Below, one piece after another: positions 1 to 64,000 of a stretch of DNA of 64,000 nt. The stretch spans positions 157 to 64,156 of the forward strand of contig LCCV01000005.1 in NCBI GenBank assembly GCA_000998135.1, read 5' to 3'. The position numbers were made by a program, and so were the translations under genes. The stretch is from Parcubacteria group bacterium GW2011_GWA2_42_14 (GTDB taxonomy: Bacteria; Patescibacteriota; Minisyncoccia; Sungbacterales; GWA2-42-14). A model generated the notes under the pieces. That model did not search any database, was not told the DNA's origin, and saw only the letters and a program-made list of their open reading frames with translations. Within the stretch, counting starts at the first letter, position 1; the number at the start of each line of letters is the position of its first letter.

Positions 1-82
1 TATTTTTTCGCCCAGCCTGTCTAATCACTCCGATTATTTTATTTTCTAAAGGAAGAAGGTCCATTTTTGGAGGATGAAATAA

Positions 83-811
83 TCAATCAGTAATTTCTTC
101 TGTAATATTTTTATATTTATTAATTAATTTTTTAATTTCGCTTACTGATAAACTAGGAATTATTTTATATCCACCTTCATAATTTAACCTTCTCATCAAG
201 AAACGTATACGTGCTTCCTTATGAGATTCAAACAAATGGGGATTTTCTATAACATATTCAAGTAAGGCACGCACAAAATTATTACTGCGTCCTAACATAC
301 CGAAAATAGTTCTTGTGTAATCTTGCATAGAAAAAAGTTCCTTTGTCAGCTCAAACGGATAATCGCTTTCAGAATTATATGTCATATACGCACCCCACCA
401 CAACATTGCTATCCCGTGGCGCATATATGACGAGCTTGTCTGAGTTTTCACAAACCAGTGATTAACGATATATGCCGCACGTTTTTCCTCATGCTGATCA
501 GCTACTGGCCAACGCTTTGCCATATACTCCATGAAGGGCACATGAGCCAACCAAGCCCACAAGCGCTGATCAGAGGCCATCGTACGATCTATGTCCCTCA
601 TTGACTCATAAAGAATTTGAGCATTTTCAAACTCTTCTTTATCGGCAGCGAGTTTAGGAAAAACGTCTATTTCAATAAGCGTATCCTTGGTGTCGGAGTT
701 GGAATAATTCGGCGCCCTACCCTCAACATAACCGTTGATAATCTCCTTACTCTGAAGTCGTTGACCCAGCTGATCAAGAAATGTTGTTGTAAATACTTTT
801 ATTCTTTCCAT
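83..811 (-). CDS. Hypothetical protein, 242 aa; last gene of the GHKL-ATPase four-gene operon
   Basis: Intact ORF separated by 3 nt from the upstream ORF that ends at 815. Hydrophobic, Trp-rich helical core (WAWLAHVPFMEYMAKRW, GIAMLWWGAY). No catalytic motif recognised. Confidence 0.5.
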   Translation of the reverse strand: MERIKVFTTTFLDQLGQRLQSKEIINGYVEGRAPNYSNSDTKDTLIEIDVFPKLAADKEEFENAQILYESMRDIDRTMASDQRLWAWLAHVPFMEYMAKRWPVADQHEEKRAAYIVNHWFVKTQTSSSYMRHGIAMLWWGAYMTYNSESDYPFELTKELFSMQDYTRTIFGMLGRSNNFVRALLEYVIENPHLFESHKEARIRFLMRRLNYEGGYKIIPSLSVSEIKKLINKYKNITEEITD

Positions 812-814
812 ACA

Positions 815-1657
815 CTATTCTGCTGAATCAATTATTTCTTTTAATCCGGTTAACATACGACTGACCGGTCCTTTTAATATTTCTTGTGCGATTTCAGAAA
901 TATTTTCTTTTTCCCACTCTAATTTTGCTTTTTCGGTACGCTCTTTTAATATATTAAACCACATTAAATGTCCGAATGATTCCGGTATTTCAAAAGCGTT
1001 ATAAAGAGCAGTGGTAATTGCCGGAAATGCCACACTGGACTGCAAAATCGAATTAATCTTTTCTGTTCTTGAACCCGCGAAAATCGCGAGTTTATCAAAA
1101 TCAAGACTTGGCAACCTTACCACTATTTTGTCTTGATGAGGATCAATGCTCATCGAGCCAAAAAGTCTCGGGTCGCGGACAACTTCAAGAATATCGGAAA
1201 CCGATTTTGCTCCTGCATATTTTTTCCTGGCATCGAATTTTTCAGACTCTGCTTCCGCCAAAATATCACCCGGCAAAAGAGAAACATTTGCTTCCACCCC
1301 TTCATAGTCCGGATGCGCCGTACCATTTATATAGCTGGCGATGTCGGTCGCGGCGAGCACCAGATAATCAAGCTGTACGATACTTCGAAGTTCCGATGCG
1401 GGCACGAAAACTTCAAACTGATTATTTATAAAAAGGTAACATTTTCGAAAGTGAGTCGCTTTACACATAATCTGTAAAACATAATTAGCCTGTCCGTTAT
1501 TGATTAGATCCTGAATAGATTTGTTGTCTAAATTAAAATTACCTCGGATTTTTATTTCATCCTTACCTCTAACAATTTCGACTATCGGAGCAAATGTTCC
1601 CGATACAGCATCACCATCGCCAAGTACCGGCCAAGGATATCGTGAAATTATATTCAT
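815..1657 (-). CDS. Hypothetical protein, 280 aa; third gene of the GHKL-ATPase operon
   Basis: ORF overlaps the upstream GHKL gene by 4 nt (1654-1657), implying translational coupling. No recognisable domain. Confidence 0.5.
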   Translation of the reverse strand: MNIISRYPWPVLGDGDAVSGTFAPIVEIVRGKDEIKIRGNFNLDNKSIQDLINNGQANYVLQIMCKATHFRKCYLFINNQFEVFVPASELRSIVQLDYLVLAATDIASYINGTAHPDYEGVEANVSLLPGDILAEAESEKFDARKKYAGAKSVSDILEVVRDPRLFGSMSIDPHQDKIVVRLPSLDFDKLAIFAGSRTEKINSILQSSVAFPAITTALYNAFEIPESFGHLMWFNILKERTEKAKLEWEKENISEIAQEILKGPVSRMLTGLKEIIDSAE

Positions 1658-3564
1658 GGTTGTATTTGTAAATTAGGATTTATTGCAATGACCCATGGGT
1701 CTTTTAATTCTATGGAGAGATATGCTTTTCCTGAGTCATCCAAAGAAAAATCGCAATATCCGGTATCTATCTTAATTATTTTAGTCCCACGTTCACCGAC
1801 AGCATCCGCAAGACCAAGTAATTCGCCCTCTCCCTCTTCCGCACGACCAAATAACTTCATTCGTACGACAGGATTCCCCTGAATTTTATCAGCGTGTATT
1901 AAAAAACGATACATTCGACCACTTGCAGTTGTACCCCCCACGACATAGCGCACAACCGCGTTTTCTAATTCTTTAGGCCTAATAACCGTACCTTCCGTAT
2001 CAGGTATAGTGGGAATTTCAACGGACTCATGCGGTCCTGAGGGTACCAGAGTAGGAACATCATCGGGAATTATCGGTCGCACAGGAACATAACGCTTCAC
2101 TCTAATTGGTTTTATGGTGTGAGTAGGCACAATGTTATCGTCCGGATCTTCCGAACCTATTTCAATTCCCGTTTCTTCCTCGACCGGTTCTTTCACGGGA
2201 TTGCTAGCAACTCCCGTCTGAGGTAAAATTCCGTCTGATTTCGGTACTCCAATATAGTCTGTAAGACCCGGGATAGTTGTTGATTGCTGAATTGGTGAAT
2301 ATAAAAGACCGCTTAATCCCTCGGCAATGAAAAGCTCAAGTTCCTGAGAAGCAGTTTTTCCATCCTCAACATAATGTCCGTGTTCATCTTTCCAATTGTG
2401 CCAATCCCATTCATTATGAGCGGGGTTTTCCAGCTTCCGGAGTATCTCACTTCCTTTTTTATTCCTACACTCAAAAACAGCAGCATACTTTGCTAAATGA
2501 AACGCCCTCCCCCTGAAATCAACAATCATTCCGGTATTTCTAATAAGCGCTGTCTTATTAGGGTATGGTAGTTCATCTGAGGTTCTACCGTAAAAAGAAA
2601 TTTCTCTAAGCATATCGGGGGTTTCCGATAATTTTTTTTCAGAATTAGTGTATGTATCAAAAAAATGTAGAGGATTATAAGGTTTATGAGATCTCTTTTC
2701 GTCTACTGCAAAAAATTCACTCATACGTTCACGAAGATTAGCGGCATCAAATTCTTTATCATCTACTCTTACCGTAAGTATTCCCCAATGTATTGCGGGC
2801 CAAAACCACCCCAAAACCGCCCGGCAGATTTCCTCTTTCCAATCAGTGCTTCCCTGATAATTAACAACCCAAATATCAGTTCCCTTTTCTTGCCTCTTTT
2901 TAAATATTTCCGGAATTTCTTTTTTATTCTTGATAGGTAACTGCCTTGGAAGACCGTATGTACCATTACCTTGCATTAATTCACCGTCCTGGTTAAAGGA
3001 TAGCAGCCGCAATTTTCCGGCAAACTTAATCCCTTCATCGGTAACCGTAGAAACGAATATAGTTCTAAAAAGCGAATTTGCAAAAAAAGCTCCCTTCCCT
3101 AATCCAAAAGCACCACCTGCCCAGGCTTCACCGGCATTAAATCCAACACCACGCATAAACATAAACCAACGCCCATCTTCAGTATCGCCGGTTAAACCGC
3201 AAGTATTGTAATCCGAAATCCGTAATAACGAAACGGAAATACCGCTTTTTAAAATATCTGCCTGAGCACGATAATGCTTTGCCGCATGAAGTACTCCTCT
3301 TTTCTCGGCATAATCGGCACATTTTCTGAATATTTTTTCTAACCGTTCCGGATTGGGTAATTCCCTTATAGGAAAATTTTCTAGATCAAATTCTGCTCTG
3401 ACCGGATTTTTACCGGGCAATTTTGCGTCAATAATATTTTGGATAGCTTCCCTTATTAGACTATCGGTTAAATTTTCTTCATATGCAAAATTTGCCGCAA
3501 CCGGGTCATTAAACCCCGCGACGTCTCCACCATCTGTTTTGCCAAAATGATAATCGGTTGTCAT
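1654..3564 (-). CDS. GHKL/Bergerat-fold ATPase (HATPase_c; MORC/MutL/Hsp90-like), 636 aa
   Basis: N-box EAIQNIIDA, G1 box DYNTCGLTGD and G2 box GAFGLGKGAFF sit in the correct order for a Bergerat ATP-binding fold. The C-terminal roughly 350 aa has no recognised domain. Confidence 0.75.
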   Translation of the reverse strand: MTTDYHFGKTDGGDVAGFNDPVAANFAYEENLTDSLIREAIQNIIDAKLPGKNPVRAEFDLENFPIRELPNPERLEKIFRKCADYAEKRGVLHAAKHYRAQADILKSGISVSLLRISDYNTCGLTGDTEDGRWFMFMRGVGFNAGEAWAGGAFGLGKGAFFANSLFRTIFVSTVTDEGIKFAGKLRLLSFNQDGELMQGNGTYGLPRQLPIKNKKEIPEIFKKRQEKGTDIWVVNYQGSTDWKEEICRAVLGWFWPAIHWGILTVRVDDKEFDAANLRERMSEFFAVDEKRSHKPYNPLHFFDTYTNSEKKLSETPDMLREISFYGRTSDELPYPNKTALIRNTGMIVDFRGRAFHLAKYAAVFECRNKKGSEILRKLENPAHNEWDWHNWKDEHGHYVEDGKTASQELELFIAEGLSGLLYSPIQQSTTIPGLTDYIGVPKSDGILPQTGVASNPVKEPVEEETGIEIGSEDPDDNIVPTHTIKPIRVKRYVPVRPIIPDDVPTLVPSGPHESVEIPTIPDTEGTVIRPKELENAVVRYVVGGTTASGRMYRFLIHADKIQGNPVVRMKLFGRAEEGEGELLGLADAVGERGTKIIKIDTGYCDFSLDDSGKAYLSIELKDPWVIAINPNLQIQP

Positions 3565-3567
3565 GGT

Positions 3568-3786
3568 TTATAATTTAAATTCTTTATCCCTTGGTAAGTG
3601 AAATTTCCCTCTGGCCTCTTTTACTGCCTGATCAATCTCTAAAAATATTCGTCGAACTTGATCAGGTGAATATGAATAATTTCCCTTATTCCCACAGTTA
3701 CCGAGAATGCGCATATCTCGTAAAACTGCCCTGGTTCGGCGCTCAGCAACCCTTTTAAACCTATCATTTTTTGATTCATTTTCCAT
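3568..3786 (-). CDS. Small basic protein, 72 aa; first gene of the GHKL operon, possible DNA-binding regulator
   Basis: Ends 3 nt before the GHKL start. Arg/Lys-rich (RFKRVAERRTRAVLRDMRILGN). Confidence 0.4.
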   Translation of the reverse strand: MENESKNDRFKRVAERRTRAVLRDMRILGNCGNKGNYSYSPDQVRRIFLEIDQAVKEARGKFHLPRDKEFKL

Positions 3787-3991
3787 ATTAATAAGTATTT
3801 ATTGAGCTTTTTAAGTATTTTAGTTATAGAGTTCAGATATCTAGTACTATATGTCCCCCATTATACTCGTAGTGGATTTTTTGTCAATAGCTACAAGAAT
3901 ATAAGAATGATAGTAAAAAAACAAATACTTTTTCGTTAACGAACCAACAGACGAACACAAAAACCGCCGATACCGGCAATTTTTTTGTTTA

Positions 3992-4429
3992 TTAATTGAG
4001 GGCCTTTTTAATTTTCTTAATAACGTCTTCCGGATACTTTTTTATCCCGTGTTCCCAAACAATAAGAGGTTTCCATCCGAAGTGCTTAATTTTTCGCAAA
4101 ACGGCTATATCCCTCTTTTTATTCCCGTTTATTTTCTCTCGCCAAAATTTTACATTGGTTTTAGGAATTGATCTATGTAGCTTACATCCGTGCCAAAAAC
4201 ACCCATGAACAAAAATCACAACCCGCTGCTTCGGAAAAATAAAATCGGGACGAACATTGAATATTTTTTGATGACGCCGCCAATGAGAAATCCCTTCTTT
4301 GCGAAAAAATCTTACGAGATTTAATTCGGTTGTTACATTACCGCTGCTATGTATAGCCGCCATATTCCGTGAACGTTGTTTGATATTTATTCGATCAACC
4401 ATGAATAGTTTTGATAATATTTTTTGCAA
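3992..4429 (-). CDS. vsr: Very-short-patch-repair endonuclease Vsr
   Basis: RSRNMAAI, RPDFIF and FVHGCFWHGC motifs match Vsr (E. coli has RSKNMRAI and FTHGCFWHHH). Overlaps the upstream dcm by 35 nt, as in classic dcm-vsr pairs. Confidence 0.9.
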   Translation of the reverse strand: MQKILSKLFMVDRINIKQRSRNMAAIHSSGNVTTELNLVRFFRKEGISHWRRHQKIFNVRPDFIFPKQRVVIFVHGCFWHGCKLHRSIPKTNVKFWREKINGNKKRDIAVLRKIKHFGWKPLIVWEHGIKKYPEDVIKKIKKALN

Positions 4430-5408
4430 TTGCCTCGATTACGGACACCGCAACACTGTTACCAAGCTGTTTCATTTTCTGAGAATAAGATAGATTGCCG
4501 GGAAAAATAAAATTTGACGGAAAACCCATCATTGTTTTTGCTTCTTCAACCGTTAATACATGCGGTTTATTGTTAACCAAATACGTATCCCAATTTCGTC
4601 TGTCCCTAAACCAAGACCCATCAGGATTCTTTCTGAAAGGCGATTTTCTTCCCCCGACGCGTATCGTTGACCCTATTATAGCAGGCCATCTTTTTCCAAA
4701 AATCTGTCTTAGGGTTACACCCCGCGGAGTCGTCGAGGATGGAAACCTAAAACTATTGGCCTTTCTTAAATCCTTTCTAAATGCGACAAGATAAAATCTT
4801 GGTCGATGAGTGGGCAGTCCGAAAGCGCTTGCCCTCAAAATTTCCCAATTAAAACCCCTTTCAGGCCTTACATCGTAACCGGCACCATCCAACTTATCCA
4901 GGATTACAACGAGCGTTTTATTGTCGTTGTGACTGACGATATTTCTTACGTTTTCCAAAAAAATAACCTTTGGTTTTCGCGCCCTAACTATTCTTTCTAT
5001 ATCATTAAACATTGTCCCTCTTACATCATCAAACCCCTTTTGTTTTCCAACCTGACTAAACGGCTGACATGGAAAACCGGCGCAAAGAATATCGAAGTTC
5101 GGAATAATTTCCCCAATATTTCTTTTCCAAATATATTTAGGTTCGTTTGTATCGGTGCGAGTTATTTGCTTAATATCCTTCCAAAAGAACGATTCTCTCT
5201 CGTCATCTATAAATAAGGTCGGGTCGACTTTTTTGAAATAATTTTTATAAGTTTCTTTGGCACATTTATTAAATTCATTCACAAAAACACACTTTCCGCC
5301 AAGCCTATGAAGAGCTAAATGAAAACCGCCTATTCCGGCAAATAAGTCGATAAAAGTGAATTTTGATTTTTTAGCACCCATTTCTCTATGTATGTTTAAC
5401 CTTAACAT
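4395..5408 (-). CDS. dcm: DNA cytosine-5 methyltransferase (Dcm-type m5C MTase)
   Basis: Motif I FIDLFAGIGGF, motif IV GFPCQPFS and motif VI ENV are present. Confidence 0.9.
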   Translation of the reverse strand: MLRLNIHREMGAKKSKFTFIDLFAGIGGFHLALHRLGGKCVFVNEFNKCAKETYKNYFKKVDPTLFIDDERESFFWKDIKQITRTDTNEPKYIWKRNIGEIIPNFDILCAGFPCQPFSQVGKQKGFDDVRGTMFNDIERIVRARKPKVIFLENVRNIVSHNDNKTLVVILDKLDGAGYDVRPERGFNWEILRASAFGLPTHRPRFYLVAFRKDLRKANSFRFPSSTTPRGVTLRQIFGKRWPAIIGSTIRVGGRKSPFRKNPDGSWFRDRRNWDTYLVNNKPHVLTVEEAKTMMGFPSNFIFPGNLSYSQKMKQLGNSVAVSVIEAIAKNIIKTIHG

Positions 5409-5437
5409 TTATAAAATAACATAAAACCGCTTAATCT

Positions 5438-5464
5438 TAAAGCCGCTGATCATCAGCGGTTTTA
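5438..5464 (-). terminator. Rho-independent terminator hairpin between the nuclease gene and dcm
   Basis: aaagCCGCTGATcATCAGCGGtttt forms an 8-bp stem with T/A tracts on both sides. Confidence 0.6.
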
Positions 5465-5496
5465 AGAAGGTTTGATAGTAATTTTACTATTCCCGG

Positions 5497-6645
5497 CTAT
5501 TTAATGGCCTGCTTAAACCCAAGAATCGCCGATTTAAAGAGTTCAATAGATTTTTTATCCGGAAAGGCCTCTTGAAACGTCATGTTCTTTCCGGGGAAAT
5601 CGCTGATACGAGACCCTCTCTTCCCTTCTCTAATTTCCTTGTCTGTACGTGCATACCATTTTTTTATTGCCGGCAGCTTCAATAATTTTTCACGCAATAA
5701 TTGGGATAATCGTTCGCCATCTTTTCCTGGAATTTCGTTTGTAATCCTCCAAAAACCTATTTTAAAACGGCCGTCGCTTTTCAAACTAACAATGCGTAAA
5801 AACCCGCTTTTTGCTTTGGGGTATTCGAGTCTAAGATAAGTGCGACCCAAATCGTGACCCGTTCCGTAACCCGGCTCCGCCAGTTCCGTGCGGCCGAATT
5901 CATAAAGATCAAGGATTGCATTCGAAAGTTCCTTGTCCTTAACCTCTTTTATTTTCTGGCGGAAAAAATCGTCATTTTGTTTATTGGGCCGGTATCCGCC
6001 CGCGATGTCTTTTTTTACCTCAGCACCGTATAGCTTGGGAATCAATATTTCATAGTCCTCGTGCTTATAATATTCAAATTCAACTGCAAAAAGATCAAAA
6101 CGGCTGTTTTCATTGATGAAAAGAATAAGGTTTTTCAATTGGTCATCAACTTTATCGAGAAGCACCACGAACCGATAATTTCCCTTGCTTAAGTTTTGCC
6201 GAACGTTTTCCAAAAGCAATGCGGCATCTTCGTCCTCAATACCGAAGAATTCTTTAACCAGTTGAACGGTATTCTGCTTAAATTTTTCCTGAACTTTTGC
6301 ATCAAGTTCCCGCATGAATTCGGTAAAATCCCCGTATGAGCGCCATAACGACGCACCATAATCAAGAACTTGTGCCACAATAGAACGCTTGTCCGAATTC
6401 CGGTAAAGCTTTGTTTCAATTAAGTAAACTTCACCATCTTTATCAATACCGAGGGCGTCGATTGGTCCGTGTTCTGTATAAAATTCTCTTGCAAGAATAA
6501 GAAGCTGGATATCCTTTTTAATATCGTAAACAGGGATGCTTTCAGGATTGTCATAAATATATTTCTGCAAATTTCCTTCTCGCTCAAATGTTGACTCGGG
6601 TACTGGTTTGGCATTTTTGCCGTTTTTTGAGATGATGATTGTCAT
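5497..6645 (-). CDS. PD-(D/E)xK-family nuclease, 382 aa; putative restriction endonuclease partner of the m5C MTase
   Basis: IDALGIDKDGEVYLIETKL contains a D...E-x-K catalytic core. Sits immediately upstream of dcm-vsr on the same strand. Confidence 0.55.
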   Translation of the reverse strand: MTIIISKNGKNAKPVPESTFEREGNLQKYIYDNPESIPVYDIKKDIQLLILAREFYTEHGPIDALGIDKDGEVYLIETKLYRNSDKRSIVAQVLDYGASLWRSYGDFTEFMRELDAKVQEKFKQNTVQLVKEFFGIEDEDAALLLENVRQNLSKGNYRFVVLLDKVDDQLKNLILFINENSRFDLFAVEFEYYKHEDYEILIPKLYGAEVKKDIAGGYRPNKQNDDFFRQKIKEVKDKELSNAILDLYEFGRTELAEPGYGTGHDLGRTYLRLEYPKAKSGFLRIVSLKSDGRFKIGFWRITNEIPGKDGERLSQLLREKLLKLPAIKKWYARTDKEIREGKRGSRISDFPGKNMTFQEAFPDKKSIELFKSAILGFKQAIK

Positions 6646-7295
6646 AGGTTTTTATGACGACGGGAAACACAAAGCCCCGCGCCAGCTAGGTCTTGCGACC
6701 CCATACCGGTTTCCCGATATGGCCCATCAAAGAGTTGCTGAACGCGGGGTTCAGTATCTTCATCGGGTCTTTATGCCATGCCCGGCGGTATGAACCGAAG
6801 GGTTTAGGACAATTAAATTGTTATCGTTATAACGACTATATCAAAAATGCCCGTTTCAATCAATTTTCTGTCCATTTCATAGCATAAATACTTGCTTTTG
6901 CGAAGGATCGAGTTATCAACAGCGGCTATTTGCAAACTCTTGATTTATTCAAAATAATTTGCTATTATGAAAATAATTGAATAGAAATCTTAGCGGCTGT
7001 CTCTAGTCTATAAAGATTATCAGATAGCTGTGTCGGCTAGACCGCCTAAGGTTTTATCAGCAATGCTATTTTGTATTGCTGTTGAAACTTTGGGCGGTTT
7101 TTATTTTTCGCCCCTTCGCCGCCACGGTCAACGGCGAAATGTAACCAAAGGAGAATATTGCTTATGAAATAAAACGCGTGCCATGAGTACGCAAAACGAA
7201 AATACTAAAAAACTCAGATATTAATAACGGAAACGGCTTATCCTAGAAAGGTTCAGTATAGAAACTTTCTTTGGTGAGCCGTTCCCTAAATTAAG

Positions 7296-8642
7296 ATGTT
7301 AGAAATTGATAGTGAAAAACAGCTTAAAATTACTTATGTTCCGGTGGATTCCCTCCAGCCTTCCGAGTACAATCCGCGCTCATGGAGCAAAGATGCCGCC
7401 GGGCAATTGAAAGAGAGTATAACCAGATATGGAATGGTGGACCCCATTTTGGTAAACTCCGCACCCGAAAGGAACGGCGTACTTATCGGAGGGCATTTCC
7501 GATGGGCAATGGCAAAGGAACTTGGGATAACAGAAGTACCAGTTGTCTATCTTAATATTCCTGACCTTGAAAAAGAGAAGGAACTTAATTTAAGGCTGAA
7601 CCGCAATCAAGGCGAATGGAATCTTGAACTTCTCGCTGAATTTGATGAAAAATTGCTCGCCGATATAGGTTTTAGTTCCGAAGAGATTGATGAAATATTT
7701 GGAATTGAGGAGAATCCGGAAATGTTTGATCTGGAAAAGGAATTAAAAAAACTGTCGATTGATAAAGTTGACGTGCAGAAAGGCGACGTCTATAAAATCG
7801 GAGAACATCGCGTCATGTGCGGAGATTCCACGATTGAAACGGATATGCTCAAACTCATGGCTGGAGAAAAAGCCGATATGTGCTTCACAGACCCGCCATA
7901 TTTACTCTCATATTTGACCGGAAAGAAGCGACATGGAAAAGCAACTGAAGGATTCGGGTTAAAACGCGACCGCCGGTATCTAGAAACAGATGTTTTGCCG
8001 GATAACTTCACGGAACTCTGGATGACAAATATTGCCAAGATTCAAAAACCGGATTTTTCAATCATCGTGTTTGAGAATCCTAAGAATTTGCGGACTATCT
8101 GGAACGAACTTGAAAAGTATTGGCGCTGGCGCAATACAATCATCTGGCACTTACCAAATCGCGTCTCCGGTTTCTCAGCAAAATACAAGTTCTTTAACAA
8201 ACACGATATTGCCCTCGTCGGCACCGACGGGAATCCATCATTAAATTTGGAACCGGAATCGGATGAATTATTTCAAAACGAGTATGAGAACGCATTATAC
8301 GCAACTTCCGGAAAACCGCACTGGGAGGGCTATGAGAAAGGAAAAAAGATCTGCCCTACGGATTTTATTGAGCACATTGCGGCTGATGAAAAATCCAGCG
8401 GCCAAGGAATAATATTCGGCACGAAGCCGATTGAACTCCTTATCCCATACATCAAGGTTCTCACGAAACGCGGAGATCTTATAGTAGAACCTTTCGGCGG
8501 ATCGGGATCTATGCTGGTTGCGGCAGAAAAGTTGAAACGACGGTGCTTTCTGATGGAAAAAAGTCCGATCTACACAGCCGTCATATTAAACCGAGTTGAA
8601 AAAATTATTGGCATAAAAGGAGAAAAAATCAATGAGGGATAA
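7296..8642 (+). CDS. ParB-like nuclease domain fused to an N6-adenine/N4-cytosine DNA methyltransferase (beta-class)
   Basis: N-terminal ParB/Srx signature (YNPRSW ... GGHFRWAMAKELG). Motif IV DPPY (CFTDPPYLL) precedes motif I (VEPFGGSGS) at the C-terminus. Confidence 0.85.
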   Translation: MLEIDSEKQLKITYVPVDSLQPSEYNPRSWSKDAAGQLKESITRYGMVDPILVNSAPERNGVLIGGHFRWAMAKELGITEVPVVYLNIPDLEKEKELNLRLNRNQGEWNLELLAEFDEKLLADIGFSSEEIDEIFGIEENPEMFDLEKELKKLSIDKVDVQKGDVYKIGEHRVMCGDSTIETDMLKLMAGEKADMCFTDPPYLLSYLTGKKRHGKATEGFGLKRDRRYLETDVLPDNFTELWMTNIAKIQKPDFSIIVFENPKNLRTIWNELEKYWRWRNTIIWHLPNRVSGFSAKYKFFNKHDIALVGTDGNPSLNLEPESDELFQNEYENALYATSGKPHWEGYEKGKKICPTDFIEHIAADEKSSGQGIIFGTKPIELLIPYIKVLTKRGDLIVEPFGGSGSMLVAAEKLKRRCFLMEKSPIYTAVILNRVEKIIGIKGEKINEG

Positions 8643-9201
8643 AATAGAGGAAAAGCTAAAAATACTTGAAACGCTGAAAACAACGCCGGTGATTAGTGTG
8701 GCGTGCGCTAAGGCGGGCTTGGCGCGCGCCACAATCTATCGCTGGCTTAACGACGATATTGACTTCGAAAAACAAGTTCAACAGGCCATGAGATCCGGCG
8801 CTAAGAATATTAACGACTTGGCGTATGCAAAACTGATCCAGAAAATCAACGAAGGCAGTCTGGGAGCCACTACTTTTTACCTCTCACACCGGCATCCTTT
8901 ATTCAAAAAGAAAGAAAAATTTAAAGTGGAAGTGACACAGAAAAATTCTCCGATCTATGACATTCCCGAAAGTGCGTTTAACGAAGTTTTAATCAGTAAA
9001 CTCCCGAAAAAACTCAGAAAGCAAGTAGTAAGAAAAGCAATAAGGATACACGAGATAGTGCGACAAGCCATCGAGAAAGCGCGCAAGGAGCGCCCGTACT
9101 TGGGACCCAAAAACCCGTCATCAAAGTATTGTCTACAAGATACGCTGCCGTGGGGGTTAATTCTTAAGAGCGTTCTTGAAGAAGAAAAGGGGAAGAAATA
9201 G
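8632..9201 (+). CDS. HTH DNA-binding protein (terminase-small-subunit-like or transposase-HTH-like)
   Basis: PVISVACAKAGLARATIYRWLNDD reads as a helix-turn-helix. The start overlaps the MTase stop by 11 nt. Confidence 0.5.
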   Translation: MRDKIEEKLKILETLKTTPVISVACAKAGLARATIYRWLNDDIDFEKQVQQAMRSGAKNINDLAYAKLIQKINEGSLGATTFYLSHRHPLFKKKEKFKVEVTQKNSPIYDIPESAFNEVLISKLPKKLRKQVVRKAIRIHEIVRQAIEKARKERPYLGPKNPSSKYCLQDTLPWGLILKSVLEEEKGKK

Positions 9202-9303
9202 TTATCAACTGCTTGGTTTGAGGGGGTCTGGACTCACAGGAGGGGTTGCGTCATCAATGTCCTTGTCGAAAGGTTATTAAATAACTAAGTAAAACAAGGG
9301 CTT

Positions 9304-10647
9304 ATGAAACAATCAACAACAACCCCTCCTGACGCCTTGGGGAAAATGACGGCAGAAATAACTGTCATGGCGCCGCAGATGCGCTACTGTCTTTATGCGC
9401 GGAAGAGTACCGCCGAGGAGGACCGGCAGGCTCTTTCCATAGAATCGCAGGTAAAAGAAATGCTTGCGATGGCGGAACGCGAACGACTTCACGTGGTCGA
9501 AGTGAAGCGCGAATCGCACTCATCTAAAGAAGCTGGCCAGCGGCCAATCTTCAATCAGATGATCGCCGAGATCAAAGAGGAAAAGTACAACGGGGTGCTC
9601 GCGTGGGCACCAGACCGGCTTTCGAGAAATGCAGGAGACCTGGGTTCGGTGGTCGATCTGATGGACCAGAAGTTACTGGTTGAGATCAGAACTTACGGCC
9701 AGCGATTTACAAATAACCCGAACGAGAAATTTCTTTTGATGATTCTCGGCTCGCAGGCAAAATTGGAAAACGATCAAAAGGGCGTGAACGTAAAACGCGG
9801 GCTAAGAGCCAGATGCGAGATGGGTCTATGGCCTGCTCCGGCACCAACCGGATACCTCAACGACAAGAGCCGGGACAAAAAATGCCATATCATTATAGAT
9901 CCAAAACGCGGACCGGTTATAAAGCAAATGTATGAAAAAGTTGCGAATGAAAGTTGGAGCGGTAAACGGCTGTATCACTGGCTAAAAGATACAAAATTTA
10001 CATCCGTCTACGGCAAACCACTAACATTGAGTAATGTATATTTGATATTAAAAAATACCTTATATTATGGAGTGTTCGAATATCCGAAAAAAAGCGGAAA
10101 CTTGTACACCGGCATCCATCAGCCGCTTATAACAAAAGAGATTTTTGAAAAAGTGCAAACGCAGATCAAGAGAAGCAAGATCTTAAGCCCTTATGGTGGC
10201 AAGGAATTCGCCTTCACGCGGCTTATCTCATGCGGAAATTGCGGAACGACGCTGGGCGCGGATGAGAAATTGAAGAAACTCAAAAACGGGCACATAAATA
10301 GACATGTGTATTATAGCTGTACGAAACGATGGTCAAGAGATTGCAAAAGCGGATTCATCAACGAGCCCGAATTAATTGGACAGCTTATGGCCATCATCGA
10401 CACGGTTAAACTCGACAAAACCGGCATTAGGGAAAAACTTGATGGCGAGATCAGTCGCTATCGAAAATTCCAATCTGGTGTTCTCGGCATCAAAGAGATA
10501 CACGACCAAAAATCCAAGGACTTGGACATCCGGAATTATGCGAAATACATCTTCAAAGAAGGAGCAATCTATGAAAAACGCGAACTGCTATCGTGCTTGA
10601 GAAGCAAACTGATATTCAAAGATAAAAAACTTTCGCTCGAAGCATAA
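9304..10647 (+). CDS. Large serine recombinase (resolvase/invertase N-domain, recombinase domain, zinc ribbon)
   Basis: YARKSTAEEDRQALSIESQ matches the catalytic motif of serine recombinases. A CGNCGTT ... YYSC zinc-ribbon-like region lies in the C-terminal half. Confidence 0.85.
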   Translation: MKQSTTTPPDALGKMTAEITVMAPQMRYCLYARKSTAEEDRQALSIESQVKEMLAMAERERLHVVEVKRESHSSKEAGQRPIFNQMIAEIKEEKYNGVLAWAPDRLSRNAGDLGSVVDLMDQKLLVEIRTYGQRFTNNPNEKFLLMILGSQAKLENDQKGVNVKRGLRARCEMGLWPAPAPTGYLNDKSRDKKCHIIIDPKRGPVIKQMYEKVANESWSGKRLYHWLKDTKFTSVYGKPLTLSNVYLILKNTLYYGVFEYPKKSGNLYTGIHQPLITKEIFEKVQTQIKRSKILSPYGGKEFAFTRLISCGNCGTTLGADEKLKKLKNGHINRHVYYSCTKRWSRDCKSGFINEPELIGQLMAIIDTVKLDKTGIREKLDGEISRYRKFQSGVLGIKEIHDQKSKDLDIRNYAKYIFKEGAIYEKRELLSCLRSKLIFKDKKLSLEA

Positions 10648-10694
10648 CCAATCCAAACGAAAAGCCGCCGAATGAGGGGAGTTTTTATCCGAAT

Positions 10695-13600
10695 CTACTT
10701 TTTATGAGGGGGCAAAACATTAGTATAAGTTTTTCCAACCAATTTGCCATCTACTTTCATCCTAAACGCACCACCCATTTCCAATCTCCCAAGGAAACCT
10801 TCTCCACTACCCATAGTTCCTAGTAAGAGTTTTTCTCCAATAACCGCCCAAATTATCTCGTAGCCATTCTTTTTTAGAAACTCAATCAAGGGTTTCTTTT
10901 TGATAATCAACGCTCCCGAACCTGCATCAGCCACTGAAGGGTCTTGTGCCACCACCTCACCTTTTTTATTGATGAATTTACCAGACTCTTTGCTCTGGTG
11001 AATATTCATCCCCTTAATTAACTCCTTTGCTGGTATGTGAATGGCTAACCCCTCTTCTAGTGAGCAATCAAAGCCGCTTCCTTCCCAATGGTATTCTTCT
11101 GTAGTCTTAATTACATTAAATGGCGTAATCTTTCGTTCCTTATCCTCAACTTTTATCCAACGCTTTTTATTGGAGACATTGTACTCGTTTTGGTATGCAA
11201 TAGAGTTTGGAATTTCTCTTAGAAAGAGACTACGCAACTCCAGCGGGTCAGGCATCCATCTACCCATAAAATCTTGTTTCTTTGCCCAGGCGAACATCCT
11301 ATTAACTTCTTTTTTCTTAACAATGTAACTACGCAATATATACCAAACATCACGCCTGATTTTATCGAATTTCTCCTCACCAGGAACGGGAGGCTGTTCC
11401 CACCGTACATAACCGTCCAAAAGCAACCATCCGCCTTTCGATTTAATTTCTATTAGATTTTTTTGAGTTGGTAAATCATTTTTAACTTTTGTCCATTGAG
11501 TATGGTTAAGTGAGGGACGCCAATGCTTATAAACAGCACTAATCCACCAGGGTTTTTTTGCCGATGAATCAATCGGGGTCTTATGCAAAAGACAAGATGG
11601 GTCAATGTCCCGCTCACACATTTGCCAAGTCCCCTGGTAGGGTTCAAAGGTGTCTCTCCAAGCACCTCTATAGACAAAGTTATCAGCAATTCTTCCCAAT
11701 ACCTCGTGGAAAGCTATCCATTGATACTTTTTACCAATACGCTCGCTTTTATGAGCATCTCTACCCATTTCTCTAACTGTTGAATCATATTTGGCAAATA
11801 GCTTCGGTCTCCAACCTAATTGGACGATTCTTTGAAATATGAGTCGTTGAATCTCTGCATCATTCAAGTCATCACTACCTTTAGGATTTTCACGATAAGG
11901 GAGAACACCTTTCTTGTATAGTTTTTGTTGCACATCGCTTAAAGTCTCAATAAAAACTTTCTCAAGATTTTTAACAAAAGTTTCCGCTTCTTTCAGCTGC
12001 TCTTTCATGAACTTATTTTCTGGTAATTGGTCTCCTTCTCTTCTTGGAAAATCTGTCATCCTTAATTGCCAGTCAGTGGATTGACGCATACTTTCAATTT
12101 TTTTCCACCTCTTTTTTTCTATTCGATTTAGACTGGTATTAAATTCCGCATCTATTTCCTTAATGGTTTTCTTTCTTTTTCCATTTTTTGATAATCTCAA
12201 GTTGCACCAATGGTTTAGAGTTGAACCCACAACATAATTCCCGAAGTCAGCAATACCTCCTTCATTGTTATACATCAATGAATACCAGATAGCGCCGTAG
12301 TCTCCATTTTTCCTTTTGCGACCACTTCCTTTTGGATACTTTTTCTTTAAATCGGCTAGAGTTGGCACTACTGTTGGAAATGAACTCCCGTATGGTGGTC
12401 TGATTCTTCGTATATCAATCTTATTTTTTAGTGTAGCATCCTGGGAAATCGCAAGCTCCATAATGCCGCGCGCATAGTCTCGTAATAAAATATGAGTGGG
12501 CGGCTTTCTGTCTTTGAAAATATTATTGTATGTGTAAAGTGCAAGCGTAGAAACATCCTCTCTTTTGTTTTCAGGCTGCAAAACACAACCGTAAGCTGCT
12601 GCATAAAGTCGTTCTTGTATGTAGGGGTCATCAACTCCTTTAAAGTCCTCTAACACCTTCAAAAGCACGGGGATTCTCCCGTTCAGCATTGATACCAACG
12701 CTTTCGTTGCTCTATCCCTCAAGAATCTATTTGAACTCGCTAAAAACCAAGCCAAAGTAACGCCAGCTAATCTCAACGAATCATTTTGTATCGTGCTTTT
12801 GTCTCCTCCGTCCCACGACCAAGTAAGAAGACGATTTATTGCGCCCTCATCACCATATCGGCTATTTATAAAAGGCAACCAAAACGCATCGCGTTGCGGC
12901 ATTTTCTTTTTTGCCAAATGCCTATGAAGTAACTTTGCATTTAACGGGTGGCTGGGTATGGCAGAAACAGTGATTAAGGTCTCCAAAATTTTTTCGTTGC
13001 CACCGTAATAAGGCAAGATGTATTTATTCAAATAATTTAAAATCCGTCTCTGGTTGATGTATTTTGTTTTCCCTTTTTTTAGCGATAAATCTCTCCAAAT
13101 GAGGCTTTCTAAAAAACTATCTTTCGCAATCTCTTGATAACGAAACTTATTTGGAGCCACATAAACTAATTCTCTACCGCGCAATCTCTCTGGCACTTGG
13201 ATGGATAAAGCCTCAATAAGTCCGCGGTTCCATTGTTCGCCGATAATATTGCCCAACCTTGTTCCTTTTTTTAACGACTGTTTTGGAAGAGTTGTGTTTA
13301 AATGTTTTGTTAAAAGATTCCTTACAATTAGATGGTCGCTGAATTTCTGATATGGAAATCTATAATCAAAGCCGATAATCTTATACTTTTTATAACGAGG
13401 AACTTTAGTTATTAACCAATATTTCTCTAAAAACCACAACACCTTTTTTCCTTTAGATGGGAACTGTTTTGCGGCAATTGATACCGCTTGCTTTTCTGGT
13501 ATCCTGTCAGTTCCATTTTCGCCCATATAAAGTGCGAGTTCTTTTATAGTTCCGTTCCAAATTCTTCTAACGCTTTCTCCTGATTCTCCTAATTTTTTTA

Positions 13601-14837
13601 GAACTGCATCGCCTTGAGTAATAACATATTTCTCGAAGATGTGAGTAAATCCTCGATGCCCCTTTATTGGCTCTGGTGATTTGGCAGATGCCTCACAAAA
13701 AATTTTCAAAAATAGAGGTATACGAAATTCTGGAAATAGGATAGGTACTTCGGGAAGGGGCAGTTTATATTCTGTAAAAAATTTTGTTAAAGCCTCCCAT
13801 TCGTGAGTGGCAAAACCCTCGTGTTCGACTCTTACATAACTTTTTAGTACAGATAGCGGGAGTTCACTCTGCTCAAAACCAGAACGAATACTCAAAATTA
13901 CACCAAGATTTTTGTACCTACTAATTAAATTAAATTGTTCCCAATGAACACCGAATACCTGGCTTTCATTTACGGCATCAACCACAATAATTGCCCTCGT
14001 GCGTTTTGCACCAGCGTAATCATTTAGAGCTTGGATGAATGTTTTATTTGATGTATTTATTGCTAACAGATTTTTAGCCGTACCCCACGGATTTTTAGAG
14101 TTATTAAATTCTTCACCAAGAAATATGAAAGTGGGTAACCCGTGGCTTATCCTGTATTTTGATAGGTCGCATAGAAAATGAGTCTTTCCTGAACCAGCTA
14201 TGCCGTTTAAAAGAACGCGGGGATTATTGGCAGCCAAAGCTGTATTACTTTTTGAGAAATCTATTAAGGAACTTAAAACACTGCCAATTTTGTATAAGTG
14301 ATGTTTTTCGTTTCTAAACTTTTCGTCCTCAATATATGTTATTCTCTCTCCCTTTTTCGGCTTGTTAATCGGATTTTCTTGTTCTTTTTTCTTTCTATTC
14401 TCCTCTTCGTTTTCTCGTAATAAGTGTGTACATTTATAGGCGGCTTCTTTTGCATTGTTGCTTATCGAATATATTTTCTTAAAATCTATTTTCGCTACGC
14501 CGCTATGCGGAATTTTCAATAAAAAGTTCACCACTTCTAGAAAGTGGCGTTTTACTTTTTCAAATTCTTTTGGAGCTACCTTGCTCACTTCTTCGTCTTT
14601 GATGCTCCTAAGATTTTTGATTATCTCATTAGCTGGGCTTTTTAATTCCTCATAAAACTTCGCTGTTCTTCCGAGACCATCGAATACTGAAGCAATGCTT
14701 ACCTCGACATTGAGTTTTGGAGTATATCTAGCTCCAGCAAGAGAGATAGCAACAGAAAGTCGTTTCTCTTGTGTGCTTTTATAGAGTTTTTTTTGTGAGA
14801 TTTTTTTCATAGTTTTATTATACAGCGCGCTCGACAA
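10695..14837 (-). CDS. Large (1380 aa) P-loop NTPase, STAND/NACHT-like; candidate defence NTPase
   Basis: Walker A GIAGSGKTH at about aa 210 and Walker B AIIVVDAVNES. The roughly 850-aa C-terminal region has no recognised motif. Confidence 0.55.
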   Translation of the reverse strand: MSSALYNKTMKKISQKKLYKSTQEKRLSVAISLAGARYTPKLNVEVSIASVFDGLGRTAKFYEELKSPANEIIKNLRSIKDEEVSKVAPKEFEKVKRHFLEVVNFLLKIPHSGVAKIDFKKIYSISNNAKEAAYKCTHLLRENEEENRKKKEQENPINKPKKGERITYIEDEKFRNEKHHLYKIGSVLSSLIDFSKSNTALAANNPRVLLNGIAGSGKTHFLCDLSKYRISHGLPTFIFLGEEFNNSKNPWGTAKNLLAINTSNKTFIQALNDYAGAKRTRAIIVVDAVNESQVFGVHWEQFNLISRYKNLGVILSIRSGFEQSELPLSVLKSYVRVEHEGFATHEWEALTKFFTEYKLPLPEVPILFPEFRIPLFLKIFCEASAKSPEPIKGHRGFTHIFEKYVITQGDAVLKKLGESGESVRRIWNGTIKELALYMGENGTDRIPEKQAVSIAAKQFPSKGKKVLWFLEKYWLITKVPRYKKYKIIGFDYRFPYQKFSDHLIVRNLLTKHLNTTLPKQSLKKGTRLGNIIGEQWNRGLIEALSIQVPERLRGRELVYVAPNKFRYQEIAKDSFLESLIWRDLSLKKGKTKYINQRRILNYLNKYILPYYGGNEKILETLITVSAIPSHPLNAKLLHRHLAKKKMPQRDAFWLPFINSRYGDEGAINRLLTWSWDGGDKSTIQNDSLRLAGVTLAWFLASSNRFLRDRATKALVSMLNGRIPVLLKVLEDFKGVDDPYIQERLYAAAYGCVLQPENKREDVSTLALYTYNNIFKDRKPPTHILLRDYARGIMELAISQDATLKNKIDIRRIRPPYGSSFPTVVPTLADLKKKYPKGSGRKRKNGDYGAIWYSLMYNNEGGIADFGNYVVGSTLNHWCNLRLSKNGKRKKTIKEIDAEFNTSLNRIEKKRWKKIESMRQSTDWQLRMTDFPRREGDQLPENKFMKEQLKEAETFVKNLEKVFIETLSDVQQKLYKKGVLPYRENPKGSDDLNDAEIQRLIFQRIVQLGWRPKLFAKYDSTVREMGRDAHKSERIGKKYQWIAFHEVLGRIADNFVYRGAWRDTFEPYQGTWQMCERDIDPSCLLHKTPIDSSAKKPWWISAVYKHWRPSLNHTQWTKVKNDLPTQKNLIEIKSKGGWLLLDGYVRWEQPPVPGEEKFDKIRRDVWYILRSYIVKKKEVNRMFAWAKKQDFMGRWMPDPLELRSLFLREIPNSIAYQNEYNVSNKKRWIKVEDKERKITPFNVIKTTEEYHWEGSGFDCSLEEGLAIHIPAKELIKGMNIHQSKESGKFINKKGEVVAQDPSVADAGSGALIIKKKPLIEFLKKNGYEIIWAVIGEKLLLGTMGSGEGFLGRLEMGGAFRMKVDGKLVGKTYTNVLPPHKK

Positions 14838-14898
14838 ATATCCAATAAACCTTATTCACAAAAACGAAAAGCCGCTGATTTCTCAGCGGACTTTTCGT

Positions 14899-14954
14899 TC
14901 TTGAATACGGCGCTCCCTCCTTCGCTAAAGCTACGGCGGGCACAGCAGCCGGTA
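14899..14954. repeat. Direct repeat copy 1 (TCTTGAATACGGCGCTCC ... GGGCACAGCAGCCGGTA) after a hairpin
   Basis: 18/18 and 17/17 identical blocks shared with 16204-16257. The interior is partly similar. Confidence 0.8.
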
Positions 14955-15093
14955 CTGCAGCTTTATCGGGGTTATTCACTAAATACTCAATTTTTAAAGG
15001 GTTACTTTTTGACCGATCTTTTTGATTTGACTTTTAAATCGCAATCTCATATAATCTAATATATCAACTATATAAGATTCGATAAGCTAAATT

Positions 15094-16146
15094 ATGAACC
15101 GGCTTAATACACGTATCAAAAAACTCCCCTACTCTATACTTGATCTTATCAATAAGATCGATGAACTGAAAGGCCAATGGGTGGGAGGTGCTAAATTAAA
15201 TCCACAAGCGCTCGGGCGGCTCAAGCATTCAACCTTGATTACATCAACGGGTGCTTCGACACGCATCGAGGGCGCACAGCTTTCCGATGAGGATGTGGAA
15301 AAACTGATGCGAGGACTTTCCATGCAAAAATTCGCCGACCGCGACAAGCAGGAGGCGAAAGGATATTACGAGTTGCTTGAAAATGTTTTTGCCGCATGGC
15401 AGAAGATACCGTTTTCTGAAAGTACCATCAAGCATCTGCACCGTGAACTGCTGAAATACGTAAAAAAAGATGATACCCATCGCGGAGAATATAAAAAGAT
15501 GGAAAACAAGGTAGTAATGCTCGATGAGGCCGGTAAACCGACTGCAACCCTTTTTGAGACAACGCCGACATATCTTACGCCAAAGGAAATGTTGGAACTT
15601 AGCGAATGGACCCGCGATGCACTGGCTATACGCGAATTCCATCCTCTGCTTGTCATCGGAAATTTTATCGTAGAGTTTCTGAACATCCACCCATTTCAGG
15701 ATGGCAACGGGCGGCTTTCCCGAATTCTGACAAATCTTCTCTTGCTCCAGCACGGATACACATATATGCCGTATGTCTCTCATGAAAAACTTATTGAAGA
15801 TAATAAGGCAGACTACTATGTAGTACTACGCAGAAGCCAGAAAACGTTTAAGACCGATTCCGAAAATGTGTCTCCCTGGATGGAGTTCTTCTTGAACATT
15901 CTTTTGTCACAGTCAAAACTCGCGATTGAGCTGCTTTCGCAAGAAAACATAGAACGCCTTCTTTCGCCGAAACAGCTTGCTGTATGGCAATACGTTGAAG
16001 GCGTTATTGAGGCAACACCGGGAAAAATCTCTAAAGCCACAAAGGTCGCCCGCCCAACGGTTTCCCAAGCGCTTGACGCACTCCTGCGCCTTAAAAAAGT
16101 GGAACGGATCGGGCAGGGGCGGACAACGAGATATAGAAAGATCTGA
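15094..16146 (+). CDS. fic: Fic/Doc-family protein (AMPylase-type) with C-terminal winged HTH
   Basis: Canonical Fic motif HPFQDGNGRLSR. Confidence 0.9.
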   Translation: MNRLNTRIKKLPYSILDLINKIDELKGQWVGGAKLNPQALGRLKHSTLITSTGASTRIEGAQLSDEDVEKLMRGLSMQKFADRDKQEAKGYYELLENVFAAWQKIPFSESTIKHLHRELLKYVKKDDTHRGEYKKMENKVVMLDEAGKPTATLFETTPTYLTPKEMLELSEWTRDALAIREFHPLLVIGNFIVEFLNIHPFQDGNGRLSRILTNLLLLQHGYTYMPYVSHEKLIEDNKADYYVVLRRSQKTFKTDSENVSPWMEFFLNILLSQSKLAIELLSQENIERLLSPKQLAVWQYVEGVIEATPGKISKATKVARPTVSQALDALLRLKKVERIGQGRTTRYRKI

Positions 16147-16177
16147 AGTCTTTCCCGGCAGATGCGGAAACAAAAAT

Positions 16178-16202
16178 TCACCCGGAAATGGGTGAATTTT
16201 TG
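16178..16202 (+). terminator. Rho-independent terminator of fic
   Basis: TCACCCggaaatGGGTGA followed by ATTTTT. Confidence 0.6.
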
Positions 16203-16203
16203 C

Positions 16204-16257
16204 TCTTGAATACGGCGCTCCTCCGCACAAGGCTGCGGACGGGCACAGCAGCCGGTA
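16204..16257. repeat. Direct repeat copy 2
   Basis: See copy 1. Lies immediately after the fic terminator. Confidence 0.8.
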
Positions 16258-16408
16258 TGACGTGGACTGTAACGAGTTTTCTTTGTAACTCCCCTGAGGC
16301 CCGAAACACTAGCTTTTTTAATGAGCGGTTCGAATCCGTGACGGGTCGAACTTTGACTCATTCAAAAAAGTGACGTGTTATGGGTCTCGGTAGGGGGTCG
16401 CAAGGACA

Positions 16409-16479
16409 CTGGGGGACAGGGATTCGAACCCCGATACCTGCCTCCAAAGGGCAGTGTCCTACCGTTAGACGATCCCCCA
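16409..16479 (-). tRNA. tRNA-Gln (anticodon TTG)
   Basis: The reverse complement reads TGGGGGATCGTCTAACGGTAGGACACTGCCCTTTGGAGGCAGGTATCGGGGTTCGAATCCCTGTCCCCCAG. It has a 7-bp acceptor stem, the anticodon loop CTTTGGA and the T-loop GTTCGAATC. CCA is not encoded. Confidence 0.8.
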
Positions 16480-16484
16480 ATAAC

Positions 16485-16817
16485 TTATTTTTTTAACCGT
16501 GCGGCAAGTGCGAATTGAAAAAAATATTTATCCAGGTCTTCAAATGTGCTTCCGTATTCTTTGCCACCATACATTGCGTCAACCACCATTTCTTTAGCGC
16601 GAAGAATTTCTTTAAGACGCCCTTTCCACCGAGGATCTTTGATGGTTAAATCCATAAGTTCGAGGGCGCGTTCCAGCGATTTTTCATATGCTCTTTTGTT
16701 CTCTTTTCGGATAAGCGCACGATGAATTTCACTCCCAACATTGCCTAACTGTTCTAAAAGTGAAAAATTTTGCCATCCGTCTTCAGCAATTGTTTTATGT
16801 TGAATTTCCGCAGTCAT
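16485..16817 (-). CDS. Hypothetical protein, 110 aa
   Basis: ORF only. Confidence 0.4.
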   Translation of the reverse strand: MTAEIQHKTIAEDGWQNFSLLEQLGNVGSEIHRALIRKENKRAYEKSLERALELMDLTIKDPRWKGRLKEILRAKEMVVDAMYGGKEYGSTFEDLDKYFFQFALAARLKK

Positions 16818-16823
16818 TTTTTA

Positions 16824-17183
16824 TCAAGATTGATTTTGTGTATAAATTAGACCGTTTACAATATCCCTTATCTTCTGTCTTATTTCCTGGTTTTCAACGC
16901 TTCTTGAACGATTTCCCCGCGATGGACGAACATTTATCATGGAATCAAATTCAATCCAAGCGTCATGCGCTGTGTCTAAACGCAAATTAATGCCCCAAAT
17001 ATTTTCTTGTTCAGAACCGTTTTCCAAAAGAACTTTTTCTTCGTCAGCATGCAATTCCCCTCCTATGGCCATAAGATTGTTTTCAATATCCACAGCCGCT
17101 TTTACCATGTCGCCAAACTGATTTCTTGCAATTTCTTCTATTGTTTTTTTTGAAATCGGCTCTTTTATAATCTGTATTGCCAT
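16824..17183 (-). CDS. Hypothetical protein, 119 aa (DUF-like)
   Basis: ORF only. Confidence 0.4.
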   Translation of the reverse strand: MAIQIIKEPISKKTIEEIARNQFGDMVKAAVDIENNLMAIGGELHADEEKVLLENGSEQENIWGINLRLDTAHDAWIEFDSMINVRPSRGNRSRSVENQEIRQKIRDIVNGLIYTQNQS

Positions 17184-17187
17184 AACG

Positions 17188-17886
17188 TTAAAGTTTAAAA
17201 ATTACGTCTTTACGCTCAACAATTATTTCCCATTTATGTTTTTTGGCGTGATTATAAAGTTTTATATTAGGATTAAAGGCGATGGGGCGCCGAACCATTT
17301 TTAAAAACGGAATATCGGAATCCGTATCCCCCACTCCGACGGACTCTTTAAGGGTCAGGCGTTCCTTATCTATGGCTCGCTTTAAAATTTTACCTTTGCG
17401 GTCAATTAAATCCTTATATAAAATTCCGCCGGTAAAACATTCTTTTTTGTCAATTTCAAACAAACGGCCGTAAACCTTATGAAAACCGAAAGCGCGGGCA
17501 AACGGGTCAACAATGTCAAAAGGAGAGCCGGAAATCGCGAGCATATAATAATTTTTTACTTCAAGCTCGCGCGCCAAATCGCGGGTAAATTTATAAACGC
17601 GGTTTTGATGAAAATCCATCACATGACGCGCCATATCCCAAACCACATGCTGTTTTACCCCCTTTATATATTTTTCGTAAGCGGCTATAACCCCCGAAAG
17701 ATATTCCTCATAAGACCCCCTGCGGTCAAGCCAGTTTAAGTAAGCGTGCGCGTAATACTCTTTGGCTTTCCGGGGAAATACTCCGGAGGAAATCAAATTT
17801 TCCAGAAGTTCACGGAGTAAACTGGAACGGAATATGGTGCCGTCGATGTCAAATACTGCTACTTTTCTTAATGGCTTATTCTTCAT
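17188..17886 (-). CDS. HAD-superfamily hydrolase (subfamily IB-like)
   Basis: Motif I FDIDGT and motif IV GVGDTDSD. Confidence 0.75.
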   Translation of the reverse strand: MKNKPLRKVAVFDIDGTIFRSSLLRELLENLISSGVFPRKAKEYYAHAYLNWLDRRGSYEEYLSGVIAAYEKYIKGVKQHVVWDMARHVMDFHQNRVYKFTRDLARELEVKNYYMLAISGSPFDIVDPFARAFGFHKVYGRLFEIDKKECFTGGILYKDLIDRKGKILKRAIDKERLTLKESVGVGDTDSDIPFLKMVRRPIAFNPNIKLYNHAKKHKWEIIVERKDVIFKL

Positions 17887-17969
17887 GCAAAAACAATAAA
17901 TTTCTATAAATTTCCATCAATTTCAATGAGTTTCAGAAATTAATAGAAACTGATAGAAACTTTTTGAAA

Positions 17970-19151
17970 TTAGTTGTTGGTTGTTGGTTGTTGGTTGTTG
18001 GTAAGCTCATATACCGCCATCTCGAGCGGTAATTGCGGAATCGGAGATTTTTTGAGCAATTCCCGTGTTTCCAAAAACATTCTGATGCCGTTGGTTAATC
18101 GTTCATTGGAAAACAAAGCAAGGCGGGATTTTAAAAAATTCAAATCATCCTGTGTTTCTTCTTCAAGAAGAATCGTTTCAAGTTCCATGTCGGTTTTTAA
18201 CAGCATGGAATTTCTAAAATATCTGAGCAAAATTTTGACGATATACTGCGTATCATATCCTTCTTTTGTCATTTCGGAAATCAAAGAAAGGGCCCTGCCT
18301 TTTTCATTGGAAGCCAAGCATGAAAAAAAATCGCGGATATATTCTTTTTTAGGAAGGCCGAGCGTTTTATAAATCGCTTCGGCCGTAATGTTTTCGTCAG
18401 CCACGGCCAAAATTCTTCCGAGAACGCTTTCGGCATCTCTCATTGAACCCTCGGCAATAAGCGCTATGGTTTCCAGCGCCCCATCTTCAAAATTAATTCT
18501 TTCCATGCCGCAAATTTTGACAAGCTTGTTTTTGATGTCTTTGCCGGATGGCCGTCTGAAATCAAATTGCTGGGTTCGGGAAGTAATCGTAGCAGGAACC
18601 TTATCAAGCTCGGTTGTGGCCAAAATAAAGATAGCATGCTCCGGCGGCTCTTCCAGGGTTTTTAAAAGGGCGTTGAAGGCGTCTTTGGTTAATTGATGGC
18701 ATTCGTCAATTACATAAACCTTGTATTTTCCCCTGGATGGAACGAATCTTATTGACTCTCTTAATTCGCGAACTTCATCTATGCCTCGGTTGGAAGCGGC
18801 GTCAATTTCAATAAGGTTGAAAGAAGAGCCGGCATTAAACTCACTGCAGGATTCACAAATGTTGCATGGTATTTTTCCCTCAAAAACGCCGCTTGCCAAT
18901 GGATTCTCTTTTAAAATACTTGTCAACGATTTACCCGTACTATTATTTGCCTCACAATTAACGGATTTGGCGACTAATCTGGCAATGGTTGTTTTTCCTA
19001 CCCCCCTCGGCCCGGAAAATAAATAAGCATGGGCAATACGCCCCTGTTTTAGAGAATTATTCAGAACCCTAACAACTTGTTCTTGCCCTATTATTTCTTC
19101 AAAGCTTTGAGGACGGTATTTGCGATATAAAACCTGATGATGTTTAGCCAT
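17970..19151 (-). CDS. dnaX: DNA polymerase III subunit gamma/tau (short form)
   Basis: GPRGVGKTT P-loop. Sensor region ILATTELDKVPATITSRTQQFDF. The C-terminus is encoded by a 4x heptanucleotide repeat. Confidence 0.9.
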   Translation of the reverse strand: MAKHHQVLYRKYRPQSFEEIIGQEQVVRVLNNSLKQGRIAHAYLFSGPRGVGKTTIARLVAKSVNCEANNSTGKSLTSILKENPLASGVFEGKIPCNICESCSEFNAGSSFNLIEIDAASNRGIDEVRELRESIRFVPSRGKYKVYVIDECHQLTKDAFNALLKTLEEPPEHAIFILATTELDKVPATITSRTQQFDFRRPSGKDIKNKLVKICGMERINFEDGALETIALIAEGSMRDAESVLGRILAVADENITAEAIYKTLGLPKKEYIRDFFSCLASNEKGRALSLISEMTKEGYDTQYIVKILLRYFRNSMLLKTDMELETILLEEETQDDLNFLKSRLALFSNERLTNGIRMFLETRELLKKSPIPQLPLEMAVYELTNNQQPTTNN

Positions 19152-19204
19152 AACAATAACTACTCTATCACAAAACTAAAAATAAAAAAAGGCTAAAAAG
19201 CCTT

Positions 19205-19816
19205 TTAGGTCAGCGATTTTATATAATGACCGCTATACTCATCAAACTTAAACCCCATTCTTTTCGCGGTAACATCATAGCGCAATTTAAATTTTTTTTG
19301 CTCCCGCTCAACCCATAAGTCATCTCCAACCTTAGGACACCACTTATTCAAACGAGATGATTGCACCCAAATTTCTTTAAACCTATTACGATGCGCCCAT
19401 TGAGTAGCATAATCAAGAAGAAATTTTTCCCATCGTAAACGGGAGAGAAATATTTCTGTTCCTTTTTTGCCCTGAATTTGCCGCACACAAACACGGGATA
19501 ACTCGGGATAAATATCAAAGGCAATACACGCACAGGCCCCCCATAAGGTTCTTAAAACAAAAGCTTCATGGGCATCATAATAAAATCCCTGCGGTCCATA
19601 ATTGCTTTTTTCTGTTTTCCATCTGGTAACAAACAAAAAGGCAGTTTTATTTAAAGAATTGTTATCTTTTACAAACCGGGCAAGTTGATTTTTATTTATT
19701 TTCTTTAGGCCGCGAAAACGGGTAATCGGTCCAAAAATCTGGCAGAGAAACCATAAGATAAAGACAGGGGCGGGTATACCCAGCCAGATACCCAGGATAC
19801 AGTACCACCACGGCAT
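19205..19816 (-). CDS. Hypothetical membrane-anchored protein
   Basis: N-terminal TM helix (WWYCILGIWLGIPAPVFILWFL). Confidence 0.4.
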   Translation of the reverse strand: MPWWYCILGIWLGIPAPVFILWFLCQIFGPITRFRGLKKINKNQLARFVKDNNSLNKTAFLFVTRWKTEKSNYGPQGFYYDAHEAFVLRTLWGACACIAFDIYPELSRVCVRQIQGKKGTEIFLSRLRWEKFLLDYATQWAHRNRFKEIWVQSSRLNKWCPKVGDDLWVEREQKKFKLRYDVTAKRMGFKFDEYSGHYIKSLT

Positions 19817-19980
19817 TTAAACACCCCTTTTAAAATTTCAAGGAAACGCTGAAATAAATTATATCATAAAACAATCAAGAAAGCAAGAGGTTTGGGGGCG
19901 AGTTCAAAAAAATGAGAAATTAGCAAATATTCATCTTAAAAACATTCCAACATTAAAAGAATTTAAACTAGGCCGAGCCA

Positions 19981-20622
19981 TTAATCATGATGTCCCGGCA
20001 GTACGGCTGCAGTTTTTTTAAATACAAAAAATTTGTAGCCGGTGAAATTCCAGGCTAAAGAAATCGGTATTCCGATTACCACGGCGACATTCATCCACGC
20101 TTCCGGGCCCATGCCCCCCTTGGGGCCGATGACATTTACGATTACATGAAACAGGCTGACATTTATAAAAGCTCCCGATAGGCTCACCACAAAAAATTCA
20201 ATATATTCTCTTACGGTTTTTTGATTACTGCCGGCTCCAAAAGTCCAATACTTATTCCAAAAGAAACTATTGGTAACAACCAAAGCAAAAGTAATGGCCG
20301 CAAAAATATCGGCCTGAAATCCGCTGGAAACCCCTGTCCAAAAAATAAAAATGTTTATGATGCCGAGATTGGCAATCGTATTGAAAACGCCGATAAGACC
20401 ATAACGGGCGAGCTGAAGCATAATCGGAATTTTTTTGCCGAGTTCAAAAAGCAGCCAATAACCGGTAGCGGTAGCGAAAGGAAGAACGATAGCGGCAAAA
20501 TATTTAAATTTCTCAATCCCGAGTTTGGCAAAAATTCCGATAACCCAATCAATAGGCAATAAAAAAATAAAAATCAGCTCCCCTAAAATTAAACTATTTA
20601 TAATGTCATTTTTTTTAAGCAT
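19981..20622 (-). CDS. GtrA-like polytopic membrane protein
   Basis: Multi-TM protein with a GtrA-like C-terminal NSFFWNKYWTF motif. Confidence 0.5.
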   Translation of the reverse strand: MLKKNDIINSLILGELIFIFLLPIDWVIGIFAKLGIEKFKYFAAIVLPFATATGYWLLFELGKKIPIMLQLARYGLIGVFNTIANLGIINIFIFWTGVSSGFQADIFAAITFALVVTNSFFWNKYWTFGAGSNQKTVREYIEFFVVSLSGAFINVSLFHVIVNVIGPKGGMGPEAWMNVAVVIGIPISLAWNFTGYKFFVFKKTAAVLPGHHD

Positions 20623-20642
20623 AAGGGTTTGTTTTTTTTAAT

Positions 20643-21467
20643 TTATTGTTTGAGCGCTATTTTTTCATTTCTCTCGCCTTCAATTAGCGCCATAAATGAA
20701 CGCATCACATAAATAAATCTTAATTGTCCTTCAATTTCCTCTTTTTCTTCGCTTCTTAACCCTTGAATATAAACCTTAAGCAATATGGTTATTTCTTCGC
20801 GGGCATATAAAATTTTATCATCAAGGATAGATAGTATAGTATCATAATCCCCTTTTGCCTCTCTCCCGTCAATAAAATTGTTAATAGCGGGAACTTCCGC
20901 TTTCAAACGCGATTCGTAACGTTTTTGTTCGTTTTCAAGTTCAGCGTTCTTCGCCGTTTCTTCAATATGGCGTTTTTCATCCTTAAACCATTCAATAATA
21001 TCGGCTCGGTCCGGCATGGCGTCAAAAAGTTCCGAATGAGAAAAAAAGAAATCTTCTGCTTCCTGATACCCTTTTTTATAAAGCCGCGCCATTTCAGAGT
21101 TATCCATATCGGTTTCATCCGGCATATCGCCGCTTTCTTTTTTTTCTTCAACACGGTTTCCGATTTTTTCAAGCGCCAACTGAACCGCTTCAATAAGCGC
21201 CAGAGGAATTAATATGTCTTTTTTCTTTAAATCTTCCTTAAGCGTTTTTGAAATATCCTCAATATAGACCTTACTGGGCAATTCGTGTTTTTCGGCAAGA
21301 TAGGCCATAAACTCTCCAAGGGCGTCTTCAAGCATAAGGCCAAATCCCTGAAATTTTATCTCAATTTCTTTTGGCGATTCGTTTATCAAGGGCTGGCCAA
21401 GTTCAATATCCTGCCCTTCCTCAAGAAGGTGGGGACGTCCTAAATTTTTTTCCTGGGAGTGGGACAT
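20643..21467 (-). CDS. Hypothetical acidic coiled-coil protein
   Basis: ORF only. Glu/Asp-rich. Confidence 0.4.
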   Translation of the reverse strand: MSHSQEKNLGRPHLLEEGQDIELGQPLINESPKEIEIKFQGFGLMLEDALGEFMAYLAEKHELPSKVYIEDISKTLKEDLKKKDILIPLALIEAVQLALEKIGNRVEEKKESGDMPDETDMDNSEMARLYKKGYQEAEDFFFSHSELFDAMPDRADIIEWFKDEKRHIEETAKNAELENEQKRYESRLKAEVPAINNFIDGREAKGDYDTILSILDDKILYAREEITILLKVYIQGLRSEEKEEIEGQLRFIYVMRSFMALIEGERNEKIALKQ

Positions 21468-21495
21468 GACGATTTCCGGAAGAACCGGAATTATT

Positions 21496-23916
21496 TTAAG
21501 AATGCTTTTTAATAATTTCCTCCTCCACTTCTTCTCTTGGCTTGCCGTATTTAAGACGCGACAGTTCTTTGATTTTTTCCACGTTTTCGCGGAAAATCTG
21601 TCCAGACGGATATGTTTTCATGCTGAATGGCTCCGAAGTTTTGCCGTTTATAAGAAGTTTAGCATAACAGTTAAAATTATCAATGTTCAATAAGTCATGA
21701 CCGCTGAATACCGGTTGAAATTGTTTTTCCATAAATTCAGCGTCATCCGAACCGATGCGGAAAGCAATCATGGAGCCGACATTGCCGAAAACGGCTTTTT
21801 TAATATTTTCTTCAAGTTGCCCGATAAATTGATGCGAAATAACCAAATCCAAGCGATATTTTCTGGCTTCGGAAAGAATGGTGGCGATGGAAGGGGTCGT
21901 AACATTCTGAAATTCATCAAGATATAAATAAAAATCGCTGCGAGATTCTTCCGGAACATCGGTCCTGGACAAAGAAGCGATAAGCAATTTTCCAACAAGA
22001 ATCAGGCCCAAAAGCGATGAGTTTAATTCTCCCAATCTGCCCTTGGAAAGATTAATCAAAAGTATTTTTTTAGAATCCATTACTTCCCTGAAATTGAATG
22101 CGGATTTTTCCTGGACAATTATCGGACGCATAATTTCATTTGCCAGAAATGTGTCAAACTTGGAAGTAACATAAGGAACAATATTGGCCAGAGCCGATTC
22201 TCCTCCGGCTTTTTCCGCGATCTGCTCCCAAAAAGTTTTTACGATTATATTGGAGGTGCGCGATAATTTAAGTTCCCTGAAACTTGAATCGGACAAAACG
22301 CGTGATATTTCCATAAGCGTGTTTCCGCTTTCAGGATTATCCATTACCAAAAGGGTTGAATTCCTGAAATACTGCTCAAACATCGGACCCATGGATTCAG
22401 GAATGGCGCCGTATAATTTCTGAAAAATGCTGAAAAGTTCATTTACCACCATTGTTTTTTGTTCGGGGAATCGCTGGTCATACTCAAGCATGTTCAATCC
22501 AAGAGGCCGGGCAGTATCGGCAGGGTTAAAATAAATAACGTCGTCCAGACGATTTTCCGGGATATAGCCCAAAATTTCTTCAACCGTATCGCCGTGCGGG
22601 TCAATAAAGCAAGTTCCTTCACCTGATTCAATATCCTGCCTAATCATATTTTTCAGAAGGACCGATTTTCCGGTGCCTGTCTGGCCTACTGTATAAATAT
22701 GACGCCGGCGGTCTTCTTTTTGCAATTTTATTTCCGAAGAAATTCCTCTAAAGAAGTTAAATCCGAGAACCATGCCGGAAGAAGGCAAATTGGCCGGTGC
22801 AGACGCTTCTTTGGCCTTAAGAAATTCCACCTTGGGGGTCTCCAGCATAATATTGGGGAAATGAAAAAGACCGGTCATTTCTTCGCTGTTTAAAATCATT
22901 TTTTTTGATTCGTCAAAAACCCGGAAAGAGAATTTGTATATTAATTCCTTAAGGGATGAGCCGCTAACACGGTTTATGGCAAATTCGTTTGATGTCGGGT
23001 CGGCAAATTGAGCCAGGGCGGATTCCAGATTGCGCAAAATTTCCGACGCCCTTTTTTCATCCTTGGCCGACGCAAGCAAACGGATATTGGCCTCAAAAAG
23101 GTTTTTTTGCGTTTTCGCTTCCACCTTTTTTAGCAGTTCTTCTTCTCCCTGGGTCAATTTTTTCATTTTTTTTGCTTCCTCTTGCTGGGGAGAAGGGGGG
23201 GAAATTGTTTCCCGCATCATTTCAAAAAAACCGATGATTTTATTCCTGGGGCCTGACCTTATTTTTGCCCGCCCCTCCTGGACTTCTTTGGCAAAAGAAT
23301 GGATTTTTAATTTAAGGCCTCCGGGAGCGGGCCTGGCAACTATCTGGAAAGAGGCGCCTTCTCCCTCGCGGGCTAATTTGGAAAAAACATTGGTAACGGA
23401 GCGAAGGGGGTCGGTCGATATTTCCCTGTAGGTTTTTACCGGAAAAAAGAATTTACGCATCAGCTTAACTTCCGAAGCCGCCGTAACGCCTTCGGGATTG
23501 AAAATATTATAATCTTTTACCTGTTCAATGGAAGCGGAAGAAAAATTAGCGTGAATTATTTTTTCAAGGGATTCCGCGAACCTTTTGGGAACGGCCGCGT
23601 AAAAAGAAATTTCTTCTCCGATATGAGGCGTGGTAATTTCCAAAGCAAATGCCGGTTTGCCGTAAGCAAACGTATTCCACCAGGAATCATGAACGGACAT
23701 AAGATTGGCGTAAACATTTTCCATTACCGATATTTTTTCGCGGGCATGTTCTTGAGACATCTCTTCTTTTCTTATATCCTTGGGCAGGCGCACCAAAAAA
23801 AGGCGCAAATTTAAAGAGCGCCAGATTTCATCGCGTCTCGTGATTTTTTTAAGCATCCAAAAAAAACCAAAAGCCAGAATTCCGAGTATGATAAAAAAAA
23901 TTGTAATAAAAGTCAT
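21496..23916 (-). CDS. Membrane-anchored FtsK/HerA/VirB4-superfamily ATPase (TraC/VirB4-like)
   Basis: N-terminal TM helix. Walker A TVGQTGTGKSVLL and Walker B YLYLDEFQN in the C-terminal half. Confidence 0.5.
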   Translation of the reverse strand: MTFITIFFIILGILAFGFFWMLKKITRRDEIWRSLNLRLFLVRLPKDIRKEEMSQEHAREKISVMENVYANLMSVHDSWWNTFAYGKPAFALEITTPHIGEEISFYAAVPKRFAESLEKIIHANFSSASIEQVKDYNIFNPEGVTAASEVKLMRKFFFPVKTYREISTDPLRSVTNVFSKLAREGEGASFQIVARPAPGGLKLKIHSFAKEVQEGRAKIRSGPRNKIIGFFEMMRETISPPSPQQEEAKKMKKLTQGEEELLKKVEAKTQKNLFEANIRLLASAKDEKRASEILRNLESALAQFADPTSNEFAINRVSGSSLKELIYKFSFRVFDESKKMILNSEEMTGLFHFPNIMLETPKVEFLKAKEASAPANLPSSGMVLGFNFFRGISSEIKLQKEDRRRHIYTVGQTGTGKSVLLKNMIRQDIESGEGTCFIDPHGDTVEEILGYIPENRLDDVIYFNPADTARPLGLNMLEYDQRFPEQKTMVVNELFSIFQKLYGAIPESMGPMFEQYFRNSTLLVMDNPESGNTLMEISRVLSDSSFRELKLSRTSNIIVKTFWEQIAEKAGGESALANIVPYVTSKFDTFLANEIMRPIIVQEKSAFNFREVMDSKKILLINLSKGRLGELNSSLLGLILVGKLLIASLSRTDVPEESRSDFYLYLDEFQNVTTPSIATILSEARKYRLDLVISHQFIGQLEENIKKAVFGNVGSMIAFRIGSDDAEFMEKQFQPVFSGHDLLNIDNFNCYAKLLINGKTSEPFSMKTYPSGQIFRENVEKIKELSRLKYGKPREEVEEEIIKKHS

Positions 23917-23946
23917 GAGCTTTTGCTGTTTACGCGGTTTTTTAGA

Positions 23947-25311
23947 TTATTTGCTATTTTCCGTAACAGGATTAAGAATATAAAAATCGTTACCATTTTT
24001 ATCTTTTTTTATCCCGCCAACCCGTACGGCAACGTTCTTTTGTCCTATTTTCGGCTTCCAGCCCTTAGGAAAAATTGAAAAAACGTCGGCAAGATAACTT
24101 ATGTATGAATCCCCCTGTTGTTTCAGAGACACCTGAAAAATTCCCCGCCGCTCAACTTCATCCATGGTAAAAAGGGCTTTTAATTTAGGAGACGGCGTAT
24201 CATGATAACCGAGTTTACCGAGTATCTCTTTTAAAGATAAGGTGAGACGCAAGCCGTCCCACGATGGTTTAATATGGATTTGCTTACGAACCGTAACGCC
24301 TTCTTCAAAATCAACATTCAATTCTTTCTCCTTCATTGAAAGAACGAAGTTATTCATCTCAGGCGACCACGCCAAATACCCGTCGGCTCCCGCGGCATAC
24401 GCGGCGGCATACCCGCCTTTTAATTTATTTTCCGGACTTACCAGTATCACGCCCATATCGGTTTTGACGAAAAATCCGTCTTTTTCCAATTCGGGCAGAA
24501 TATTTTTTGTCTGATTGATATTCTCTTCCTGGTCCTTTTGGTAATTTTTCATCGTTTGAATGGGTTTGCCTTCCTGTTTTCGCTTTAAAAATGATGGCGG
24601 AAGAAATTCATCCGCTGACCATTTCTCAATGTCCGCGTCAGTTACTTCGTCGTCAAAACTTCTTCCCGAAAGAAAGAAATCATAGACCTGTTTGAAATTC
24701 ATAAAACGGTTCAGGCCGATAAGGGTCTTATGCGACTGCCAATATTCTTTTTGCCAATCAAAATCGCCGGATTCAACTTTTTTATTGAACTCGACGATTT
24801 TGTCCAACACTGGATTTTTTTTTATAAATTTCAACTCTACCAACGCCTGATACATGAACTCTGCGGAAGAAGAAAGGCGTTTACTTTCTTTGCCGTGGTT
24901 ATCGCACCAGGCCGTTATTCGCGCCAGTTCATCTTTCATGAAATCTCCTTCCACCGAAAAGCCATGATGGTTGCCTGTATCAATATTCAAAAAACCAAGT
25001 TCACTTTTGCCCGGAAGAATATATTTTGTCTTGGAAGTATCGAACCCGCCGACCTCAAGAAGCCCCAGTGAGACTTTTCCGTCCAGATCGGTAAAGGATT
25101 TAACAATGCGCCGATCTCGGTCCCAGATGCCTGAAACCGCAAAATCTTGCAGGAGTTTTGGAGCAAGATTTCTGAACTCCTCACTGTTGATGATTTCATG
25201 AAATGCTTTCGAATCTTCAAACATCAATTCACCCGGCTTTAGCCTGGAAAAAATAAAATAGCCGAGTTGTTCGCCGGGAGTAAATTCTTTTTTTTCTATT
25301 TTTTCAGTCAT
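23947..25311 (-). CDS. Hypothetical protein, 454 aa
   Basis: ORF only. Confidence 0.4.
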   Translation of the reverse strand: MTEKIEKKEFTPGEQLGYFIFSRLKPGELMFEDSKAFHEIINSEEFRNLAPKLLQDFAVSGIWDRDRRIVKSFTDLDGKVSLGLLEVGGFDTSKTKYILPGKSELGFLNIDTGNHHGFSVEGDFMKDELARITAWCDNHGKESKRLSSSAEFMYQALVELKFIKKNPVLDKIVEFNKKVESGDFDWQKEYWQSHKTLIGLNRFMNFKQVYDFFLSGRSFDDEVTDADIEKWSADEFLPPSFLKRKQEGKPIQTMKNYQKDQEENINQTKNILPELEKDGFFVKTDMGVILVSPENKLKGGYAAAYAAGADGYLAWSPEMNNFVLSMKEKELNVDFEEGVTVRKQIHIKPSWDGLRLTLSLKEILGKLGYHDTPSPKLKALFTMDEVERRGIFQVSLKQQGDSYISYLADVFSIFPKGWKPKIGQKNVAVRVGGIKKDKNGNDFYILNPVTENSK

Positions 25312-25314
25312 AGA

Positions 25315-25737
25315 TCAAAATTCTTTTAATTTCTGACTCTGCACGAGTTTTTGATAATATTCATCAACCAAACGGTCATGCAATTCATCCAAAAGCCACG
25401 GAGTCATGTTTTCGGCCAGGGTTACGGCATCCAGCAGCCCTTTTTCAAAAGAAATGCCTATCAGATGTTCCAGTTGTTCATGGCGTTCTTTTTGCTTGAG
25501 CTCGTCGGCTTGGCGTTTTTGTTCATCGGAAACTGCCGCCGGCAATTGGACTGCCGGTGGCGGCAATAACGGTTTTTTGGCTCCAACATATTCCTTAAAT
25601 ACCTCCCGAAACACCTCTTTGGGCTCTTTTTCAATACCCTTTTCCTCCATCGTCTTTCGTTTTTCAGCCAAAAGCCATTCTAATTCGCGGATTTCCTCTT
25701 CCGGCGTTTTTTCAGTTTTTTGGCTTGGTTCCTGCAT
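25315..25737 (-). CDS. Hypothetical protein, 140 aa
   Basis: ORF only. Confidence 0.35.
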   Translation of the reverse strand: MQEPSQKTEKTPEEEIRELEWLLAEKRKTMEEKGIEKEPKEVFREVFKEYVGAKKPLLPPPAVQLPAAVSDEQKRQADELKQKERHEQLEHLIGISFEKGLLDAVTLAENMTPWLLDELHDRLVDEYYQKLVQSQKLKEF

Positions 25738-25779
25738 ACCGATAATTATACCAAAAATACGATAAAATTAAAAAACAGC

Positions 25780-26310
25780 TTAGAGTTTTCTAAGCCGTTC
25801 AAGAAGGATTTTATATGTTTTTTTCCAGATTTTGCCGTGTTCATCTTTCTCATCCCAAGTAATAACATGGGAAAATTCATGCGCGAGAAGATTGTCTAAA
25901 TATTCATTATTGCGGTTAATACTGTTTTTGTTAATAACAATACAGGAAGTTTCCGTCAGCGCGTCATAATAAGAAATATTTTCTACAACCCCGATCCTTA
26001 CCGAAAACATTGATTCTTTTAGAAAACCCAGGCGCCGACTAACATTGATAAGAAATTCCACGCGCTCTTTTATATACGGCGCTTTTCCGAGCCATGCCGG
26101 ATCATCTGACCCGAGAATAATTACCTCATCACCAGGAGAAGAATCTAGAAGATATAATTTATGAAAGACCTTATTGACTTCATAATTGCTCTTTTTCAGT
26201 CTTAGGTTTATTTTTAAAAACCAAATAAGTAATAAAATCAAACCGGCCAGCCACGCAAGAAAAACCGTAAAAAATAAAATCAAGAGCCGCCTCTTCTTTC
26301 CGGGCCTCAA
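25780..26310 (-). CDS. Membrane-anchored putative zinc metallopeptidase (HExxH)
   Basis: N-terminal TM helix plus LLAHEFSHVITW (HExxH). Confidence 0.45.
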   Translation of the reverse strand: MRPGKKRRLLILFFTVFLAWLAGLILLLIWFLKINLRLKKSNYEVNKVFHKLYLLDSSPGDEVIILGSDDPAWLGKAPYIKERVEFLINVSRRLGFLKESMFSVRIGVVENISYYDALTETSCIVINKNSINRNNEYLDNLLAHEFSHVITWDEKDEHGKIWKKTYKILLERLRKL

Positions 26311-26426
26311 CAGTAGTTAACCGGATTTTATATTAAATATTCAATAGTGTCAAGGAATAAAGTTTTGACAAACAAGCTGGTCGGTATTCATCAAGGGAGA
26401 ATGAAGATTTATTCTTTCGGACGAAA

Positions 26427-28184
26427 TTAAAAATTTTGGAACACGTAAAATTCCGCCTCCGGCGGGAGAATTTTAAATTCCGGAAATTTTTCTCTTATTT
26501 CTTGGACGAGATCCTTGTCAAAAGGGTTAAGAAGTATAATGATAGACTGCTTTTTTTTATCTATTAATCCCAAAACGCCCGGAAGAATATAAAAAATATT
26601 TTTTTCTTTTCTTGACGTCTCGCGGTATGAATCGGTAAGAAACATTACGGTTTGGGCGGGCATGGGGACTCCGTTAACATTAACACCGTCCATGTTTACA
26701 ATAATATATTTATTAATTTCCCGGGGTGATGAAGCCATGTACTCGCCTATCCGGTATAATCCGGTGGAAAATTCAAAATAAGTTTTGGCGTGTCCCGAGA
26801 ATTTTTTAAAATATGTATCGTAGGTATTTACGACGGCAAAAATTATAAAAAATGCAATAAATATTACTGCTCCCCGGCGAACTCGCCAATGTTCATGATT
26901 AAGGCGTTCTTTCCCGTCATAAAACAAATGGAAGCGATAAAAGAGCTGATGCAAAAGAAAACTTGAACCGAGCCCCGCAAAAATAAAAACCGGAACAATA
27001 AGACCGATAGAACGAATGGCGTGAGGGATGCCTTCTTTGGTTAAAGTTGACGGAAGCATCATTACCAAAAACCAAACCATAATAAACAGATGCGGAAATA
27101 CGGATATGCCGTTTGGAGTTTTGCTAAAAGAATTTTTCATCCAGCGCCATATTCGGGAAAAAGAGTAATAAACACCGGCAAGAAACAATATTCCAACCGG
27201 CCAGAAAAGTTCCGGCTCGCAGTTAAAATTATGGCGCTGGTTGCAATCGCCTCTTACATTAAACATTCCCAAAGTTTTAATATTGGAAATTGCGAATTCT
27301 TTCAAAGGGTTTTCCGAAGAAAAAATTGAAACTTGCGATTGCCTTCCCATAAAATCTTCGGGATGATTCAAGAAGTACCAGCCGATGGGCAAGGCAACAA
27401 CAAAAGTTATGAGCAGGAATAAAACAATAATGCACGAAACACAGGTTTTTGTTGTAGGTTGCAGGTTGTGGGTTGTAGGTTGTGCTTTATGCCATTGCCA
27501 CAGCTTCCACCCCGACACAAAAATCAATATCAACGGAACTAAACGAAAGGCGATATAGGTATGAAATCCCAAACCAATAAAAATTCCGGTCAAGACAGCA
27601 GTTAAAATTTTTCCGGTTCTAAAAACTTTTAAAAGAAAATAAAATCCGAAAGCCAGAAAAAACGGCACCATTATCGCCCGAAATCCTATTCGCGAAAAAT
27701 TAATATGCCAATAGCTTGTTGCCAGAAAAAAGGACGACAATGTTGCTACCCAAAGGCCGTGCGGAAGAAAAGTATCAAAGGTGACAGATTCTTTCGTTTC
27801 TTTTTCAACCGTATGATTATAATTCCGGAATAATTCATAAACCAATAAAAAGAAACCGAGTATGGTGAGAGTTCCAAAAAAACCGGAAACAACTCGTAGG
27901 GCCCAGGCATTATTGCCAAAAAACCAAAGGGAAACTGCCTGTAAATTTATAAAAAGCCCTTCTCTGCCGTTATTTTCCGGATAAAAAATCTTAAACTCTC
28001 CGGTTTTTAACGCTTCCAGCGCGTTATTCCCATTTATGGCTTCATCCGGATAAAGCCCGGGCGGAATTTCGGTAATTTTATAAAAACGAAAAAAAACTCC
28101 TACCACGAGGATTAAAATTATAATAATTATTTTTTTATTGCGATTAATAATATTTGTTATTGATATCATATATTCTTTATCCAA
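26427..28184 (-). CDS. GT39/GT83-like (ArnT/PMT-type) polytopic membrane glycosyltransferase
   Basis: Many TM helices. Contains an internal heptad repeat coding QPTTHNLQPTT. Confidence 0.55.
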   Translation of the reverse strand: MDKEYMISITNIINRNKKIIIIILILVVGVFFRFYKITEIPPGLYPDEAINGNNALEALKTGEFKIFYPENNGREGLFINLQAVSLWFFGNNAWALRVVSGFFGTLTILGFFLLVYELFRNYNHTVEKETKESVTFDTFLPHGLWVATLSSFFLATSYWHINFSRIGFRAIMVPFFLAFGFYFLLKVFRTGKILTAVLTGIFIGLGFHTYIAFRLVPLILIFVSGWKLWQWHKAQPTTHNLQPTTKTCVSCIIVLFLLITFVVALPIGWYFLNHPEDFMGRQSQVSIFSSENPLKEFAISNIKTLGMFNVRGDCNQRHNFNCEPELFWPVGILFLAGVYYSFSRIWRWMKNSFSKTPNGISVFPHLFIMVWFLVMMLPSTLTKEGIPHAIRSIGLIVPVFIFAGLGSSFLLHQLFYRFHLFYDGKERLNHEHWRVRRGAVIFIAFFIIFAVVNTYDTYFKKFSGHAKTYFEFSTGLYRIGEYMASSPREINKYIIVNMDGVNVNGVPMPAQTVMFLTDSYRETSRKEKNIFYILPGVLGLIDKKKQSIIILLNPFDKDLVQEIREKFPEFKILPPEAEFYVFQNF

Positions 28185-28348
28185 AATATCCCTAGACCGT
28201 CCAAAAATGCCAAAAAGTTACTCCCTAAGCCTGTCGAAGGGTAACTTTTTGGCTTATGTCATGTAGGCCTTCGACAAGCTCAGGCAATATATTAAAGTTT
28301 TCGGACGGTCCGGCAAAGCTCCATATTTATTATACCGCGAATAATGAT

Positions 28349-30025
28349 TTAACGAAAACGAATAGGAATACGAAGTTCATCGTAATTTTCCGGCAATCCC
28401 GACGGATTATCTTTTTCCAGAATCAGTTCGCCCGACGCCGTATCCGGCATTTTAAATTCTAGGGTCGCGCGAAACGGAACAAAATCCGTTGTCATCCATT
28501 CGGATAACGCCTCGGCGTGTCCCCGAAAAATCTCCTTGCTATTGCCGTCAACAAGCCGCACCGGAAACGAAGCTTCAAAAAACCAATTGCCTCTCGCCTC
28601 GCCTTCAATAACCAGCGGGCTTTTTACAATTTTTCCCGGCAATGGTGTCTTAACTTTAATTAGATTTGATTTATCGCCTACTCGGGGCTTGCCGCTTTGA
28701 TAAATTATCTTATATATTACTCCGGCTTTGTCGTCGGAAAGAAACATCTCGCCCTTGGAATTAAAAATAATGTCAACCGGCCTCCCCAAAGCGCCTTCTT
28801 GGACAAGCCAACCGGTTATAAAATCTTCAACTCCCTGATAATTTCCATTTGCGTCAAATTTATGCCGGACGACTTTATAGCCGATTGGATCAGAACGATT
28901 CCATGAACCGTGGTAAGCAACCAAAAGATCATACCAATAATCTTCCGGCCAAGCTTGCCCTGAGCCTATCGAATGGGTGCCATTAGATACAAAAGCAAGG
29001 CCGAGAGGGGCAGAATGCGCCGGAATATCAATAAAGCTTGGTAATTCAAACGGCTCCATGCATGGGTTTCTAATATAGGTATTTTTATCAAAATCAGTGT
29101 CGTGAATATTTTTTCCGTAACAAATCGGCCAACCAAAATTCGGAATCGAATTTTGTTCTGAGTTTATTGAAGAATCTCTGATAATATTAATTTCATCCGG
29201 CGGCAAATTATCTCCCAGCCAATCGCGTCCCATTTCCGTTACCCACATTTCATTTTGAGCTTTATACCCATTATTTGCGGTGAGCCGGGTTAAACCATCT
29301 TGTGGTGAGCTTGTCGAACCATTCCAAACAAAAAATATGGCATTACGAAGGCCTTTCGCAAAAATCTTTGAAATTTTGGTCTGTATATCATACTGAATTA
29401 TACTTGCTCTTCTTTCAATCTCTTCGTTACAGACATTACAGCTTGAACCGACGGAAATATACAATTTATTATCAGGGCCAAATCCAATAGTGCGGGTAAA
29501 ATGCCCTTCTCCCAACGGCAAAGACAAAACGTCTTCGCCCAAGTCGTCAGAATAAACGGTTATTCTGCGAACACGATTTTCCTCGGCTATATACAGCAAA
29601 AAGGGATTATTCGGGTCAAACGCCAAGCCGTGCGGTTTACGCAAACCATTAAAAATATCATCCTGATGCAAAACTTTTCCTGTACCGCGGTCTATTTCAA
29701 GAAGCGTTATTGCCCCCTTGCCGGTGCGGCTCACCCACATATTGCCGAAAGTATCAAAACGCATAACCCTTGCTCCGGCAAGATTTTTGGCAAAAATTGA
29801 TATGGTGAAACCATCCGGAAGCTTAAGCGGAAAATTAGTTTCATTGATTGCTTCAGACGGTACTGTGTCTTCCGGAAGATATTCGGCAATATCCTTTGGA
29901 GGCGCGAAAATCGCCGGAGAAATACCTCTGAAATATTTTTTATAAATTCCAGAGCCGGCTAAAACAAAAAACAATGCTGCGAATAAAAAAATTATAAAAA
30001 CTTTTCGCGATATATTTCGCGCCAT
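28349..30025 (-). CDS. PQQ-dependent sugar dehydrogenase-like beta-propeller protein (YliI/GSDH family) with N-terminal TM helix
   Basis: PHGLAFDPNNPFLLYIAEEN and TIGFGPDNKLYISVGSSCNVCNEE resemble GSDH propeller motifs. Confidence 0.45.
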   Translation of the reverse strand: MARNISRKVFIIFLFAALFFVLAGSGIYKKYFRGISPAIFAPPKDIAEYLPEDTVPSEAINETNFPLKLPDGFTISIFAKNLAGARVMRFDTFGNMWVSRTGKGAITLLEIDRGTGKVLHQDDIFNGLRKPHGLAFDPNNPFLLYIAEENRVRRITVYSDDLGEDVLSLPLGEGHFTRTIGFGPDNKLYISVGSSCNVCNEEIERRASIIQYDIQTKISKIFAKGLRNAIFFVWNGSTSSPQDGLTRLTANNGYKAQNEMWVTEMGRDWLGDNLPPDEINIIRDSSINSEQNSIPNFGWPICYGKNIHDTDFDKNTYIRNPCMEPFELPSFIDIPAHSAPLGLAFVSNGTHSIGSGQAWPEDYWYDLLVAYHGSWNRSDPIGYKVVRHKFDANGNYQGVEDFITGWLVQEGALGRPVDIIFNSKGEMFLSDDKAGVIYKIIYQSGKPRVGDKSNLIKVKTPLPGKIVKSPLVIEGEARGNWFFEASFPVRLVDGNSKEIFRGHAEALSEWMTTDFVPFRATLEFKMPDTASGELILEKDNPSGLPENYDELRIPIRFR

Positions 30026-30034
30026 AAAAATGTC

Positions 30035-30080
30035 TTTAAAAACATTCTCATATTCTTAAGAATATGAGAATGTTTTTAAA
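30035..30080. promoter_or_regulatory. 46-bp perfect palindrome (site A) overlapping the ArsR stop codon
   Basis: Two 23-bp arms, TTTAAAAACATTCTCATATTCTT and AAGAATATGAGAATGTTTTTAAA, centred on CTTAAG. Confidence 0.8.
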
Positions 30081-30352
30081 AAACCATAAATAATCTTGCC
30101 GTATGGAGAAAGACCGTGAAGAACCTCCTGGCCGCGGTATTTTTTATTTACCAAGCCCGCCTGAACCAGCCGCCTGATATGTTCGGATATGGTCTTCATA
30201 TTGCAGTTTAAACGTTCGGCAATTTGCCACAAGGTAAGTCCGTCCTCGCCGGCAATCAAAAACACAATTTCGATGCGGCGATGATTAGCCACCCCCTTCA
30301 TATGCCCTTCAAGGTCTTTGGCTGTTTTCTTTAATTTTTTCATAATATTCAT
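30056..30352 (-). CDS. ArsR/SmtB-family transcriptional regulator
   Basis: HTH region RRIEIVFLIAGEDGLTLWQIAERLNCNMKTISEHIRRLVQAGLV. Confidence 0.75.
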   Translation of the reverse strand: MNIMKKLKKTAKDLEGHMKGVANHRRIEIVFLIAGEDGLTLWQIAERLNCNMKTISEHIRRLVQAGLVNKKYRGQEVLHGLSPYGKIIYGFLKTFSYS

Positions 30353-30368
30353 ATCCTAACATATCCTA

Positions 30369-30405
30369 AAAGATATTCCAATATTCTCAATATTAGAATA
30401 TCTTT
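30369..30405. promoter_or_regulatory. Degenerate palindrome (site B) in the ArsR promoter region
   Basis: AAAGATATTC and GAATATCTTT arms around CAATATTCTCAATATTA. It is a shortened copy of site C. Confidence 0.7.
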
Positions 30406-30438
30406 AATTAAAATTTTAATAACAAAACAGAAATAATT

Positions 30439-31476
30439 CTAGGACGCGGAAATAATTTTTTTGATTAACTCCTCATTCTTATGAATAATTTTTTCTTTAT
30501 CTTTTTCCTCTCCGCGCCATAAATCAGTGTAGGGAATATCAAACCAAGAAAGAATATAGTAAAGCCAAAAAAGGCTGCGGAGGGAATAATAAGACGAATC
30601 TATTGCCTTGCTCTTTTGATATGCTTCCCAAAATACCCGGGGGACTTCTCTGCCGTTGTACACTGATTGTAATTCGTATCCAGCCAGCACAAATCGCTGG
30701 TCGTGAAATCTGTGATCTTCAATATCAACCACGCCGGTAAATATCCAGCGATTATTTTCAAACTTCACCATCCCCTGAAGCCCGTCGGTGTGAGTCAATA
30801 CGAATTCTTTCGGGTCTTGCCAACCAGATTCAGCACTTGAAATAAAACTTTCAATTATGTCTTTTTTGCTCCTTAAAAATTCATTTGGACGCTTAATAGC
30901 ATTATTAAGACGAGAATGAAGCGAGAAAAAGAAAGCATCTTTCCAGTTCATTAAATATGGCTCTTTTTGAATTGTTACGCCGTCATAAGCCCTTGTAATT
31001 CCGTGGAGCTTGCCAAATATCTCTCCGGCAAGCGCGTGCGCCTCATCCCCTTGTTCGGGACCCCATCCAAGATACTCTTGAATTGATTCTCCTTCAATCC
31101 ACGACATAATTTGGTAGATGTAAGAAATATCTTTTGCGGGGAATCCGAATGAATAGAGTTTAAAAATCGGAATGCCGGCTTTTACAATAAGGCCATAAGT
31201 ATTCCGGACACTTTTGAAATCTTCATACGCGGTGCCGTAAACCCTATTGTTAATTCGTTCTTCTTCAGTTTGGTCAATAAAAACATCATTTAGCTTTACT
31301 GCAAGAGTTTCTCTTTTATCCCGTAAAACTGCTTCAACCTTGTACACATAGCCAAAATAGCCTAAAAGAACCCTCTCGCAGGTTATTAGTTTCCCATTTA
31401 GTTTGACGGCAATAAGACGTTCAATTATTTGTTGTGGATTTTGTGGTTCCGACATTATACGCAAGCCCCAACACAT
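30439..31476 (-). CDS. Phosphotransferase-family kinase (APH/choline-kinase-like)
   Basis: Brenner-type HxD in LTHTDGLQGMV and a DIEDHRFHD metal-binding region. Confidence 0.55.
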   Translation of the reverse strand: MCWGLRIMSEPQNPQQIIERLIAVKLNGKLITCERVLLGYFGYVYKVEAVLRDKRETLAVKLNDVFIDQTEEERINNRVYGTAYEDFKSVRNTYGLIVKAGIPIFKLYSFGFPAKDISYIYQIMSWIEGESIQEYLGWGPEQGDEAHALAGEIFGKLHGITRAYDGVTIQKEPYLMNWKDAFFFSLHSRLNNAIKRPNEFLRSKKDIIESFISSAESGWQDPKEFVLTHTDGLQGMVKFENNRWIFTGVVDIEDHRFHDQRFVLAGYELQSVYNGREVPRVFWEAYQKSKAIDSSYYSLRSLFWLYYILSWFDIPYTDLWRGEEKDKEKIIHKNEELIKKIISAS

Positions 31477-31480
31477 CCTT

Positions 31481-31520
31481 AAAGATATTCTAATATTCTT
31501 AAGAATATTAGAATATCTTT
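31481..31520. promoter_or_regulatory. 40-bp perfect palindrome (site C) upstream of the kinase gene
   Basis: Two 20-bp arms, AAAGATATTCTAATATTCTT and AAGAATATTAGAATATCTTT. Shares the core ATATTCTTAAGAATAT with site A. Confidence 0.8.
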
Positions 31521-31533
31521 AATTAAGGAATTA

Positions 31534-32037
31534 TCATTTCTTGGTTTTAACATAATATTCAAGAAAAATCTTTAACGTGCTTTTGAAACCGCCTGTATAT
31601 TTTTCGGGCTGTATTGCCATATCCCGATATACTTCTTTAGGGTCAGCCCAGAACACCCTTCTTACTTCGTCCTCTTTTAATTTCTCCGGCGCCGATTTAC
31701 AAATAAATATTTTAAACATATGCCGGTTGTCAAAAGTATCGCCCTTATCCCGTGCCCGCGACGAACCAATTTCTTGAAGCTTAATTCCAAAAATACCCAG
31801 CTCTTCTTCCAATTCCCTTTTCGCCGCCTCCGGATAACTTTCTCCGATATTAACGTGCCCCGCCGATGAATGGTCAAGATGCCCGTCTTTTGCCCTCTCG
31901 TTTACCAAGAGCTCGTTTTTATCATTAACAACATAAATAACGGCTACTCTATGAAGCAGGCCTTCTTGGTGCGCTTTCTCCCGGGTTATTTCACCAAGCA
32001 CATTGTCATTATCATCAACCCAAATAACATTATTCAT
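31534..32037 (-). CDS. NUDIX hydrolase
   Basis: Nudix box GHVNIGESYPEAAKRELEEELGI. Confidence 0.8.
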   Translation of the reverse strand: MNNVIWVDDNDNVLGEITREKAHQEGLLHRVAVIYVVNDKNELLVNERAKDGHLDHSSAGHVNIGESYPEAAKRELEEELGIFGIKLQEIGSSRARDKGDTFDNRHMFKIFICKSAPEKLKEDEVRRVFWADPKEVYRDMAIQPEKYTGGFKSTLKIFLEYYVKTKK

Positions 32038-32043
32038 AGATTC

Positions 32044-32370
32044 TTATTTTAATAATTTAAAACTGACTATTTTTACTACTGTATCTCCATTCACTGCCTC
32101 TCCATAATATTCCCGATAATGCTGATACATATCTTCTTCACTTTCAAATTTTTCATGTCTTTCAAAATCAGCATCCGTTAATTTACCGAGTTTCTTTTCT
32201 CTTACTTCAACAATTTCAGTTTCAGCAAAATTCTCGCCGGTATTCCAATTCTGAAAAACAAGTTTATCTCCGACCCGCAAATCTTTATCATCAAATAGCC
32301 GCCAAGTAACTGTTTTTTCCCCGCTTAAAATTTTTAAAGCAAGGTGATTTCTAAATTTCAAAATTTTCAT
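32044..32370 (-). CDS. ASCH-domain protein
   Basis: GEKTVTWRLFDD ... KLVF pattern typical of ASCH. Confidence 0.55.
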   Translation of the reverse strand: MKILKFRNHLALKILSGEKTVTWRLFDDKDLRVGDKLVFQNWNTGENFAETEIVEVREKKLGKLTDADFERHEKFESEEDMYQHYREYYGEAVNGDTVVKIVSFKLLK

Positions 32371-32381
32371 TGATTTTAAAG

Positions 32382-32903
32382 CTAAATTTCATATTCCCAA
32401 TAAAGCCGCCACTTAAAAGGAATGTTTAACAACTCTTTCAAGGTTTTCCCCGTAAGCGCGTCAAGCCCGTATTGGGTAGCTCTATGGCCAACAATAAGAA
32501 TTATTTTATCAGGATACCTTTCTTTAAGTTCTTTATAAAATCCCTGAACCCGCGCTATGGCCTGCTCGTAACTTTCCCCGCCGGAAAACGGTTCTTTAAT
32601 ATGCCGCATTTTCATCGGCTCAACAACGACGGATGGTTTGCCGTTAAAATCTCCGTAATTGAGTTCTCGCAGCCGCTTGTCGGCAATAACCGGATATTTG
32701 TTTGCAAAAGCAATTTTAACCGTATCAACAGCTCTCCTTAAATCAGAACAACAGACCAAATCCAATTTGATGTCTTTGAATGTTTCTCCCAGTTCTTTTG
32801 CTTGTTTTTTGCCCAAATCCGAAAGCTCCGAATCGTTCCACCCGGAAGCAAATTTCGCTTCATTATCTTTAGTTGTCGCGTGAGCGGCAAAATAAATTTT
32901 CAT
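32382..32903 (-). CDS. Histidine-phosphatase-superfamily (PGM-like) protein
   Basis: N-terminal IYFAAHATT (variant of the RHG motif) and SDLRRAVDT. Confidence 0.5.
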   Translation of the reverse strand: MKIYFAAHATTKDNEAKFASGWNDSELSDLGKKQAKELGETFKDIKLDLVCCSDLRRAVDTVKIAFANKYPVIADKRLRELNYGDFNGKPSVVVEPMKMRHIKEPFSGGESYEQAIARVQGFYKELKERYPDKIILIVGHRATQYGLDALTGKTLKELLNIPFKWRLYWEYEI

Positions 32904-32968
32904 GATTATTTTAAGGATATCAAAATTTACTGAAATAATAACTTTTTTCCAAGAACCTGTTTTTTTAC

Positions 32969-34645
32969 TTAAAACTTATATATTCTAAAAACCTCAATCC
33001 CCTTTTTGTTGTAAAGAAATACTGAGGAATAGCCCCTGGATAAAAGCTCTTTTTCAAAAAGACCGCCGGTTTCGGTCAGACGTTCCGGTTTCTTCAGCGG
33101 AACATTTTGGGTCATGGCAATAAAATAAAAATAATTAAAACCGGCTTTGGTGAAATAATCCTGCCCATTTTGCGCTAAAAACGACTGGTAATCTTCGGTT
33201 TTAAGAACAGGCCAACCGTGATAAATTTGCAGACGGTCTAAATACCAAATCTGGGGCCCGTTCAGCATGTTGCCGTCATATATTATTAATGCCGGATACG
33301 GTTCCGCTCCTTTTTGTTTGCGCAGGGCAACCGTTTTTGCCTGAAGGGCTTCAATAAATTTATAGCGCGCGTCAAAAACAAAAGCCGGCATTTTTCCGGA
33401 TAATTCCCTGTCAAGATATTTGCCTAACTCCGCAAAACCCCAATTATAATTTTCATAACGGAGTTTTTGCGAATAAAACCACGGACTCGGCCCCTTCGAA
33501 GCATAAATAAGCTGGCTATTTACGGAATAAACAATTTCAAAAATTATAAATGCCGCAAAAAAATAAATTATCGTTGTTTTTAATTTTGGGAATTGCTGAT
33601 AAACGCTGTATATAAGGAAACCTATTCCCAAAGCCAAAAACGGGACAAGCATGGAAAGAAATCTCATTTGCGGTCCGATAAATCCCGCTATCAAAAATAC
33701 CAAAAACACCAATGAAACCAGCAGGAACCGGCTCTTGAATAATGCGGATAGTCCCAAAAATGACATTAAAAGAAATAACCAGGAATTACTTTGAATAAGA
33801 TTGGGCAAAAAGTTGCGGATGCGGTCGAGTATCGTTCCCGCTTCTTCTTTGCCCGGAGCGGTTTTCCAAACTTCAGGATGTTGCCCGAAGATATAAGAAA
33901 ATTGAAAATCAAAATGGCCGACCGCGCGGTAAAGTCCGAAATTATAAATCAGAACGGGACTGAAAATCAAAATGGCTAAAATAATATTCATCCAAAATTT
34001 CTTATTCCAAAAATACTCGCGGCGAAAAATAATAAAATAAATAAAAAGAACAGGAACGGTTATAAAAATTAAAGTGTATTTGGTTAAAAAACCCAAACCC
34101 ATGGATAATCCGACCAGCCAAAGAAAATTGTCATTTTTCAAAGACCTGACCAAGGCGTAAGAAAACAAAAGCAGGAAAAAAATCACGTATGGCTCCTGCA
34201 GGCCCACGCGGGAAATTAAAATATGGTTGGAGGAAACCGCCAGAATCAGGGCAGAAATGATTCCCACCAAAGGAGAAAAAAGTAGCGCGCCTAATTTATA
34301 AATAAGATAAACCGAAGCAATGCCGAATAAGGCCGCCGAAAACCGGAAAGCAAAAATATTTTCACCAAAAATTTTGATAAAAAAATGCTGGATTAAAAAA
34401 ACCAGCGGCGGATGGTCATGAAACGATAATTTTGTCCACCACGGAATATTTCCGTCAAACCACTGAAGGGGCGTTGTTTGAAATTCGGCAACATCATAAT
34501 CAAGCAATCCTACGGCACGAAAGGCGTATAAAACTTCGTCTCCGACAGGGTCCCCCGCCCCGATGCCCCACAAACGCAAAACCGCCGCCAAAAAAATAAT
34601 GGCGGCAAGAATATATATCGTATTCCGGTTACGTTTTATTTCCAT
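32969..34645 (-). CDS. GT39/GT83-like membrane glycosyltransferase (second paralogue)
   Basis: Polytopic, with an early GDPVGDEVLYAFRA DE-type loop. Confidence 0.55.
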   Translation of the reverse strand: MEIKRNRNTIYILAAIIFLAAVLRLWGIGAGDPVGDEVLYAFRAVGLLDYDVAEFQTTPLQWFDGNIPWWTKLSFHDHPPLVFLIQHFFIKIFGENIFAFRFSAALFGIASVYLIYKLGALLFSPLVGIISALILAVSSNHILISRVGLQEPYVIFFLLLFSYALVRSLKNDNFLWLVGLSMGLGFLTKYTLIFITVPVLFIYFIIFRREYFWNKKFWMNIILAILIFSPVLIYNFGLYRAVGHFDFQFSYIFGQHPEVWKTAPGKEEAGTILDRIRNFLPNLIQSNSWLFLLMSFLGLSALFKSRFLLVSLVFLVFLIAGFIGPQMRFLSMLVPFLALGIGFLIYSVYQQFPKLKTTIIYFFAAFIIFEIVYSVNSQLIYASKGPSPWFYSQKLRYENYNWGFAELGKYLDRELSGKMPAFVFDARYKFIEALQAKTVALRKQKGAEPYPALIIYDGNMLNGPQIWYLDRLQIYHGWPVLKTEDYQSFLAQNGQDYFTKAGFNYFYFIAMTQNVPLKKPERLTETGGLFEKELLSRGYSSVFLYNKKGIEVFRIYKF

Positions 34646-34706
34646 AGCACTTCTGTTGCTTATTGACTACCCCGCACGGATTATATCAAACAATAGGAAG
34701 TATTGC

Positions 34707-34988
34707 ATGTCACAGCCATTGTTGCCGTGGGATTCTCTCAAAAGTACCAACCACCCCCAACTAGTCTGGCGAAGCCAGCTCAATGACAGATATATCATTG
34801 AAATGCAACGTACTGGCGGTTATAGCGGCAAGCTCTTTGTATTCGATCACAACCAGAGTGATCAGGAAATTTTTTCTGTGGATGTCGGTCTGTCCTATTT
34901 AGCAATGTTCGGACCTGATATGGCCGATGTCCAAGAATGGCATGGCACTTTTGAATATGCGGTATCAATGGGAAACACTTTGCATTAA
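34707..34988 (+). CDS. Hypothetical protein, about 93 aa
   Basis: AGGAAG 8 nt before the ATG at 34707. The longer ORF starting at 34563 overlaps the GT39 gene and is rejected. Confidence 0.4.
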   Translation: MSQPLLPWDSLKSTNHPQLVWRSQLNDRYIIEMQRTGGYSGKLFVFDHNQSDQEIFSVDVGLSYLAMFGPDMADVQEWHGTFEYAVSMGNTLH

Positions 34989-35909
34989 AAGGTTTAATAC
35001 TCTGTCTCGATATTTTTCGGTTTCCTCGTCTCCGCCAGTTACTGGTATTTCTTTCTTCAAAATCTTCAAACAACCCAATACCAAGCGAATACGGAAATCT
35101 TCTTTAGTAAAACCTCGCCTCTCTAGAAAAACATCTACAATATCGGTTCTTGAAAGGGGCAATAAATCATAAATAGGATATTTTACAAAGCCCATCATGG
35201 GATCTTGAAACGACGCGGATTCAAAATCTAAGTACCCTGTGATTTTGCCATTCTGTGCTAAAAAGTTTCCTGGTTGATAATCGCCATTAGAAATTACCAA
35301 TGGCGTGTTGATATTTTTAAGGATATCTTGTAAATATATTACCGCCAACCGGTAGCCATCCTCACTAAGCCACAAATTATTCTCATCATTCAGTAATTCT
35401 AATTCTTTCGTTAAAGTAAAACGCGGCATCAATTTTACCACCTCGTGACCTTCAATAAATGGTGTCGCATCCATTAACTTAATGACTCCTTCAACCAGCA
35501 GCTCTTTTGCTTTTTGCAAGCTCTCTTCAGAACGCATGCTAACCCTCTGAAGGTTCTCTCCGGGAAGCAACGAGTATACTGCTTCACTTTCTCCTGATTC
35601 GTTTAAAAATGGTTTTACCAAAACCTTAGGGACAGGTAAACCAAATTCTTCCAGAGCACTAAATATTTGTATTTCTTTCTCTACATCGCCATGGCGATTT
35701 TTTCTTAACACAACAGCCGCATAATCTCCATTTCTTGTTTGAATAGTAACGCGAATGGGGCACGGCAAGTCATAATTATCAAAATACTCCGCTTTCACAA
35801 TCGAATGAAAATCAGGACTAATACCAAGAAGGGCCTTACGTTCAGCAACAGTTAATTCAACTTTTCTTTCTTCTTCACTATGAAATTGATTCATTGGTTC
35901 GTTTTCCAT
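34965..35909 (-). CDS. Phosphotransferase-family kinase (APH-like), second copy; start ambiguous (35909 or 35966)
   Basis: ISNGDYQPGNFL catalytic loop and YLDFESASFQDP. Confidence 0.55.
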   Translation of the reverse strand: MENEPMNQFHSEEERKVELTVAERKALLGISPDFHSIVKAEYFDNYDLPCPIRVTIQTRNGDYAAVVLRKNRHGDVEKEIQIFSALEEFGLPVPKVLVKPFLNESGESEAVYSLLPGENLQRVSMRSEESLQKAKELLVEGVIKLMDATPFIEGHEVVKLMPRFTLTKELELLNDENNLWLSEDGYRLAVIYLQDILKNINTPLVISNGDYQPGNFLAQNGKITGYLDFESASFQDPMMGFVKYPIYDLLPLSRTDIVDVFLERRGFTKEDFRIRLVLGCLKILKKEIPVTGGDEETEKYRDRVLNLLMQSVSH

Positions 35910-36247
35910 TATTGTAACTTGCCGCCTAGATTTACTGATTGTTTTGCGGGAGTAATCAACACCCAACCATCTCCGGCATTGTTTTTAAAGCCGAGCGTAA
36001 GAACTTCCGAAGAAAAATTTCCAATGCGTTTTGGAGGAAAATTAACGACGCAACAAACAAACATCCCAAAAAGTTCTTCTTTGGTATGCGCTCCAACCGC
36101 TTGCACACTTGATACCTTGATACCAATTTCTGCACCAAAATCTATTTTCAGCTTAAAAGCGGGCTTCCGCGCTTCGGGAAAATCTTCAATTTCAACAACT
36201 TTCCCCACCCGAACATCAACCTTATCAAAATCTTCGTATATAATCAT
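35909..36247 (-). CDS. CsaA/EMAP-like tRNA-binding domain protein; start ambiguous
   Basis: VDVRVGKVVEIEDFPEARKPAFKLKIDFG matches the tRNA-binding (Myf) domain. Confidence 0.6.
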   Translation of the reverse strand: MIIYEDFDKVDVRVGKVVEIEDFPEARKPAFKLKIDFGAEIGIKVSSVQAVGAHTKEELFGMFVCCVVNFPPKRIGNFSSEVLTLGFKNNAGDGWVLITPAKQSVNLGGKLQ

Positions 36248-36357
36248 ATATTTATAAATCTTACTATTCGCACGACACATCACGAATTGCTATTCATATG
36301 GCACTTTTTGCCTGCCCTGAGACCGCCGAAGAGATACGCGATATGAATTGGAAGTTA

Positions 36358-36585
36358 TTAAAGCAATTCCAAAAACATATCAACGCTCAAACCCGCTTGT
36401 TTGATAATTGATTTAATGGTCTTGGGTGTAAGTTCCTTACGGTGAAAAGGAACAGTAACCCGCAACTCCGGTTTAACTAAGTGGCGCAGCTGGATATGAC
36501 TTCCCGCCTGATGAAATTCATAAAACCGAGCTCGTTTAAGGGCTCGGATTACTAAAATCGAAGGTATGCGTGGTAGTTTCGGCAT
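36358..36585 (-). CDS. hicA: HicA-family toxin
   Basis: 75 aa; ...QAGSHIQLRH...TVPFHRKELTPKTIKSIIKQAGL. Confidence 0.7.
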   Translation of the reverse strand: MPKLPRIPSILVIRALKRARFYEFHQAGSHIQLRHLVKPELRVTVPFHRKELTPKTIKSIIKQAGLSVDMFLELL

Positions 36586-36588
36586 ACA

Positions 36589-36822
36589 TTACACGGAAAC
36601 CTTTATCCTCTCACGATGCGGCTCTGAAAAAGAAATTCTCCGGTCTTTAAGGAGGGCTTCCAGATAACAGCGAATAGCGTCCTTGGCCATTTCTCTTGCT
36701 TCTTTTAAATTATCTCCCTCGGTAACTAAACCGGGAAGTTTTGGAACAGTAACAGTGTATCCTGCTCCATTCGGGTCAAAAACTACCTCGTATTGATAGA
36801 TTATTTCTTTATGTTTCTTCAT
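36589..36822 (-). CDS. hicB: HicB-family antitoxin
   Basis: 77 aa; TVPKLPGLVTEGDNLKEAREMAKDAI. Lies 3 nt upstream of hicA. Confidence 0.7.
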   Translation of the reverse strand: MKKHKEIIYQYEVVFDPNGAGYTVTVPKLPGLVTEGDNLKEAREMAKDAIRCYLEALLKDRRISFSEPHRERIKVSV

Positions 36823-36857
36823 AGTTACATTATACCTTGTCTTAAATAAAAATACAA

Positions 36858-37352
36858 TTATTTACTCAGAAAAATTAAATCCCGCATGCGAATAAACTTG
36901 CCCTCGTAATCTCCAACATTTATTTCGCTCTCAAGCGTTTTTATGGCATCTTCTAATTTCATCCATTCTGGTTGAAACCCATCGTCAATTTCGTCACCAA
37001 CAAAATTAGGTAAACCTTTATCGCCAACAACGTCTGCAATATAGCAATAAGAAATCTGGTGTATTTTTAAATTGTTTCGATACTTCTCAATAATCCCAAG
37101 CTCTCGAATATTTTCGATAGAACAACCAATCTCCTCTAATACTTCTCTTCGTAACGCAGTTTCTATATCTTCGCCCTCTTCTATGCCGCCACCGGGGAGT
37201 TTGTGATAATTCTTTTTGGTAACATTCAACAATGCAACATTCCCATCTTTATCAAAAACAATCGCACGAGCCGCTTCGCGCTTGTCATAGTTGGGCGACG
37301 CTTGAGAATCAACTCCAATATCTGCATCCCGAATTGTTTTTAACAAATTCAT
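36858..37352 (-). CDS. NUDIX hydrolase
   Basis: Nudix box LPGGGIEEGEDIETALRREVLEEIG. Confidence 0.8.
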   Translation of the reverse strand: MNLLKTIRDADIGVDSQASPNYDKREAARAIVFDKDGNVALLNVTKKNYHKLPGGGIEEGEDIETALRREVLEEIGCSIENIRELGIIEKYRNNLKIHQISYCYIADVVGDKGLPNFVGDEIDDGFQPEWMKLEDAIKTLESEINVGDYEGKFIRMRDLIFLSK

Positions 37353-37357
37353 TTTTT

Positions 37358-37378
37358 TCCTATCTCCCGTGACATCGC
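37358..37378 (-). repeat. secA-3'-end-like element, copy 1; encodes I-K-R-C-H-G-R-stop, immediately upstream of the NUDIX ATG
   Basis: Reverse complement AAGCGATGTCACGGGAGATAGG aligns with the true secA terminus at 41824-41845. Confidence 0.75.
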
Positions 37379-37408
37379 TTGATTTATAACATCAATGGTG
37401 TTAGAGAT

Positions 37409-39019
37409 TTACAATACCTTCGCTTTTTGTAAAACTCGACGAACAGAATGGGGATAATTATGTACTTTCGCGAGAGCAGAAGATGCCTGTTCCTTGCTAA
37501 TGAAACCCACAGTAACTTCTCGTGCCAATCGTGTCGTATCTGGATGAAACCCGAGCATACGTTTTGCCTTACTTTCCGCGGCTCGCGCAAAAAGGCAAGA
37601 ATTTGCGTTGGATTCAATTAATCTCTCGCCTCGCGGAATTTTCCAGCCTAATTTTCTTAAAATTCTTTCCGTATCTTCTATTTTACGCTGAAGCAAAAAT
37701 GGCAAATGAACAATATATACGGGTGGCTTATTCTTAAACGGCTGCAATTTCCTTATAGCAGAGAAAATAAACTTTTTCGACTCACTATCTTGGCTTAATC
37801 CAGCCCATTCGTTTATACCAAGAATAACCACTTTTACTCCTCGCTTCAATGCTTCACCATAATATGCGCGGACGACGAGCCGTCTGCATAACTGACATGT
37901 TCGCACAAAAGGAATTTTATGCTGGCATTTAACTGAATAATGCCTACGTCCTTCCACATACCATTTCCGAAACTTCTCTTTCAGCTCTTGGGAATCACGC
38001 TCATTGTATAAATCTGATGTCTTTCGGAAACATATTCGATCAACTGAGCGCATGTATATTCTGGCATCTATCTTTTCATAATCTACTTTTAGCTTTTTAG
38101 CCACTGTTTTTGCCCGCTGGAAAATATGTTTCGGATAGTATCCAGTATCTAATGAAAAAGTAAGCGGTATAAAACCCATTTGCTTTGCAGTGTACAAAGT
38201 TGCAGTGCTGTCCTTGCCGCCAGAAATTCCGACCATGGCATCATGTTTCTCTTTTCCAGAACCCCTGAGTGAGAGTAAAAATCTTAATTCTTTTTGCAAA
38301 ACAGCACCGCTGAAATTTTTCTCGTATTTCTCGCAAACATCGCATAATCCATATTTACCAATAACACTGGATAAATTTGAACTTGTGTTAACGCATTTTT
38401 TGCATTCTGCCGCCCCAATCAATGCTTTGATTTGAGCAGCAATCTCTTTCTTCGACGTAACAGCCGTATTGAAAGTAAGGTGCGCAATACGCTCCACCTT
38501 ATTCGTAGAAAACAGTCGTTCCTCAATTTGTCTTTCTTTCTCCGCATCTTTCTTTGAAAAACTCTCTCTCCTCGAAATCCTACCTGTTAAATATTTATCG
38601 GGCGTTTTAAGATATACGACCAAATATCCATTTTTCTTAAAATACATTGAATTTCTGAAACCGCGAATGCCCGCAATAATTAACGACTTATGAAAAAACT
38701 TTTTCCTGTGCAGATAAATAAGCGTTTTTGCAATAACAGCTGATGAATATTTGTTCTTAAGATAAACAAACATCTGCTGCGCTTCATCCCTCGAGAATTT
38801 CCGTTTATGGCGTAATTTCAATATTGCCCGAATAAAATCCGTCTCTCGCGGCGGCAGTTCTTCTTTTATTGAGATAGCTGGATATATTACGGAGCTGGAT
38901 GCTTCAACATATTTCGCTTCAGGAAAAATTTTAAGAAAAGATTTGGCAACCGTAGTTTTTCCGCTTCCTGGCGCTCCGAAAACAACAATGCCGTGAAATT
39001 TATTTATTTTCCTATTCAT
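37409..39019 (-). CDS. Fusion protein: N-terminal P-loop kinase-like NTPase plus C-terminal PP-loop ATP pyrophosphatase (TtcA/QueC/TilS-like) with Cys clusters
   Basis: GIVVFGAPGSGKTTVAKSF Walker A at the N-terminus. VGISGGKDSTATLY PP-loop in the C-terminal half. CDVCEKYEK and CQLCRRL cysteine pairs. Confidence 0.6.
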   Translation of the reverse strand: MNRKINKFHGIVVFGAPGSGKTTVAKSFLKIFPEAKYVEASSSVIYPAISIKEELPPRETDFIRAILKLRHKRKFSRDEAQQMFVYLKNKYSSAVIAKTLIYLHRKKFFHKSLIIAGIRGFRNSMYFKKNGYLVVYLKTPDKYLTGRISRRESFSKKDAEKERQIEERLFSTNKVERIAHLTFNTAVTSKKEIAAQIKALIGAAECKKCVNTSSNLSSVIGKYGLCDVCEKYEKNFSGAVLQKELRFLLSLRGSGKEKHDAMVGISGGKDSTATLYTAKQMGFIPLTFSLDTGYYPKHIFQRAKTVAKKLKVDYEKIDARIYMRSVDRICFRKTSDLYNERDSQELKEKFRKWYVEGRRHYSVKCQHKIPFVRTCQLCRRLVVRAYYGEALKRGVKVVILGINEWAGLSQDSESKKFIFSAIRKLQPFKNKPPVYIVHLPFLLQRKIEDTERILRKLGWKIPRGERLIESNANSCLFARAAESKAKRMLGFHPDTTRLAREVTVGFISKEQASSALAKVHNYPHSVRRVLQKAKVL

Positions 39020-39069
39020 ATGACACTTCGGAGATATTTACTACGCTAAAAAATCCAATAAATACGCGA

Positions 39070-39093
39070 CTTATCCATTTCCATGACATCGCT
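39070..39093 (-). repeat. secA-3'-end-like element, copy 2; encodes ...KKQRCHGNG-stop
   Basis: Reverse complement GCAGCGATGTCATGGAAATGGATAAG. Confidence 0.7.
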
Positions 39094-39202
39094 GCTTTTT
39101 TAATAACCAACCGCAGGAGTTTTCTTTATTTTAAGCCATTTTTTCGTCTGTGCCACATCCTGATTTGCCTAAATATAGAAAATGTCATGCGGACATAAAA
39201 AC

Positions 39203-39232
39203 TTGACAAATACCATACTACCATGCTATACT
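39203..39232 (+). promoter_or_regulatory. Consensus sigma70-type promoter
   Basis: TTGACA at 39203-39208, an 18-nt spacer, then TATACT at 39227-39232. The SD AAGGAGG at 39270-39276 lies 5 nt before the ATG at 39282. Confidence 0.7.
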
Positions 39233-39281
39233 TATAGCAAAGTTCCGAATCCCACAATCAATCTTTTAAGGAGGAACCGAA

Positions 39282-39494
39282 ATGGAGACCCACACTCTCA
39301 CGACCAAGCAGTTGCGGAAGCTCGTCAACGCGATCGGCAGCGGAAGCGACTGGCCGAAGCATACGGACGATCTGAAGGTGAACTACGCTGTCGACTGCAT
39401 CGTGCAGGACGATGGCGATGTGCCCCCCTACGACGAACGGCTGTATGTCGAGGAAATCGAGGCCTTCAAGGCACTCGAAGCCAAGACCGGCTAG
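39282..39494 (+). CDS. 70-aa acidic protein of unknown function in a roughly 60% GC island (compositional outlier)
   Basis: Strong SD plus ATG. GC-rich codons (GAG ACC CAC ACT CTC ACG ACC AAG CAG ...) in an otherwise AT-rich genome. Confidence 0.6.
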   Translation: METHTLTTKQLRKLVNAIGSGSDWPKHTDDLKVNYAVDCIVQDDGDVPPYDERLYVEEIEAFKALEAKTG

Positions 39495-39541
39495 TCAACC
39501 AAGTGCTTAGCATCACTTAAAACTGCTCTTTTTTATTTGTT

Positions 39542-39561
39542 TTATCTCCCGTGACATCTCT
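39542..39561 (-). repeat. secA-3'-end-like element, copy 3; encodes KRCHGR-stop with no downstream gene
   Basis: Reverse complement AAGAGATGTCACGGGAGATAA. Confidence 0.7.
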
Positions 39562-39750
39562 TGATGTGCGGTACTAATGGGAAATTGACTAATTAAATAA
39601 GTGAACGAACTTGTTTCCTTAAATAATTCTGATATTCATGCTGAAGCTTAGATAAATTAGGGATTAACTTTCCGACCATCTTATGCATTTGAAATATAAA
39701 TTTTGGTTTTCCATTACTGAATTCCTTAATCGGAAGATTCAATAAAATAT

Positions 39751-40332
39751 TCATGATTTGTTCAAATCCTTAATATTTTCTTGGAGAACATTTCTTATCG
39801 GCTGTTCGTATTCTTCGGGAACAATATATGATATCGCGTTATATACCTCCTCGACTCGTTTTTTGGTCGGTATAAACTCTATTTTGATATTTGATACCTG
39901 AATACCTCTTGGATCAAAACCGCCGTCTTCCGCAATAATAGTATAAATTTTTTCCTCAATGGGCTTTTTAAATAAAGCTAATAATAAATCCAGTACCCCC
40001 TTGGCGGCATTACCACTGCCAATTTCATCATCTACAAACAATATATCTTTTATATTCAGTAAGGATATATTTTGAAAATCTCCGGCTAATGTCGAATTGT
40101 CAAATAAAATTGCTTCCTTTTCATCTGCGTGACGATAAATTGGCGCCACCACAGTCTGCGGACAATCAACTTTTAACAATTCATAAACCAATCTGGTTAA
40201 ATAAATCATTATCTGGCCTGAATCCCCTGCGCCAATAATAATATCAAACTTTCTTTTATCGTTTACCAACAAACGCTTAAAAGTTTTTATAAATTGCGAT
40301 AGAGAATCTTCTCCTAGTTTTCCGAGGTCCAT
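39751..40332 (-). CDS. Phosphoribosyltransferase (type I PRTase) domain protein
   Basis: PRPP-binding loop ILFVDDEIGSGNA. Confidence 0.6.
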   Translation of the reverse strand: MDLGKLGEDSLSQFIKTFKRLLVNDKRKFDIIIGAGDSGQIMIYLTRLVYELLKVDCPQTVVAPIYRHADEKEAILFDNSTLAGDFQNISLLNIKDILFVDDEIGSGNAAKGVLDLLLALFKKPIEEKIYTIIAEDGGFDPRGIQVSNIKIEFIPTKKRVEEVYNAISYIVPEEYEQPIRNVLQENIKDLNKS

Positions 40333-40519
40333 GTAAAATTTAATTTATTTTTTACTTATAAGTCTTTGGGGTTCTTCGCTATTAACCCTTCAATAAATTC
40401 GGGGCAAATTCCTTGATAAACTCCCTCGATAAAACTCGGGACAAATCAGAGCAAGCAAGTCCCCAGCATTTTATCCTGAGCCCGCCGAAGGGTTGGTGCG
40501 CGGATACGGATGGAAAAAT

Positions 40520-41110
40520 CTACAACGACAAACCCTGTTGGAATTGTAAAACTTCCAAGTTACGAATTAAAATTGTCCGCTTCGTTGTCGCCGTAAGCCC
40601 TTTGTTCGGCATCATTTCAAAACCAAGATAAATACTTTCAACATTTCTTTTATTCAATTCGCGAATAGCCGGCTGTAAATCAGAATCAGAACTTCCCACA
40701 ATCGCAGTTTTTATAATTTTATCACAAGCGGCAACAACCATATCAACCGCGATACTAATATCTACGCCTTTTTCTTTAAACACCAACACATCTTTTCCTC
40801 TCCCGTCTCTCCTGTAATTGCCTCTTACTGCGCCGGAAAGAATTACCCTGAAACCCTGATTCTCCAAGTGAACTTTAAGAAGACGGCGTTGTAAAATAAG
40901 TTTCTGGGATTTTTCTTTGGTGTCCGGATGCTCTTTGATTTTAGCAAAATAAAAAATTCTTTCATCAACCTTTATCCCCTTAAGGACATGACCTAACAAC
41001 CCGCGAAAATTGTAAGTTGCCCAAACCGGAAATGACTTCTTTTCCACCTCAAATGTATCTTCCAGTTTGCCCAAAAAATTTCTTCCGTCTATAAAAAGTA
41101 TTGTTTTCAT
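40520..41110 (-). CDS. NYN-domain (LabA/PIN-like) putative RNase
   Basis: ILFIDGRNF at the N-terminus. GVDISIAVDM and VGSSDSDL acidic motifs. Confidence 0.6.
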   Translation of the reverse strand: MKTILFIDGRNFLGKLEDTFEVEKKSFPVWATYNFRGLLGHVLKGIKVDERIFYFAKIKEHPDTKEKSQKLILQRRLLKVHLENQGFRVILSGAVRGNYRRDGRGKDVLVFKEKGVDISIAVDMVVAACDKIIKTAIVGSSDSDLQPAIRELNKRNVESIYLGFEMMPNKGLTATTKRTILIRNLEVLQFQQGLSL

Positions 41111-41318
41111 AGCATAATTAGCAATAAAATGAAACCCCAGCGGACCTTTCGGCTGGCTGGGGCGTTTGTAATTCTATTATACCAAACCGAACATTTTTGT
41201 AAAGAGCTTATCCACAGGCATGTTTATGCCTCTTTCCATGACTCTTTTTTTACCTTCGGCAGCCGCTTAAAATTTTCCATAACATTTTTTGATGTGCTGT
41301 ATAAATGGAAACATTCTT

Positions 41319-41819
41319 TTACAAAGTATTGATCTTTGAACCACGAAGTAATTCAAATCCTCTTTTTATAGCCTTTATTTCAGGATCTTGTTCGCCTTTC
41401 TCTTTAGTCAATATCTGACTGAGTTCGTTTTCGGCTATCCAAAGAAGTTGTGAATGAACGGCTGGGTCGAGATTGATTTTTTCGATTGCATCTTCAAATG
41501 CGGCAAAATAAATTACTTCAATCGAGTGAGATCCTTTTACATCATTGATATAAGTAAAAACGTAAAATGGATCGCCAATGATAACATGAATCCCAAATTC
41601 CTCAAAGATTTCTCTTTTCAAACCATCAATGGTGGTTTCTCCGAAATCAATATGTCCGCCAGGCAATTCAAAGACTCCTGGCAAGAACTTTTTAGTACCT
41701 GCACGTTTCGGTACAAACAATTTTTCGACGCCATCGAAATTATGATGGATAAAAGCGTAAGCAGTTATCACTTGCTGGCCTTTGGCTGGTTTTTCGCTTT
41801 CGTGAGATGTTGTATTCAT
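41319..41819 (-). CDS. NUDIX hydrolase
   Basis: Nudix box LPGGHIDFGETTIDGLKREIFEEFG. Confidence 0.8.
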   Translation of the reverse strand: MNTTSHESEKPAKGQQVITAYAFIHHNFDGVEKLFVPKRAGTKKFLPGVFELPGGHIDFGETTIDGLKREIFEEFGIHVIIGDPFYVFTYINDVKGSHSIEVIYFAAFEDAIEKINLDPAVHSQLLWIAENELSQILTKEKGEQDPEIKAIKRGFELLRGSKINTL

Positions 41820-41825
41820 ATTTTC

Positions 41826-44558
41826 CTATTTTCCATGACATCGCTTATACTTTTTCCCTGAACCGCACGGGCAGGGGTCGTTTCTTCCCACCTCACTAGT
41901 GAGACGCGGATTTGACGCTGATCCGCTATCCGCCTGCGAGCTCAAACCGCTGATTTTACGCTGATCAAATCCGGAAGAATTAATATCAGGCCGCCGCTCT
42001 TCAACTTTTCGAAACTGCGGTTGAGCCGCAACGCCGACCTTATATATAGTATTTACCACCTGCGAACGAATGGCGGCCCGCAGTTCCTTGAAAAGGCGCG
42101 AGCCCTCGTTTTTGTATTCAACCAACGGGTCGCGCTGGCCATAGGCGCGAAGGCGCACCGAATCCCGAAGATGCTCCATAATATCCAAATGATCCATCCA
42201 GAGCATATCAATAGTTTGTAATAAAACAACTTTTTCCAGATTTCTCATGCCTTCCTCGCCTATCAATTTTTCTCGTTCGTCATAAAAATTATTCAAAAAT
42301 TCAACCGCGTGTTCCTTGATTTTTTCCCGGCCGTCTTCTTCGTTTGATTCCTGCGCCAACTCTTCAAATTTTTTATGCAATCCATCCGCCAAACCACCTG
42401 TGGTGAGCGAAGCCGAACCAGAAATTGCCCTTATAGTTTCAGAAATTTCTTCAAGATTCCAATCGGAACGATATCCGGCAGTATGAAAATCAACAACCAT
42501 AGAAACTTCCTCCTGAACAAACTCCATGATTTTTTCTTTATGAGGATGGACGCCGCTTGCGGTGAGCGAAGTCGAACCGCGCAAAATTTCGTTTCTCAAC
42601 TTATACACAAAATTCCTTTGTTTATTCATCACGTCATCAAACTCCAAAATGTGCTTGCGGGAATCAAAATGAAAGCCCTCGATTTTGGCTTGTGCCGCTT
42701 CAATGGCTTTGGAAACCATTTTATTTTCAATGGGCTGGTCTTCGGGAATTCCGAACGACTCCATCATACTTTTTATCCTCTCCGACCCGAAAATTCTCAT
42801 AACTTCATCCTCCAGAGATAAGAAAAACTGCGTTGAACCGGGGTCGCCCTGACGACCGGCACGACCACGCAACTGATTATCAATACGTCTGGCTTCATGC
42901 CGCTCGGTGCCTATGACATGGAGACCGCCTGCCCCCTTAACCTTTTGGGCCTCTTCAATGCTCGGCGGATTCCCCCCCAAAATAATATCAACACCGCGAC
43001 CGGCCATATTGGTGGCAATAGTAACGGCCCCCAAACGTCCTGCTTGCGAAATAATATTTGCTTCCCTTTCATGATTCTTGGCGTTCAAAATTTCATGCGG
43101 GACCCCATCACGTTTAAGAAGCGCGCCCAATCGTTCGTTCTTTTCAATGGATACTGTTCCCACAAGAACCGGCTGACCCAGCTTATGCCTTTCTTTAATT
43201 TCATTAACTACGGCTCTCATCTTTCCTGTTTCTGTTCTGAATATAAGGTCCGGGGAATCGCGCCGTATCAGCTGTTTATTCGTCGGAATTATAATCACAT
43301 CAAGCTTATAAACCTTATGGAATTCCTCTCCATTGGTTGCCGCGGTTCCGGTCATGCCAGCGAGCTTGGCATACATCCTGAAATAATTTTGAAAAGTGAT
43401 GGTAGCGAGCGTTCGTGACTCCCTTTGAACCTGCACATTTTCTTTGGCTTCAATTGCTTGATGAAGCCCTTCGGACCATCTCCTACCAGGCATAAGACGC
43501 CCGGTAAATTCATCAACAATAATTACTTCGCCGTCTTTCACAACATAATCTTTATCCAGATGAAAAAGCGCTTGCGCCCTCAATGCCTGCTCCAGATACC
43601 GGACATATCTGAATCCTTTTTCCTCGTATAAATTTTTAATGCCAAGGATTTTTTCAACTTTTTCAATTCCAGGTTCGGTTATGGAAACTGCTTTTAATTT
43701 ATGGTCAACGTTATAATCATTGTTTTCTTCAAGACGCGGAGTTATGCGTGAAAAAGTTTTATATAAATCCGCTGATTCTTCGTCGGGAGCGGAAATTATC
43801 AAGGGGGTTCGCGCTTCATCAATCAAAATAGAATCAACTTCATCAACAATCGCGAAATTATGCTCTCGCTGGGATAAATTATTGATGTCATAGGCCAAAT
43901 TATCCCGAAGATAATCAAAACCGAATTCGTTGTTAGTGCCATAAGTGATATCCGCTCCGTAGGCTTCGTGCCGGGAGCAAGGCCTCCAATGGTCAAGCCG
44001 CGGGTCGCCATGCGACGGCTCTGCCTGAAAATCCGGGTCATAAATTCCCGAAAAATCATGAGCGATAACACCTACTGAAACACCAAGAGCATAGTAAACC
44101 GGACCCATCCACCCGCCACCCACGCGAGACAAATAATCATTGGGAGTAACCAAATGACATCCCTTGCCGGTTAAAGAGTTTAAATATAAAGGAAGAGTGG
44201 CCACCAGTGTTTTTCCCTCGCCGGTTCTCATTTCAGCGATTTTGCCCTGATGCAAAACAATTCCGCCGATAAGCTGAACGTCAAAATGCCGCTGATTTAA
44301 TGTTCTTCGCGCGGCCTCGCGAACAGCCGCAAATGCTTCGGGCAAAATGTCATCAAGCGTTTCTCCGCCCCCCAACGGTTCGGCTTCGCTCACCGCAAGC
44401 AATCTTTTCTTAAACTCAACGGTTTTTTGCTTAAGTTCATCCGCCGACAACTTCTGAAATTCCGGCTCAAGCGAATTGATTTGGTCAACCAAGGGCTGAA
44501 CGGATTTTATATACCGCTCATTGGAATCTCCTAAAATTTTAGACAGGATAGAAGACAT
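41826..44558 (-). CDS. secA: Preprotein translocase ATPase SecA
   Basis: MRTGEGKTLVATLP Walker A, conserved SecA N-terminus, and the C-terminal zinc-binding CPCGSGKKYKRCHGK. Confidence 0.95.
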   Translation of the reverse strand: MSSILSKILGDSNERYIKSVQPLVDQINSLEPEFQKLSADELKQKTVEFKKRLLAVSEAEPLGGGETLDDILPEAFAAVREAARRTLNQRHFDVQLIGGIVLHQGKIAEMRTGEGKTLVATLPLYLNSLTGKGCHLVTPNDYLSRVGGGWMGPVYYALGVSVGVIAHDFSGIYDPDFQAEPSHGDPRLDHWRPCSRHEAYGADITYGTNNEFGFDYLRDNLAYDINNLSQREHNFAIVDEVDSILIDEARTPLIISAPDEESADLYKTFSRITPRLEENNDYNVDHKLKAVSITEPGIEKVEKILGIKNLYEEKGFRYVRYLEQALRAQALFHLDKDYVVKDGEVIIVDEFTGRLMPGRRWSEGLHQAIEAKENVQVQRESRTLATITFQNYFRMYAKLAGMTGTAATNGEEFHKVYKLDVIIIPTNKQLIRRDSPDLIFRTETGKMRAVVNEIKERHKLGQPVLVGTVSIEKNERLGALLKRDGVPHEILNAKNHEREANIISQAGRLGAVTIATNMAGRGVDIILGGNPPSIEEAQKVKGAGGLHVIGTERHEARRIDNQLRGRAGRQGDPGSTQFFLSLEDEVMRIFGSERIKSMMESFGIPEDQPIENKMVSKAIEAAQAKIEGFHFDSRKHILEFDDVMNKQRNFVYKLRNEILRGSTSLTASGVHPHKEKIMEFVQEEVSMVVDFHTAGYRSDWNLEEISETIRAISGSASLTTGGLADGLHKKFEELAQESNEEDGREKIKEHAVEFLNNFYDEREKLIGEEGMRNLEKVVLLQTIDMLWMDHLDIMEHLRDSVRLRAYGQRDPLVEYKNEGSRLFKELRAAIRSQVVNTIYKVGVAAQPQFRKVEERRPDINSSGFDQRKISGLSSQADSGSASNPRLTSEVGRNDPCPCGSGKKYKRCHGK

Positions 44559-44607
44559 AATAACAGGTTTAAGTATATATCATTTGGCACCTTTTTTAAA
44601 GCCAACT

Positions 44608-44632
44608 AAAAACTGCTGTTACAGCAGTTTTT
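44608..44632 (-). terminator. Terminator hairpin after hpf
   Basis: AAAACTGCTGTtACAGCAGTTTT. Confidence 0.6.
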
Positions 44633-44633
44633 C

Positions 44634-45026
44634 CTATCTTCTCCTTTTTATCCTTGCCAAAGGGTCAACCTTTAATTCTTCCATGACAATTCTTTGCCGC
44701 CGCCTATTTTTGTCGGCGCGCTTTTCTTTATATTTTCTAAGTTCGGCAGATAATTCCGCTTGAACCATATCAATAGCAGAACGAATATCCTCCGCCTCGG
44801 CTTCAGCCCTTAAAAATACCTTCGGGAGAACCAAATTAACTTCCGCCCGCCAAATCCTGCCTTTTTGGTGATGCCTGGTTTCTCTTTCAATCTCAATATC
44901 AAGAGAGGCGGGCTTAACCAAATTTTCGTCCTTTAATAGCTTGGCAACAATCCTTACTATTTTTAAATCAACATAAACGCGCAAAGGGGCGTCAATGCTA
45001 AATCCGGTTGTTTTTAAATTGAATTT
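44634..45026 (-). CDS. hpf: Ribosome hibernation-promoting factor / RaiA family (short HPF)
   Basis: From the internal Met MKFNLKTTGFSIDAPLRVYVD onward. Pattern ...HHQKGRIWRAEVNLVLP ... AEDIRSAIDMVQAELSAELRKYKEK. The ORF-track N-terminal extension to 45113 is rejected. Confidence 0.7.
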   Translation of the reverse strand, partial: KFNLKTTGFSIDAPLRVYVDLKIVRIVAKLLKDENLVKPASLDIEIERETRHHQKGRIWRAEVNLVLPKVFLRAEAEAEDIRSAIDMVQAELSAELRKYKEKRADKNRRRQRIVMEELKVDPLARIKRRR

Positions 45027-45068
45027 CATACTTATCTTAAGTATAACAGTATAATTTATTACAAGCAA

Positions 45069-45094
45069 GCAAACCGGTTTGCAAACCGGTTTGC
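45069..45094. promoter_or_regulatory. Tandem 14-bp palindromes GCAAACCGGTTTGC x2 (sharing GC) upstream of hpf
   Basis: Perfect dyad symmetry, 43-68 nt upstream of the proposed hpf start. Confidence 0.6.
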
Positions 45095-45294
45095 TGATAT
45101 AAGATTTATTCAAAACATGGCGCTCAATTTTATATTTATGCTCGTTTCGCCTTCAGCGAAACTGCGCGTAAACAAAATTGGCACTTATCCACAGTTGACG
45201 CAAAAAATTATTTATCATAAACTTAAAATAGTTACTCTTTTTTATTGATCGCCGGGGAGGACCCTCGCACACGCTTGCGGGGGTTTTTACAACA

Positions 45295-46617
45295 ATGAAC
45301 GGAAATCAAACAGCATTGGAAAAGAAAAAATTTCTTTTTGTATCGCTTGAATCCCTAAGCGGCGATTTGGCGTGGACGCTTAAAAAAGAAGGGCATGAAG
45401 TTAAAATTTTTATAAAATCAAAGAGCGATGCTGATGTATATGACGGTTTTCTTGAAAAGGTTTCCGACTGGGAGGAGCACACCGACTGGGCGGACGTAAT
45501 AATTTTCGATGACGTAGAATTCGGCCCGGTAGCGGAAAAACTGAAAAAAAAGGGCAAACTTGTAATAGGGGGCAACAAGTATACGGATGAACTGGAAATG
45601 AACCGGGAATTCGGACAAACGGAACTTAAAAAGTACGGGGTAAACATTCTTCCCCAATGGCACTTTGCGAATTATGACGAAGCAATAGAATTCATCAAAA
45701 AAAACCCGGACCGCTATGTTTTTAAACCATCGGGCAATATGCCATCGGGAGAAAAGGGACTGCTTTTTATCGGCCAGGAAGAAGACGGGAAAGACCTTCT
45801 GGAGCTCCTTGAACAAAATAAAACCGTATGGACAAAAAAAGCGCCGACGTTTCAGCTCCAAAAATTCATATCGGGAGTGGAAATCGCCGTAGGCGCTTTT
45901 TTCAACGGGAAAGATTTTATTTATCCCATTAACGTCAATTTCGAGCATAAACGCATCTTTCCGGGAGATATCGGCCCGTTTGCCGGTGAAATGGGGACAT
46001 TGATGTTCTGGAGCGAACCAAACCGACTTTTTAAACATACTCTTGAAAAAATGAAAGCGCCGCTGGCAGAATCGGGCTATAGCGGCTATGTGGACATCAA
46101 CTGCATCGTAAACGGAAAAGGCATCTACCCGCTTGAATGGACATGCAGGTTCGGATACCCCACTATTGAAATTCAACTTGAGGGCATTCTCATGCCGGCC
46201 GGAGAATTTCTTTATAAACTCGCGGGAGGAGAAACATTTGAACTGAAAACAAAAAAGGGATTCCAAATCGGCGTACGAATAATGGTGCCCACCTATCTTG
46301 TCCGTTCAAGCGATAAAGAGACAACGGAACTTTACCGAGACCTTCCGATTCTTTTCAAAAAAAACGACAGCCTTGAGGGCATACACATAGAAGACATTAA
46401 ATTAGCCGACGGGGTTTGGAGAATTGCCGGCGAATCCGGGGTACTCATGGTAGTAACCGGTTCCGGCACTACGGTTGAAGAGGCGCGCCGCCAAGTTTAC
46501 TCCCGCATCAAAAACATCATGGTTCCAAACATGTTTTACCGCGTAGATATAGGACATAGGTGGCTTGAAGATTCGGATAAGCTTCAGACATGGGGGTATT
46601 TGGATACCTTTATTTAA
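45295..46617 (+). CDS. ATP-grasp enzyme, PurD (phosphoribosylamine-glycine ligase)-like
   Basis: GDIGPFAGEMGT and LEWTCRFGYPTIE resemble the PurD GPNTGGMG and EFNCRFGDPE motifs. Confidence 0.55.
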   Translation: MNGNQTALEKKKFLFVSLESLSGDLAWTLKKEGHEVKIFIKSKSDADVYDGFLEKVSDWEEHTDWADVIIFDDVEFGPVAEKLKKKGKLVIGGNKYTDELEMNREFGQTELKKYGVNILPQWHFANYDEAIEFIKKNPDRYVFKPSGNMPSGEKGLLFIGQEEDGKDLLELLEQNKTVWTKKAPTFQLQKFISGVEIAVGAFFNGKDFIYPINVNFEHKRIFPGDIGPFAGEMGTLMFWSEPNRLFKHTLEKMKAPLAESGYSGYVDINCIVNGKGIYPLEWTCRFGYPTIEIQLEGILMPAGEFLYKLAGGETFELKTKKGFQIGVRIMVPTYLVRSSDKETTELYRDLPILFKKNDSLEGIHIEDIKLADGVWRIAGESGVLMVVTGSGTTVEEARRQVYSRIKNIMVPNMFYRVDIGHRWLEDSDKLQTWGYLDTFI

Positions 46618-46723
46618 ATCGCAAATCTTTCGCGAATTTTTATCACTAATTATCGCGAATCCTGCTTAAACGAATCGTTATTAGAGATTATTAGAGAATA
46701 AATTGGAGATTGATTAGTGATAA

Positions 46724-47713
46724 TCAAAAGCCGACTAACTGTATCTCCTCCTCCAAAAAAATATTGTATTTTGTATGAACACGCTCTTTTATGAGCGCAA
46801 TCAACATCCTAACTTCTTCCGCAGTACCTCCCCTCTCATTAATAATATAATTAGCATGTTTCGGCGAGACATAAACCTTGCCTATTTTTTTATTTTTGAG
46901 TCCGGCCTGGTCAATAAGGTAAGAAGCGGGCAGAGTCGAACGATTTAAAAATTGTTGAAGGTCGATAAATTCTTTAAGCACGACCTGTTTATTTTTAACA
47001 TCCTCCCAGGGGATGTTTTTAAATATACAGCCGGCTGATTTTGTTCCGATGTCCTGCGTTTCACTTCTATGAGTCGTATATTCAAGGATTTTTTTTCGCG
47101 ACGCCCAAAGGTCTCCCGGCGGAAGAGTTAAAACCGCGGAAACAATTACAAAACTTGAAGAATGTTTAAAATAGGAATCGCGATAGTGAAAATCACATTC
47201 GGTATTGGTAAAAATTGATTTTTGAAAATCCTTGGTATTAATCGCCCAAACCGTATCAACCACATCTTTCATTTCGTTTCCAAAACACCCGGCGTTACCG
47301 CGGACAGAACCGCCGATTGTTCCCGGAATGCCAATTCCCCATTCAAATCCGCCAAGGCCGGCTTTTATTGATTCGTTAACAACTCGGGCCATGGAAACGC
47401 CGGAACTTGAATAAACTTTCTTATCCTCAATCCTCAAATCCTGCAAATCCATTTTTATAACCAATCCGTCAAATCCTTTGTCCGAAACAAGAATATTGGA
47501 ACCGGAGCCCAGAATAAAAATGGGCAATTTTTTATCCTTGGCCAAGTTCAAAACTTCTGACAAATCATCCTCCGATTTAACCACAACGAAAAACCTTGCC
47601 GGCCCCCCAATTTTAAATACGGAAAAGTCAGAAAGATTTATATTTTCCTTTATTTCTACAGTCATATTTCCAATATACTGATACGCGATAATTAAAATAC
47701 CCTTCCTGAACAT
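46724..47713 (-). CDS. murB: UDP-N-acetylenolpyruvoylglucosamine reductase
   Basis: FAD-binding PCMH pattern KIGGPARFF ... LGSGSNILVSD. Confidence 0.85.
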   Translation of the reverse strand: MFRKGILIIAYQYIGNMTVEIKENINLSDFSVFKIGGPARFFVVVKSEDDLSEVLNLAKDKKLPIFILGSGSNILVSDKGFDGLVIKMDLQDLRIEDKKVYSSSGVSMARVVNESIKAGLGGFEWGIGIPGTIGGSVRGNAGCFGNEMKDVVDTVWAINTKDFQKSIFTNTECDFHYRDSYFKHSSSFVIVSAVLTLPPGDLWASRKKILEYTTHRSETQDIGTKSAGCIFKNIPWEDVKNKQVVLKEFIDLQQFLNRSTLPASYLIDQAGLKNKKIGKVYVSPKHANYIINERGGTAEEVRMLIALIKERVHTKYNIFLEEEIQLVGF

Positions 47714-48023
47714 GGCGAAAAGGGGGTTTAACTCTCCACCGCCGCTTCGCTTTAGCGGATTGCTATTTGTTCCTTAAATTTTACCGTATGTACACGATAA
47801 AATTTCAGACAAACAGGGAACAATACTATTGTCTTTACCCCGTTACTTTCCTCCAAAAAGACCGTGATAAGGTTTAACTCCAATTCTATTGTCTTTATGT
47901 GAGTGCCTGTTATCACTGCCTATCTAGAGAAAGTAACGGGGTTTATGTGAATGCCGGCCATTATCACCCAATTCAAAAGGGGTATATATTAAATATAAAG
48001 CAAAAAATACAAACTCTGCAAAT

Positions 48024-48046
48024 GAAAAAGCGGCATTTCTGCCGCC
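48024..48046 (-). terminator. Rho-independent terminator of nadC
   Basis: Minus-strand sense GCGGCAgaaaTGCCGC followed by TTTTT. Confidence 0.6.
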
Positions 48047-48094
48047 GTTTAAATTTCCGCGTTTATCCGCATTGCTATCCCCCGGATTGCAATA

Positions 48095-48946
48095 CTATCC
48101 GCGTTTACCCGCTTCTACAATTATCATATGCATCTTAATCGGACGCGCTCCGAGAATCAAAGAACTAAGCGATATATAATGAACTCCGGTTTCGGCGACT
48201 TCTTTTAAATCTTCGCCGCCGATGCCTGACGCCTCAAGCGTAACCAGGCAACCCGCCCTGTGAACCGCTTTCTTCATTTCATCAATTGACATATTATCCA
48301 GAAGAATATAACGAATCCTTCCGTCTCTTACAACTTCTTCCAATTGTTCCGAATTTTCCACTTCAACTTCAATCTCGACAAGATGAGATTTTTCTTCCGA
48401 GGCCTTATCAATCGCCTTTTTAATACCGCCGTAAATTTTGATATCCTCTTTTTTAATCAAAATTCCGGCATATCTTCCCGGGCGGTGATTATGAGCTCCG
48501 CCGACCTTAACGGCGTATTTTTCAAACGCCCTAAGTCCGGGCAAAGTTTTTCTCGTATCCAATAGTTTGCAATTTGTGCCACTAACTTCATTTACTTTCA
48601 TTCTGGTATTGGTCGCGATACCGCTTAAATGGCCAAGAAGATTCAAAACAATTCTGATGCCGTTTCGCAAAATTTCTTTCTCCACCCTGAATTCCGCCAA
48701 AACATCACCGGACGAGAATAATGTACCATCGTCCAAAAGCTGAACCATGTCTAAAAGATGAACGTCATACTGGGCCAAAAGGTCAAAAGCCGGCTTAATC
48801 AATCTTCCGCCGCAAAAAATTCCGACGTCTTGGACGACAATTCGGACGGTAACATATTCAGGATTCGGTCCGGGATTAACTTCCAGCGACCCCAAATCTT
48901 CCGACAAAAACTCTTCAAGCTTTCTTCGGATATAAATTTCGTTCAT
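48095..48946 (-). CDS. nadC: Nicotinate-nucleotide pyrophosphorylase (quinolinate PRTase)
   Basis: LLDTRKTLPGLRAFEKYAVKVGGAHNHR. Confidence 0.9.
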   Translation of the reverse strand: MNEIYIRRKLEEFLSEDLGSLEVNPGPNPEYVTVRIVVQDVGIFCGGRLIKPAFDLLAQYDVHLLDMVQLLDDGTLFSSGDVLAEFRVEKEILRNGIRIVLNLLGHLSGIATNTRMKVNEVSGTNCKLLDTRKTLPGLRAFEKYAVKVGGAHNHRPGRYAGILIKKEDIKIYGGIKKAIDKASEEKSHLVEIEVEVENSEQLEEVVRDGRIRYILLDNMSIDEMKKAVHRAGCLVTLEASGIGGEDLKEVAETGVHYISLSSLILGARPIKMHMIIVEAGKRG

Positions 48947-48963
48947 GGCTTTTTCTCCTTTCC

Positions 48964-50070
48964 CTATACGATTGACAGCATGCGCTCAATCGGTTTTCTG
49001 GCACGTTCCGCAAGATCGCGGTCAACGGTAATTTCATACTTAAGGTCGCGAAGCGACTCATACACTCCGCGAAGCGTATTTTGTTTCATAAAAGCGCATA
49101 CTGCTTCGGGATTTGCCGGAATAAGCTTTTTTTCCGGAGCGGCTTTTGACATCGGATGGATATTACCGATTTCGGTTGCCACGATTACCGTTTGTTCAGG
49201 GGTTTCCCTGACAAACTTAATCATGCCCTGGGTTGAACGAAACTGCATCATCTCTTCCGGCACCATGCCGCTCGCAATCTGGCGCATGCACGCGGACGTG
49301 CATCCGCACTCGGGATGAATAACCGCGGCGGCCCCGGGATGAAGCCTACGCTGTTCCTCAACATGATGCGGCTTGATGCGGTCGTGCACATGGCAGGCCC
49401 CCATCATAAGAAACAAGCGGTCAAGCGGCTCGCCCATTTTCTCAAGAAGTTTTGCGGCATAAAACCCGAGATACACATCCGGCAGAAAAAGAATCGGACG
49501 GCCGGGTTCATGTTCAATCACGTATTTTATGACCTTCGCGGAATTTGCCGAAGCGCAGCAATAATCGCTTTCCGCTTTCACGTCAACATAGGTATTAACA
49601 TAACTTATCACAACCCCATCGCTGTGTTCACGCTTCCAGGCGCGGATTTTATTGACATCCGCATGCGCGGCAAGAGAACAAAGCGCTTCCAAACTCGGCG
49701 CAAGAACTTTCTGGTGCGGCCGCGCCATTATCGCCAAAATCTGATTCATGAAAAGCACTGCGGCTTCGCACAATACATCGGCATCCGAAGCCGTGCCCTG
49801 CTGGGCAAGATACAATGAATCGCCGATTGCATCGGCAACATCCTGCACGTCAGGCGGCATGTAATTATGAGCAAGAATCAGGGCATTTCGTTCTTTCTTA
49901 AGCCGCGCTATTTCGGCCCGCAAAAATTCACGCTCTTCCCGGGAAATATTTTCGGGAAACGCGCTCGCGGGAATCAACGGAACTTCAATAGGAGGGCTTA
50001 AATCAACCTCATCCATTAACGCGATTGCTTCACGCGCGGGAAAAATATCGCCGGCCATCACGTCTTTCAT
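48964..50070 (-). CDS. nadA: Quinolinate synthase A
   Basis: ILAHNYMPPDVQDVADAIGDSLYLA. Confidence 0.9.
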   Translation of the reverse strand: MKDVMAGDIFPAREAIALMDEVDLSPPIEVPLIPASAFPENISREEREFLRAEIARLKKERNALILAHNYMPPDVQDVADAIGDSLYLAQQGTASDADVLCEAAVLFMNQILAIMARPHQKVLAPSLEALCSLAAHADVNKIRAWKREHSDGVVISYVNTYVDVKAESDYCCASANSAKVIKYVIEHEPGRPILFLPDVYLGFYAAKLLEKMGEPLDRLFLMMGACHVHDRIKPHHVEEQRRLHPGAAAVIHPECGCTSACMRQIASGMVPEEMMQFRSTQGMIKFVRETPEQTVIVATEIGNIHPMSKAAPEKKLIPANPEAVCAFMKQNTLRGVYESLRDLKYEITVDRDLAERARKPIERMLSIV

Positions 50071-51440
50071 TATTTTTCCTCCTTTTTCCGGGTTCCGAGG
50101 TCTTTTTCAAACGTTTCGTAATCGAAATAATATTTTCCCCGGAAAAACTTTACTATTTGTTCCGCATCGCGCTTGCCGTTTCTAATGCATACCGAAGCTC
50201 CCGGAGAAGGGGTGGTGTTAAAAATACAATTTTCTCCCACAATCGTCTTATCACCCATCTCGAGTTCCCCCGTATCAAGATTGACAATCTGCGGACGGAT
50301 TCCGCCAACGCCCTTGCGGATTTTAAGGTCAGCGTAACGGATAGTCGGAATAATGACCCGCGCTTCCCGCAAAAAGAAGAATTTCCCGACAACCGGCAAA
50401 CTATAAACCATATTCCTGAATACATAGCCAAAGAGATTATTCTTACAGATAATTTTCGCAAGGCACCATGCCCCGCGCAAAGAAACAATCGGCAATCTTA
50501 TAAAATCAAAAAATGTCTCATAGTGATGGCGCTCCATCAGCGGAAGCGGTTTGGTGGTGGGGCCGAATCTTGTAACTCTTTGATTCAAAACATCCGGGTC
50601 GGCGTGAATTTCGGCAAACGGCCTTCCTTCAACCTGCACCCGGTAAACTTTCCCGTTAACCAATTCGGGTGCGGAAAAGAAATCTCCGGCAACCAACAAA
50701 AGGCCCAAATTCAATCCATATCCGAGTTCTTGCGCAAAAAGCAGACTGTAGGAACCGGCGGCAAAAACAATCGCCTCCGCAACGAATACTCCATCATTTG
50801 TTTCAAGAACATAAACGCCGCCTTCTCTTCGAACGGATTGCACTTTCACATTAAAGAAAACATCAAGATTTTTGTTAACCATTTTTGCGTCGTCAAGAAG
50901 AGACTCGGAAAGTTTCTTATAATCTACGGCATAACCTTCACTCGAAACCATGGCGCATACCGGCTCGTCCGGGTTGCGTCCTTTCATGACCATCGGCTCT
51001 AGAGTAGCAAGTTCTTCCGGGCCGATAAGACGAATGTCTTCATAATACGGGCTGAATTTTTCAAACCTGTTTTTAACTCTTTTGACTTCACCCGCTCCGA
51101 CAGCCAGCACCATCCGGTGTGTTTTTTTAAAAAGGCCTTTGTCCTTTCGCGCCTCCACATAACATCTTAAGGCAACAGCTCCGACTTTAACCTCAAGCGC
51201 GTGGGCAAGACCGTAATTTGTTTCAGTTCCGCCGTCATGTGATGTTTGAGCATTGTTGAGCGGATGAGAATTAACTTCGGCCGCGCCGGAATTCTTCTCG
51301 AGAAGAGCTATCTTTTTTCCGGTGGAGTGGTCCGCCGAAGATTTAACATAAGCGCTTAAAACATAAGCTAACGCCGTACCTGTTACCCCGCCACCCACGA
51401 TAATAACATCAAAAACTTTGGATTCTTCCGCTTTTTTCAT
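50070..51440 (-). CDS. FAD-dependent oxidoreductase, L-2-hydroxyglutarate oxidase (LhgO)-like, sitting in the NadB position
   Basis: FDVIIVGGGVTGTALA dinucleotide-binding fold. IALLEKNSGAAEVNS and C-terminal NTTPSPGAS resemble LhgO. Overlaps the nadA start by 1 nt. Confidence 0.6.
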   Translation of the reverse strand: MKKAEESKVFDVIIVGGGVTGTALAYVLSAYVKSSADHSTGKKIALLEKNSGAAEVNSHPLNNAQTSHDGGTETNYGLAHALEVKVGAVALRCYVEARKDKGLFKKTHRMVLAVGAGEVKRVKNRFEKFSPYYEDIRLIGPEELATLEPMVMKGRNPDEPVCAMVSSEGYAVDYKKLSESLLDDAKMVNKNLDVFFNVKVQSVRREGGVYVLETNDGVFVAEAIVFAAGSYSLLFAQELGYGLNLGLLLVAGDFFSAPELVNGKVYRVQVEGRPFAEIHADPDVLNQRVTRFGPTTKPLPLMERHHYETFFDFIRLPIVSLRGAWCLAKIICKNNLFGYVFRNMVYSLPVVGKFFFLREARVIIPTIRYADLKIRKGVGGIRPQIVNLDTGELEMGDKTIVGENCIFNTTPSPGASVCIRNGKRDAEQIVKFFRGKYYFDYETFEKDLGTRKKEEK

Positions 51441-51511
51441 TTTTCAAAGACCTCCTGCCGTACCCGATCACGCTATAAGCGCGATTTAGGGCCGACTTAG
51501 TGTATATCTTA

Positions 51512-51540
51512 CACTAATTATATTATACTCCCGCCCCATA
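51512..51540 (-). promoter_or_regulatory. Consensus sigma70 promoter of the oxidase-nadA-nadC operon
   Basis: Minus-strand sense TTGACA-(17 nt)-TATAAT, then the conserved ATAATTAGTGTAAGATATA, then GGAGGTCTTTGAAAAATG. Confidence 0.75.
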
Positions 51541-51716
51541 TCCGTGTCAAGTAGAAGTAGATAGATAAAAACAAAAAACCGCCCCTAGACCGACTCCGCT
51601 ATATGTGGAGTCTATGTCGGGCGGTTCAATTGTAAAAATTTATTCTCCTTCGCCGAATACCGACCGGCTTGCTGGTCGGAGCTTCATCTTAAATCGGCAA
51701 ATACGAAAGGCCATTT

Positions 51717-52784
51717 TCACTCGCCATCCGGCAAATCCCTGACCGCATCAACTAATTTATCCGCCAAAGATACAATATTTTCATAATCTTCAAGCTCCCG
51801 CTTCCACTCATCGGGAATTCCGCTTAAACCTACTCTGGTTCCGACCAAAGCTCCGGTCATAGCCGCGATGGTATCGGTATCGCCTCCGGCATTGGCTCCG
51901 GCAAGGACCGCCGAACGAAAATCATCCTGATATTTAATGGCATAAGCCAACGCAGTCGGAAAACTTTCATAAACTGCTCCGCCAGTCTTTAAAACATCCG
52001 CAATTAATTCATCTGTGGCTCCAAGCAATGGGGGAATTTTTGCAAGAATTTCTGAAATTTTTGGCGTGCCGTCCTTAACGTAAGGTATTTTAATAACCAA
52101 ATCTTCATAATATTTTGCCTGCTCATATATCCAGGAAAAATTATCTTCGTTTCTTAAATCCCAGCCAAATAAAAACAAACCGGCAATATGCGCTTGCAAC
52201 ATCGCTCCGACAACGGAACGCGAATCATTGTGCGTAAGCATGGAAACCATGATTACTAATTCTTCTTCATCGTATTCGCCAAAATCTTTATTAAAGAGCG
52301 CGCCAAGATCGGAAAATATCCCAAGTATGGCGCTTTTCATGGCGCAGCCGTTGCCAGGACGCGTTGGAAATCTTCCATCAAAAGGATTATTACCTTCCAT
52401 ACGCGCAGTTAATGATTCGCGCGTAGTTTTCCCAAATCCGCGTTTTTGATGTTCCTCGAGCGCTTGGATATAATTTACAAACATTGCCAAGCCAACTACG
52501 TATAAATTCCCAAAAGCATTGCTTTTTACCGACTCAATCAATCCGCCGACAGTAGCAATAGTTAATTTCGTATCATCGGTCCACTGGCCCTTGGCAAGTC
52601 CTCGTGAAAAACGCGATTGCGAATCGCAAAAACCGATAATTCTGCCAAAATTCTTCAGAATATCCTGGCGGGTCATTCCTTCGGAAGGCATGCCTAATGC
52701 ATCACCAACAGCAATGCCAACCAGGCATCCTCTTACCGAATCACGAATTCCGACAAGATTGTCTTTTTCCGCATTTTTTGCCAT
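51717..52784 (-). CDS. ADP-ribosylglycohydrolase (DraG/ARH family)
   Basis: GCLVGIAVGDALG ARH signature. Start is taken at the internal ATG (MAKNAEKD) because the ORF-track TTG start lies inside the -35 box. Confidence 0.7.
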   Translation of the reverse strand: MAKNAEKDNLVGIRDSVRGCLVGIAVGDALGMPSEGMTRQDILKNFGRIIGFCDSQSRFSRGLAKGQWTDDTKLTIATVGGLIESVKSNAFGNLYVVGLAMFVNYIQALEEHQKRGFGKTTRESLTARMEGNNPFDGRFPTRPGNGCAMKSAILGIFSDLGALFNKDFGEYDEEELVIMVSMLTHNDSRSVVGAMLQAHIAGLFLFGWDLRNEDNFSWIYEQAKYYEDLVIKIPYVKDGTPKISEILAKIPPLLGATDELIADVLKTGGAVYESFPTALAYAIKYQDDFRSAVLAGANAGGDTDTIAAMTGALVGTRVGLSGIPDEWKRELEDYENIVSLADKLVDAVRDLPDGE

Positions 52785-52823
52785 TTTCAAAGACCAGTTT
52801 GGTTTATATCTTACACTAATTAA

Positions 52824-52850
52824 ATTATACTCTTCAACATTTTTTGTCAA
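52824..52850 (-). promoter_or_regulatory. Consensus sigma70 promoter of the ARH gene, twin of the nad promoter
   Basis: Minus-strand sense TTGACA-(15 nt)-TATAAT, then TTAATTAGTGTAAGATATA. Confidence 0.7.
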
Positions 52851-52889
52851 CCCATTGCAATTTTGATAAAAGAATGATAAAATAGTAAT

Positions 52890-54428
52890 ATGCCTTACGC
52901 TATAAAGGAAACGAGGACTGCTGTGTCTAAAACCGAATCACTTCTCTATCAGACGTTCAGTCGCTTAAATATCGGAATGCCTGAACAAACTTCGATTCTC
53001 TTGTATCTTGACATCATTAAACGCAGAGACCCCGCAACATATTTTCACTCACTTCGCGTCGGAATTCTGGGTTCAAGTATGGCAAACCACCTCTCACTCA
53101 ATCCTAAGCCCCTTTTCTATGCAGGACTTCTCCATGATATCGGAAAAGCGCTAATAGACCCACATATATTAAGAAAAACAAAGGGATTTAATAAAAAAGA
53201 TTTTGAAGAAATTAAACCTCACCCGCTATATGGTTATTTTATGCTTCGCGACATCCACGATTTTTCTGCAGAAATTTTACTTCGTCATCACCGATTTGGC
53301 CATCACCCCTATCCTAAAAAATTACCAAAGTCTTCAGCGCCATATGGTAAAAAAACGAAAAAACTTATTGAAAAATATGCCCGTCTCCTGGCCCTGGCCG
53401 ACTTTTATGACGCTCTAACAACAAGAAAAAACGATAAATTCGGGAAACAGCATATTCGTCCAGGAGAAATAAAAAATATTCTTATTTTTTACAATAGGGA
53501 CGTGCAGGGAATCATTGAAGAATTATTCCGGAAAGGTATATTTACGGAAATACCCTCTTCCGTTTTTGCAAAAAAGGAAATTCTTCCTTATCTTTCTCTC
53601 AACGAAGAGATTAAAAATATTCTTTTGTCTGCAGAACATTCTTTGAATTTATCGGAAAGAATTGCTCGTAACGTTGCTTTAGCAGCCGCACTTGAACCAA
53701 TCCCCGATAAACCGGGTGCTACCACCCGCCTTCAAGACATAAAGGAATCAAAAACTTTAGAAATGTTTGTAAGCGGGGGTGTCAATATCGGCTTGGCATT
53801 CTCCCACCTTGCCGACTACATTCAAAAACACAGAACAGCCGAGAGTTCATATCAATTTTGCTATCAAGCAATGGCGCTTAGCAAAATACGAAGGGCCGGC
53901 GGAAAAATAAATCAAGGAATCATTGAATTTTTATTTCCCATCGCAATCGCACAATCAATGCATGATCCAGATTCCAGAAAAAACATTTTATGGATTCTTG
54001 AAAAAACGAAAGATGTACTTAAAGATACAACACCAGCAGACGTTGCCTGGCTAATCAAAATGAAAAGGTTGGGAAATCGGCTAAGCGCAGTTGAACATAA
54101 GTATCCGGTAAAAGTGCGCAATACTAGTAATGTCTTTAACTATTATTACCAGGAGCTTCGAGATGAGGAAAAGAAAAGAAATACTGCCGGCATAATACAC
54201 AATCGCCAATTTGTCCTCGTCTATCCTGACGTAAAACGAGGGCTCGATGCTTTTCTAAAAAGCAAAGAGCCGAAATTCGCAAAAAGGGTTATTGAGGCTT
54301 ACGAAGCCATAAGAAACAACCCGAACAACATGCGCATTGGGCCGGGACTTGCTTCAGACTTTATTGCCATTATTCTTTATCTTGTATTTTCTTACTCCGC
54401 ATCACCAATTGAGGAAATCATAAATTAA
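52890..54428 (+). CDS. HD-domain phosphohydrolase (HD-GYP-like) with C-terminal domain of unknown function
   Basis: HSLRVG ... GLLHDIGKA HD motif. HHRFGHHPYP resembles a degenerate GYP loop. Confidence 0.55.
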   Translation: MPYAIKETRTAVSKTESLLYQTFSRLNIGMPEQTSILLYLDIIKRRDPATYFHSLRVGILGSSMANHLSLNPKPLFYAGLLHDIGKALIDPHILRKTKGFNKKDFEEIKPHPLYGYFMLRDIHDFSAEILLRHHRFGHHPYPKKLPKSSAPYGKKTKKLIEKYARLLALADFYDALTTRKNDKFGKQHIRPGEIKNILIFYNRDVQGIIEELFRKGIFTEIPSSVFAKKEILPYLSLNEEIKNILLSAEHSLNLSERIARNVALAAALEPIPDKPGATTRLQDIKESKTLEMFVSGGVNIGLAFSHLADYIQKHRTAESSYQFCYQAMALSKIRRAGGKINQGIIEFLFPIAIAQSMHDPDSRKNILWILEKTKDVLKDTTPADVAWLIKMKRLGNRLSAVEHKYPVKVRNTSNVFNYYYQELRDEEKKRNTAGIIHNRQFVLVYPDVKRGLDAFLKSKEPKFAKRVIEAYEAIRNNPNNMRIGPGLASDFIAIILYLVFSYSASPIEEIIN

Positions 54429-54508
54429 AAATGCTACAGGTAATATGCAGCGTTTTATATTTGGATAATTAATGCTATATCCGTACAAAAAAACCTATGC
54501 TATAATTT

Positions 54509-55387
54509 TTGTATATGTCTAAAACACCTTTTAAAAAAATATCCTTTTATTACCGCGGCTCCAACCCGAGAGCGCCCGTCTGGGAAAAACGCATAAAATC
54601 ATGGATTAAAAAGCGCTATCCGGAAACTATTTTTCTTGAAACCGGCATTTTCCCCAAACAAAAAAAAGATGCTCCCAATCTACTTATCGTTCTTGGCGGA
54701 GACGGCACCATTCTTGAGGCCAGCCAAAAATATCAAAAATGGAATTCTCTTATTTTCGGCCTTAATTTAGGCCATGTCGGTTTTTTAGCTTCAGTCCGGG
54801 AACCGAAAAATTTTCTTTCCGGAATTTCCAAAATTTTCAAAAAAAAGTACCGCGCTCTTCCCCGCATGCTTATCAAAGCCGTTATTTACCGGAAAAATAA
54901 AAAAATATTTTCGGCTTATGCCTTAAATGACGTTGCCGTGCAAAACCTTCTAGGAATGGTTGACATAGAAGTTTTTGTTGATAACCATCCGGTGCAGTAT
55001 ATTCACGGCACGGGAGTATTAATTGCCACCGCTACCGGAACAACCGCTTACAATCTTTCAGCCCACGGCCCCATTGTCATGCCGGATATAAAGTGTCTTA
55101 TTATTACGGAGCTTTTGGACCATAATATCCCGACTCCAAGCTTAATTATAAAAAGAAACAGGAATATAATTTTAAAAATAAAGGATTTCAGAAAACAAAA
55201 TCGTTTCATTATTAAAAAAACCGGCGAAACGGCAGATGTCGTCCTAACCACGGATACGGAAAATATAATCTCCCTGCAAAAAGGAGATAAAATAATCATC
55301 AGGCGCTCGGAAAGACTGGTGCGATTCGCCGAACTTGAAAAAAACTACTTTTTCAAAAGCTTGCAGGAAAAATTCGCTTTCCGCTAG
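54509..55387 (+). CDS. nadK: NAD+ kinase
   Basis: LLIVLGGDGTILEAS, NDVAV and GTGVLIATATGTTAYNLSAHGPIV. Confidence 0.85.
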   Translation: MYMSKTPFKKISFYYRGSNPRAPVWEKRIKSWIKKRYPETIFLETGIFPKQKKDAPNLLIVLGGDGTILEASQKYQKWNSLIFGLNLGHVGFLASVREPKNFLSGISKIFKKKYRALPRMLIKAVIYRKNKKIFSAYALNDVAVQNLLGMVDIEVFVDNHPVQYIHGTGVLIATATGTTAYNLSAHGPIVMPDIKCLIITELLDHNIPTPSLIIKRNRNIILKIKDFRKQNRFIIKKTGETADVVLTTDTENIISLQKGDKIIIRRSERLVRFAELEKNYFFKSLQEKFAFR

Positions 55388-55470
55388 AGTAATCGCGAAT
55401 ATACGAATTTCTTTTCAATATACAAATATACGAATACATAAAAATAGGCCCTGCGGCCTGTTTTTAAAAA

Positions 55471-57225
55471 TTATTTACTGAATTGCATGGAATAAAGTTT
55501 TTGATACGTCGGGCTTTTTTTAAGCAATTCCTCATGCTTGCCCATTGCTTCCAATTCTCCTCCGCGAAAAACCAAAATCATATCCGCCCCAAGAATAGTA
55601 GAAAGACGATGAGCGACAATAAATGTCGTCCTGTCTTTAATAAGGGCATCAGTTGCTTTAGCAATCAATCGTTCGCTTTCCGTATCCAGATGGCTCGTGG
55701 CTTCATCCAAAATCAAAATAGAAGGGTCGCGAAGGATTGCGCGGGCAATGCCGATTCTCTGGCGTTCTCCTCCGGATAATTTAATTCCCCGTTCTCCGAC
55801 AAGCGTATCATATCCATGTTCCGTATTGACGATAAAATCATGGGATAAAGCTGTTTTGGCCGCCCTAATAACGTCTTCTTTATCAACTTCCCGTTTGCCG
55901 TAAGCGATATTCTCAAAAATCGTCCTGGAAAAAAGGTCAACTTCCTGCGGCACTACGGCAATCTGGCTCAAAAGGCTTTCTCTGGTAACGTTTCTCAAGT
56001 CGTTTCCGTCTATTAAGACCGAGCCGATTTCCGGGTCAAAAGAACGCAATAAAAGATTTACGAAAGTGGTTTTTCCGGAGCCGCTCCTCCCCACCAACGC
56101 CACCGTGCTTCCGGCGGGTATCGTCGCGTTCACGTTGTTCAATGCCCAGCGCCTTTTTTCCGAATAACGGAATGAAACATTTTTGAATTCAACCGAATCC
56201 TTATGCGCTGTCAGATTTTTTGCTCCCGGCCTGTCAACAATCAAAACCGGCTCATCAAGAACGGTAAAAAGCCTTTCCACGCGGGCGGTATTCCTGCGAA
56301 GCCGCGGAAAAACATGGGAAAGCTGGGCCATGGGCGCGTAAGCCATTCCATGCAAGGTAATATAAAGCACGAATTCACCGATACTGCTTTTTCCCCAAAC
56401 CACCAAAAAACCGCCGACAAGTATTATCCCAATCCTTGAAAGCGTGGAAATAAACGTCTGAATATTGCCCATAACACTCCATAATCTTTCGGCGCTGTAC
56501 TGAACCTCGCGAAATTCACGAAGCAGGCGGGATTGGTTTATTGCTTCCTCTTCTTCCTGAAAAAATTTCTTTACCGTAAAAATATTGGCGGCCACGTCAT
56601 AGGATTCTTTGGTTACCGCTTCATATTTGTCGTTGGCCTGTTTTTCAATTTCATAAATCTTCTCGGTAATTCTTTTGACACTCAAGATATATACGGGCAA
56701 GGGCAAAAACACCACTAACGCGATCCACGCGTTTTTATACAAAAGCACTGTCATAACTCCGACAAAAACAATAAGCGGCGGCAAAAGATTATGGCCGAAA
56801 ATATCATGCAGAATAGCGTAAACGGCAGTAGCGCCCCTTTCAAGCCTTCCGATAATCTGGCCGCTGGATGACCCGTGATGGAATAGAACATGAAGCTTCA
56901 CATATTTCTCAAAAACCCTGCGCCGCAAATCATCTTCAATCTGAGTAACATTTTTAAACAGATTATAATCGTATAAAGAACGCATAATACTGCTCATAAG
57001 TGTTGCTACCAGGATGCCCAAGGCGGAAAAAATCAACATTTTTATCGGCGGAACTCCCCCGTCCTTAAAAAATTCAATCAGCTTATCAATAAGCTTTTGG
57101 GAAATAAACGGCACGGTAATATCAAAACCGGAAGAAACCATGACCAGCAAAAACAAAAAACCGACCTCCTTTTTTCTGGCCTTAAGCAATTTTATAACTC
57201 TTATTATTGGGTTTTTTTTAGCCAT
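55471..57225 (-). CDS. ABC transporter, fused permease/ATPase (MsbA-like exporter)
   Basis: Six TM helices in the N-terminal half. Walker A GRSGSGKTT, signature LSGGERQR, Walker B ILILDEATS. Confidence 0.9.
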   Translation of the reverse strand: MAKKNPIIRVIKLLKARKKEVGFLFLLVMVSSGFDITVPFISQKLIDKLIEFFKDGGVPPIKMLIFSALGILVATLMSSIMRSLYDYNLFKNVTQIEDDLRRRVFEKYVKLHVLFHHGSSSGQIIGRLERGATAVYAILHDIFGHNLLPPLIVFVGVMTVLLYKNAWIALVVFLPLPVYILSVKRITEKIYEIEKQANDKYEAVTKESYDVAANIFTVKKFFQEEEEAINQSRLLREFREVQYSAERLWSVMGNIQTFISTLSRIGIILVGGFLVVWGKSSIGEFVLYITLHGMAYAPMAQLSHVFPRLRRNTARVERLFTVLDEPVLIVDRPGAKNLTAHKDSVEFKNVSFRYSEKRRWALNNVNATIPAGSTVALVGRSGSGKTTFVNLLLRSFDPEIGSVLIDGNDLRNVTRESLLSQIAVVPQEVDLFSRTIFENIAYGKREVDKEDVIRAAKTALSHDFIVNTEHGYDTLVGERGIKLSGGERQRIGIARAILRDPSILILDEATSHLDTESERLIAKATDALIKDRTTFIVAHRLSTILGADMILVFRGGELEAMGKHEELLKKSPTYQKLYSMQFSK

Positions 57226-57315
57226 ACGCCTTTTAACTAAAAACTGTAAAAGTACTTGCTATTTTATATTTGCACTAATCGGCGAACTTGTCAATACTTT
57301 ATATTTATGTTATAT

Positions 57316-58231
57316 TAATAACTACTTGCGCTTGATAAACGCGCTGGTAAGAACTTTGAAAATTCAAACTTTCAGCATTATCGCGGGAAGCGAGGCCTGC
57401 AATGCCCGTTGTCCTTTCTGTATTTCCAAAATGACTCCTGCTTTGAGCGTTGAACTATCTGAACCCAAAGTTAACTGGAAAAAATTCAAGACCGCCTGCC
57501 GCGTTGCTAAAAATTACGGGACTCATACCGCCATGTTTACCGGCAAAGGAGAACCGACGCTATTCCCCAAACAAATAACAAAATTTCTTGATGAAATGGC
57601 GGAATTTAATTTCGCGCCGATTGAACTCCAAACCAACGGAATTTTGATTGCGGAAAAACCGGAAATTTATTCCTCCCACCTTAAAGAATGGTATGCTCGC
57701 GGCCTGACCACCATTGCCATATCAATAACGCACTACGAACCGGGAAAAAACCGGAAAGTTTACCTGCCGCATAAAAAACAATACATTGACCTGCCCGCCT
57801 TGATTAAAACGCTTCACGAACATGAATTTTCGGTACGCCTTACCTGCATCCTTGCCAATGATTTCATTGACAGCAAAGAAAAAATTGAAAACCTCATGGC
57901 TTTCGCCAAAGAAAACGAGGTTGAACAGCTGACCTTAACACCGGTAAACAAGCCCGAAGAAAGCGAAAATTACGCGGTATGGAATTGGACCAACCAGCAC
58001 CACCTTTCCGAAAAGCAGAAAAAAGAAATTTTTGATTATATCGAAGAAAACGGCAACCGCGTACTGCGTCTTTCACACGGAGCAATTGTTTTTGACGTTA
58101 AAGGCCAAAATGTCTGCCTTAATAACTGCCTTTCTGTAAATCCGAATTCCGAAGAATTGCGAAACTTAATTTTCTTTCCGGACGGCCATCTGCGATATTA
58201 CTGGCAATATCCGGGAGCAATAATTATGTAA
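57316..58231 (+). CDS. Radical SAM protein (function unknown); start uncertain, probably non-ATG
   Basis: CNARCPFC (CxxxCxxC) near the N-terminus. The ORF-track start at 57014 overlaps the ABC transporter and is rejected. Confidence 0.55.
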
Positions 58232-58270
58232 CATTGAATTACGAAATACAATTTCAGAAGATATCAGCGT

Positions 58271-58300
58271 TCTAAATTAAAAAAGGCCGAGTAATCGGCC
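58271..58300. terminator. Bidirectional terminator between convergent genes
   Basis: aaaaaGGCCGAgtaaTCGGCCgattttttt. Confidence 0.65.
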
Positions 58301-58307
58301 GATTTTT

Positions 58308-59312
58308 TTATTCTTCGCCTTTTTCTAATTCAACGGGCAACATACATTCTTCCGGTCTCTTGTCTTCGCGAGGCCGCATGAACACGGGATGGCGAAGCGA
58401 GCCCGACGCAAAACGCTCTTCAAATTTTACCTGAACAACAAGCGGATAATTTTTTCGAGTAAAATCTTCTCGCTCATCATCGGTAAATCCGATACCCACC
58501 TCGCCGCAATTAATTTCTTTTTCGGTTTTGGAATCAATCTGCAAAAGATAAAGCTTGCCCATACGGTTCTTATTCTTTCCGCTTCCTTTTTCCCATTTCC
58601 TCACAATAAAATCATCTTCCTTAAACGGCTTCCATTTCCAGCATCCTTCAGGACGAGGCGGCTGATTGGATTTTCCGTCAAGGCGGAAAGCCGACGGCTT
58701 TGTCTTGTCATACAAAACCAAACCTTCCCATTTCTTTTCCTTAACAAGATTTTTTGCTTTTTCAAATGAACATCCGAGAATTTCCACCGGCTGTATATAA
58801 TAAGTCCTGAAATCAAGCTTGGCAAATAAATTCTTAATCAAATCAAAACGTTTCTGGTGGGTTTCTAAAGATACAACTTTCCCGCCAAAAACCACAACCC
58901 CAAAAACCATAGCAACCGCAAATCCGATTTCTTCCTGAAGTTTAACTGCCGCCGAATTGCCCGATTTGGCAATTCTTGTAAATTTCTCAAATTCATCCTT
59001 ACCGCAGTTGTCAAAAAGCATCTCTACGCACAAAAGAAACGGAGAAGGAATTTCCATTAAAGAAATTTCCTGAACTATATGGGGGTATTTTGCCGTAACA
59101 TCTTTAATGCCGCGAGTATAAATTTTTATTGAAGAATTTCGCCCCGCAATAAGATGGCAATAGCCGTTGCGCTTCCTCGTGACAATAAGGTTTCCGGATG
59201 TTTCCAGATTTAAAACCTTGGATTCCTCAACACTATTTTTCGGCTTAGCCGGAACAAAATTCGGGTCAAGAGGGGCAAGCGAAAATGGCAAACCAGAAGC
59301 TTTTTCGGACAA
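58308..59312 (-). CDS. ATP-dependent DNA ligase / nucleotidyltransferase-superfamily-like protein
   Basis: Motif-I-like TRKRNGYC (K-x-N-G rather than K-x-D-G), EGLVLYD motif IV, CWKWKP motif V, and a C-terminal OB-like region. Confidence 0.45.
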   Translation of the reverse strand: MSEKASGLPFSLAPLDPNFVPAKPKNSVEESKVLNLETSGNLIVTRKRNGYCHLIAGRNSSIKIYTRGIKDVTAKYPHIVQEISLMEIPSPFLLCVEMLFDNCGKDEFEKFTRIAKSGNSAAVKLQEEIGFAVAMVFGVVVFGGKVVSLETHQKRFDLIKNLFAKLDFRTYYIQPVEILGCSFEKAKNLVKEKKWEGLVLYDKTKPSAFRLDGKSNQPPRPEGCWKWKPFKEDDFIVRKWEKGSGKNKNRMGKLYLLQIDSKTEKEINCGEVGIGFTDDEREDFTRKNYPLVVQVKFEERFASGSLRHPVFMRPREDKRPEECMLPVELEKGEE

Positions 59313-59461
59313 TTATCCTCTCCTTTTTTCAATTTTCAAAAATCAAAAAACTTTCCCTAATTATACTCTTAAAATCACAAAAGTCAAGTTTTGTTTGCGT
59401 CTGACACAATAGTATGCTATAAAATTAAAACAGTCCTCTGACAAATCACGGATAAATAATA

Positions 59462-60634
59462 ATGCAAATCGTTTATACAGGAGAGCCGTTTCCGGAAAAA
59501 ACCGTAAAATCAATTTTTCTGGCCGGACCCACTCCAAGAACCCCTGATGTTAAATCATGGAGGCCGGAAGCCCTTGAAATACTTAAAAAACTTGATTATA
59601 ACGGACATGTGTTTGACCCCGAATACAAAGAAGGTCCGCGGGAAGTTAAAGAATACGAATATGAAGGACAAACTGATTGGGAAACAAAAGGGCTGAATCA
59701 GGCCGATATTATTGTTTTTTGGGTACCAAGAAATCTTGAAACCATGCCTGCTTTTACCACCAACGTTGAATGGGGCACTTGGGCTGACTCCGGAAAAGTT
59801 GTTTTCGGCGCGCCCCCCGAAGCTCCAAAAAATAAATACCTGAAACTCATGGCCGAAAAATATTCTGTTCCGCAGTTTGAGACCCTTGAGGAAACCCTTG
59901 CCTGTGCCGTTAATTATCTTGGCAAAGGAGCGGAAAGAACCGGCGGAGAATGCAAAGTTCCGCTTTATATTTGGGAAACAGAGTCATTTCAGGCGTGGTA
60001 TAAAAATCTTCTTAAAGCAGGCAATCAACTGAAAGACGCAGGGGTTTTATGGACTGACAGGCGCGGCCCCAAAAAAGATTCTATTTTTGCCTGGGGCATG
60101 GAAGCTAAAATTTATATTGCCTCTGAAAATCGGTACAAAACCAATGACATCGTTATAACTCGCCGCGATATTTCTTCGGCAGTTCTCTGGAAAAAAGACA
60201 GATTTAACCTGCTGAATTCAGGAATTGTTCTAGTAAAAGAATTCCGTTCTCCCGGAAGGACTTCTGACGGTTTTATTCACGAATTGCCTGGAGGTTCCGC
60301 GTTCAAAAATAACGTTGAACCGATAATTCTTGCCGCCGAAGAAATATTTGAAGAAACCGGGCTTCATTTTGAACCGAGCCGCTTAAAACCCCATGGCTCG
60401 CGGCAACTCACCGGAACTTTTTCAACGCATCACGCGCATTTGTTTTCCATAAATCTGACCGAACTGGAACTTGCATGGTATAAAAAACTGGTTGAACTCA
60501 AAGAACCCCTCGGCAACCAAAACGATTCCGAAAGAACTTATATAGAAGTAAAAACCTTGAAAGAAATTTTATCGGAAAAACTCGCTGACTGGTCAACTCT
60601 CGGCATGATTATGCAGGTTATTTCGGAAAATTAA
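59462..60634 (+). CDS. Fusion protein: nucleoside 2-deoxyribosyltransferase-like Rossmann domain plus C-terminal NUDIX domain
   Basis: N-terminal IFLAGPTPR ... VFWVP (NDT/LOG-like). C-terminal Nudix-box-like ELPGG ... EPIILAAEEIFEETGL. Confidence 0.55.
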   Translation: MQIVYTGEPFPEKTVKSIFLAGPTPRTPDVKSWRPEALEILKKLDYNGHVFDPEYKEGPREVKEYEYEGQTDWETKGLNQADIIVFWVPRNLETMPAFTTNVEWGTWADSGKVVFGAPPEAPKNKYLKLMAEKYSVPQFETLEETLACAVNYLGKGAERTGGECKVPLYIWETESFQAWYKNLLKAGNQLKDAGVLWTDRRGPKKDSIFAWGMEAKIYIASENRYKTNDIVITRRDISSAVLWKKDRFNLLNSGIVLVKEFRSPGRTSDGFIHELPGGSAFKNNVEPIILAAEEIFEETGLHFEPSRLKPHGSRQLTGTFSTHHAHLFSINLTELELAWYKKLVELKEPLGNQNDSERTYIEVKTLKEILSEKLADWSTLGMIMQVISEN

Positions 60635-60663
60635 AAAGGTCTGAACATTTCAGACCTTATTTT

Positions 60664-61665
60664 TTATTCAAAAAGCGAGCTTACCGACTGATTTTTGTGG
60701 ATTCTGAAAATTGCTTCGCCCAGAAGTCCGGCAACGGAAACAATTCTTAATTTTCCGGTTTTAGATGAAACGGCGGAAGGAAGATGAATTGAATCAGTAA
60801 CAAACAAAAATTTAATCGGAGAATTTTCTACGCGCTCCAGGGCATCGCCGGAAAAAACTCCGTGCGCGGCCAGCGCAAAAATATTCCTTGCGCCGCGGTC
60901 CCTAAGCGCTTCGGCGGCATTAGAGGTAGTTTTGGCGCTATCAATCATGTCATCAACAATCAGCGCGTCTTTACCGCCAACATCGCCCACCACATTCAAA
61001 ACCCGCGCCTCTCCCGGATTCGGCCTTGTCTTTTCTATGACCGCAATCCCTTCAGCTTCAAGATTTTTCGCGTAAGCTCTGGCAAGCCGGCCGGCATGAA
61101 TATCGGGCGCAACAATTACCAAAGGATTTGACGAACACCACTCGCTTTGACGCGCCTCAAGATATTTCACAAAAACAGGACGGACCCAAAGATGGTCGGA
61201 TGAAACATTCAAAGCGGCAAAAGCGCCGACAACAACGTTTGAATGCGCGTCAAGAAGAACCACCCTATCAACTCCCGATGCCCAAAGAAGGCGCGCGATA
61301 ACCGAAACCGTGACCGGAGCGCGCGACTTATCTTTCCAATCCTGACGCGAATAACCAAGATACGGAATAACAGCCGTAATACGTTCGGCCGAAGCCAGAC
61401 GCGCGGTATGAATCATCATCTCAAGTTCCCACAAATGAGTATCCGGCTGATTCGTCGGTTGAACTATAAATACGTCTTTTCCGCGAATATTTTCTCCGTA
61501 TCTTACGTAAATCTCGCCGTCATTAAAATTTCTTCGGTCATCCAAGACACCTAAAACAGTTTTCCTCTCAAATGTATCGTGCCATATCTTATCTTCAACA
61601 TAGGCGGCAATCGCTTTTGCCAACGGTTCATTTGCTCTTCCGGCAAAAATTTTGATGTCACTCAT
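60664..61665 (-). CDS. prs: Ribose-phosphate pyrophosphokinase
   Basis: Typical Prs N-terminus IKIFAGRANEPLAKAIA and PRPP-binding ALIVDDMIDSAKT. Confidence 0.85.
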   Translation of the reverse strand: MSDIKIFAGRANEPLAKAIAAYVEDKIWHDTFERKTVLGVLDDRRNFNDGEIYVRYGENIRGKDVFIVQPTNQPDTHLWELEMMIHTARLASAERITAVIPYLGYSRQDWKDKSRAPVTVSVIARLLWASGVDRVVLLDAHSNVVVGAFAALNVSSDHLWVRPVFVKYLEARQSEWCSSNPLVIVAPDIHAGRLARAYAKNLEAEGIAVIEKTRPNPGEARVLNVVGDVGGKDALIVDDMIDSAKTTSNAAEALRDRGARNIFALAAHGVFSGDALERVENSPIKFLFVTDSIHLPSAVSSKTGKLRIVSVAGLLGEAIFRIHKNQSVSSLFE

Positions 61666-61666
61666 C

Positions 61667-63118
61667 TTAACCCTCCTTGGGTTCTTTAAGTCCGACAGGA
61701 ATTGCTATATTGGAATATTCATTTTCATCTTTATTCATAAAACCGCTTAACATCTCAATAGCAGTTTTAAGACCGCGCCCGATATAAACCGGATAATTAT
61801 ACAAATCGCGAAAGCGTTTTAACTGCCGCATTACGAATTCGCGCTGTTTTTGCATGGAGGGAACGGGAACAGCGCTACCGTTAATCCAAAAATCGCAAAG
61901 AAGCGGCTCGGAAGCATAAGCGTTTGCCCACGGACAAGAAAAATCAAAATCATCAGTTGTAATCATATCACCGATAAAATAGCCGTCCTTATCGCTATAG
62001 CGCCAAACCTGAAGTTTTCCCGGAAGAGTCGCTTTTGACATGGAAGAACATTTCAAAGTCGGGTGTCCTCCGATAAGACATTCCTTAAAAATGACTCCGG
62101 CCACATTTTCAACTTCGGACAAAATTTTCGTGCCGACCCCGAATCCATACGATTTGGGGTGCATGCGCACGACTTCCGAAATTGATTCTTTATCATGGTC
62201 TCCGCTCGTAATAATTTTTACGTCTGAAAAATCGTTAGCGTCAAGAATAGACTGCACATAAACGCTCCAATCGCCAAGCGGCTTAGTATCAATGCGGCAC
62301 GCTTTAAAGGCGACCCTGCGAATAGAACTGCTTTTGGCGGCCGCAATGGCATGAATAATTCCCAGAGGAACTGAAATAGTATCAAGCAAAAGCGTTGTGC
62401 CGTTGGGATGAGCGTCAAGCCACCGTTCAAAACAAATCTGCTCAAAATGTTTTTGGCGGCCGGTAACGGAATCAATTTCCTGAACACCAATAAAAGACTG
62501 TACAAGATAATGGGCCATGGTGCCTACCGGAAACTGGTCAAGCAGAAATCCCGCTTCCATGTTAGAAGTATCATTAAATCCTCCGATATAGGCATAACGG
62601 GCAACATCAACCGCTCTGTCAACTTCTCCGTTTCTCCTCAAAGAAAAATCAGTCAGCCATCTGTCCCCGGCGGCAAGACGCATTTCAAGGGCGCGGGAGG
62701 CAACAGTCATGGGAATATCAAAAGCATGCTCAAATTTAACTTCGCTAAGCTGGGCCAGGGCAAACGGGCCGGTAATATCGGCAAACGGCTCTCTCGGAAA
62801 CATTATGGTTCCGGGTTTTACCGCGCGCACAATGCCTTCAAAACGGGTATTCTCAAGAAGCTCGGCAACACGCTCAAGCCCGGCCCGGTCATTTTTAAGA
62901 AAACGGATGCGCGGGGCATCAATGCCAATATGCGTCAAATACTCAACCAAACGTTCATGGCCCACGCAGGGAGCAAAAGGCAGTTTCCTGAATGCCGAAT
63001 AAAATGTGGCTTCAACATCTGCAAGATTAACGCCTTCACCCAAATCCGCATAGCCGGACAAAGCAAAATTTCCCATAGTCATGTGGTAGCGGTCTGCCTG
63101 AAACATGGATTTAGGCAT
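61667..63118 (-). CDS. pncB: Nicotinate phosphoribosyltransferase (NAPRTase family, long YueK-like form)
   Basis: QADRYHMTMGNFAL N-terminal motif and GTMAHYLVQSF. Lies 1 nt downstream of prs. Confidence 0.8.
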   Translation of the reverse strand: MPKSMFQADRYHMTMGNFALSGYADLGEGVNLADVEATFYSAFRKLPFAPCVGHERLVEYLTHIGIDAPRIRFLKNDRAGLERVAELLENTRFEGIVRAVKPGTIMFPREPFADITGPFALAQLSEVKFEHAFDIPMTVASRALEMRLAAGDRWLTDFSLRRNGEVDRAVDVARYAYIGGFNDTSNMEAGFLLDQFPVGTMAHYLVQSFIGVQEIDSVTGRQKHFEQICFERWLDAHPNGTTLLLDTISVPLGIIHAIAAAKSSSIRRVAFKACRIDTKPLGDWSVYVQSILDANDFSDVKIITSGDHDKESISEVVRMHPKSYGFGVGTKILSEVENVAGVIFKECLIGGHPTLKCSSMSKATLPGKLQVWRYSDKDGYFIGDMITTDDFDFSCPWANAYASEPLLCDFWINGSAVPVPSMQKQREFVMRQLKRFRDLYNYPVYIGRGLKTAIEMLSGFMNKDENEYSNIAIPVGLKEPKEG

Positions 63119-63274
63119 TGTTTTTCTCCATTATTATTGATATTTCAACGAACAAAATCTTTTGAAATTATATCAAAATATTTCCTAAAAGTCAAATGTT
63201 TGACTGGCGACTTCAAGAAACTAACACAACGATTCCGGTATCAATTATTATCCAGGAAAAACTGGTAAAAAATT

Positions 63275-63318
63275 TATCTTAACAATTGTTGGCCGATTGT
63301 TCAACAATTGTTAAGATA
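63275..63318. promoter_or_regulatory. 16-bp perfect inverted repeat TATCTTAACAATTGTT / AACAATTGTTAAGATA with a 12-nt spacer, upstream of pncB
   Basis: Read directly from the sequence. Confidence 0.7.
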
Positions 63319-63344
63319 AACTAAAATTGAATTTAATATCTAGC

Positions 63345-63382
63345 GAAGTCCGACTTCACTAAATTTAGTGAAGTCGGACTTC
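63345..63382. promoter_or_regulatory. 38-bp perfect palindrome GAAGTCCGACTTCACTAAA / TTTAGTGAAGTCGGACTTC
   Basis: Read directly from the sequence. No trailing T-tract on either strand. Confidence 0.7.
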
Positions 63383-63394
63383 AATAATTGATTA

Positions 63395-63422
63395 AAAAGA
63401 AAAAGCGTAAAATTTTTACGCT
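63395..63422 (-). terminator. Rho-independent terminator of pncA
   Basis: Minus-strand sense AGCGTAAAAattTTTTACGCT followed by TTTTCTTTTT. Confidence 0.6.
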
Positions 63423-63451
63423 TACTAAACTATTACTTCTGTTGCATTAAC

Positions 63452-63991
63452 TTATTCATAGGGAGGAGTATAAAAACCCAAAATAATGTCGGTAGTGGTA
63501 AATTTTGCTCCTGCCTGTTTCATTTCGCTTATGGCGCGTTCACAATCCCCGGGATTAATTTCAACCCCACGAATAGCATCTTCAATAACCGTAACTTCAA
63601 AGCCAAGCCGCAAGGCGTCAAGAACTGTTTCCTTAACACAATAGTCGGTGGCAAGGCCGCCGATATATAATTTCTGAAAACCATTTTTCCTTAAAAACTC
63701 GTCCACTGAAAATCTAAGAAAACGTCCATTATTATCAAGAAAACCCTGAAAGGCTGAATACGCATCTTCATTTTTTTCCGTGCCCTTGGAAATGACTATA
63801 ACATTACTTGGCAACAGCAAATTCGGATGAAATTTTGCTCCCCAAGTGTTGTGAACGCAATGAACCGGCCATTTTCCGCCATAGGCATTAAAGTGGCTGG
63901 TAACAGGGGGATGCCAGTCGCGAGACGCAACAACCAACATTTGGACATCTTTCGCGAGTTGAATCATATTATTTAGCGGCTGAACCACCAT
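63452..63991 (-). CDS. pncA: Nicotinamidase / isochorismatase-family hydrolase; the N-terminus may extend beyond the window end
   Basis: DWHP ... HCV ... GGLATDYCV catalytic cysteine context. Confidence 0.8.
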   Translation of the reverse strand: MVVQPLNNMIQLAKDVQMLVVASRDWHPPVTSHFNAYGGKWPVHCVHNTWGAKFHPNLLLPSNVIVISKGTEKNEDAYSAFQGFLDNNGRFLRFSVDEFLRKNGFQKLYIGGLATDYCVKETVLDALRLGFEVTVIEDAIRGVEINPGDCERAISEMKQAGAKFTTTDIILGFYTPPYE

Positions 63992-64000
63992 ATCCCCATC

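Follow-up and report, generated by a model that had tools for sequence, protein, structure and literature searches.

Introduction

Much of bacterial diversity belongs to the CPR bacteria (Patescibacteria), whose genomes are tiny and in most cases without CRISPR; little is understood about how defence genes reach these organisms and pass between them. Among the enzymes that can move such genes, serine integrases join a short attP to a short attB site through a 2-bp crossover, leave no long direct repeats at the ends, and require a separate recombination directionality factor for excision; we know of no common sequence signature of these factors. A mobile integron is built differently, from the tyrosine integrase IntI, an attI site and attC-bounded cassettes. 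A survey of CPR genomic islands makes no mention of recombinase, integrase, terminase or tRNA. In Prochlorococcus, 910 of 937 tycheposons rely on a tyrosine recombinase, while a minority use a large serine recombinase; many also carry replication genes, and their PICI-like members have a small terminase subunit, TerS (bioRxiv 10.1101/2020.12.28.424599).

Here, we analyzed a 64,000-nt stretch of Parcubacteria group bacterium GW2011_GWA2_42_14 (contig LCCV01000005.1, positions 157 to 64,156; hereafter the window), in which a methyltransferase, a TerS homologue and a large serine recombinase (LSR) lie in a row. These genes are the backbone of a Patescibacteria-wide, previously undescribed family of mobile islands, and our best reading of the window copy is a decayed, satellite-like, LSR-driven defence island that targets a tRNA gene.

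Results

Three backbone genes and a conserved leader

Three ORFs, all on the plus strand, were confirmed in the region 7296-10647, and a conserved leader precedes the last of them:

7296-8642, plus strand: fusion of a ParB_N domain with an N6/N4 DNA methyltransferase, 448 aa (Pfam, PHROGs, motifs)
8632-9201, plus strand: small terminase subunit homologue (TerS), 189 aa (PHROGs, Pfam, synteny)
9200-9303, plus strand: recombinase leader (alignment of 67 loci with invariant columns)
9304-10647, plus strand: LSR, 447 aa, intact (Pfam, invariant residues, tRNA association)

The first-pass annotation had described these genes as visibly more GC-rich than the flanking DNA, and relative to the flanks this is so: GC3 of the methyltransferase, TerS and recombinase genes is 0.45, 0.50 and 0.52 (z = +1.1, +2.0 and +2.6, respectively, vs. 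42 chromosomal genes) as compared with 0.31-0.35 in the neighbouring cargo genes, and the recombinase 5' part (9304-9900), put at roughly 50% GC, measured 51.3%. Relative to the genome, however, the enrichment is only modest, with 44.1% GC in the region vs. 40.9% in the window (92nd percentile of same-size windows), and the stretch at 48-52 kb is richer still. The contrast with the flanks is real, and the recombinase shows it most.

The proposed ParB-nuclease::DPPY-methyltransferase fusion was borne out by Pfam matches to ParB_N (E 3.6e-11) and N6_N4_Mtase (E 2e-18), by a match to phrog_498 (DNA methyltransferase, E 5e-81), and by the motifs DPPY at residue 199 and FGGSG at 400. The 189-aa protein, suspected to be a small-terminase-type HTH protein, matches the PHROG terminase-small families 4102, 24579 and 1482 (E about 1e-7), and its homologues are followed by a large terminase (TerL) in 66 relatives, so that homology and synteny agree with this assignment; in Pfam, HTH_Tnp_1_2 passes the cutoff and Sf6_terminase falls slightly under it. 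The relatives' TerL matches phrog_38 (E 2e-76), and neither its Walker A and Walker B motifs nor its acidic nuclease residues vary among the module TerLs. TerL is missing from the window copy, where the TerS stop abuts the recombinase-leader box and the TerS C-terminal tail is non-homologous; a search for a TerL remnant fused to this tail found none. Across loci, TerS is longer where TerL is absent.

The recombinase has the resolvase catalytic domain (Resolvase, PF00239, E 1.6e-20), Recombinase domain (PF07508, E 5.5e-14) and four-cysteine zinc ribbon (Zn_ribbon_recom, PF13408, E 3.9e-6) of an integrase-type LSR. The YARKST...SQ motif and zinc ribbon noted earlier were all located: YARKST (31-36) carries the catalytic serine in a Y-x-R-x-S context and is invariant in 26 homologues, SQ lies at 48, and the zinc ribbon includes CGNC at 310, with C310, C313, C339 and C347 invariant among homologues. 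It matches phrog_95 (integrase, E 1e-62) and, secondarily, phrog_125 (DNA invertase), and the closest solved structure, albeit a distant one (E 3e-11), is the SPbeta LSR (PDB 9dxh). It is the putative integrase aimed at the 3' end of a tRNA-Gln gene.

The leader comprises a GTTATCAAC box (9201-9209), an invariant CTGGAC (9228-9233), a 14-nt spacer, an invariant GCGTCAT (9248-9254) and a hairpin (9259-9301) that lies 3 nt ahead of the LSR ATG. A folded-RNA model of the leader core was rejected, as RNAalifold gave three invariant pairs only and no covariation, and we therefore treat the core as a sequence-specific site. After GCGTCAT, the leader shows a modest folding excess over control (z -2.9 for the window copy). 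Further copies of the leader motif were searched for at the cargo borders in the window, and none were found.

The backbone recurs across Patescibacteria

The family has more than 8000 protein matches, and its backbone was counted in 558 or more species genomes and in some 67 viral contigs. Its canonical order is ParB-methyltransferase, TerS, TerL and leader-preceded LSR; among 144 loci, the LSR is present in 144, the methyltransferase in 92 (as the first gene, upstream of TerS every time), TerS in 88 and TerL in 78, in fixed order on a single strand, and TerL directly adjoins the LSR leader in at least 14. The three genes by themselves, which had been taken for a mobile module, are not a mobile unit; what stands is that they are the backbone of something larger.

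Portal, capsid, tail and lysis genes were found in none of the 144 module loci, and no portal or capsid cluster recurs among them. The recurrent neighbour clusters scanned with Pfam held no replication module (primase, replication initiator). A LexA-like S24 repressor was seen in about 10 relatives only, and the window lacks one. The LSR family is unusually conserved, with 57-71% identity across classes, and between genomes the LSRs are 57-66% identical vs. 24-43% for the DnaX proteins encoded at those loci. Two copies are present in some MAGs and contigs, including two modules on single contigs. The dnaX gene lies within 10 kb downstream in nine relatives and in the window.

Pairs of loci show a mosaic similarity consistent with homologous exchange. 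Backbone and cargo genes meet in tight junctions, gene against gene, at which no sites could be recognised, and no recognisable att repeats were found at the junctions of a 6.3-kb unit common to two loci (L046 and L057); some cargo may therefore be exchanged through homologous recombination and not by the LSR.

Defence cargo and an orphan RNA flank the backbone

On both sides of the backbone, the window carries the following cargo:

83-3564, minus strand: PDC-M33 C/B/A (PADLOC)
within 83-5408, minus strand: 72-aa ORF, cargo
3992-4429, minus strand: Vsr (PADLOC/Pfam)
4395-5408, minus strand: C5 cytosine methyltransferase, Dcm (PADLOC/Pfam)
5497-6645, minus strand: LOOT-led cargo protein, 382 aa (weak PDC-S11 match)
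6688-6810, minus strand: LOOT RNA, RF03000 (Rfam, 65.7 bits vs. gathering score 46.4)
10695-14837, minus strand: Avs2, a STAND NTPase anti-phage sensor, cargo (PADLOC Avs2, 1207 bits, E=0)
15094-16146, plus strand: SoFic, a Fic-domain defence protein (Pfam Fic; PADLOC SoFic, E 4e-42)

Cargo in the family is mostly anti-phage defence and, in relatives, also heavy-metal resistance. Very diverse single genes come immediately behind the LSR stop or immediately before the leader, and LOOT-led single genes of many families occupy stereotyped places beside the LSR. In the window, LOOT (109.6 bits with a covariance model built in this analysis) is the 5' leader of the 5497-6645 gene and is divergent from the methyltransferase promoter, a layout that relatives share; the main text of Weinberg 2017 contains no description of LOOT. 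The 382-aa protein that it leads matched PDC-S11 in PADLOC over the N-terminal 200 aa only (E 1.6e-15), gave no match in Pfam and PHROG searches, and by eye looks like a PD-(D/E)XK nuclease; its homologues also come after LOOT in three other loci (L008, L066 and L087).

Avs2 adjoins the recombinase stop codon and is the sole Avs2 homologue among the 144 loci. Any correlation of Avs-type cargo with TerL loss thus comes down to the window locus, which gives no statistical power for such a link. A strong promoter-like site lies upstream of SoFic (15027-15055); as scan matches were not enriched over shuffles, promoter statements are weak.

The island ends exactly at a tRNA and contains degenerate repeats of its 3' end

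Three features define the right side of the island:

16408-16480, minus strand: tRNA-Gln(UUG), whose 3' end is the island border and putative attachment target (ARAGORN, Rfam)
14872-14979, no strand: R1, made up of a terminator hairpin and a degenerate version of the repeat next to the tRNA (alignment, repeat families, terminator call)
16172-16407, no strand: R2, made up of a terminator hairpin with the block CTTGAATACGGCGCT...CAGCCGGTATG and the flanking sequence as far as the tRNA (comparison with relatives)

The orientation is constant across the family: the nearest downstream tRNA has its 3' end towards the LSR in 67/67 loci (no more than 200 nt away in 20), and the same survey found only four tRNAs upstream of an LSR. 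The tRNAs concerned are Gln, Ser, Arg, Glu, Trp, Asp and others, and a conserved element-side motif adjoins them across species and across different targets. An LSR and its nearest neighbour share the target tRNA in 47 of 56 cases (vs. about 22 expected; permutation p <= 5e-4). Host phylogeny could account for part of this agreement between LSR clade and target.

Comparison of the 1-16.4 kb block with relatives, which the first-pass annotation had proposed, identified the block as an island. A contig of the same species (L250) is 100% identical to the window from 18515 to 16409 and unrelated past that base, and the border is exactly the tRNA-Gln 3' end (16408). Another island thus occupies the same site in the same species, and its DNA is 99.93% identical to that of a contig (L262) from a different species, which also has an LSR remnant and whose housekeeping proteins are merely 48-57% identical to those of the window.

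The statement that no att sites are visible does not hold, since the tRNA-Gln 3' end and its degenerate repeat form an att-type signature. R1 and R2 align with a score of 152 (vs. 28 +/- 5 for shuffles), and the repeat was also found independently as repeat families D2 and D19. In other strains, R1 continues about 148 nt into a pseudo-tRNA-Gln 3' end, of which the window keeps 25 nt, and the R2-type arrangement stands directly after the recombinase stop in cargo-free relatives. SoFic is a recombinase-less cassette with R1 and R2 on either side, and the degenerate copy of the tRNA 3' end and flank between Avs2 and SoFic shows that SoFic integrated later at the same site. The earlier idea that the module delivered or mobilises the surrounding cargo is right in associating the cargo with the island, but the cargo is mosaic and SoFic came from a separate integration.

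No exact duplicated tRNA fragments were found within 10 kb, and no exact repeat of 12 nt or more. A sensitive search yielded one convincing distal pseudo-tRNA, a pseudo-tRNA-Glu in locus L019 that brackets cargo, methyltransferase, TerS, LSR and more cargo in 15.4 kb; two further candidates (L024 and L044) each proved to be an additional tRNA gene of a different kind. Where the LSR gene ends, its stop codon frequently overlaps that of a convergent gene by 4 nt; this overlap was considered as a crossover site and the idea rejected, since genome compaction commonly produces such overlaps. As anticipated, one end lies outside the window: the left end is absent, every assembly breaks there, with all contigs stopping within 200 nt of the window start, and the break looks like the start of an IS200/IS605-type repeat or transposase gene.

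Discussion

The core of the original proposal, a phage-derived integrative element tied to the surrounding defence cargo, is supported and withstood each test applied to it, and we reason that the element is probably an LSR-driven, tRNA-targeting integrative island. The LSR would act as the integrase, with the 3' end of a tRNA gene (in this lineage, tRNA-Gln) as the insertion point and with its own 3' end turned towards that tRNA. The same site would successively take in related elements and cassettes without a recombinase, each shifting older DNA away from the tRNA and leaving degenerate copies of the tRNA 3' end and flank. Cargo occupies three slots: after the recombinase stop, between terminase and leader, and upstream of the methyltransferase. 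Neither a circular contig or excised circular form nor an intact attP/attB pair was found, which counts against this reading. The terminase genes would be of phage origin, and transfer would consist of excision followed by packaging of the element's own DNA into helper-phage capsids; because the terminases are conserved without portal, capsid and tail genes, a satellite-like route appears the most likely one. We infer both the integration catalysed by this LSR and the helper-dependent packaging, and the latter is a tentative proposal. Unlike most characterised satellites, the element has no replication genes among its recurrent neighbours. With TerL deleted and the TerS C-terminus aberrant, the window copy is probably no longer packageable, while its intact recombinase may still excise or capture DNA.

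The phage-like genes could alternatively be what is left of an ordinary temperate phage that entered at tRNA-Gln through its LSR, later lost its structural, lysis and replication genes and had defence genes move in. Methyltransferase, TerS and LSR all match phage families, TerL falls in the same PHROG as the TerLs of real phages, and the window copy is visibly decayed in both its terminase genes. Yet we consider such a remnant improbable, as the arrangement without structural genes recurs in the 144 loci and hundreds of species, with TerL repeatedly abutting the LSR leader, and independent decay would not reach one common architecture. The module TerLs also form an identity tier of their own: all TerLs at >=46% identity belong to the module, and the closest TerLs from true phages reach 36-40% identity and have portal, protease and major head genes behind them. 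Moreover, the att-bounded 15.4 kb of L019 is too small for a virion module. Equally hard to sustain is a fixed chromosomal hotspot near tRNA-Gln and dnaX, with a domesticated, vertically inherited LSR and terminases and with cargo swapped by homologous recombination after natural transformation. The proximity of dnaX, the tight, site-less junctions and the mosaic locus pairs would all fit, but the targets include several tRNAs, some MAGs and contigs hold two copies, the LSR is far more conserved than DnaX in the same loci, pseudo-tRNA scars are present, and the border sits exactly at the tRNA 3' end with alternative content 99.9% identical across species. We give the least credence, as a very improbable case, to a regulatory invertase or resolvase that switches neighbouring defence genes without moving DNA between sites. 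Some databases do name homologues 'DNA invertase Pin-like', phrog_125 is a secondary match, and the LSR gene lies between oppositely oriented cargo genes; however, Recombinase and zinc-ribbon domains typify integrase-type LSRs, inverted repeats flanking adjacent genes are absent, and the universal tRNA 3'-end association would be left unexplained.

A cassette-capture platform with integron-like logic, in which the LSR repeatedly takes up small recombinase-less cassettes between its stop and the tRNA, and possibly also at the leader, and so builds a defence array, would account for the SoFic cassette with its bracketing repeats, for the very diverse single-gene cargo after the LSR stop or upstream of the leader, for the stereotyped positions of LOOT-led genes of many families, and for a leader core that behaves as a sequence-specific site rather than a folded RNA. 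We doubt it strongly, since just one clearly repeat-bracketed cassette is documented, no second leader-motif copy marks the cargo borders, and a full element that lost its backbone could just as well have left the SoFic cassette behind; to our knowledge, serine integrases do not capture cassettes in that way. Also unlikely, if somewhat less so, is that recombinase and leader together form an accretion platform at the tRNA 3' end that captures single-gene, recombinase-less cassettes in trans, SoFic and the LOOT-led genes beside the LSR being examples. Were this true, the platform would build a defence array in bacteria largely without CRISPR, and the orphan LOOT RNA would be a common leader or control element of captured cassettes.

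Under the preferred reading of an LSR-driven island, the family would be a concrete vehicle for the traffic of defence and metal-resistance genes in CPR, and it would supply a genomic context for LOOT. It has not escaped our attention that Avs2, a terminase sensor, stands beside a TerL-less backbone, which suggests a conflict between the element's genes and its cargo. Compact serine integrases (about 440 aa) with predictable tRNA targets and conserved flanking motifs may also interest genome engineering.

Comparison with known systems

The island differs plainly from a mobile integron, in that its recombinase is serine-type and no attC-like repeats were found. It resembles PICIs, including capsid-forming PICIs, in several ways: the integrated element is small, one of its ends carries a site-specific integrase (tRNA-proximal in 67/67 loci), phage-derived packaging genes are present (TerS only in the window), a complete virion and lysis set is lacking, and anti-phage cargo is frequent; in some relatives, an SOS-type S24 repressor gene also runs divergently from the operon. 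On the contrary, the CPR integrase is an LSR where PICIs use a tyrosine recombinase, and the CPR element has TerS and TerL but no capsid or portal, a constant ParB-methyltransferase partner and no primase or replication module in the recurrent neighbour clusters scanned; its hosts are CPR.

With tycheposons, compared here by description, the family shares tRNA-targeting integration, tandem arrays with partial tRNA copies (two modules on single contigs) and adaptive or defence cargo, but its LSR is universal, methyltransferase, TerS and TerL make up its backbone, replication genes did not turn up, and its lineage is unrelated. Staphylococcal SCC, the subject of PMC11470126, likewise relies on large serine recombinases (Ccr), inserts at the 3' end of one conserved gene, accumulates in tandem, has recombinase-less cassettes mobilised in trans and carries anti-phage defences; its target is rlmH rather than a tRNA, it is not known to have a terminase or methyltransferase backbone, and the Ccr proteins are only distant relatives. 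Finally, SprA/YokA of SPbeta (PDB 9dxh) has the resolvase catalytic domain, recombinase domain and zinc ribbon in the same organisation, with low sequence similarity; a complete prophage encodes it, and its target is a protein-coding gene, whereas the CPR LSRs have their own invariant leader motif and target tRNA 3' ends.

Three backbone genes of contrasting composition

The features of the window discussed here are:
83-3564: PDC-M33 C/B/A (PADLOC)
3992-5408: Vsr and C5 cytosine methyltransferase (PADLOC/Pfam)
5497-6645: 382-aa protein with a weak PDC-S11 match
6688-6810, minus strand: LOOT RNA, an Rfam orphan family (Rfam)
7296-8642, plus strand: ParB-methyltransferase gene, with a ParB_N domain and an N6_N4 DNA methyltransferase domain
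9201-9301: recombinase leader
10695-14837, minus strand: Avs2 (PADLOC, 1207 bits)
15094-16146: SoFic (PADLOC/Pfam)
16408-16480: tRNA-Gln(UUG), the window's target-type tRNA

The three plus-strand open reading frames that the first-pass annotation had placed at 7296-10647 were recovered at exactly those coordinates. The first has DPPY and FGGSG motifs at residues 199 and 400, respectively, and matches the phage methyltransferase family phrog_498 (E 5e-81). The 189-aa product of the second matches four PHROG small-terminase families, with HTH_Tnp_1_2 over and Sf6_terminase slightly under cutoff, and the third has Resolvase, Recombinase and zinc-ribbon domains (YARKST at 31-36, SQ at 48, four zinc-ribbon cysteines). 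The annotation had also called these genes visibly richer in GC than their flanks; the contrast is real but modest in size (44.1% vs 40.9% for the window, the 92nd percentile among same-size windows), with the 5' part of the recombinase gene at 51.3%. Against 42 chromosomal genes, GC3 z-scores are +1.1, +2.0 and +2.6 in gene order, -1 to -1.8 for the flanking cargo genes on both sides, and high again for SoFic (+1.9); the island is therefore compositionally mosaic.

A conserved backbone across Patescibacteria

The source genome belongs to the Patescibacteria (CPR, Parcubacteria-type), and an identical recombinase is encoded on contigs from several groundwater samples and in GCA_001822305.1. 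More than 8000 relatives of the recombinase are present in databases; the best 120 of these share 59-97% identity and come nearly all from CPR MAGs, and scanning a single genome for each species yielded a relative in at least 558 genomes. We clustered open reading frames over 144 related loci (80 from genomes and 64 IMG/VR contigs) and found one architecture, on a single strand: ParB-methyltransferase (92 loci), HTH protein (88), a ~500-aa protein (78) and recombinase (144). A second methyltransferase without a ParB domain often comes after the ParB-methyltransferase. The ~500-aa protein is a large terminase (TerL; phrog_38, E 2e-76) with invariant Walker A, Walker B and nuclease acidic residues, so both homology and position mark its HTH neighbor as a small terminase.

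Full-text literature searches returned no paper joining Patescibacteria, a serine recombinase and a terminase, and the available survey of Patescibacteria genomic islands makes no mention of recombinases, integrases, terminases or tRNAs. The element family is an apparently undescribed combination in Patescibacteria, and the window copy is a decayed member in which the large terminase is gone and the small-terminase stop (9199-9201) directly adjoins the recombinase leader (leader box 9201-9209). TerL is also missing from 18 other loci, and the small terminase tends to be longer where it is missing (median 171 vs 141 aa, p 0.02); the C-terminal tail of the window small terminase matched nothing.

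tRNA association and exchange between species

Among 140 surveyed recombinase copies, 67 had a tRNA gene downstream inside the available flank, and in all 67 the nearest such gene was encoded on the other strand, its 3' end directed at the recombinase (within 200 nt in 20); upstream tRNAs numbered only four. Most of these tRNAs are tRNA-Gln (27) or tRNA-Ser (21), followed by Arg (8) and a few others. Related recombinases tend to share a target: the nearest neighbor of a recombinase had the same target tRNA in 47/56 cases vs ~22 expected (permutation p <= 5e-4). Short duplicates of the tRNA-Gln 5' part lie 70-90 nt past the intact tRNA, on the chromosomal side, in two related loci (L010:6821-6841 and L068:1857-1870).

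Identity between the window and L250, a same-species contig, is 100% over 18515-16409 and ends at the base following the tRNA discriminator, past which the two are wholly unrelated. The tRNA-Gln of L250 and 1.37 kb of alternative island DNA recur in a contig of another species, L262, at 99.93% identity over 1447 nt (L250:2036-3482 vs L262:12901-11455), a near-identity indicating that DNA passed between the species very recently at the tRNA-Gln site; the HAD protein and DnaX of the L262-type species are 57% and 48% identical to those of the window. Contigs of this second species also hold a 41-residue recombinase-family remnant, 1.65 kb from the tRNA and pointing at it. Between genomes, recombinases at the same loci share 57-66% identity, far above DnaX (24-43%). 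Taken together, these observations establish inter-species exchange of the DNA joined to the tRNA-Gln 3' end and tie this DNA to the recombinase. The chromosomal part beside the island encodes an 806-aa VirD4/TraG coupling-protein-type protein (21496-23916, minus strand) that is kept in all same-species contigs.

Integration scars at the tRNA-Gln end

Where relatives carry no cargo, the recombinase stop precedes a terminator hairpin, the conserved block CTTGAATACCGCACTCAGCGGGTATGCC, a short flank and tRNA-Gln. The same order is found in the window at 16172-16407, placed after SoFic instead of the recombinase (repeat R2). Between Avs2 and SoFic there is another copy, in degenerate form (R1). 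The two align with a score of 152 vs 28 +/- 5 for shuffles, and an independent repeat finder picks up both halves (D2, D19). In four other strain contigs, which carry ~148 nt there (L242:12204-12352, L243, L247 and L003), R1 runs on into a pseudo-tRNA-Gln 3' end, TGTGGCTTTTGGATTCGGACC (genuine: TGGGGGACAGGGATTCGAACC); a deletion in the window strain at 14955-14979 has reduced these 148 nt to 25 nt, the pseudo-tRNA end included. In the simplest history, an older element with the backbone and Avs2 would have come first to the tRNA site, and a SoFic cassette of the same family, with no recombinase of its own, would later have inserted at the tRNA, pushing the former tRNA 3' end away.

A ~30-nt element-side motif, ATGCTAAGTCAGGTGACCGAGAC, adjoins the tRNA 3' end across species and also across Gln and Met targets (L012:11300-11369, L013:1730-1797 and L044:11280-11345 in related loci; 16380-16407 in the window, in the diverged version CCCCTACCGAGACCC). 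It has a YNRGAC core in common with the recombinase leader and is a candidate element-borne att arm.

A conserved leader and an associated RNA

Essentially all loci have a recombinase leader composed of one or two GTTAYCWAC boxes, an invariant CTRGAC, a spacer fixed at 14 nt and an invariant GCGTCAT, followed by a variable hairpin near the recombinase start codon; ahead of the methyltransferase, too, there is a GTTATCAAC box (6912-6920). The leader core gave neither a consensus RNA fold nor covariation. Beyond the core, folding is slightly better than in a coding control (mean z -0.71 vs +0.09, p 1e-4; window copy z -2.9). We infer that the leader may be a protein-binding control region, possibly serving autoregulation, with a translational hairpin.

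LOOT RNA is tightly associated with the element family, occurring in ~50/147 loci (e.g. L006:9682-9818, minus strand; L025:7998-8130, plus strand; L038:1422-1557, minus strand), in stereotyped placements beside the recombinase (25/50) or the methyltransferase (9/50). A same-strand open reading frame begins within ~80 nt of its 3' end in ~30/50 loci, and the genes so led are very diverse, encoding nuclease-like proteins and small zinc-ribbon or membrane proteins. These RNA-gene pairs take one of three places: divergently ~150 nt upstream of the recombinase, right behind its stop, or ahead of the methyltransferase. A Colwellbacteria MAG has a further RNA match ~6 kb downstream of the module, to a group I intron (L034:17085-17302, minus strand; 53.3 bits, gathering score 50).

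Cargo

Cargo is found in three slots: one directly behind the recombinase stop, one separating the terminase genes from the leader, and one ahead of the methyltransferase gene. Among relatives, restriction-modification of type I, type III and type IIG recurs, along with SNF2/PLD helicases, reverse transcriptases and large helicase-nucleases. So does a metal cassette (P-type ATPase/CsoR/HMA-DsbD), placed right behind the recombinase stop in four loci (L038:7272-11400, L049, L057 and L074), and the cargo is thus not only anti-phage defense. The Avs2 gene of the window, the sole Avs2 among the 144 loci, adjoins the recombinase in a backbone without TerL. Avs2 is reportedly triggered by phage terminase (bioRxiv 10.64898/2026.08.25.746987); its place beside a backbone missing exactly the large terminase is suggestive, but is seen in one locus.

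Origin and mode of transfer

The best-supported model, and in our judgment the probable one, is a tRNA-targeting integrative island, driven by the large serine recombinase and equipped with a phage-derived packaging backbone. Satellite-like transfer by a putative helper phage would be the likeliest route between cells, a more tentative proposal, which we hold at somewhat short of even chances. Against the island model, no circular form was seen among the contigs, no replication genes among the recurrent neighbor clusters and no repressor in the window, and no helper phage is known. Nor do the assemblies show the left border; every one of them breaks ~200 nt past window position 1 (L252:10812-11009 and eight other contigs) in sequence that translates to LFVYHLVCPAKY. 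We take this to resemble the N-terminus of an IS200/IS605-type transposase, and it is probably a multicopy repeat hiding the border.

A degraded prophage would fit the phage-family matches of the methyltransferase, small terminase and recombinase. All large terminases at >=46% identity are located within the module, however, and the next tier, at 36-40% (L179, L181), belongs to ordinary phages, whose portal, protease and major head genes come after the terminase; no portal/capsid cluster recurs in any of the 144 loci clustered. L019, the sole example bracketed on both sides, spans 15.4 kb between tRNA-Glu and a degenerate copy of its 3' half, with an unbroken 17-base match at the 3' end, and contains only cargo, methyltransferase, small terminase, recombinase and further cargo. 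The module is phage-derived yet not a prophage, and decay from one is improbable. Some locus pairs have a common backbone and different cargo, others a common recombinase and downstream cargo with different upstream backbones; in the L046/L057 pair similarity stops at the recombinase stop codon itself, and no recognizable sites were found at the junctions. Such a mosaic would fit homologous exchange at a fixed chromosomal hotspot; the inter-species exchange at tRNA-Gln makes a stationary hotspot unlikely. An integron-like platform, capturing cargo behind the recombinase, would fit the SoFic cassette between R1 and R2, the one clearly repeat-bracketed case; we give this explanation little credence. 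An invertase, flipping DNA in place, would leave the uniform orientation of the downstream tRNAs unaccounted for, and we consider inversion very improbable indeed.

Known systems that come closest to the proposed island are PICI-type satellites, tycheposons, staphylococcal SCC islands and prophage large serine recombinases, among them SPbeta SprA, the best solved-structure match of the window recombinase (E 3e-11).

What the first reader, a model, noticed from the sequence alone, without database searches (positions are those of the whole stretch)
10695..14837. 1380-aa P-loop NTPase next to the recombinase: candidate STAND-like anti-phage NTPase
This is a single giant ORF. Its roughly 200-aa helical N-terminal region is followed by Walker A GIAGSGKTH and Walker B AIIVVDAVNES, then an 850-aa C-terminal region with no recognisable repeats. 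Size and domain order resemble defence STAND/NACHT or BrxC-like NTPases, but the BREX partner genes PglX and PglZ are absent. It lies between the serine recombinase and a Fic gene inside the putative island.
Basis: partly seen in the sequence, partly recalled or inferred. Interest (0 to 1): 0.7.

Follow-up and report, generated by a model that had tools for sequence, protein, structure and literature searches.

The report
Effector-less Avs2 phage sensor, CPR bacterium
The giant ORF is a member of the known Avs2 family of bacterial NLR-like phage-terminase sensors, but it belongs to a conserved short clade, found mostly in ultra-small CPR bacteria, that lacks the killing domain all studied Avs2 proteins need, so how it stops phage is open.

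Summary
The ORF is real (10695-14837, minus strand; likely ATG start at 14810, 1371 aa). It is an Avs2 (AVAST type 2) antiviral STAND NTPase. It scores 1173 bits on the NCBIfam Avs2 equivalog (cutoff 1000), 1207 bits on PADLOC Avs2, and E=1e-171 against the EcAvs2 cryo-EM structure 9o4e.

The window protein aligns to EcAvs2 residues 173-1479, so it has no N-terminal effector domain. Its roughly 195-aa helical N-terminus is the Avs2 'helical extension', which is part of the terminase pocket. This is not a truncation. Short forms make up at least 39 clusters at 50% identity, fall outside the single clade holding all long forms, keep invariant Walker motifs, and are under purifying selection (pN 0.12, pS saturated).

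In reference genomes, 16 of 25 short-form loci are CPR/Patescibacteria and none of 46 long-form loci is. Short forms lie near large serine recombinases (12/25 vs 2/46) and have no conserved partner gene.

The window gene sits in a roughly 16-kb defence island (PDC-M33, RM+Vsr, Avs2, SoFic) next to tRNA-Gln in a Parcubacteria genome. The sensing step is inferred by homology. The output step is unknown, and I favour direct terminase neutralisation.

The parts
10695..14810 (-). Avs2 (AVAST type 2) coding sequence, short effector-less form, 1371 aa from ATG 14810 (the annotated TTG start at 14837 gives 1380 aa)
   Evidence: ORF. NCBIfam NF041813 Avs2 equivalog, 1173 bits against a cutoff of 1000. 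PADLOC Avs2 PDLC02164, 1207 bits. PDB 9o4e EcAvs2, E=9.6e-172, aa 17-1362 aligned to 173-1479.
14226..14810 (-). aa 1-195: all-helical 'helical extension' (in EcAvs2 it lies between the effector and the ATPase and contacts terminase); no effector domain precedes it
   Evidence: AF2 model, pLDDT 90.6, helices only up to aa 195. Aligns to EcAvs2 173-340. Domain role from PMC13601566.
14178..14204 (-). Walker A / P-loop GIAGSGKTH (aa 203-211)
   Evidence: invariant G203, G206, G208, K209, T210, H211
13962..13994 (-). Walker B AIIVVDAVNES (aa 273-283)
   Evidence: invariant D278, N281, E282
10695..13130 (-). approx. aa 561-1371: TPR-like alpha-helical domain plus beta-rich C-terminal sensor (boundaries approximate, by homology). 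Holds the counterparts of the EcAvs2 terminase and bridging-ATP contacts: D855, R1017, F1148, E1243, E1326, E1344
   Evidence: Alignments to 9o4e. Contact residues from PMC13601566 section 8. Positions verified.
14817..14844 (-). promoter-like site TGGATA-16-TATAAT; the -10 box ends 7 nt before ATG 14810 (own promoter, very short or no leader)
   Evidence: consensus match only
14872..14889 (.). GC-rich hairpin with T-runs on both strands, upstream of the Avs2 promoter; insulates Avs2 from the divergent Fic gene; part of the repeated element 14860-14985
9304..10647 (+). large serine recombinase/integrase, convergent with Avs2 (48-bp gap); the only gene family recurrently linked to short-form Avs2
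   Evidence: Pfam Resolvase+Recombinase+Zn_ribbon_recom. PHROG integrase E=1e-62. Present near 12/25 short vs 2/46 long loci, Fisher p=2e-5.
8632..9201 (+). HTH / small-terminase-like protein of the mobile module
   Evidence: Pfam HTH_Tnp_1_2, weak Sf6_terminase. PHROG terminase small subunit E=2e-7. Homologue in L024/L083.
7296..8642 (+). ParB_N-N6/N4 DNA methyltransferase of the mobile module
   Evidence: homologue in L024/L083
15094..16146 (+). SoFic-like Fic-domain defence gene, divergent from Avs2 (island context, not shown to be a partner)
   Evidence: PADLOC SoFic E=4.2e-42. Pfam Fic. Intact motif HPFQDGNGRLSR.
16408..16480 (-). tRNA-Gln(UUG) at the right edge of the island

Best explanation
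The gene encodes an Avs2-family antiviral STAND NTPase, a bacterial NLR-like pattern-recognition receptor. By homology to EcAvs2, its helical extension, TPR-like domain and beta-rich C-terminal sensor form a pocket. That pocket binds the ATPase domain of a phage large terminase together with ATP, and binding drives ATP-dependent tetramerisation through the central NTPase. The protein belongs to a distinct, conserved, effector-less clade that starts directly at the helical extension. It has no Mrr-like nuclease or other N-terminal effector and no conserved partner gene. The clade occurs mainly in CPR/Patescibacteria and travels on small islands linked to serine recombinases. My favoured output step is inferred and not shown: binding and oligomerisation themselves neutralise terminase (1:1 sequestration, with the active site capped and the nuclease domain partly unfolded), which would block DNA packaging without host suicide. 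My estimates are about 0.95 for family identity, 0.7 for terminase sensing, and 0.4 for the sequestration output.
For: Identity: NCBIfam Avs2 equivalog above cutoff, PADLOC Avs2, 9o4e E=1e-171 over aa 17-1362.

No effector: the alignment starts at EcAvs2 residue 173. Short forms have 20-29 aa before the RYTP motif, against 185-233 aa in long forms. The AF2 model shows only helices before the P-loop fold. A stop codon and a promoter lie just upstream.

Functional, not decayed: Walker A/B residues are invariant. pN is 0.12 against a saturated pS of 0.81 in all four regions. At least 39 short-form clusters at 50% identity were found.

Sensor pocket retained: D981->D855, R1132->R1017, E1362->E1243, E1444->E1326 and E1462->E1344 are identical, and W1266->F1148 is conservative.

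No partner: neighbour clustering of 25 short-form loci finds only serine recombinases recurring. A profile of the long-form nuclease domain finds nothing in the six-frame window or in the short-form flanks. Tightly adjacent genes belong to unrelated systems.

Binding as inhibition: in the EcAvs2 complex the terminase active site is sealed by a bridging ATP and the nuclease domain is partly unfolded (PMC13601566).

Defence context: PDC-M33, RM+Vsr and SoFic lie in the same 16 kb.
Against: In every Avs tested experimentally, deleting or mutating the effector abolished cell death or defence (PMC13581612; PMC11564622), so an effector-less protein has no demonstrated way to defend. Stoichiometric sequestration needs Avs2 levels comparable to terminase levels, and neither is known. 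Three of nine EcAvs2 contact residues differ (T1128->E1014, R1130->M1015, E1364->G1246). KpAvs2 also senses non-terminase proteins, so the ligand could differ. No CPR phage terminase was tested. The CPR enrichment is not corrected for phylogeny and comes from loci ranked by similarity to a CPR query.
Confidence: 0.45

Rival explanations
1. Same Avs2 terminase sensor, but it works as a 'sensor-only' NLR. After oligomerising it activates an effector encoded elsewhere in the genome or by variable neighbouring genes, giving classical abortive infection.
For: There are precedents for trans-acting components in Avs2 systems: Avs2-trypsin-MBL (abstract) and the KpAvs2 accessory genes Avap1/2. Sensor/helper NLR pairs in plants and NAIP-NLRC4 in animals are established knowledge, and the NTPase model resembles NAIP5-NLRC4 among others. 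Some loci have tightly linked genes of unknown function (520 aa overlapping the Avs2 stop, plus 812 aa, in L106/L107) or a NERD nuclease-related gene upstream (L005).
Against: No neighbour family other than recombinases recurs across 25 short-form loci. No free-standing homologue of the long-form nuclease domain was found. The short form also lacks the protease or adaptor domain through which known trans effectors are activated.
Confidence: 0.3
2. The protein serves the mobile element rather than the host. The element, built around a serine recombinase and carrying a TerS-like gene, would use an unarmed terminase sensor to detect or interfere with a co-infecting or helper phage's packaging machinery (satellite-like interference), or to trigger its own excision.
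For: There is a strong association with large serine recombinases (12/25 vs 2/46, p=2e-5). The ParB-MTase / TerS-like HTH / integrase module recurs next to short-form Avs2 in three CPR genomes, in arrangements that are circular permutations of one another. A 17-nt inverted repeat brackets the block.
Against: No capsid, portal or other packaging genes are in the window. No short-form relative was found in viral contigs. Defence genes are commonly cargo of mobile elements, so linkage alone is expected. The TerS-like hits are weak (E about 1e-5 to 1e-7). Half of the short-form loci have no recombinase within 8 kb.
Confidence: 0.1
3. A disarmed relic: an Avs2 that lost its toxic nuclease domain and is now non-functional or on its way to decay.
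For: Loss of a toxic effector is an easy route to relieve autoimmunity. No output mechanism is evident.
Against: The ORFs are intact at 1320-1395 aa in at least 39 divergent clusters. All short forms fall outside the single clade of long forms, so this is not repeated sporadic truncation. pN/pS is about 0.15 with saturated pS in every region. Catalytic and ligand-contact residues are invariant. The gene has its own promoter.
Confidence: 0.05
4. A BrxC/PglY-like or housekeeping P-loop ATPase unrelated to Avs.
For: Size and P-loop position resemble BrxC superficially. Pfam gives only sub-threshold AAA_24/NACHT hits.
Against: PADLOC returns only Avs2 models, with no BrxC. The NCBIfam equivalog is passed. 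There is full-length homology to the EcAvs2 structure. No PglX or PglZ is in the window.
Confidence: 0.01

Closest known systems
EcAvs2 (E. coli AVAST type 2; PDB 9o4e; Evans et al., Nat Commun 2026, PMC13601566)
   Same: Homologous from the helical extension to the C-terminus (aa 17-1362 vs 173-1479, E=1e-171, about 30% identity). Same order of helical extension, STAND NTPase, TPR-like domain and beta-rich C-terminal sensor. Walker motifs are conserved, as are five of nine published terminase/bridging-ATP contact residues, with one further conservative change.
   Different: It lacks EcAvs2 residues 1-172, the N-terminal (uncharacterised, non-enzymatic-looking) effector. Three contact residues differ. 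The host is a CPR bacterium rather than a proteobacterium.
KpAvs2 and the majority 'long-form' Avs2 proteins with an N-terminal Mrr-like PD-(D/E)xK nuclease (Gao et al. 2022; Bechon et al. 2024, PMC11564622)
   Same: Same NTPase and sensor core. Long-form homologues at 30-37% identity align over the whole window protein.
   Different: Long forms carry about 160-200 extra N-terminal residues with the motif GSQ..FEELCCQLA...PDxGVEC...WGWQAKFF. The nuclease is essential for their defence. The window protein and its clade have none, and KpAvs2's accessory genes (radical SAM, DUF6375) are absent.
Sensor-only NLRs that rely on helpers (NAIP-NLRC4 in animals; sensor/helper NLR pairs in plants)
   Same: A STAND NTPase with a ligand-binding C-terminal domain and no executioner domain of its own.
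   Different: No helper STAND or other partner was found nearby. This resemblance is an analogy from general knowledge and is not homology-tested beyond the shared NTPase fold.
BREX BrxC/PglY
   Same: A large P-loop ATPase of more than 1200 aa found in defence islands.
   Different: No sequence match, no BREX partner genes, and a different ATPase class.

Membership tests
Avs2 (AVAST type 2) | Full-length match to the curated family model above its trusted cutoff | tested here: met
   NCBIfam NF041813 (equivalog) 1173.2 bits vs cutoff 1000, aa 23-1352 on profile 2-1311/1317. PADLOC Avs2 PDLC02164 1207 bits.
Avs2 (AVAST type 2) | Central STAND-type P-loop NTPase with intact Walker A and Walker B | tested here: met
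   GIAGSGKTH and AIIVVDAVNES; invariant K209, T210, D278, E282. AF2 P-loop fold from aa 198, with Avs4 (8dgf) as best structural match.
Avs2 (AVAST type 2) | Avs2-specific sensor: helical extension + TPR-like domain + beta-rich C-terminal sensor, homologous to EcAvs2 | tested here: met
   phmmer vs PDB 9o4e E=9.6e-172 over aa 17-1362. C-terminal 551 aa alone give E=1.7e-63.
Avs2 (AVAST type 2) | Residues contacting terminase and the bridging ATP (EcAvs2 D981, T1128, R1130, R1132, W1266, E1362, E1364, E1444, E1462) | tested here: inconclusive
   Five identical (D855, R1017, E1243, E1326, E1344), one conservative (F1148), three different (E1014, M1015, G1246). The published single mutants were tolerated in EcAvs2, so this neither proves nor excludes terminase binding.
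Avs2 (AVAST type 2) | N-terminal effector domain (tripartite effector-NTPase-sensor architecture) | tested here: not met
   The protein starts 27 aa before the RYTP motif, where long forms have 185-233 aa. The alignment starts at EcAvs2 residue 173. AF2 shows only the helical extension. There is no upstream coding space.
Avs2 (AVAST type 2) | Activation by phage large terminase, tetramerisation, and protection against phage | not testable with these tools
   This requires co-expression, biochemistry and plaque assays. No CPR phage terminase was available.
BREX (BrxC/PglY ATPase) | Match to BrxC/PglY models and presence of PglX and PglZ/BrxL partners | tested here: not met
   PADLOC gives only Avs2 hits for this protein. 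Neighbours scanned include no PglX or PglZ.
NACHT (Pfam PF05729) | Pfam NACHT domain above the gathering score | tested here: not met
   13.5 bits vs cutoff 26.7, E=0.066. The NTPase is STAND-like, but the Pfam model does not recognise it.
Integrative island mobilised by a large serine recombinase | Recombinase gene plus identifiable att/terminal repeats and a variable presence among relatives | tested here: inconclusive
   The recombinase is present. Linkage is statistically enriched. A 17-nt inverted repeat at 6692-6708 / 16388-16404 brackets the block, but 1 of 100 shuffles gives as many matches. No empty site was recovered.

The most novel reading that the evidence does not exclude
Effector-less Avs2 proteins are a distinct class of prokaryotic NLR-like immunity. 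They protect without suicide, by stoichiometrically trapping and inactivating the phage large terminase. This mode would be favoured in ultra-small, episymbiotic CPR/DPANN cells and spread among them by serine-recombinase elements.
Probability: 0.3. Interest if true: 0.75.

Novelty: new variant of a known kind. Interest (0 to 1): 0.42.

Why it matters
On its own the gene is an ordinary annotation upgrade: 'hypothetical protein' in a Parcubacteria MAG becomes Avs2. Two points go beyond that.

First, every Avs characterised so far depends on a fused effector. A conserved and diverse clade under purifying selection that has none, and has no linked partner, implies either an output mode not yet described for bacterial NLR-like proteins (for example non-abortive terminase trapping) or an unrecognised trans effector.

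Second, CPR/Patescibacteria are thought to be poor in known defence systems beyond restriction-modification (my own knowledge). This window shows a dense island (PDC-M33, RM+Vsr, Avs2, SoFic). The short form is also the only Avs2 type seen in CPR genomes in this sample. That gives a concrete handle on phage defence in organisms that cannot yet be cultured alone.

Tried and rejected
1. BrxC/BREX: rejected, with no model hit and no partners.
2. Hidden N-terminal exon or mis-called start: rejected. There is an in-frame stop, with a promoter and hairpin immediately upstream, and only about 250 bp to the divergent Fic gene. Antisense ORFs within Fic have no family hits.
3. Cryptic enzymatic fold in aa 1-195: rejected. 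The AF2 model is all-helical and aligns to the EcAvs2 helical extension. Foldseek hits cover only the NTPase. That PDB library did not return 9o4e, so the structural match to EcAvs2 itself could not be scored.
4. Free-standing copy of the long-form nuclease domain: none found in the six-frame window or in the short-form flanks.
5. Conserved operon partner: none found by all-vs-all clustering of flanks. Tight neighbours belong to unrelated systems.
6. Fic/SoFic as the missing effector: considered, but a Fic homologue lies near a short form in only one other locus (L028, 26% identity) and the gene here is divergent and bracketed by its own repeats, so it was rejected as a dedicated partner.
7. 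Prophage origin: the rest of the window is housekeeping, and viral-contig relatives are all long forms at 31% identity or less.
8. Pseudogene or relic: rejected on conservation.
9. Literature: no paper was found on effector-less Avs2 or on Avs in CPR. Gao et al. 2022 (PMC10028730) and the Avs2-trypsin-MBL preprint could not be opened, so I cannot exclude that short forms are mentioned there.
10. Second LOOT copy or a known RNA in the repeated element: no Rfam hit.
11. The NJ tree included one mistranslated sequence (L030, frameshift), which distorts the midpoint root. Only the unrooted split between short and long forms is used.


Full report
**Observation.** The window contains one uninterrupted ORF at 10695-14837 on the minus strand, 1380 aa from a TTG. 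The probable start is the ATG at 14810, giving 1371 aa. Homologues start within a few residues of it. A sigma-70-like promoter (TGGATA-16-TATAAT, 14844-14817) lies inside the TTG-extended reading frame, preceded by a GC-rich hairpin at 14872-14889. The gene is flanked by a large serine recombinase (9304-10647, +) and a Fic gene (15094-16146, +).

**Identity.** Pfam gives only sub-threshold AAA_24/NACHT hits, which explains the 'hypothetical protein' label. P0001, from Parcubacteria group bacterium GW2011_GWA2_42_14, is 100% identical. Defence-specific and curated libraries are unambiguous:
- PADLOC returns only Avs2 models. The best is PDLC02164, 1207 bits, aa 6-1365.
- The NCBIfam equivalog NF041813 'AVAST type 2 anti-phage system protein Avs2' scores 1173 bits against a cutoff of 1000.
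- The protein matches the solved E. coli Avs2 structure 9o4e at E=9.6e-172, aligning aa 17-1362 to residues 173-1479.

The paper describing that structure (PMC13601566) gives the anatomy: an N-terminal effector, a helical extension, the STAND ATPase, an elaborate TPR domain and a beta-rich C-terminal sensor. The last three non-effector parts form a pocket that binds the ATPase domain of the phage large terminase with a 'bridging' ATP, in a flat C4 tetramer. The STAND/anti-phage interpretation is therefore supported. The BrxC alternative is not.

**The missing effector.** The alignment to EcAvs2 begins at residue 173, and the best PADLOC profile is matched only from position 168 of 1504. In an alignment of 30 homologues the lengths before the conserved RYTP motif are bimodal. 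There are 23-29 residues in the window protein and its relatives, against 185-233 in longer homologues. The N-termini of the longer homologues carry GSQ..FEELCCQLA...PDxGVEC...WGWQAKFF. I read this as the PD-(D/E)xK signature of the Mrr-like nuclease that the literature says most Avs2 proteins use (PMC13601566; PMC11564622). An AlphaFold2 model of aa 1-370 (pLDDT 90.6) shows only helices up to aa 195 and then the P-loop fold. Foldseek finds Avs4 (8dgf) and other STAND/AAA+ ATPases for the NTPase part and nothing enzymatic for the helical part.

**A clade, not an accident.** I examined 80 loci from one-genome-per-species reference genomes plus metagenomic loci, and extended each reading frame upstream. 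This gave 25 short forms, 46 long forms (+135 to +201 aa) and 3 cyanobacterial intermediates (+22 to +42 aa). A neighbour-joining tree of the trimmed cores puts all long and intermediate forms in one clade, with every short form outside it. That is consistent with a single gain or loss. The tree is unrooted in effect, and one mistranslated sequence was ignored. An exhaustive HMMER search of 1.84 billion representatives finds 1901 family members at E<=1e-30. Among the best 150 there are 39 short, 78 long and 6 intermediate. Against its 79%-identical relative, the window gene has pN=0.12 while pS=0.81 is saturated. The values are similar in the helical extension, the NTPase, the TPR region and the C-terminal sensor. 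Walker A/B residues and many sensor residues are invariant. A decaying remnant is excluded.

**Ligand pocket.** Of the nine EcAvs2 residues shown to contact terminase or the bridging ATP:
- five are identical: D981/D855, R1132/R1017, E1362/E1243, E1444/E1326, E1462/E1344;
- one is conservative: W1266/F1148;
- three differ: T1128/E1014, R1130/M1015, E1364/G1246.

At about 30% overall identity this favours a conserved pocket, but it does not prove terminase recognition. KpAvs2 is known to sense other phage proteins as well.

**Search for a partner.** All-vs-all clustering of ORFs within 8 kb of the 25 short and 46 long loci finds only one family enriched near short forms, the large serine recombinases. 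They occur at 12/25 short loci against 2/46 long loci (Fisher p=2e-5), and at 9/16 against 2/27 when both flanks are at least 5 kb. Further metagenomic relatives show the same link. A profile of the long-form nuclease domain finds no free-standing homologue in the six-frame-translated window or in the short-form flanks. Genes tightly adjacent on the same strand are a type II methyltransferase, a type III restriction enzyme, a PARIS/OLD-like ATPase, a YgjP peptidase, a VirD4-like ATPase, an aldo-keto reductase, or unknowns. None is shared between loci. The short form is therefore a stand-alone gene that lives in defence islands.

**Taxonomy.** Of the 25 short-form loci, 16 are CPR/Patescibacteria (Paceibacteria, Saccharimonadia, Roizmanbacteria, Levybacteria, Gracilibacteria, Peregrinibacteria) and one is DPANN. 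The rest are scattered: Methanosarcinales, Mariniplasma, Rickettsiales, Cloacimonadota, Thermoleophilia, Caldicellulosiruptor, and two unassigned metagenome contigs. None of the 46 long-form loci is labelled CPR. This is striking, but it is not corrected for shared ancestry or for ranking by similarity to a CPR query. No paper in the searchable library links Avs/AVAST to CPR or describes effector-less Avs2. Gao et al. 2022 could not be opened.

**Surroundings in the window.** The first roughly 16.5 kb form a defence island:
- a complete PADLOC candidate system PDC-M33A/B/C (83-3564);
- Vsr, a C5 methyltransferase and a probable restriction enzyme (3992-6645);
- a LOOT RNA (6688-6810);
- the module ParB-methyltransferase / TerS-like HTH / serine integrase (7296-10647);
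- Avs2;
- a SoFic-like Fic gene with an intact HPFQDGNGRLSR motif;
- tRNA-Gln (16408-16480).

Beyond that lie housekeeping genes: dnaX, SecA, MurB, PurD and others. There are no phage structural genes. Relatives in viral contigs are all long forms at 31% identity or less. The same three-gene mobile module sits next to short-form Avs2 in two other CPR genomes (L024, L083; integrase 51% identical while Avs2 is 35%), in an arrangement that is a circular permutation of the window's. GC content of the gene (38.2%) is close to that of the window (40.9%).

**Mechanism.** Family membership by homology, an intact NTPase, a largely conserved pocket, absence of an effector and of a linked partner, purifying selection, and mobile/defence context are all shown here. 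The following steps are inferred from EcAvs2: the protein binds a phage large-terminase ATPase domain plus ATP and tetramerises. The output step is unknown. In all tested Avs proteins the effector is required for toxicity, so this clade must work differently.

I favour direct neutralisation of terminase (about 0.4). In the EcAvs2 complex the terminase active site is capped by the bridging ATP and its nuclease domain is partly unfolded, so binding is itself inhibitory. In ultra-small cells with small bursts, 1:1 trapping is plausible. The main rival is an unlinked or variable trans effector (about 0.3). The other rivals are an element-serving role for the recombinase/TerS-like module (about 0.1), a non-functional relic (about 0.05 or less) and a non-Avs ATPase (about 0.01).

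**Verdict.** The gene is a recognisable member, by homology, of a well-studied family, which limits its novelty. The effector-less architecture, its conservation, its concentration in CPR genomes and its linkage to serine recombinases make it a variant worth an experiment. Overall interest is moderate (0.42).

Noticed in passing
window 15094-16146 (+): The Fic-domain gene divergent from Avs2 matches the PADLOC SoFic model (E=4e-42) and keeps the catalytic motif HPFQDGNGRLSR, with a C-terminal winged-helix-like region. It is a second known single-gene defence system beside Avs2. A distant Fic homologue (26% identity) also lies near the short-form Avs2 of a Levybacteria genome (L028).
   Followed up: partly
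window 14860-14985 and 16165-16290: Two copies of a roughly 95-125-nt element (a GC-rich stem plus a strong rho-independent-type hairpin on the minus strand) bracket the SoFic gene. The exact shared cores are CTTGAATACGGCGCTCC and CGGGCACAGCAGCCGGTA. They occur only here in the 64 kb, fold with z=-5.3 and -4.3, and have no Rfam match. Two independent assemblies carrying the identical Avs2 (L103, L104) end exactly within this element, which suggests a repeat-induced break or variants with and without SoFic.
   Followed up: partly
window 6692-6708 (+) and 16388-16404 (-): A 17-nt inverted repeat, CTTGCGACCCC(A/C)TACCG, has one arm inside the 3' end of the LOOT RNA and the other just 3' of tRNA-Gln. 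It brackets the 9.7-kb block from ParB-MTase to SoFic. It could be serine-recombinase half-sites or inversion sites, or chance (1 of 100 shuffles gave two matches).
   Followed up: partly
window 6688-6810 (-): LOOT RNA (Rfam RF03000), 65.7 bits against a gathering score of 46.4, full length, lying between the putative restriction enzyme and the ParB-methyltransferase. Its function is unknown.
   Followed up: no
window 83-3564 (-): A complete three-gene PADLOC candidate defence system: PDC-M33A (1654-3564, E=7e-80), PDC-M33B (815-1657, E=2e-47) and PDC-M33C (83-811, E=5e-42; Pfam DUF6339), at the left edge of the window.
   Followed up: partly
window 3992-6645 (-): Vsr mismatch endonuclease (3992-4429), a C5 cytosine methyltransferase (4395-5408) and a 382-aa protein with no Pfam hit and weak PADLOC PDC-S11 hits (5497-6645). 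This is probably a type II restriction-modification system with its repair nickase.
   Followed up: partly
window 7296-10647 (+); L024 and L083: The module ParB_N-N6/N4 methyltransferase / TerS-like HTH protein / large serine integrase recurs beside short-form Avs2 in a Paceibacterota genome and a Saccharibacteria genome. There it is divergent from Avs2, whereas in the window it is convergent, so the gene orders are circular permutations of one four-gene set.
   Followed up: partly
L022, L029, L042 (cyanobacteria) and P0103 (Nostoc): 'Intermediate' Avs2 proteins have only a 25-40-aa N-terminal tail, with a conserved N[VA]GG[DN][LI]TV...TQ motif followed by a proline-rich linker. The motif is reminiscent of the short amyloid-like signalling motifs of NLRs that act through a separate effector (my recollection, not tested).
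   Followed up: no
L106 12101-16231 and L107 7193-11323: In one short-form sublineage (P0011, 54% identity), a 520-aa gene overlaps the Avs2 stop codon by 21 nt and is followed by an 812-aa gene, then a serine recombinase. Neither gene has a Pfam or PADLOC hit. They are possible lineage-specific partners.
   Followed up: partly
L005 5186-5830 (Caldicellulosiruptor sp. DIB 104C): A NERD (nuclease-related domain) gene lies 171 bp upstream of a short-form Avs2 on the same strand, with a BREX system (BrxA, BrxB, BrxC, PglX) immediately downstream.
   Followed up: no
window 21496-23916 (-): An 806-aa VirD4/TraG-like type IV coupling ATPase lies about 5 kb to the right of the island. A similar protein sits directly upstream of the short-form Avs2 in a Saccharibacteria genome (L069).
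   Followed up: no
window 37409-39019 (-): A 536-aa protein combines an AAA_18 P-loop domain with a weak QueC-like region. QueC-like proteins occur in some defence systems (my recollection).
   Followed up: no
window 14810-14837 (-): The public annotation (1380 aa) uses the TTG at 14837. Homologue alignment and the promoter position favour ATG 14810, which would leave a leaderless or very short-leader mRNA.
   Followed up: partly

What the first reader, a model, noticed from the sequence alone, without database searches (positions are those of the whole stretch)
14851..16480. About 55-bp direct repeats after terminator hairpins bracket the fic gene, next to tRNA-Gln and a T-loop-like remnant
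Copy 1 (14899-14954) and copy 2 (16204-16257) share TCTTGAATACGGCGCTCC and GGGCACAGCAGCCGGTA exactly, with a related interior. Each follows a terminator hairpin (GCCGCTGA...TCAGCGG and CACCCggaaatGGGTG). Together they delimit a 1.3-kb fic cassette whose GC looks slightly higher than its surroundings. About 150 nt further on is tRNA-Gln (minus strand), whose 3' end faces the island. Between them, at about 16325-16345, a plus-oriented GGTTCGAATCC T-loop-like motif occurs without a complete tRNA, which may be a tRNA 3'-end scar. The pattern suggests a cassette insertion or integration footprint, or a repeated structured element.
Basis: seen in the sequence. Interest (0 to 1): 0.55.

Follow-up and report, generated by a model that had tools for sequence, protein, structure and literature searches.

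The report
Island insertion scars at tRNA-Gln
The two 55-bp repeats around the fic gene are one stem-loop of a larger non-coding unit that sits after tRNA-Gln, duplicated when a defence-gene module inserted at that tRNA; this is a familiar way for genomic islands to grow, seen here in a little-studied bacterial group.

Summary
Both exact blocks occur twice in 64 kb, where about 0.05 matches are expected by chance. Each copy abuts a terminator hairpin, and tRNA-Gln(UUG) lies 150 nt beyond copy 2.

The 55 bp are only part of the repeat. Seven public contigs of the same organism (Candidatus Sungbacteria) carry 147 bp where the window has 25 bp. With that stretch, the repeated unit on the tRNA strand reads: tRNA 3' end or a decayed copy, a 26-29-nt block, a long palindrome, the 55-nt hairpin, then a terminator.

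A distant relative has one such unit after tRNA-Gln, followed by different defence genes. Other relatives have none. Three of their contigs end inside the tRNA-Gln T-loop.

Close fic homologues always have a pseudo-tRNA fragment upstream of their promoter. They lie beside tRNA-Gln or, in one lineage, tRNA-Ser, often with a PrimPol-helicase and a PIF1 helicase but no integrase.

Best reading: tandem accretion of integrase-less defence modules (SoFic-like fic, then Avs2) at tRNA-Gln. The role of the unit itself, as RNA trailer or as attachment arm, is unresolved. It is not a genome-wide REP element and matches no Rfam family.

The parts
10695..14837 (-). Avs2-type antiviral STAND NTPase gene, the first gene of the older island segment, downstream (on the minus strand) of copy 1 and its terminator
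   Evidence: PADLOC Avs2 models, best 1207 bits over residues 14-1374. No Pfam hit. Promoter-like site on the minus strand at 14844-14817.
14872..14889 (.). Intrinsic-terminator hairpin with T-runs on both strands. On the minus strand it follows copy 1.
   Evidence: Called on both strands. On the plus strand there is no upstream gene for it to terminate.
14899..14954 (-). Repeat copy 1: hairpin D2 of the older unit (E_B). It is the only part of E_B kept in this window.
   Evidence: An nhmmer profile of E matches 14954-14860 at profile positions 100-191 only.
14955..14979 (.). 25-bp filler found only in this window. Seven public contigs of the same organism carry 147 bp here (block 1, palindrome D1, pseudo-tRNA-Gln 3' fragment).
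15027..15055 (+). fic promoter (TTGACT, 17 nt, TATAAT)
   Evidence: 11 of 12 consensus positions. The region is conserved upstream of fic homologues.
15094..16146 (+). fic gene (SoFic-like Fic domain with a C-terminal winged helix). It is the cargo of the most recent insertion.
   Evidence: Pfam Fic 6.5e-15. PADLOC SoFic 4.2e-42. More than 7800 homologues, about 75% identical across Parcubacteria lineages.
16171..16202 (.). Bidirectional terminator hairpin (13-bp perfect arms) shared by the convergent fic and tRNA-Gln/E_A transcripts
   Evidence: I4. Folds.
16204..16257 (-). Repeat copy 2: hairpin D2 of the newer unit (E_A)
16275..16382 (-). Long imperfect palindrome D1 of E_A. It carries an extension specific to this copy, which includes the inverted T-arm copy at 16327-16340.
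   Evidence: Alignments A1-A3. Folds. The profile matches itself on the opposite strand. Inverted repeat I6.
16383..16407 (-). Block 1 (plus strand GGTCTCGGTAGGGGGTCGCAAGGACA), which directly abuts the tRNA 3' end. It is the base of D1 and is nearly identical in the two units of this organism.
   Evidence: It also abuts the tRNA or pseudo-tRNA ends in L009, L039 and L042.
16408..16480 (-). tRNA-Gln(UUG), the integration target. It lies 4 nt downstream of the 110-aa gene, so it has no separate promoter space.
   Evidence: ARAGORN. Rfam 60.3 bits. Contigs of relatives end inside its T-loop.

Best explanation
The two 55-bp repeats are the same stem-loop (D2) in two copies of a non-coding unit of about 190-250 bp, called E here. 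Read on the tRNA strand, E runs in this order: the 3' end of tRNA-Gln(UUG) or a decayed copy of that end; a conserved 26-29-nt block; a long imperfect palindrome (D1); D2; and an intrinsic terminator.

E is the tRNA-proximal end of defence-gene modules that insert in the T-loop/3' part of tRNA genes in Parcubacteria. The ancestral layout was tRNA-Gln, E_B, terminator, then Avs2 and the rest of the island. A module carrying a SoFic-like fic gene then inserted at the tRNA. That gene is the remnant of a fic, PrimPol-helicase, PIF1-helicase trio. The module brought its own restored tRNA 3' end, its own E (E_A, copy 2) and a terminator. It pushed the old tRNA end and E_B (copy 1) about 1.4 kb away. 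Copy 1 in this window later lost its D1/pseudo-tRNA part.

What is shown: the duplication architecture, the pseudo-tRNA, the variable occupancy of the site, and the mobility of fic.

What is inferred:
- The insertions happen by site-specific recombination, catalysed by an integrase supplied in trans, since the module encodes none.
- E is transcribed as the tRNA-Gln 3' trailer.
- The bidirectional terminator of E insulates the tRNA operon from the convergent cargo.
For: 1. Seven public contigs of the same organism carry 147 bp where the window has 25 bp. With it, copy 1 extends to block 1 plus a fragment resembling the tRNA T-arm and acceptor 3' end, in register with the tRNA-Gln to copy 2 region.
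2. L009, a relative with DnaX only 53% identical, has tRNA-Gln, one E (79% identical to copy B over 184 nt), a terminator, and then unrelated cargo: another Fic, a restriction enzyme, a methylase and Vsr.
3. Other relatives (L012, L034, L036) have tRNA-Gln without E and without such cargo.
4. Contigs of three relatives stop inside the tRNA-Gln T-loop.
5. fic homologues of 76-94% identity (L037-L039, L042-L044) all have a pseudo-tRNA plus a conserved arm directly upstream of the fic promoter. In L039 about 30 nt of it (block 1 end, acceptor, T-stem) equal the real tRNA-Gln junction of L042.
6. L043 has fic next to an intact tRNA-Gln. L044 has the complete fic, PrimPol-helicase, PIF1 trio next to tRNA-Ser, with its own pseudo-tRNA and no integrase within 5.6 kb.
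7. L042 carries three successive tRNA-or-pseudo-tRNA plus block 1 junctions.
8. Fic is about 75% identical across lineages whose DnaX is about 50% identical.
9. The cargo genes are defence genes: SoFic-like and Avs2.
10. An E profile finds copies only at tRNA-Gln or pseudo-tRNA sites in about 320 kb of fetched DNA.
11. The known models of tRNA-seeded island growth and of accretion of integrase-less elements fit this layout (bioRxiv 10.1101/2020.12.28.424599; PMC5704250).
Against: - No integrase lies inside the fic module. The only recombinase nearby, a large serine recombinase at 9304-10647, belongs to the neighbouring segment and is not linked to these sites by any test.
- The pseudo-tRNA of this organism differs from its own tRNA-Gln in the acceptor strand. 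Either the event is old or the fragment came in with the module.
- The identical stretch between the two junctions here is block 1, outside the tRNA. The crossover point is therefore not pinned down, and homologous recombination between E copies could give the same picture.
- No excised circle or empty site of this same species was seen.
- Only four diverged full-length E copies are available.
- In the window itself the pseudo-tRNA is absent.
Confidence: 0.66

Rival explanations
1. E is above all a functional structured RNA. It would be a roughly 190-nt 3' external transcribed spacer made by read-through from tRNA-Gln and released by tRNA processing, acting as a small RNA or as a processing or stability element. 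The two copies would then be paralogues kept by selection. This is compatible with island carriage and differs only in what E is for.
For: E_A lies between the tRNA and the first terminator, so it must be transcribed. The tRNA starts 4 nt after the upstream gene. The terminator after copy 1 has nothing to stop on the plus strand. Hairpin bases are conserved while tips vary, are swapped or are missing. Ten pairs show changes on both sides, against 4.5 in shuffles and 0-3 in slid controls. Folding z-scores range from -5 to -7.7. Nucleotide identity is 79% between genomes whose proteins are 50-70% identical.
Against: There are only 5 sequences, two of them near-identical, and half of the compensatory pairs lie in the terminator. 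No strand is consistently favoured: copies B and L009 fold better on the tRNA strand, while A and L042 fold better on the opposite strand. A DNA palindrome would behave this way. No Rfam family matches, even at E = 10. The high identity could reflect recent transfer. No expression data are available.
Confidence: 0.3
2. The duplication arose by homologous (Campbell-type) recombination. A circular DNA carrying fic and a copy of the tRNA-end/E region would have crossed over once with the resident E. No site-specific integrase would be needed.
For: The homology between the two units spans about 250 bp, far more than a usual att core. The only long identical stretches are block 1 and the D2 flanks. 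The module has no integrase. L037 carries a fic allele only 89% identical between flanks that are 100% identical, and its copy 1 is a B/A chimera joined at ACGGCG.
Against: The same module sits at tRNA-Ser without a recognisable E. In L039 the junction identity ends in the T-loop, and relatives' contigs break in the T-loop. Both point to a defined crossover site inside the tRNA. The identical blocks are only 18-29 nt long, which is short for RecA-type recombination.
Confidence: 0.15
3. E hairpins are recombination sites used as folded single-stranded DNA, as with integron attC sites or the CTX phage attP. The locus would then be a cassette array anchored at tRNA-Gln.
For: The stem bases are conserved with bulged bases, an unpaired spacer and a variable terminal hairpin. 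A unit brackets each gene set in the window and in L039. Rearrangement breakpoints fall inside D2: the L037 chimera and the short forms in L037, L038 and L042.
Against: Reading the conserved blocks shows no RYYYAAC / GTTRRRY boxes. No IntI or Xer gene was found among the neighbours scanned. fic has its own promoter. There are only two copies, and none lies between the other island genes.
Confidence: 0.07
4. The repeats are a genome-wide REP/BIME-like or MITE-like element that happens to have two copies here, or they are an assembly artefact.
For: The repeats are hairpin-forming, intergenic and placed next to terminators.
Against: There are two copies in 64 kb, and none elsewhere in about 320 kb of related DNA except at tRNA-Gln or pseudo-tRNA junctions. 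Both copies appear in independent assemblies from ENA, NCBI, JGI and Logan. Exact-pattern scans of the genome, metagenome and viral collections gave only chance hits in high-GC coding DNA.
Confidence: 0.03

Closest known systems
tRNA-seeded genomic islands built by repeated integration (tycheposon model in Prochlorococcus, bioRxiv 10.1101/2020.12.28.424599; ssrA-specific islands of Dehalococcoides, PMC3146451)
   Same: The islands sit at the 3' end of a tRNA. Partial tRNA copies separate successive elements. The newest element lies next to the tRNA, and strain heterogeneity is highest there. The cargo includes defence genes and primase/helicase modules.
   Different: The fic module has no tyrosine or serine recombinase. 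The repeated unit extends about 190 nt beyond the tRNA as a conserved, hairpin-rich trailer with a terminator. The host is a Parcubacteria (CPR) organism.
CIMEs (cis-mobilizable elements) and tandem accretion with ICEs/IMEs (PMC5704250)
   Same: The elements keep att-type repeats but have no integration or transfer genes, and they stand in tandem at the end of a target gene.
   Different: Mobilisation in cis by a neighbouring element has not been shown here, and no ICE or IME partner was identified.
Integron gene cassettes with attC sites
   Same: Short gene units are bracketed by imperfect palindromes with conserved bases and variable tips.
   Different: The attC consensus boxes and an IntI gene are absent. 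The cargo has its own promoter. The anchor is a tRNA gene, and there are only two units.
tRNA 3' external transcribed spacer RNAs (for example 3'ETS-leuZ of E. coli; from my own knowledge, not checked here)
   Same: A structured RNA segment lies between a tRNA and the operon terminator, and is therefore made with the tRNA.
   Different: There is no evidence here that E is stable or acts in trans. E appears to move with islands.
LOOT RNA (Rfam RF03000), present in this window at 6688-6810
   Same: A 17-nt stretch (CGGUAxGGGGUCGCAAG) is shared with block 1 of E on the opposite strand.
   Different: E does not match the LOOT model even at E = 10. The similarity score of 27-29 is within the range of shuffles, whose maximum is 31.

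Membership tests
tRNA-targeting integrative genomic island | Lies directly at the 3' end of a tRNA gene, which stays intact | tested here: met
   tRNA-Gln at 16408-16480 is intact (60.3 bits). fic ends 262 nt from its 3' end. The same holds in L043 and, at tRNA-Ser, in L044.
tRNA-targeting integrative genomic island | Direct repeat of the tRNA 3' part at the far boundary | tested here: met
   It is absent from the window itself. It is present upstream of the fic promoter in L001, L002, L005, L037-L039 and L042-L044. It is degenerate in this organism. In L039 about 30 nt are identical to a real tRNA-Gln junction.
tRNA-targeting integrative genomic island | Encodes its own integrase | tested here: not met
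   There is no recombinase domain in the window segment between the two units, which holds fic only. There is none in the complete three-gene modules of L039 and L044. The serine recombinase at 9304-10647 lies in the neighbouring segment.
tRNA-targeting integrative genomic island | Site is occupied in some relatives and empty or differently filled in others | tested here: met
   L012-L015, L034 and L036 have no E and no such cargo. L009 has E with other cargo. Contigs break in the T-loop.
CIME (integrase-less element retaining att sites) | Flanked by att-type repeats, with no integration or transfer genes | tested here: met
   See the rows above. This rests on sequence anatomy only.
CIME (integrase-less element retaining att sites) | Excises or moves with the help of a co-resident element | not testable with these tools
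   It needs read-level junction data or experiments.
Integron cassette / attC | R''/R' boxes RYYYAAC ... GTTRRRY at the ends of the palindrome | tested here: not met
   The conserved blocks TCTTGAATACGGCGCTCC and GGGCACAGCAGCCGGTA and their flanks contain no such conserved pair.
Integron cassette / attC | IntI integrase and attI at the head of the array, with promoterless cassettes | tested here: not met
   No tyrosine recombinase was found among the neighbours scanned. fic has an 11/12 sigma-70 promoter.
REP/BIME-type dispersed repeat | Many copies spread over intergenic regions of the genome | tested here: not met
   There are two copies in 64 kb, and elsewhere only at tRNA or pseudo-tRNA junctions. 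The whole genome was not available.
Described RNA family (Rfam 15) | Match to a covariance model | tested here: not met
   Only tRNA and LOOT (elsewhere in the window) reach the gathering score. Nothing credible appears in E at E up to 10.
Structured non-coding RNA (general) | Compensatory base changes beyond what phylogeny explains, and a preferred strand | tested here: inconclusive
   Ten double-change pairs against 4.5 in shuffles, but only 5 sequences, and 5 of the pairs lie in the terminator. The strand preference is contradictory.
SoFic-type Fic defence gene | Match to the SoFic model and an intact Fic motif HxFx(D/E)GNGRxxR | tested here: met
   PADLOC SoFic 4.2e-42 over residues 46-347. 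The motif HPFQDGNGRLSR appears in the translation. Defence activity was not tested.

The most novel reading that the evidence does not exclude
E is a new class of structured RNA carried by integrase-less defence modules. By landing behind a tRNA gene, the module borrows the host tRNA promoter to express it. The RNA, or its folded DNA, then takes part in the module's own life cycle, for example in recognising the tRNA T-loop target. Supporting hints: the modules next to tRNA-Gln (this window) and tRNA-Ser (L044) each carry an inverted copy of their target's T-loop 70-90 nt from the tRNA end. That would be a way of targeting tRNA genes that does not depend on an element-encoded integrase.
Probability: 0.1. 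Interest if true: 0.8.

Novelty: new variant of a known kind. Interest (0 to 1): 0.4.

Why it matters
Mobile elements and defence islands of the candidate phyla radiation are poorly charted. This locus shows a tRNA-Gln hotspot where small modules without an integrase (SoFic-like fic, a PrimPol-helicase/PIF1 trio, Avs2, restriction-modification genes) pile up, much as in better-known bacteria.

It also explains why contigs of these genomes often end in that tRNA. The conserved, hairpin-rich unit of about 190 nt that travels with the tRNA end is not in Rfam. It is a concrete candidate for either a new tRNA-linked RNA or an unusually long attachment arm.

For annotation, the practical lesson is that the 55-bp repeats are island boundaries, not regulatory sites of fic.

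Tried and rejected
- Rfam at gathering score and at E up to 10, on the window region, L001 and nine related loci: only tRNA, and LOOT elsewhere in the window.
- Exact-pattern scans for the conserved blocks. Genome contigs gave 1 hit, a Sphingomonas coding region, which is chance. Metagenome contigs gave 17 hits, all high-GC coding DNA, which is chance. Four patterns on viral contigs gave none.
- BLAST of E against phage and plasmid records: nothing.
- A search of viral contigs for fic relatives: none.
- Kinship with LOOT: only 17 nt, within the range of shuffles.
- Strand assignment by folding energy: contradictory between copies.
- Small proteins encoded in the repeats: the ORFs at 14901-15059 and 16188-16373 share only the nucleotide-identical stretch and then diverge, so they were rejected.
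- Further pseudo-tRNA or E copies in the rest of the window or in L009's island: none.
- The far end of the island: synteny with L012 does not resume to the left within the window.
- Literature on the "TOTE" system named by Pfam: nothing found in the library.
Full report
**Observation.** Even with three mismatches allowed they occur nowhere else in the 64-kb window, where 0.06 and 0.02 matches are expected by chance. Between the blocks each copy has a different short hairpin. Each copy touches a G+C-rich hairpin with T-runs, at 14872-14889 and 16171-16202. fic is at 15094-16146, with a Pfam Fic match and the motif HPFQDGNGRLSR. tRNA-Gln(UUG) is at 16408-16480 on the minus strand. GC rises to 0.42-0.52 over fic.

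**The repeat is longer than 55 bp.** A look-up of the exact Fic protein returned seven public contigs of the same organism: Candidatus Sungbacteria RIFCSPLOWO2_12_FULL_41, GCA_001820775.1, plus ENA, JGI and Logan assemblies. All are 99.9-100% identical to the window except at 14955-14979. There they carry 147 bp instead of the window's 25 bp. Four of them start inside that stretch, and the 25-bp filler occurs in none of them.

With the 147 bp in place, copy 1 continues through a mid-block and a 26-29-nt block (GGTCTCGGTAGGGGTCGCAAGGACA on the plus strand) into a fragment resembling the T-arm and acceptor 3' strand of a tRNA. The same order follows copy 2 up to the real tRNA-Gln.

Read on the tRNA strand, the unit, which I call E, is: tRNA 3' end or pseudo-copy; block 1; a long imperfect palindrome (D1); the 55-nt hairpin (D2); a terminator. 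On this strand the terminators follow the element instead of preceding it. The terminator next to copy 1 has no plus-strand gene upstream to terminate.

**Relatives.** Homologues of the 110-aa gene that abuts the tRNA gave syntenic loci.
- In L009, whose DnaX is only 53% identical, tRNA-Gln is followed by one E that is 79% identical to copy B over 184 nt, then a terminator. Unrelated cargo follows: a different Fic, a RhuM-Fic protein, a restriction enzyme, a methylase and Vsr.
- In L012-L015, L034 and L036 the tRNA has an unrelated trailer, no E and no such cargo.
- Contigs L010, L033 and L035 end inside the T-loop of tRNA-Gln. This is what strain-level variation starting at that point would produce.

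**fic is mobile and carries a tRNA scar.** More than 7800 proteins match Fic at E below 1e-60. The best hundred are 73-78% identical and come from Kaiser-, Zambryski-, Nomura-, Pacebacteria and others, although DnaX between much closer genomes is about 50% identical.
- Contexts of homologues at 94, 87, 87, 80 and 76% identity (L037/L038, L039, L042, L043, L044) all show a pseudo-tRNA fragment plus a conserved arm ending ...GGTCxTGGCT just upstream of the conserved fic promoter.
- In L039 about 30 nt (end of block 1, acceptor strand, T-stem, half the T-loop) equal the true tRNA-Gln junction seen in L042. The identity ends in the T-loop.
- L043 has fic and a PrimPol remnant directly beside an intact tRNA-Gln.
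- L039 and L044 carry the complete trio: fic, an AEP(PrimPol)-SF2 helicase and a PIF1-type helicase. In L044 the trio sits beside tRNA-Ser(CGA) in a 229-kb contig, with its own pseudo-tRNA. It has no recombinase in 5.6 kb.
- L042 shows three successive tRNA-or-pseudo-tRNA plus block 1 junctions.
- A homologue at 78% identity (L040) lies elsewhere without these features.

**Cargo.** The 1380-aa gene beyond copy 1 is Avs2 (PADLOC 1207 bits), and Fic matches SoFic at 4e-42. Further left lie a large serine recombinase, a small-terminase-like HTH protein, a ParB-methylase, a C5 methylase and Vsr. The 3' flank of tRNA-Gln is therefore a defence island.

**Interpretation.** The layout matches the known model in which elements integrate repeatedly at a tRNA. 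Each newcomer restores the tRNA end and pushes older material, with a partial tRNA, further away (bioRxiv 10.1101/2020.12.28.424599). It also matches the accretion of elements that kept their att sites but lost their integrase, the CIMEs (PMC5704250). E_B resembles the single E of L009, so it is the older resident. E_A came with fic.

Integration by a trans-acting site-specific recombinase at the T-loop is inferred and not shown. A single homologous crossover between E copies remains possible. It is supported by the length of the homology and by L037, where a fic allele only 89% identical sits between 100% identical flanks and copy 1 is a B/A chimera.

**What E itself is.** E_A lies between the tRNA and the first terminator, and the tRNA starts 4 nt after the upstream gene. 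E_A must therefore be transcribed as a trailer.

All four diverged copies fold into D1, D2 and a terminator, with z-scores from -5 to -7.7 on the tRNA strand. The bases of the hairpins are conserved. The tips vary, are exchanged (A versus B), or are missing: the short form ACGGCRCTC|AGCCGG occurs in L037, L038 and L042. On a five-sequence alignment, 10 pairs change on both sides, against 4.5 in shuffles and 0-3 in slid controls, but five of them lie in the terminator.

The better-folding strand differs between copies, and the E profile matches itself on the opposite strand. A DNA palindrome would do both. No Rfam family matches. I therefore leave the choice open between a functional tRNA-linked RNA and a long attachment arm or insulator, and I rate the RNA reading at about 0.3.

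**The T-loop-like motif.** GGTTCGAATCCGTG at 16327-16340 is a 13-of-14 inverted copy of this tRNA's own T-arm (I6). Only 1 of 100 shuffles reaches that length. It forms one arm of an extension of D1 found only in copy 2. L044 has an 11-nt inverted copy of the tRNA-Ser T-loop at a similar distance (2 of 100 shuffles), whereas copy B and L009 have none. The motif is real, but it is not the scar that marks the island boundary. Whether it is a relic or part of the module's target recognition cannot be told.

**Rejected.** I rejected a genome-wide REP element, an assembly artefact, integron attC sites, small coding genes and kinship with LOOT. The reasons are in the dedicated fields. Both large DNA collections were scanned once each with exact patterns and gave only chance hits, so the wider distribution of E is unknown.

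**Verdict.** The finding is a true integration footprint of a familiar kind, in an unfamiliar host, with an unusually long and structured repeat unit whose own role is unresolved.

Noticed in passing
window 6688-6810 (-): A LOOT RNA (Rfam RF03000, 65.7 bits against a gathering score of 46.4) lies inside the island, between a 382-aa gene and a ParB-methylase gene. Its last 17 nt (CGGUAUGGGGUCGCAAG) nearly equal block 1 of E read on the opposite strand. The alignment score is within the range of shuffles.
   Followed up: partly
window 14955-14979: This 25-bp stretch is found in none of the public contigs of the same organism, which all carry 147 bp here. The rest of the region is 99.9-100% identical. 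It is either a strain-level deletion/replacement or an assembly difference.
   Followed up: partly
window 10695-14837 (-): The 1380-aa protein has no Pfam hit but is a full-length Avs2 antiviral STAND NTPase by PADLOC (1207 bits).
   Followed up: yes
window 7296-10647 (+): A ParB-N/DNA methylase fusion, a small-terminase-like HTH protein and a large serine recombinase stand in a row. They look like the remnant of a phage-like element next to Avs2. Their att sites were not located.
   Followed up: no
window 3992-5408 (-); L009 10209-12313: A Vsr endonuclease plus C5 cytosine methylase pair has homologues (49% and 30-33% identity) in the tRNA-Gln island of the distant relative L009. The same kinds of cargo recur at this hotspot.
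   Followed up: partly
L010, L033, L035 (contig ends): MAG contigs of three related species stop inside the T-loop of tRNA-Gln (...GGGGTTC...GGGGTTCGAA...CTCTAGGTTC). This suggests population-level variation beginning exactly there.
   Followed up: partly
L037 2061-2130; L037 3439-3505; L038 1379-1445; L042 2384-2410: Hairpin D2 is rearranged in other strains. One version is a tandem B-tip plus A-tip chimera joined at ACGGCG. Another is a short form lacking the tip and the GGGCACAGC block, and it occurs in two different organisms.
   Followed up: partly
L044 10001-15161 and 15162-15382; L039 187-5058: A conserved three-gene module (fic, AEP/PrimPol-SF2 helicase of the Pfam 'TOTE conflict system' type, PIF1-like helicase with HTH_40) has no integrase. 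It sits beside tRNA-Ser in one lineage and, to judge from its flanking pseudo-tRNA-Gln fragment and E start, beside tRNA-Gln in another. L044 has an 11-nt inverted copy of the tRNA-Ser T-loop 90 nt from the tRNA.
   Followed up: partly
window 15119-15091 (-): A promoter-like site (TTGATA, 17 nt, CATAAT; 10 of 12) lies on the minus strand inside the start of fic and points toward copy 1. It could drive an independent transcript of the older unit.
   Followed up: no
window 21496-23916 (-): An 806-aa VirD4/TraG-like coupling protein (T4SS-DNA_transf, DUF8128) is conserved in synteny with DnaX in all relatives fetched, so it appears to be a core gene, not island cargo.
   Followed up: no
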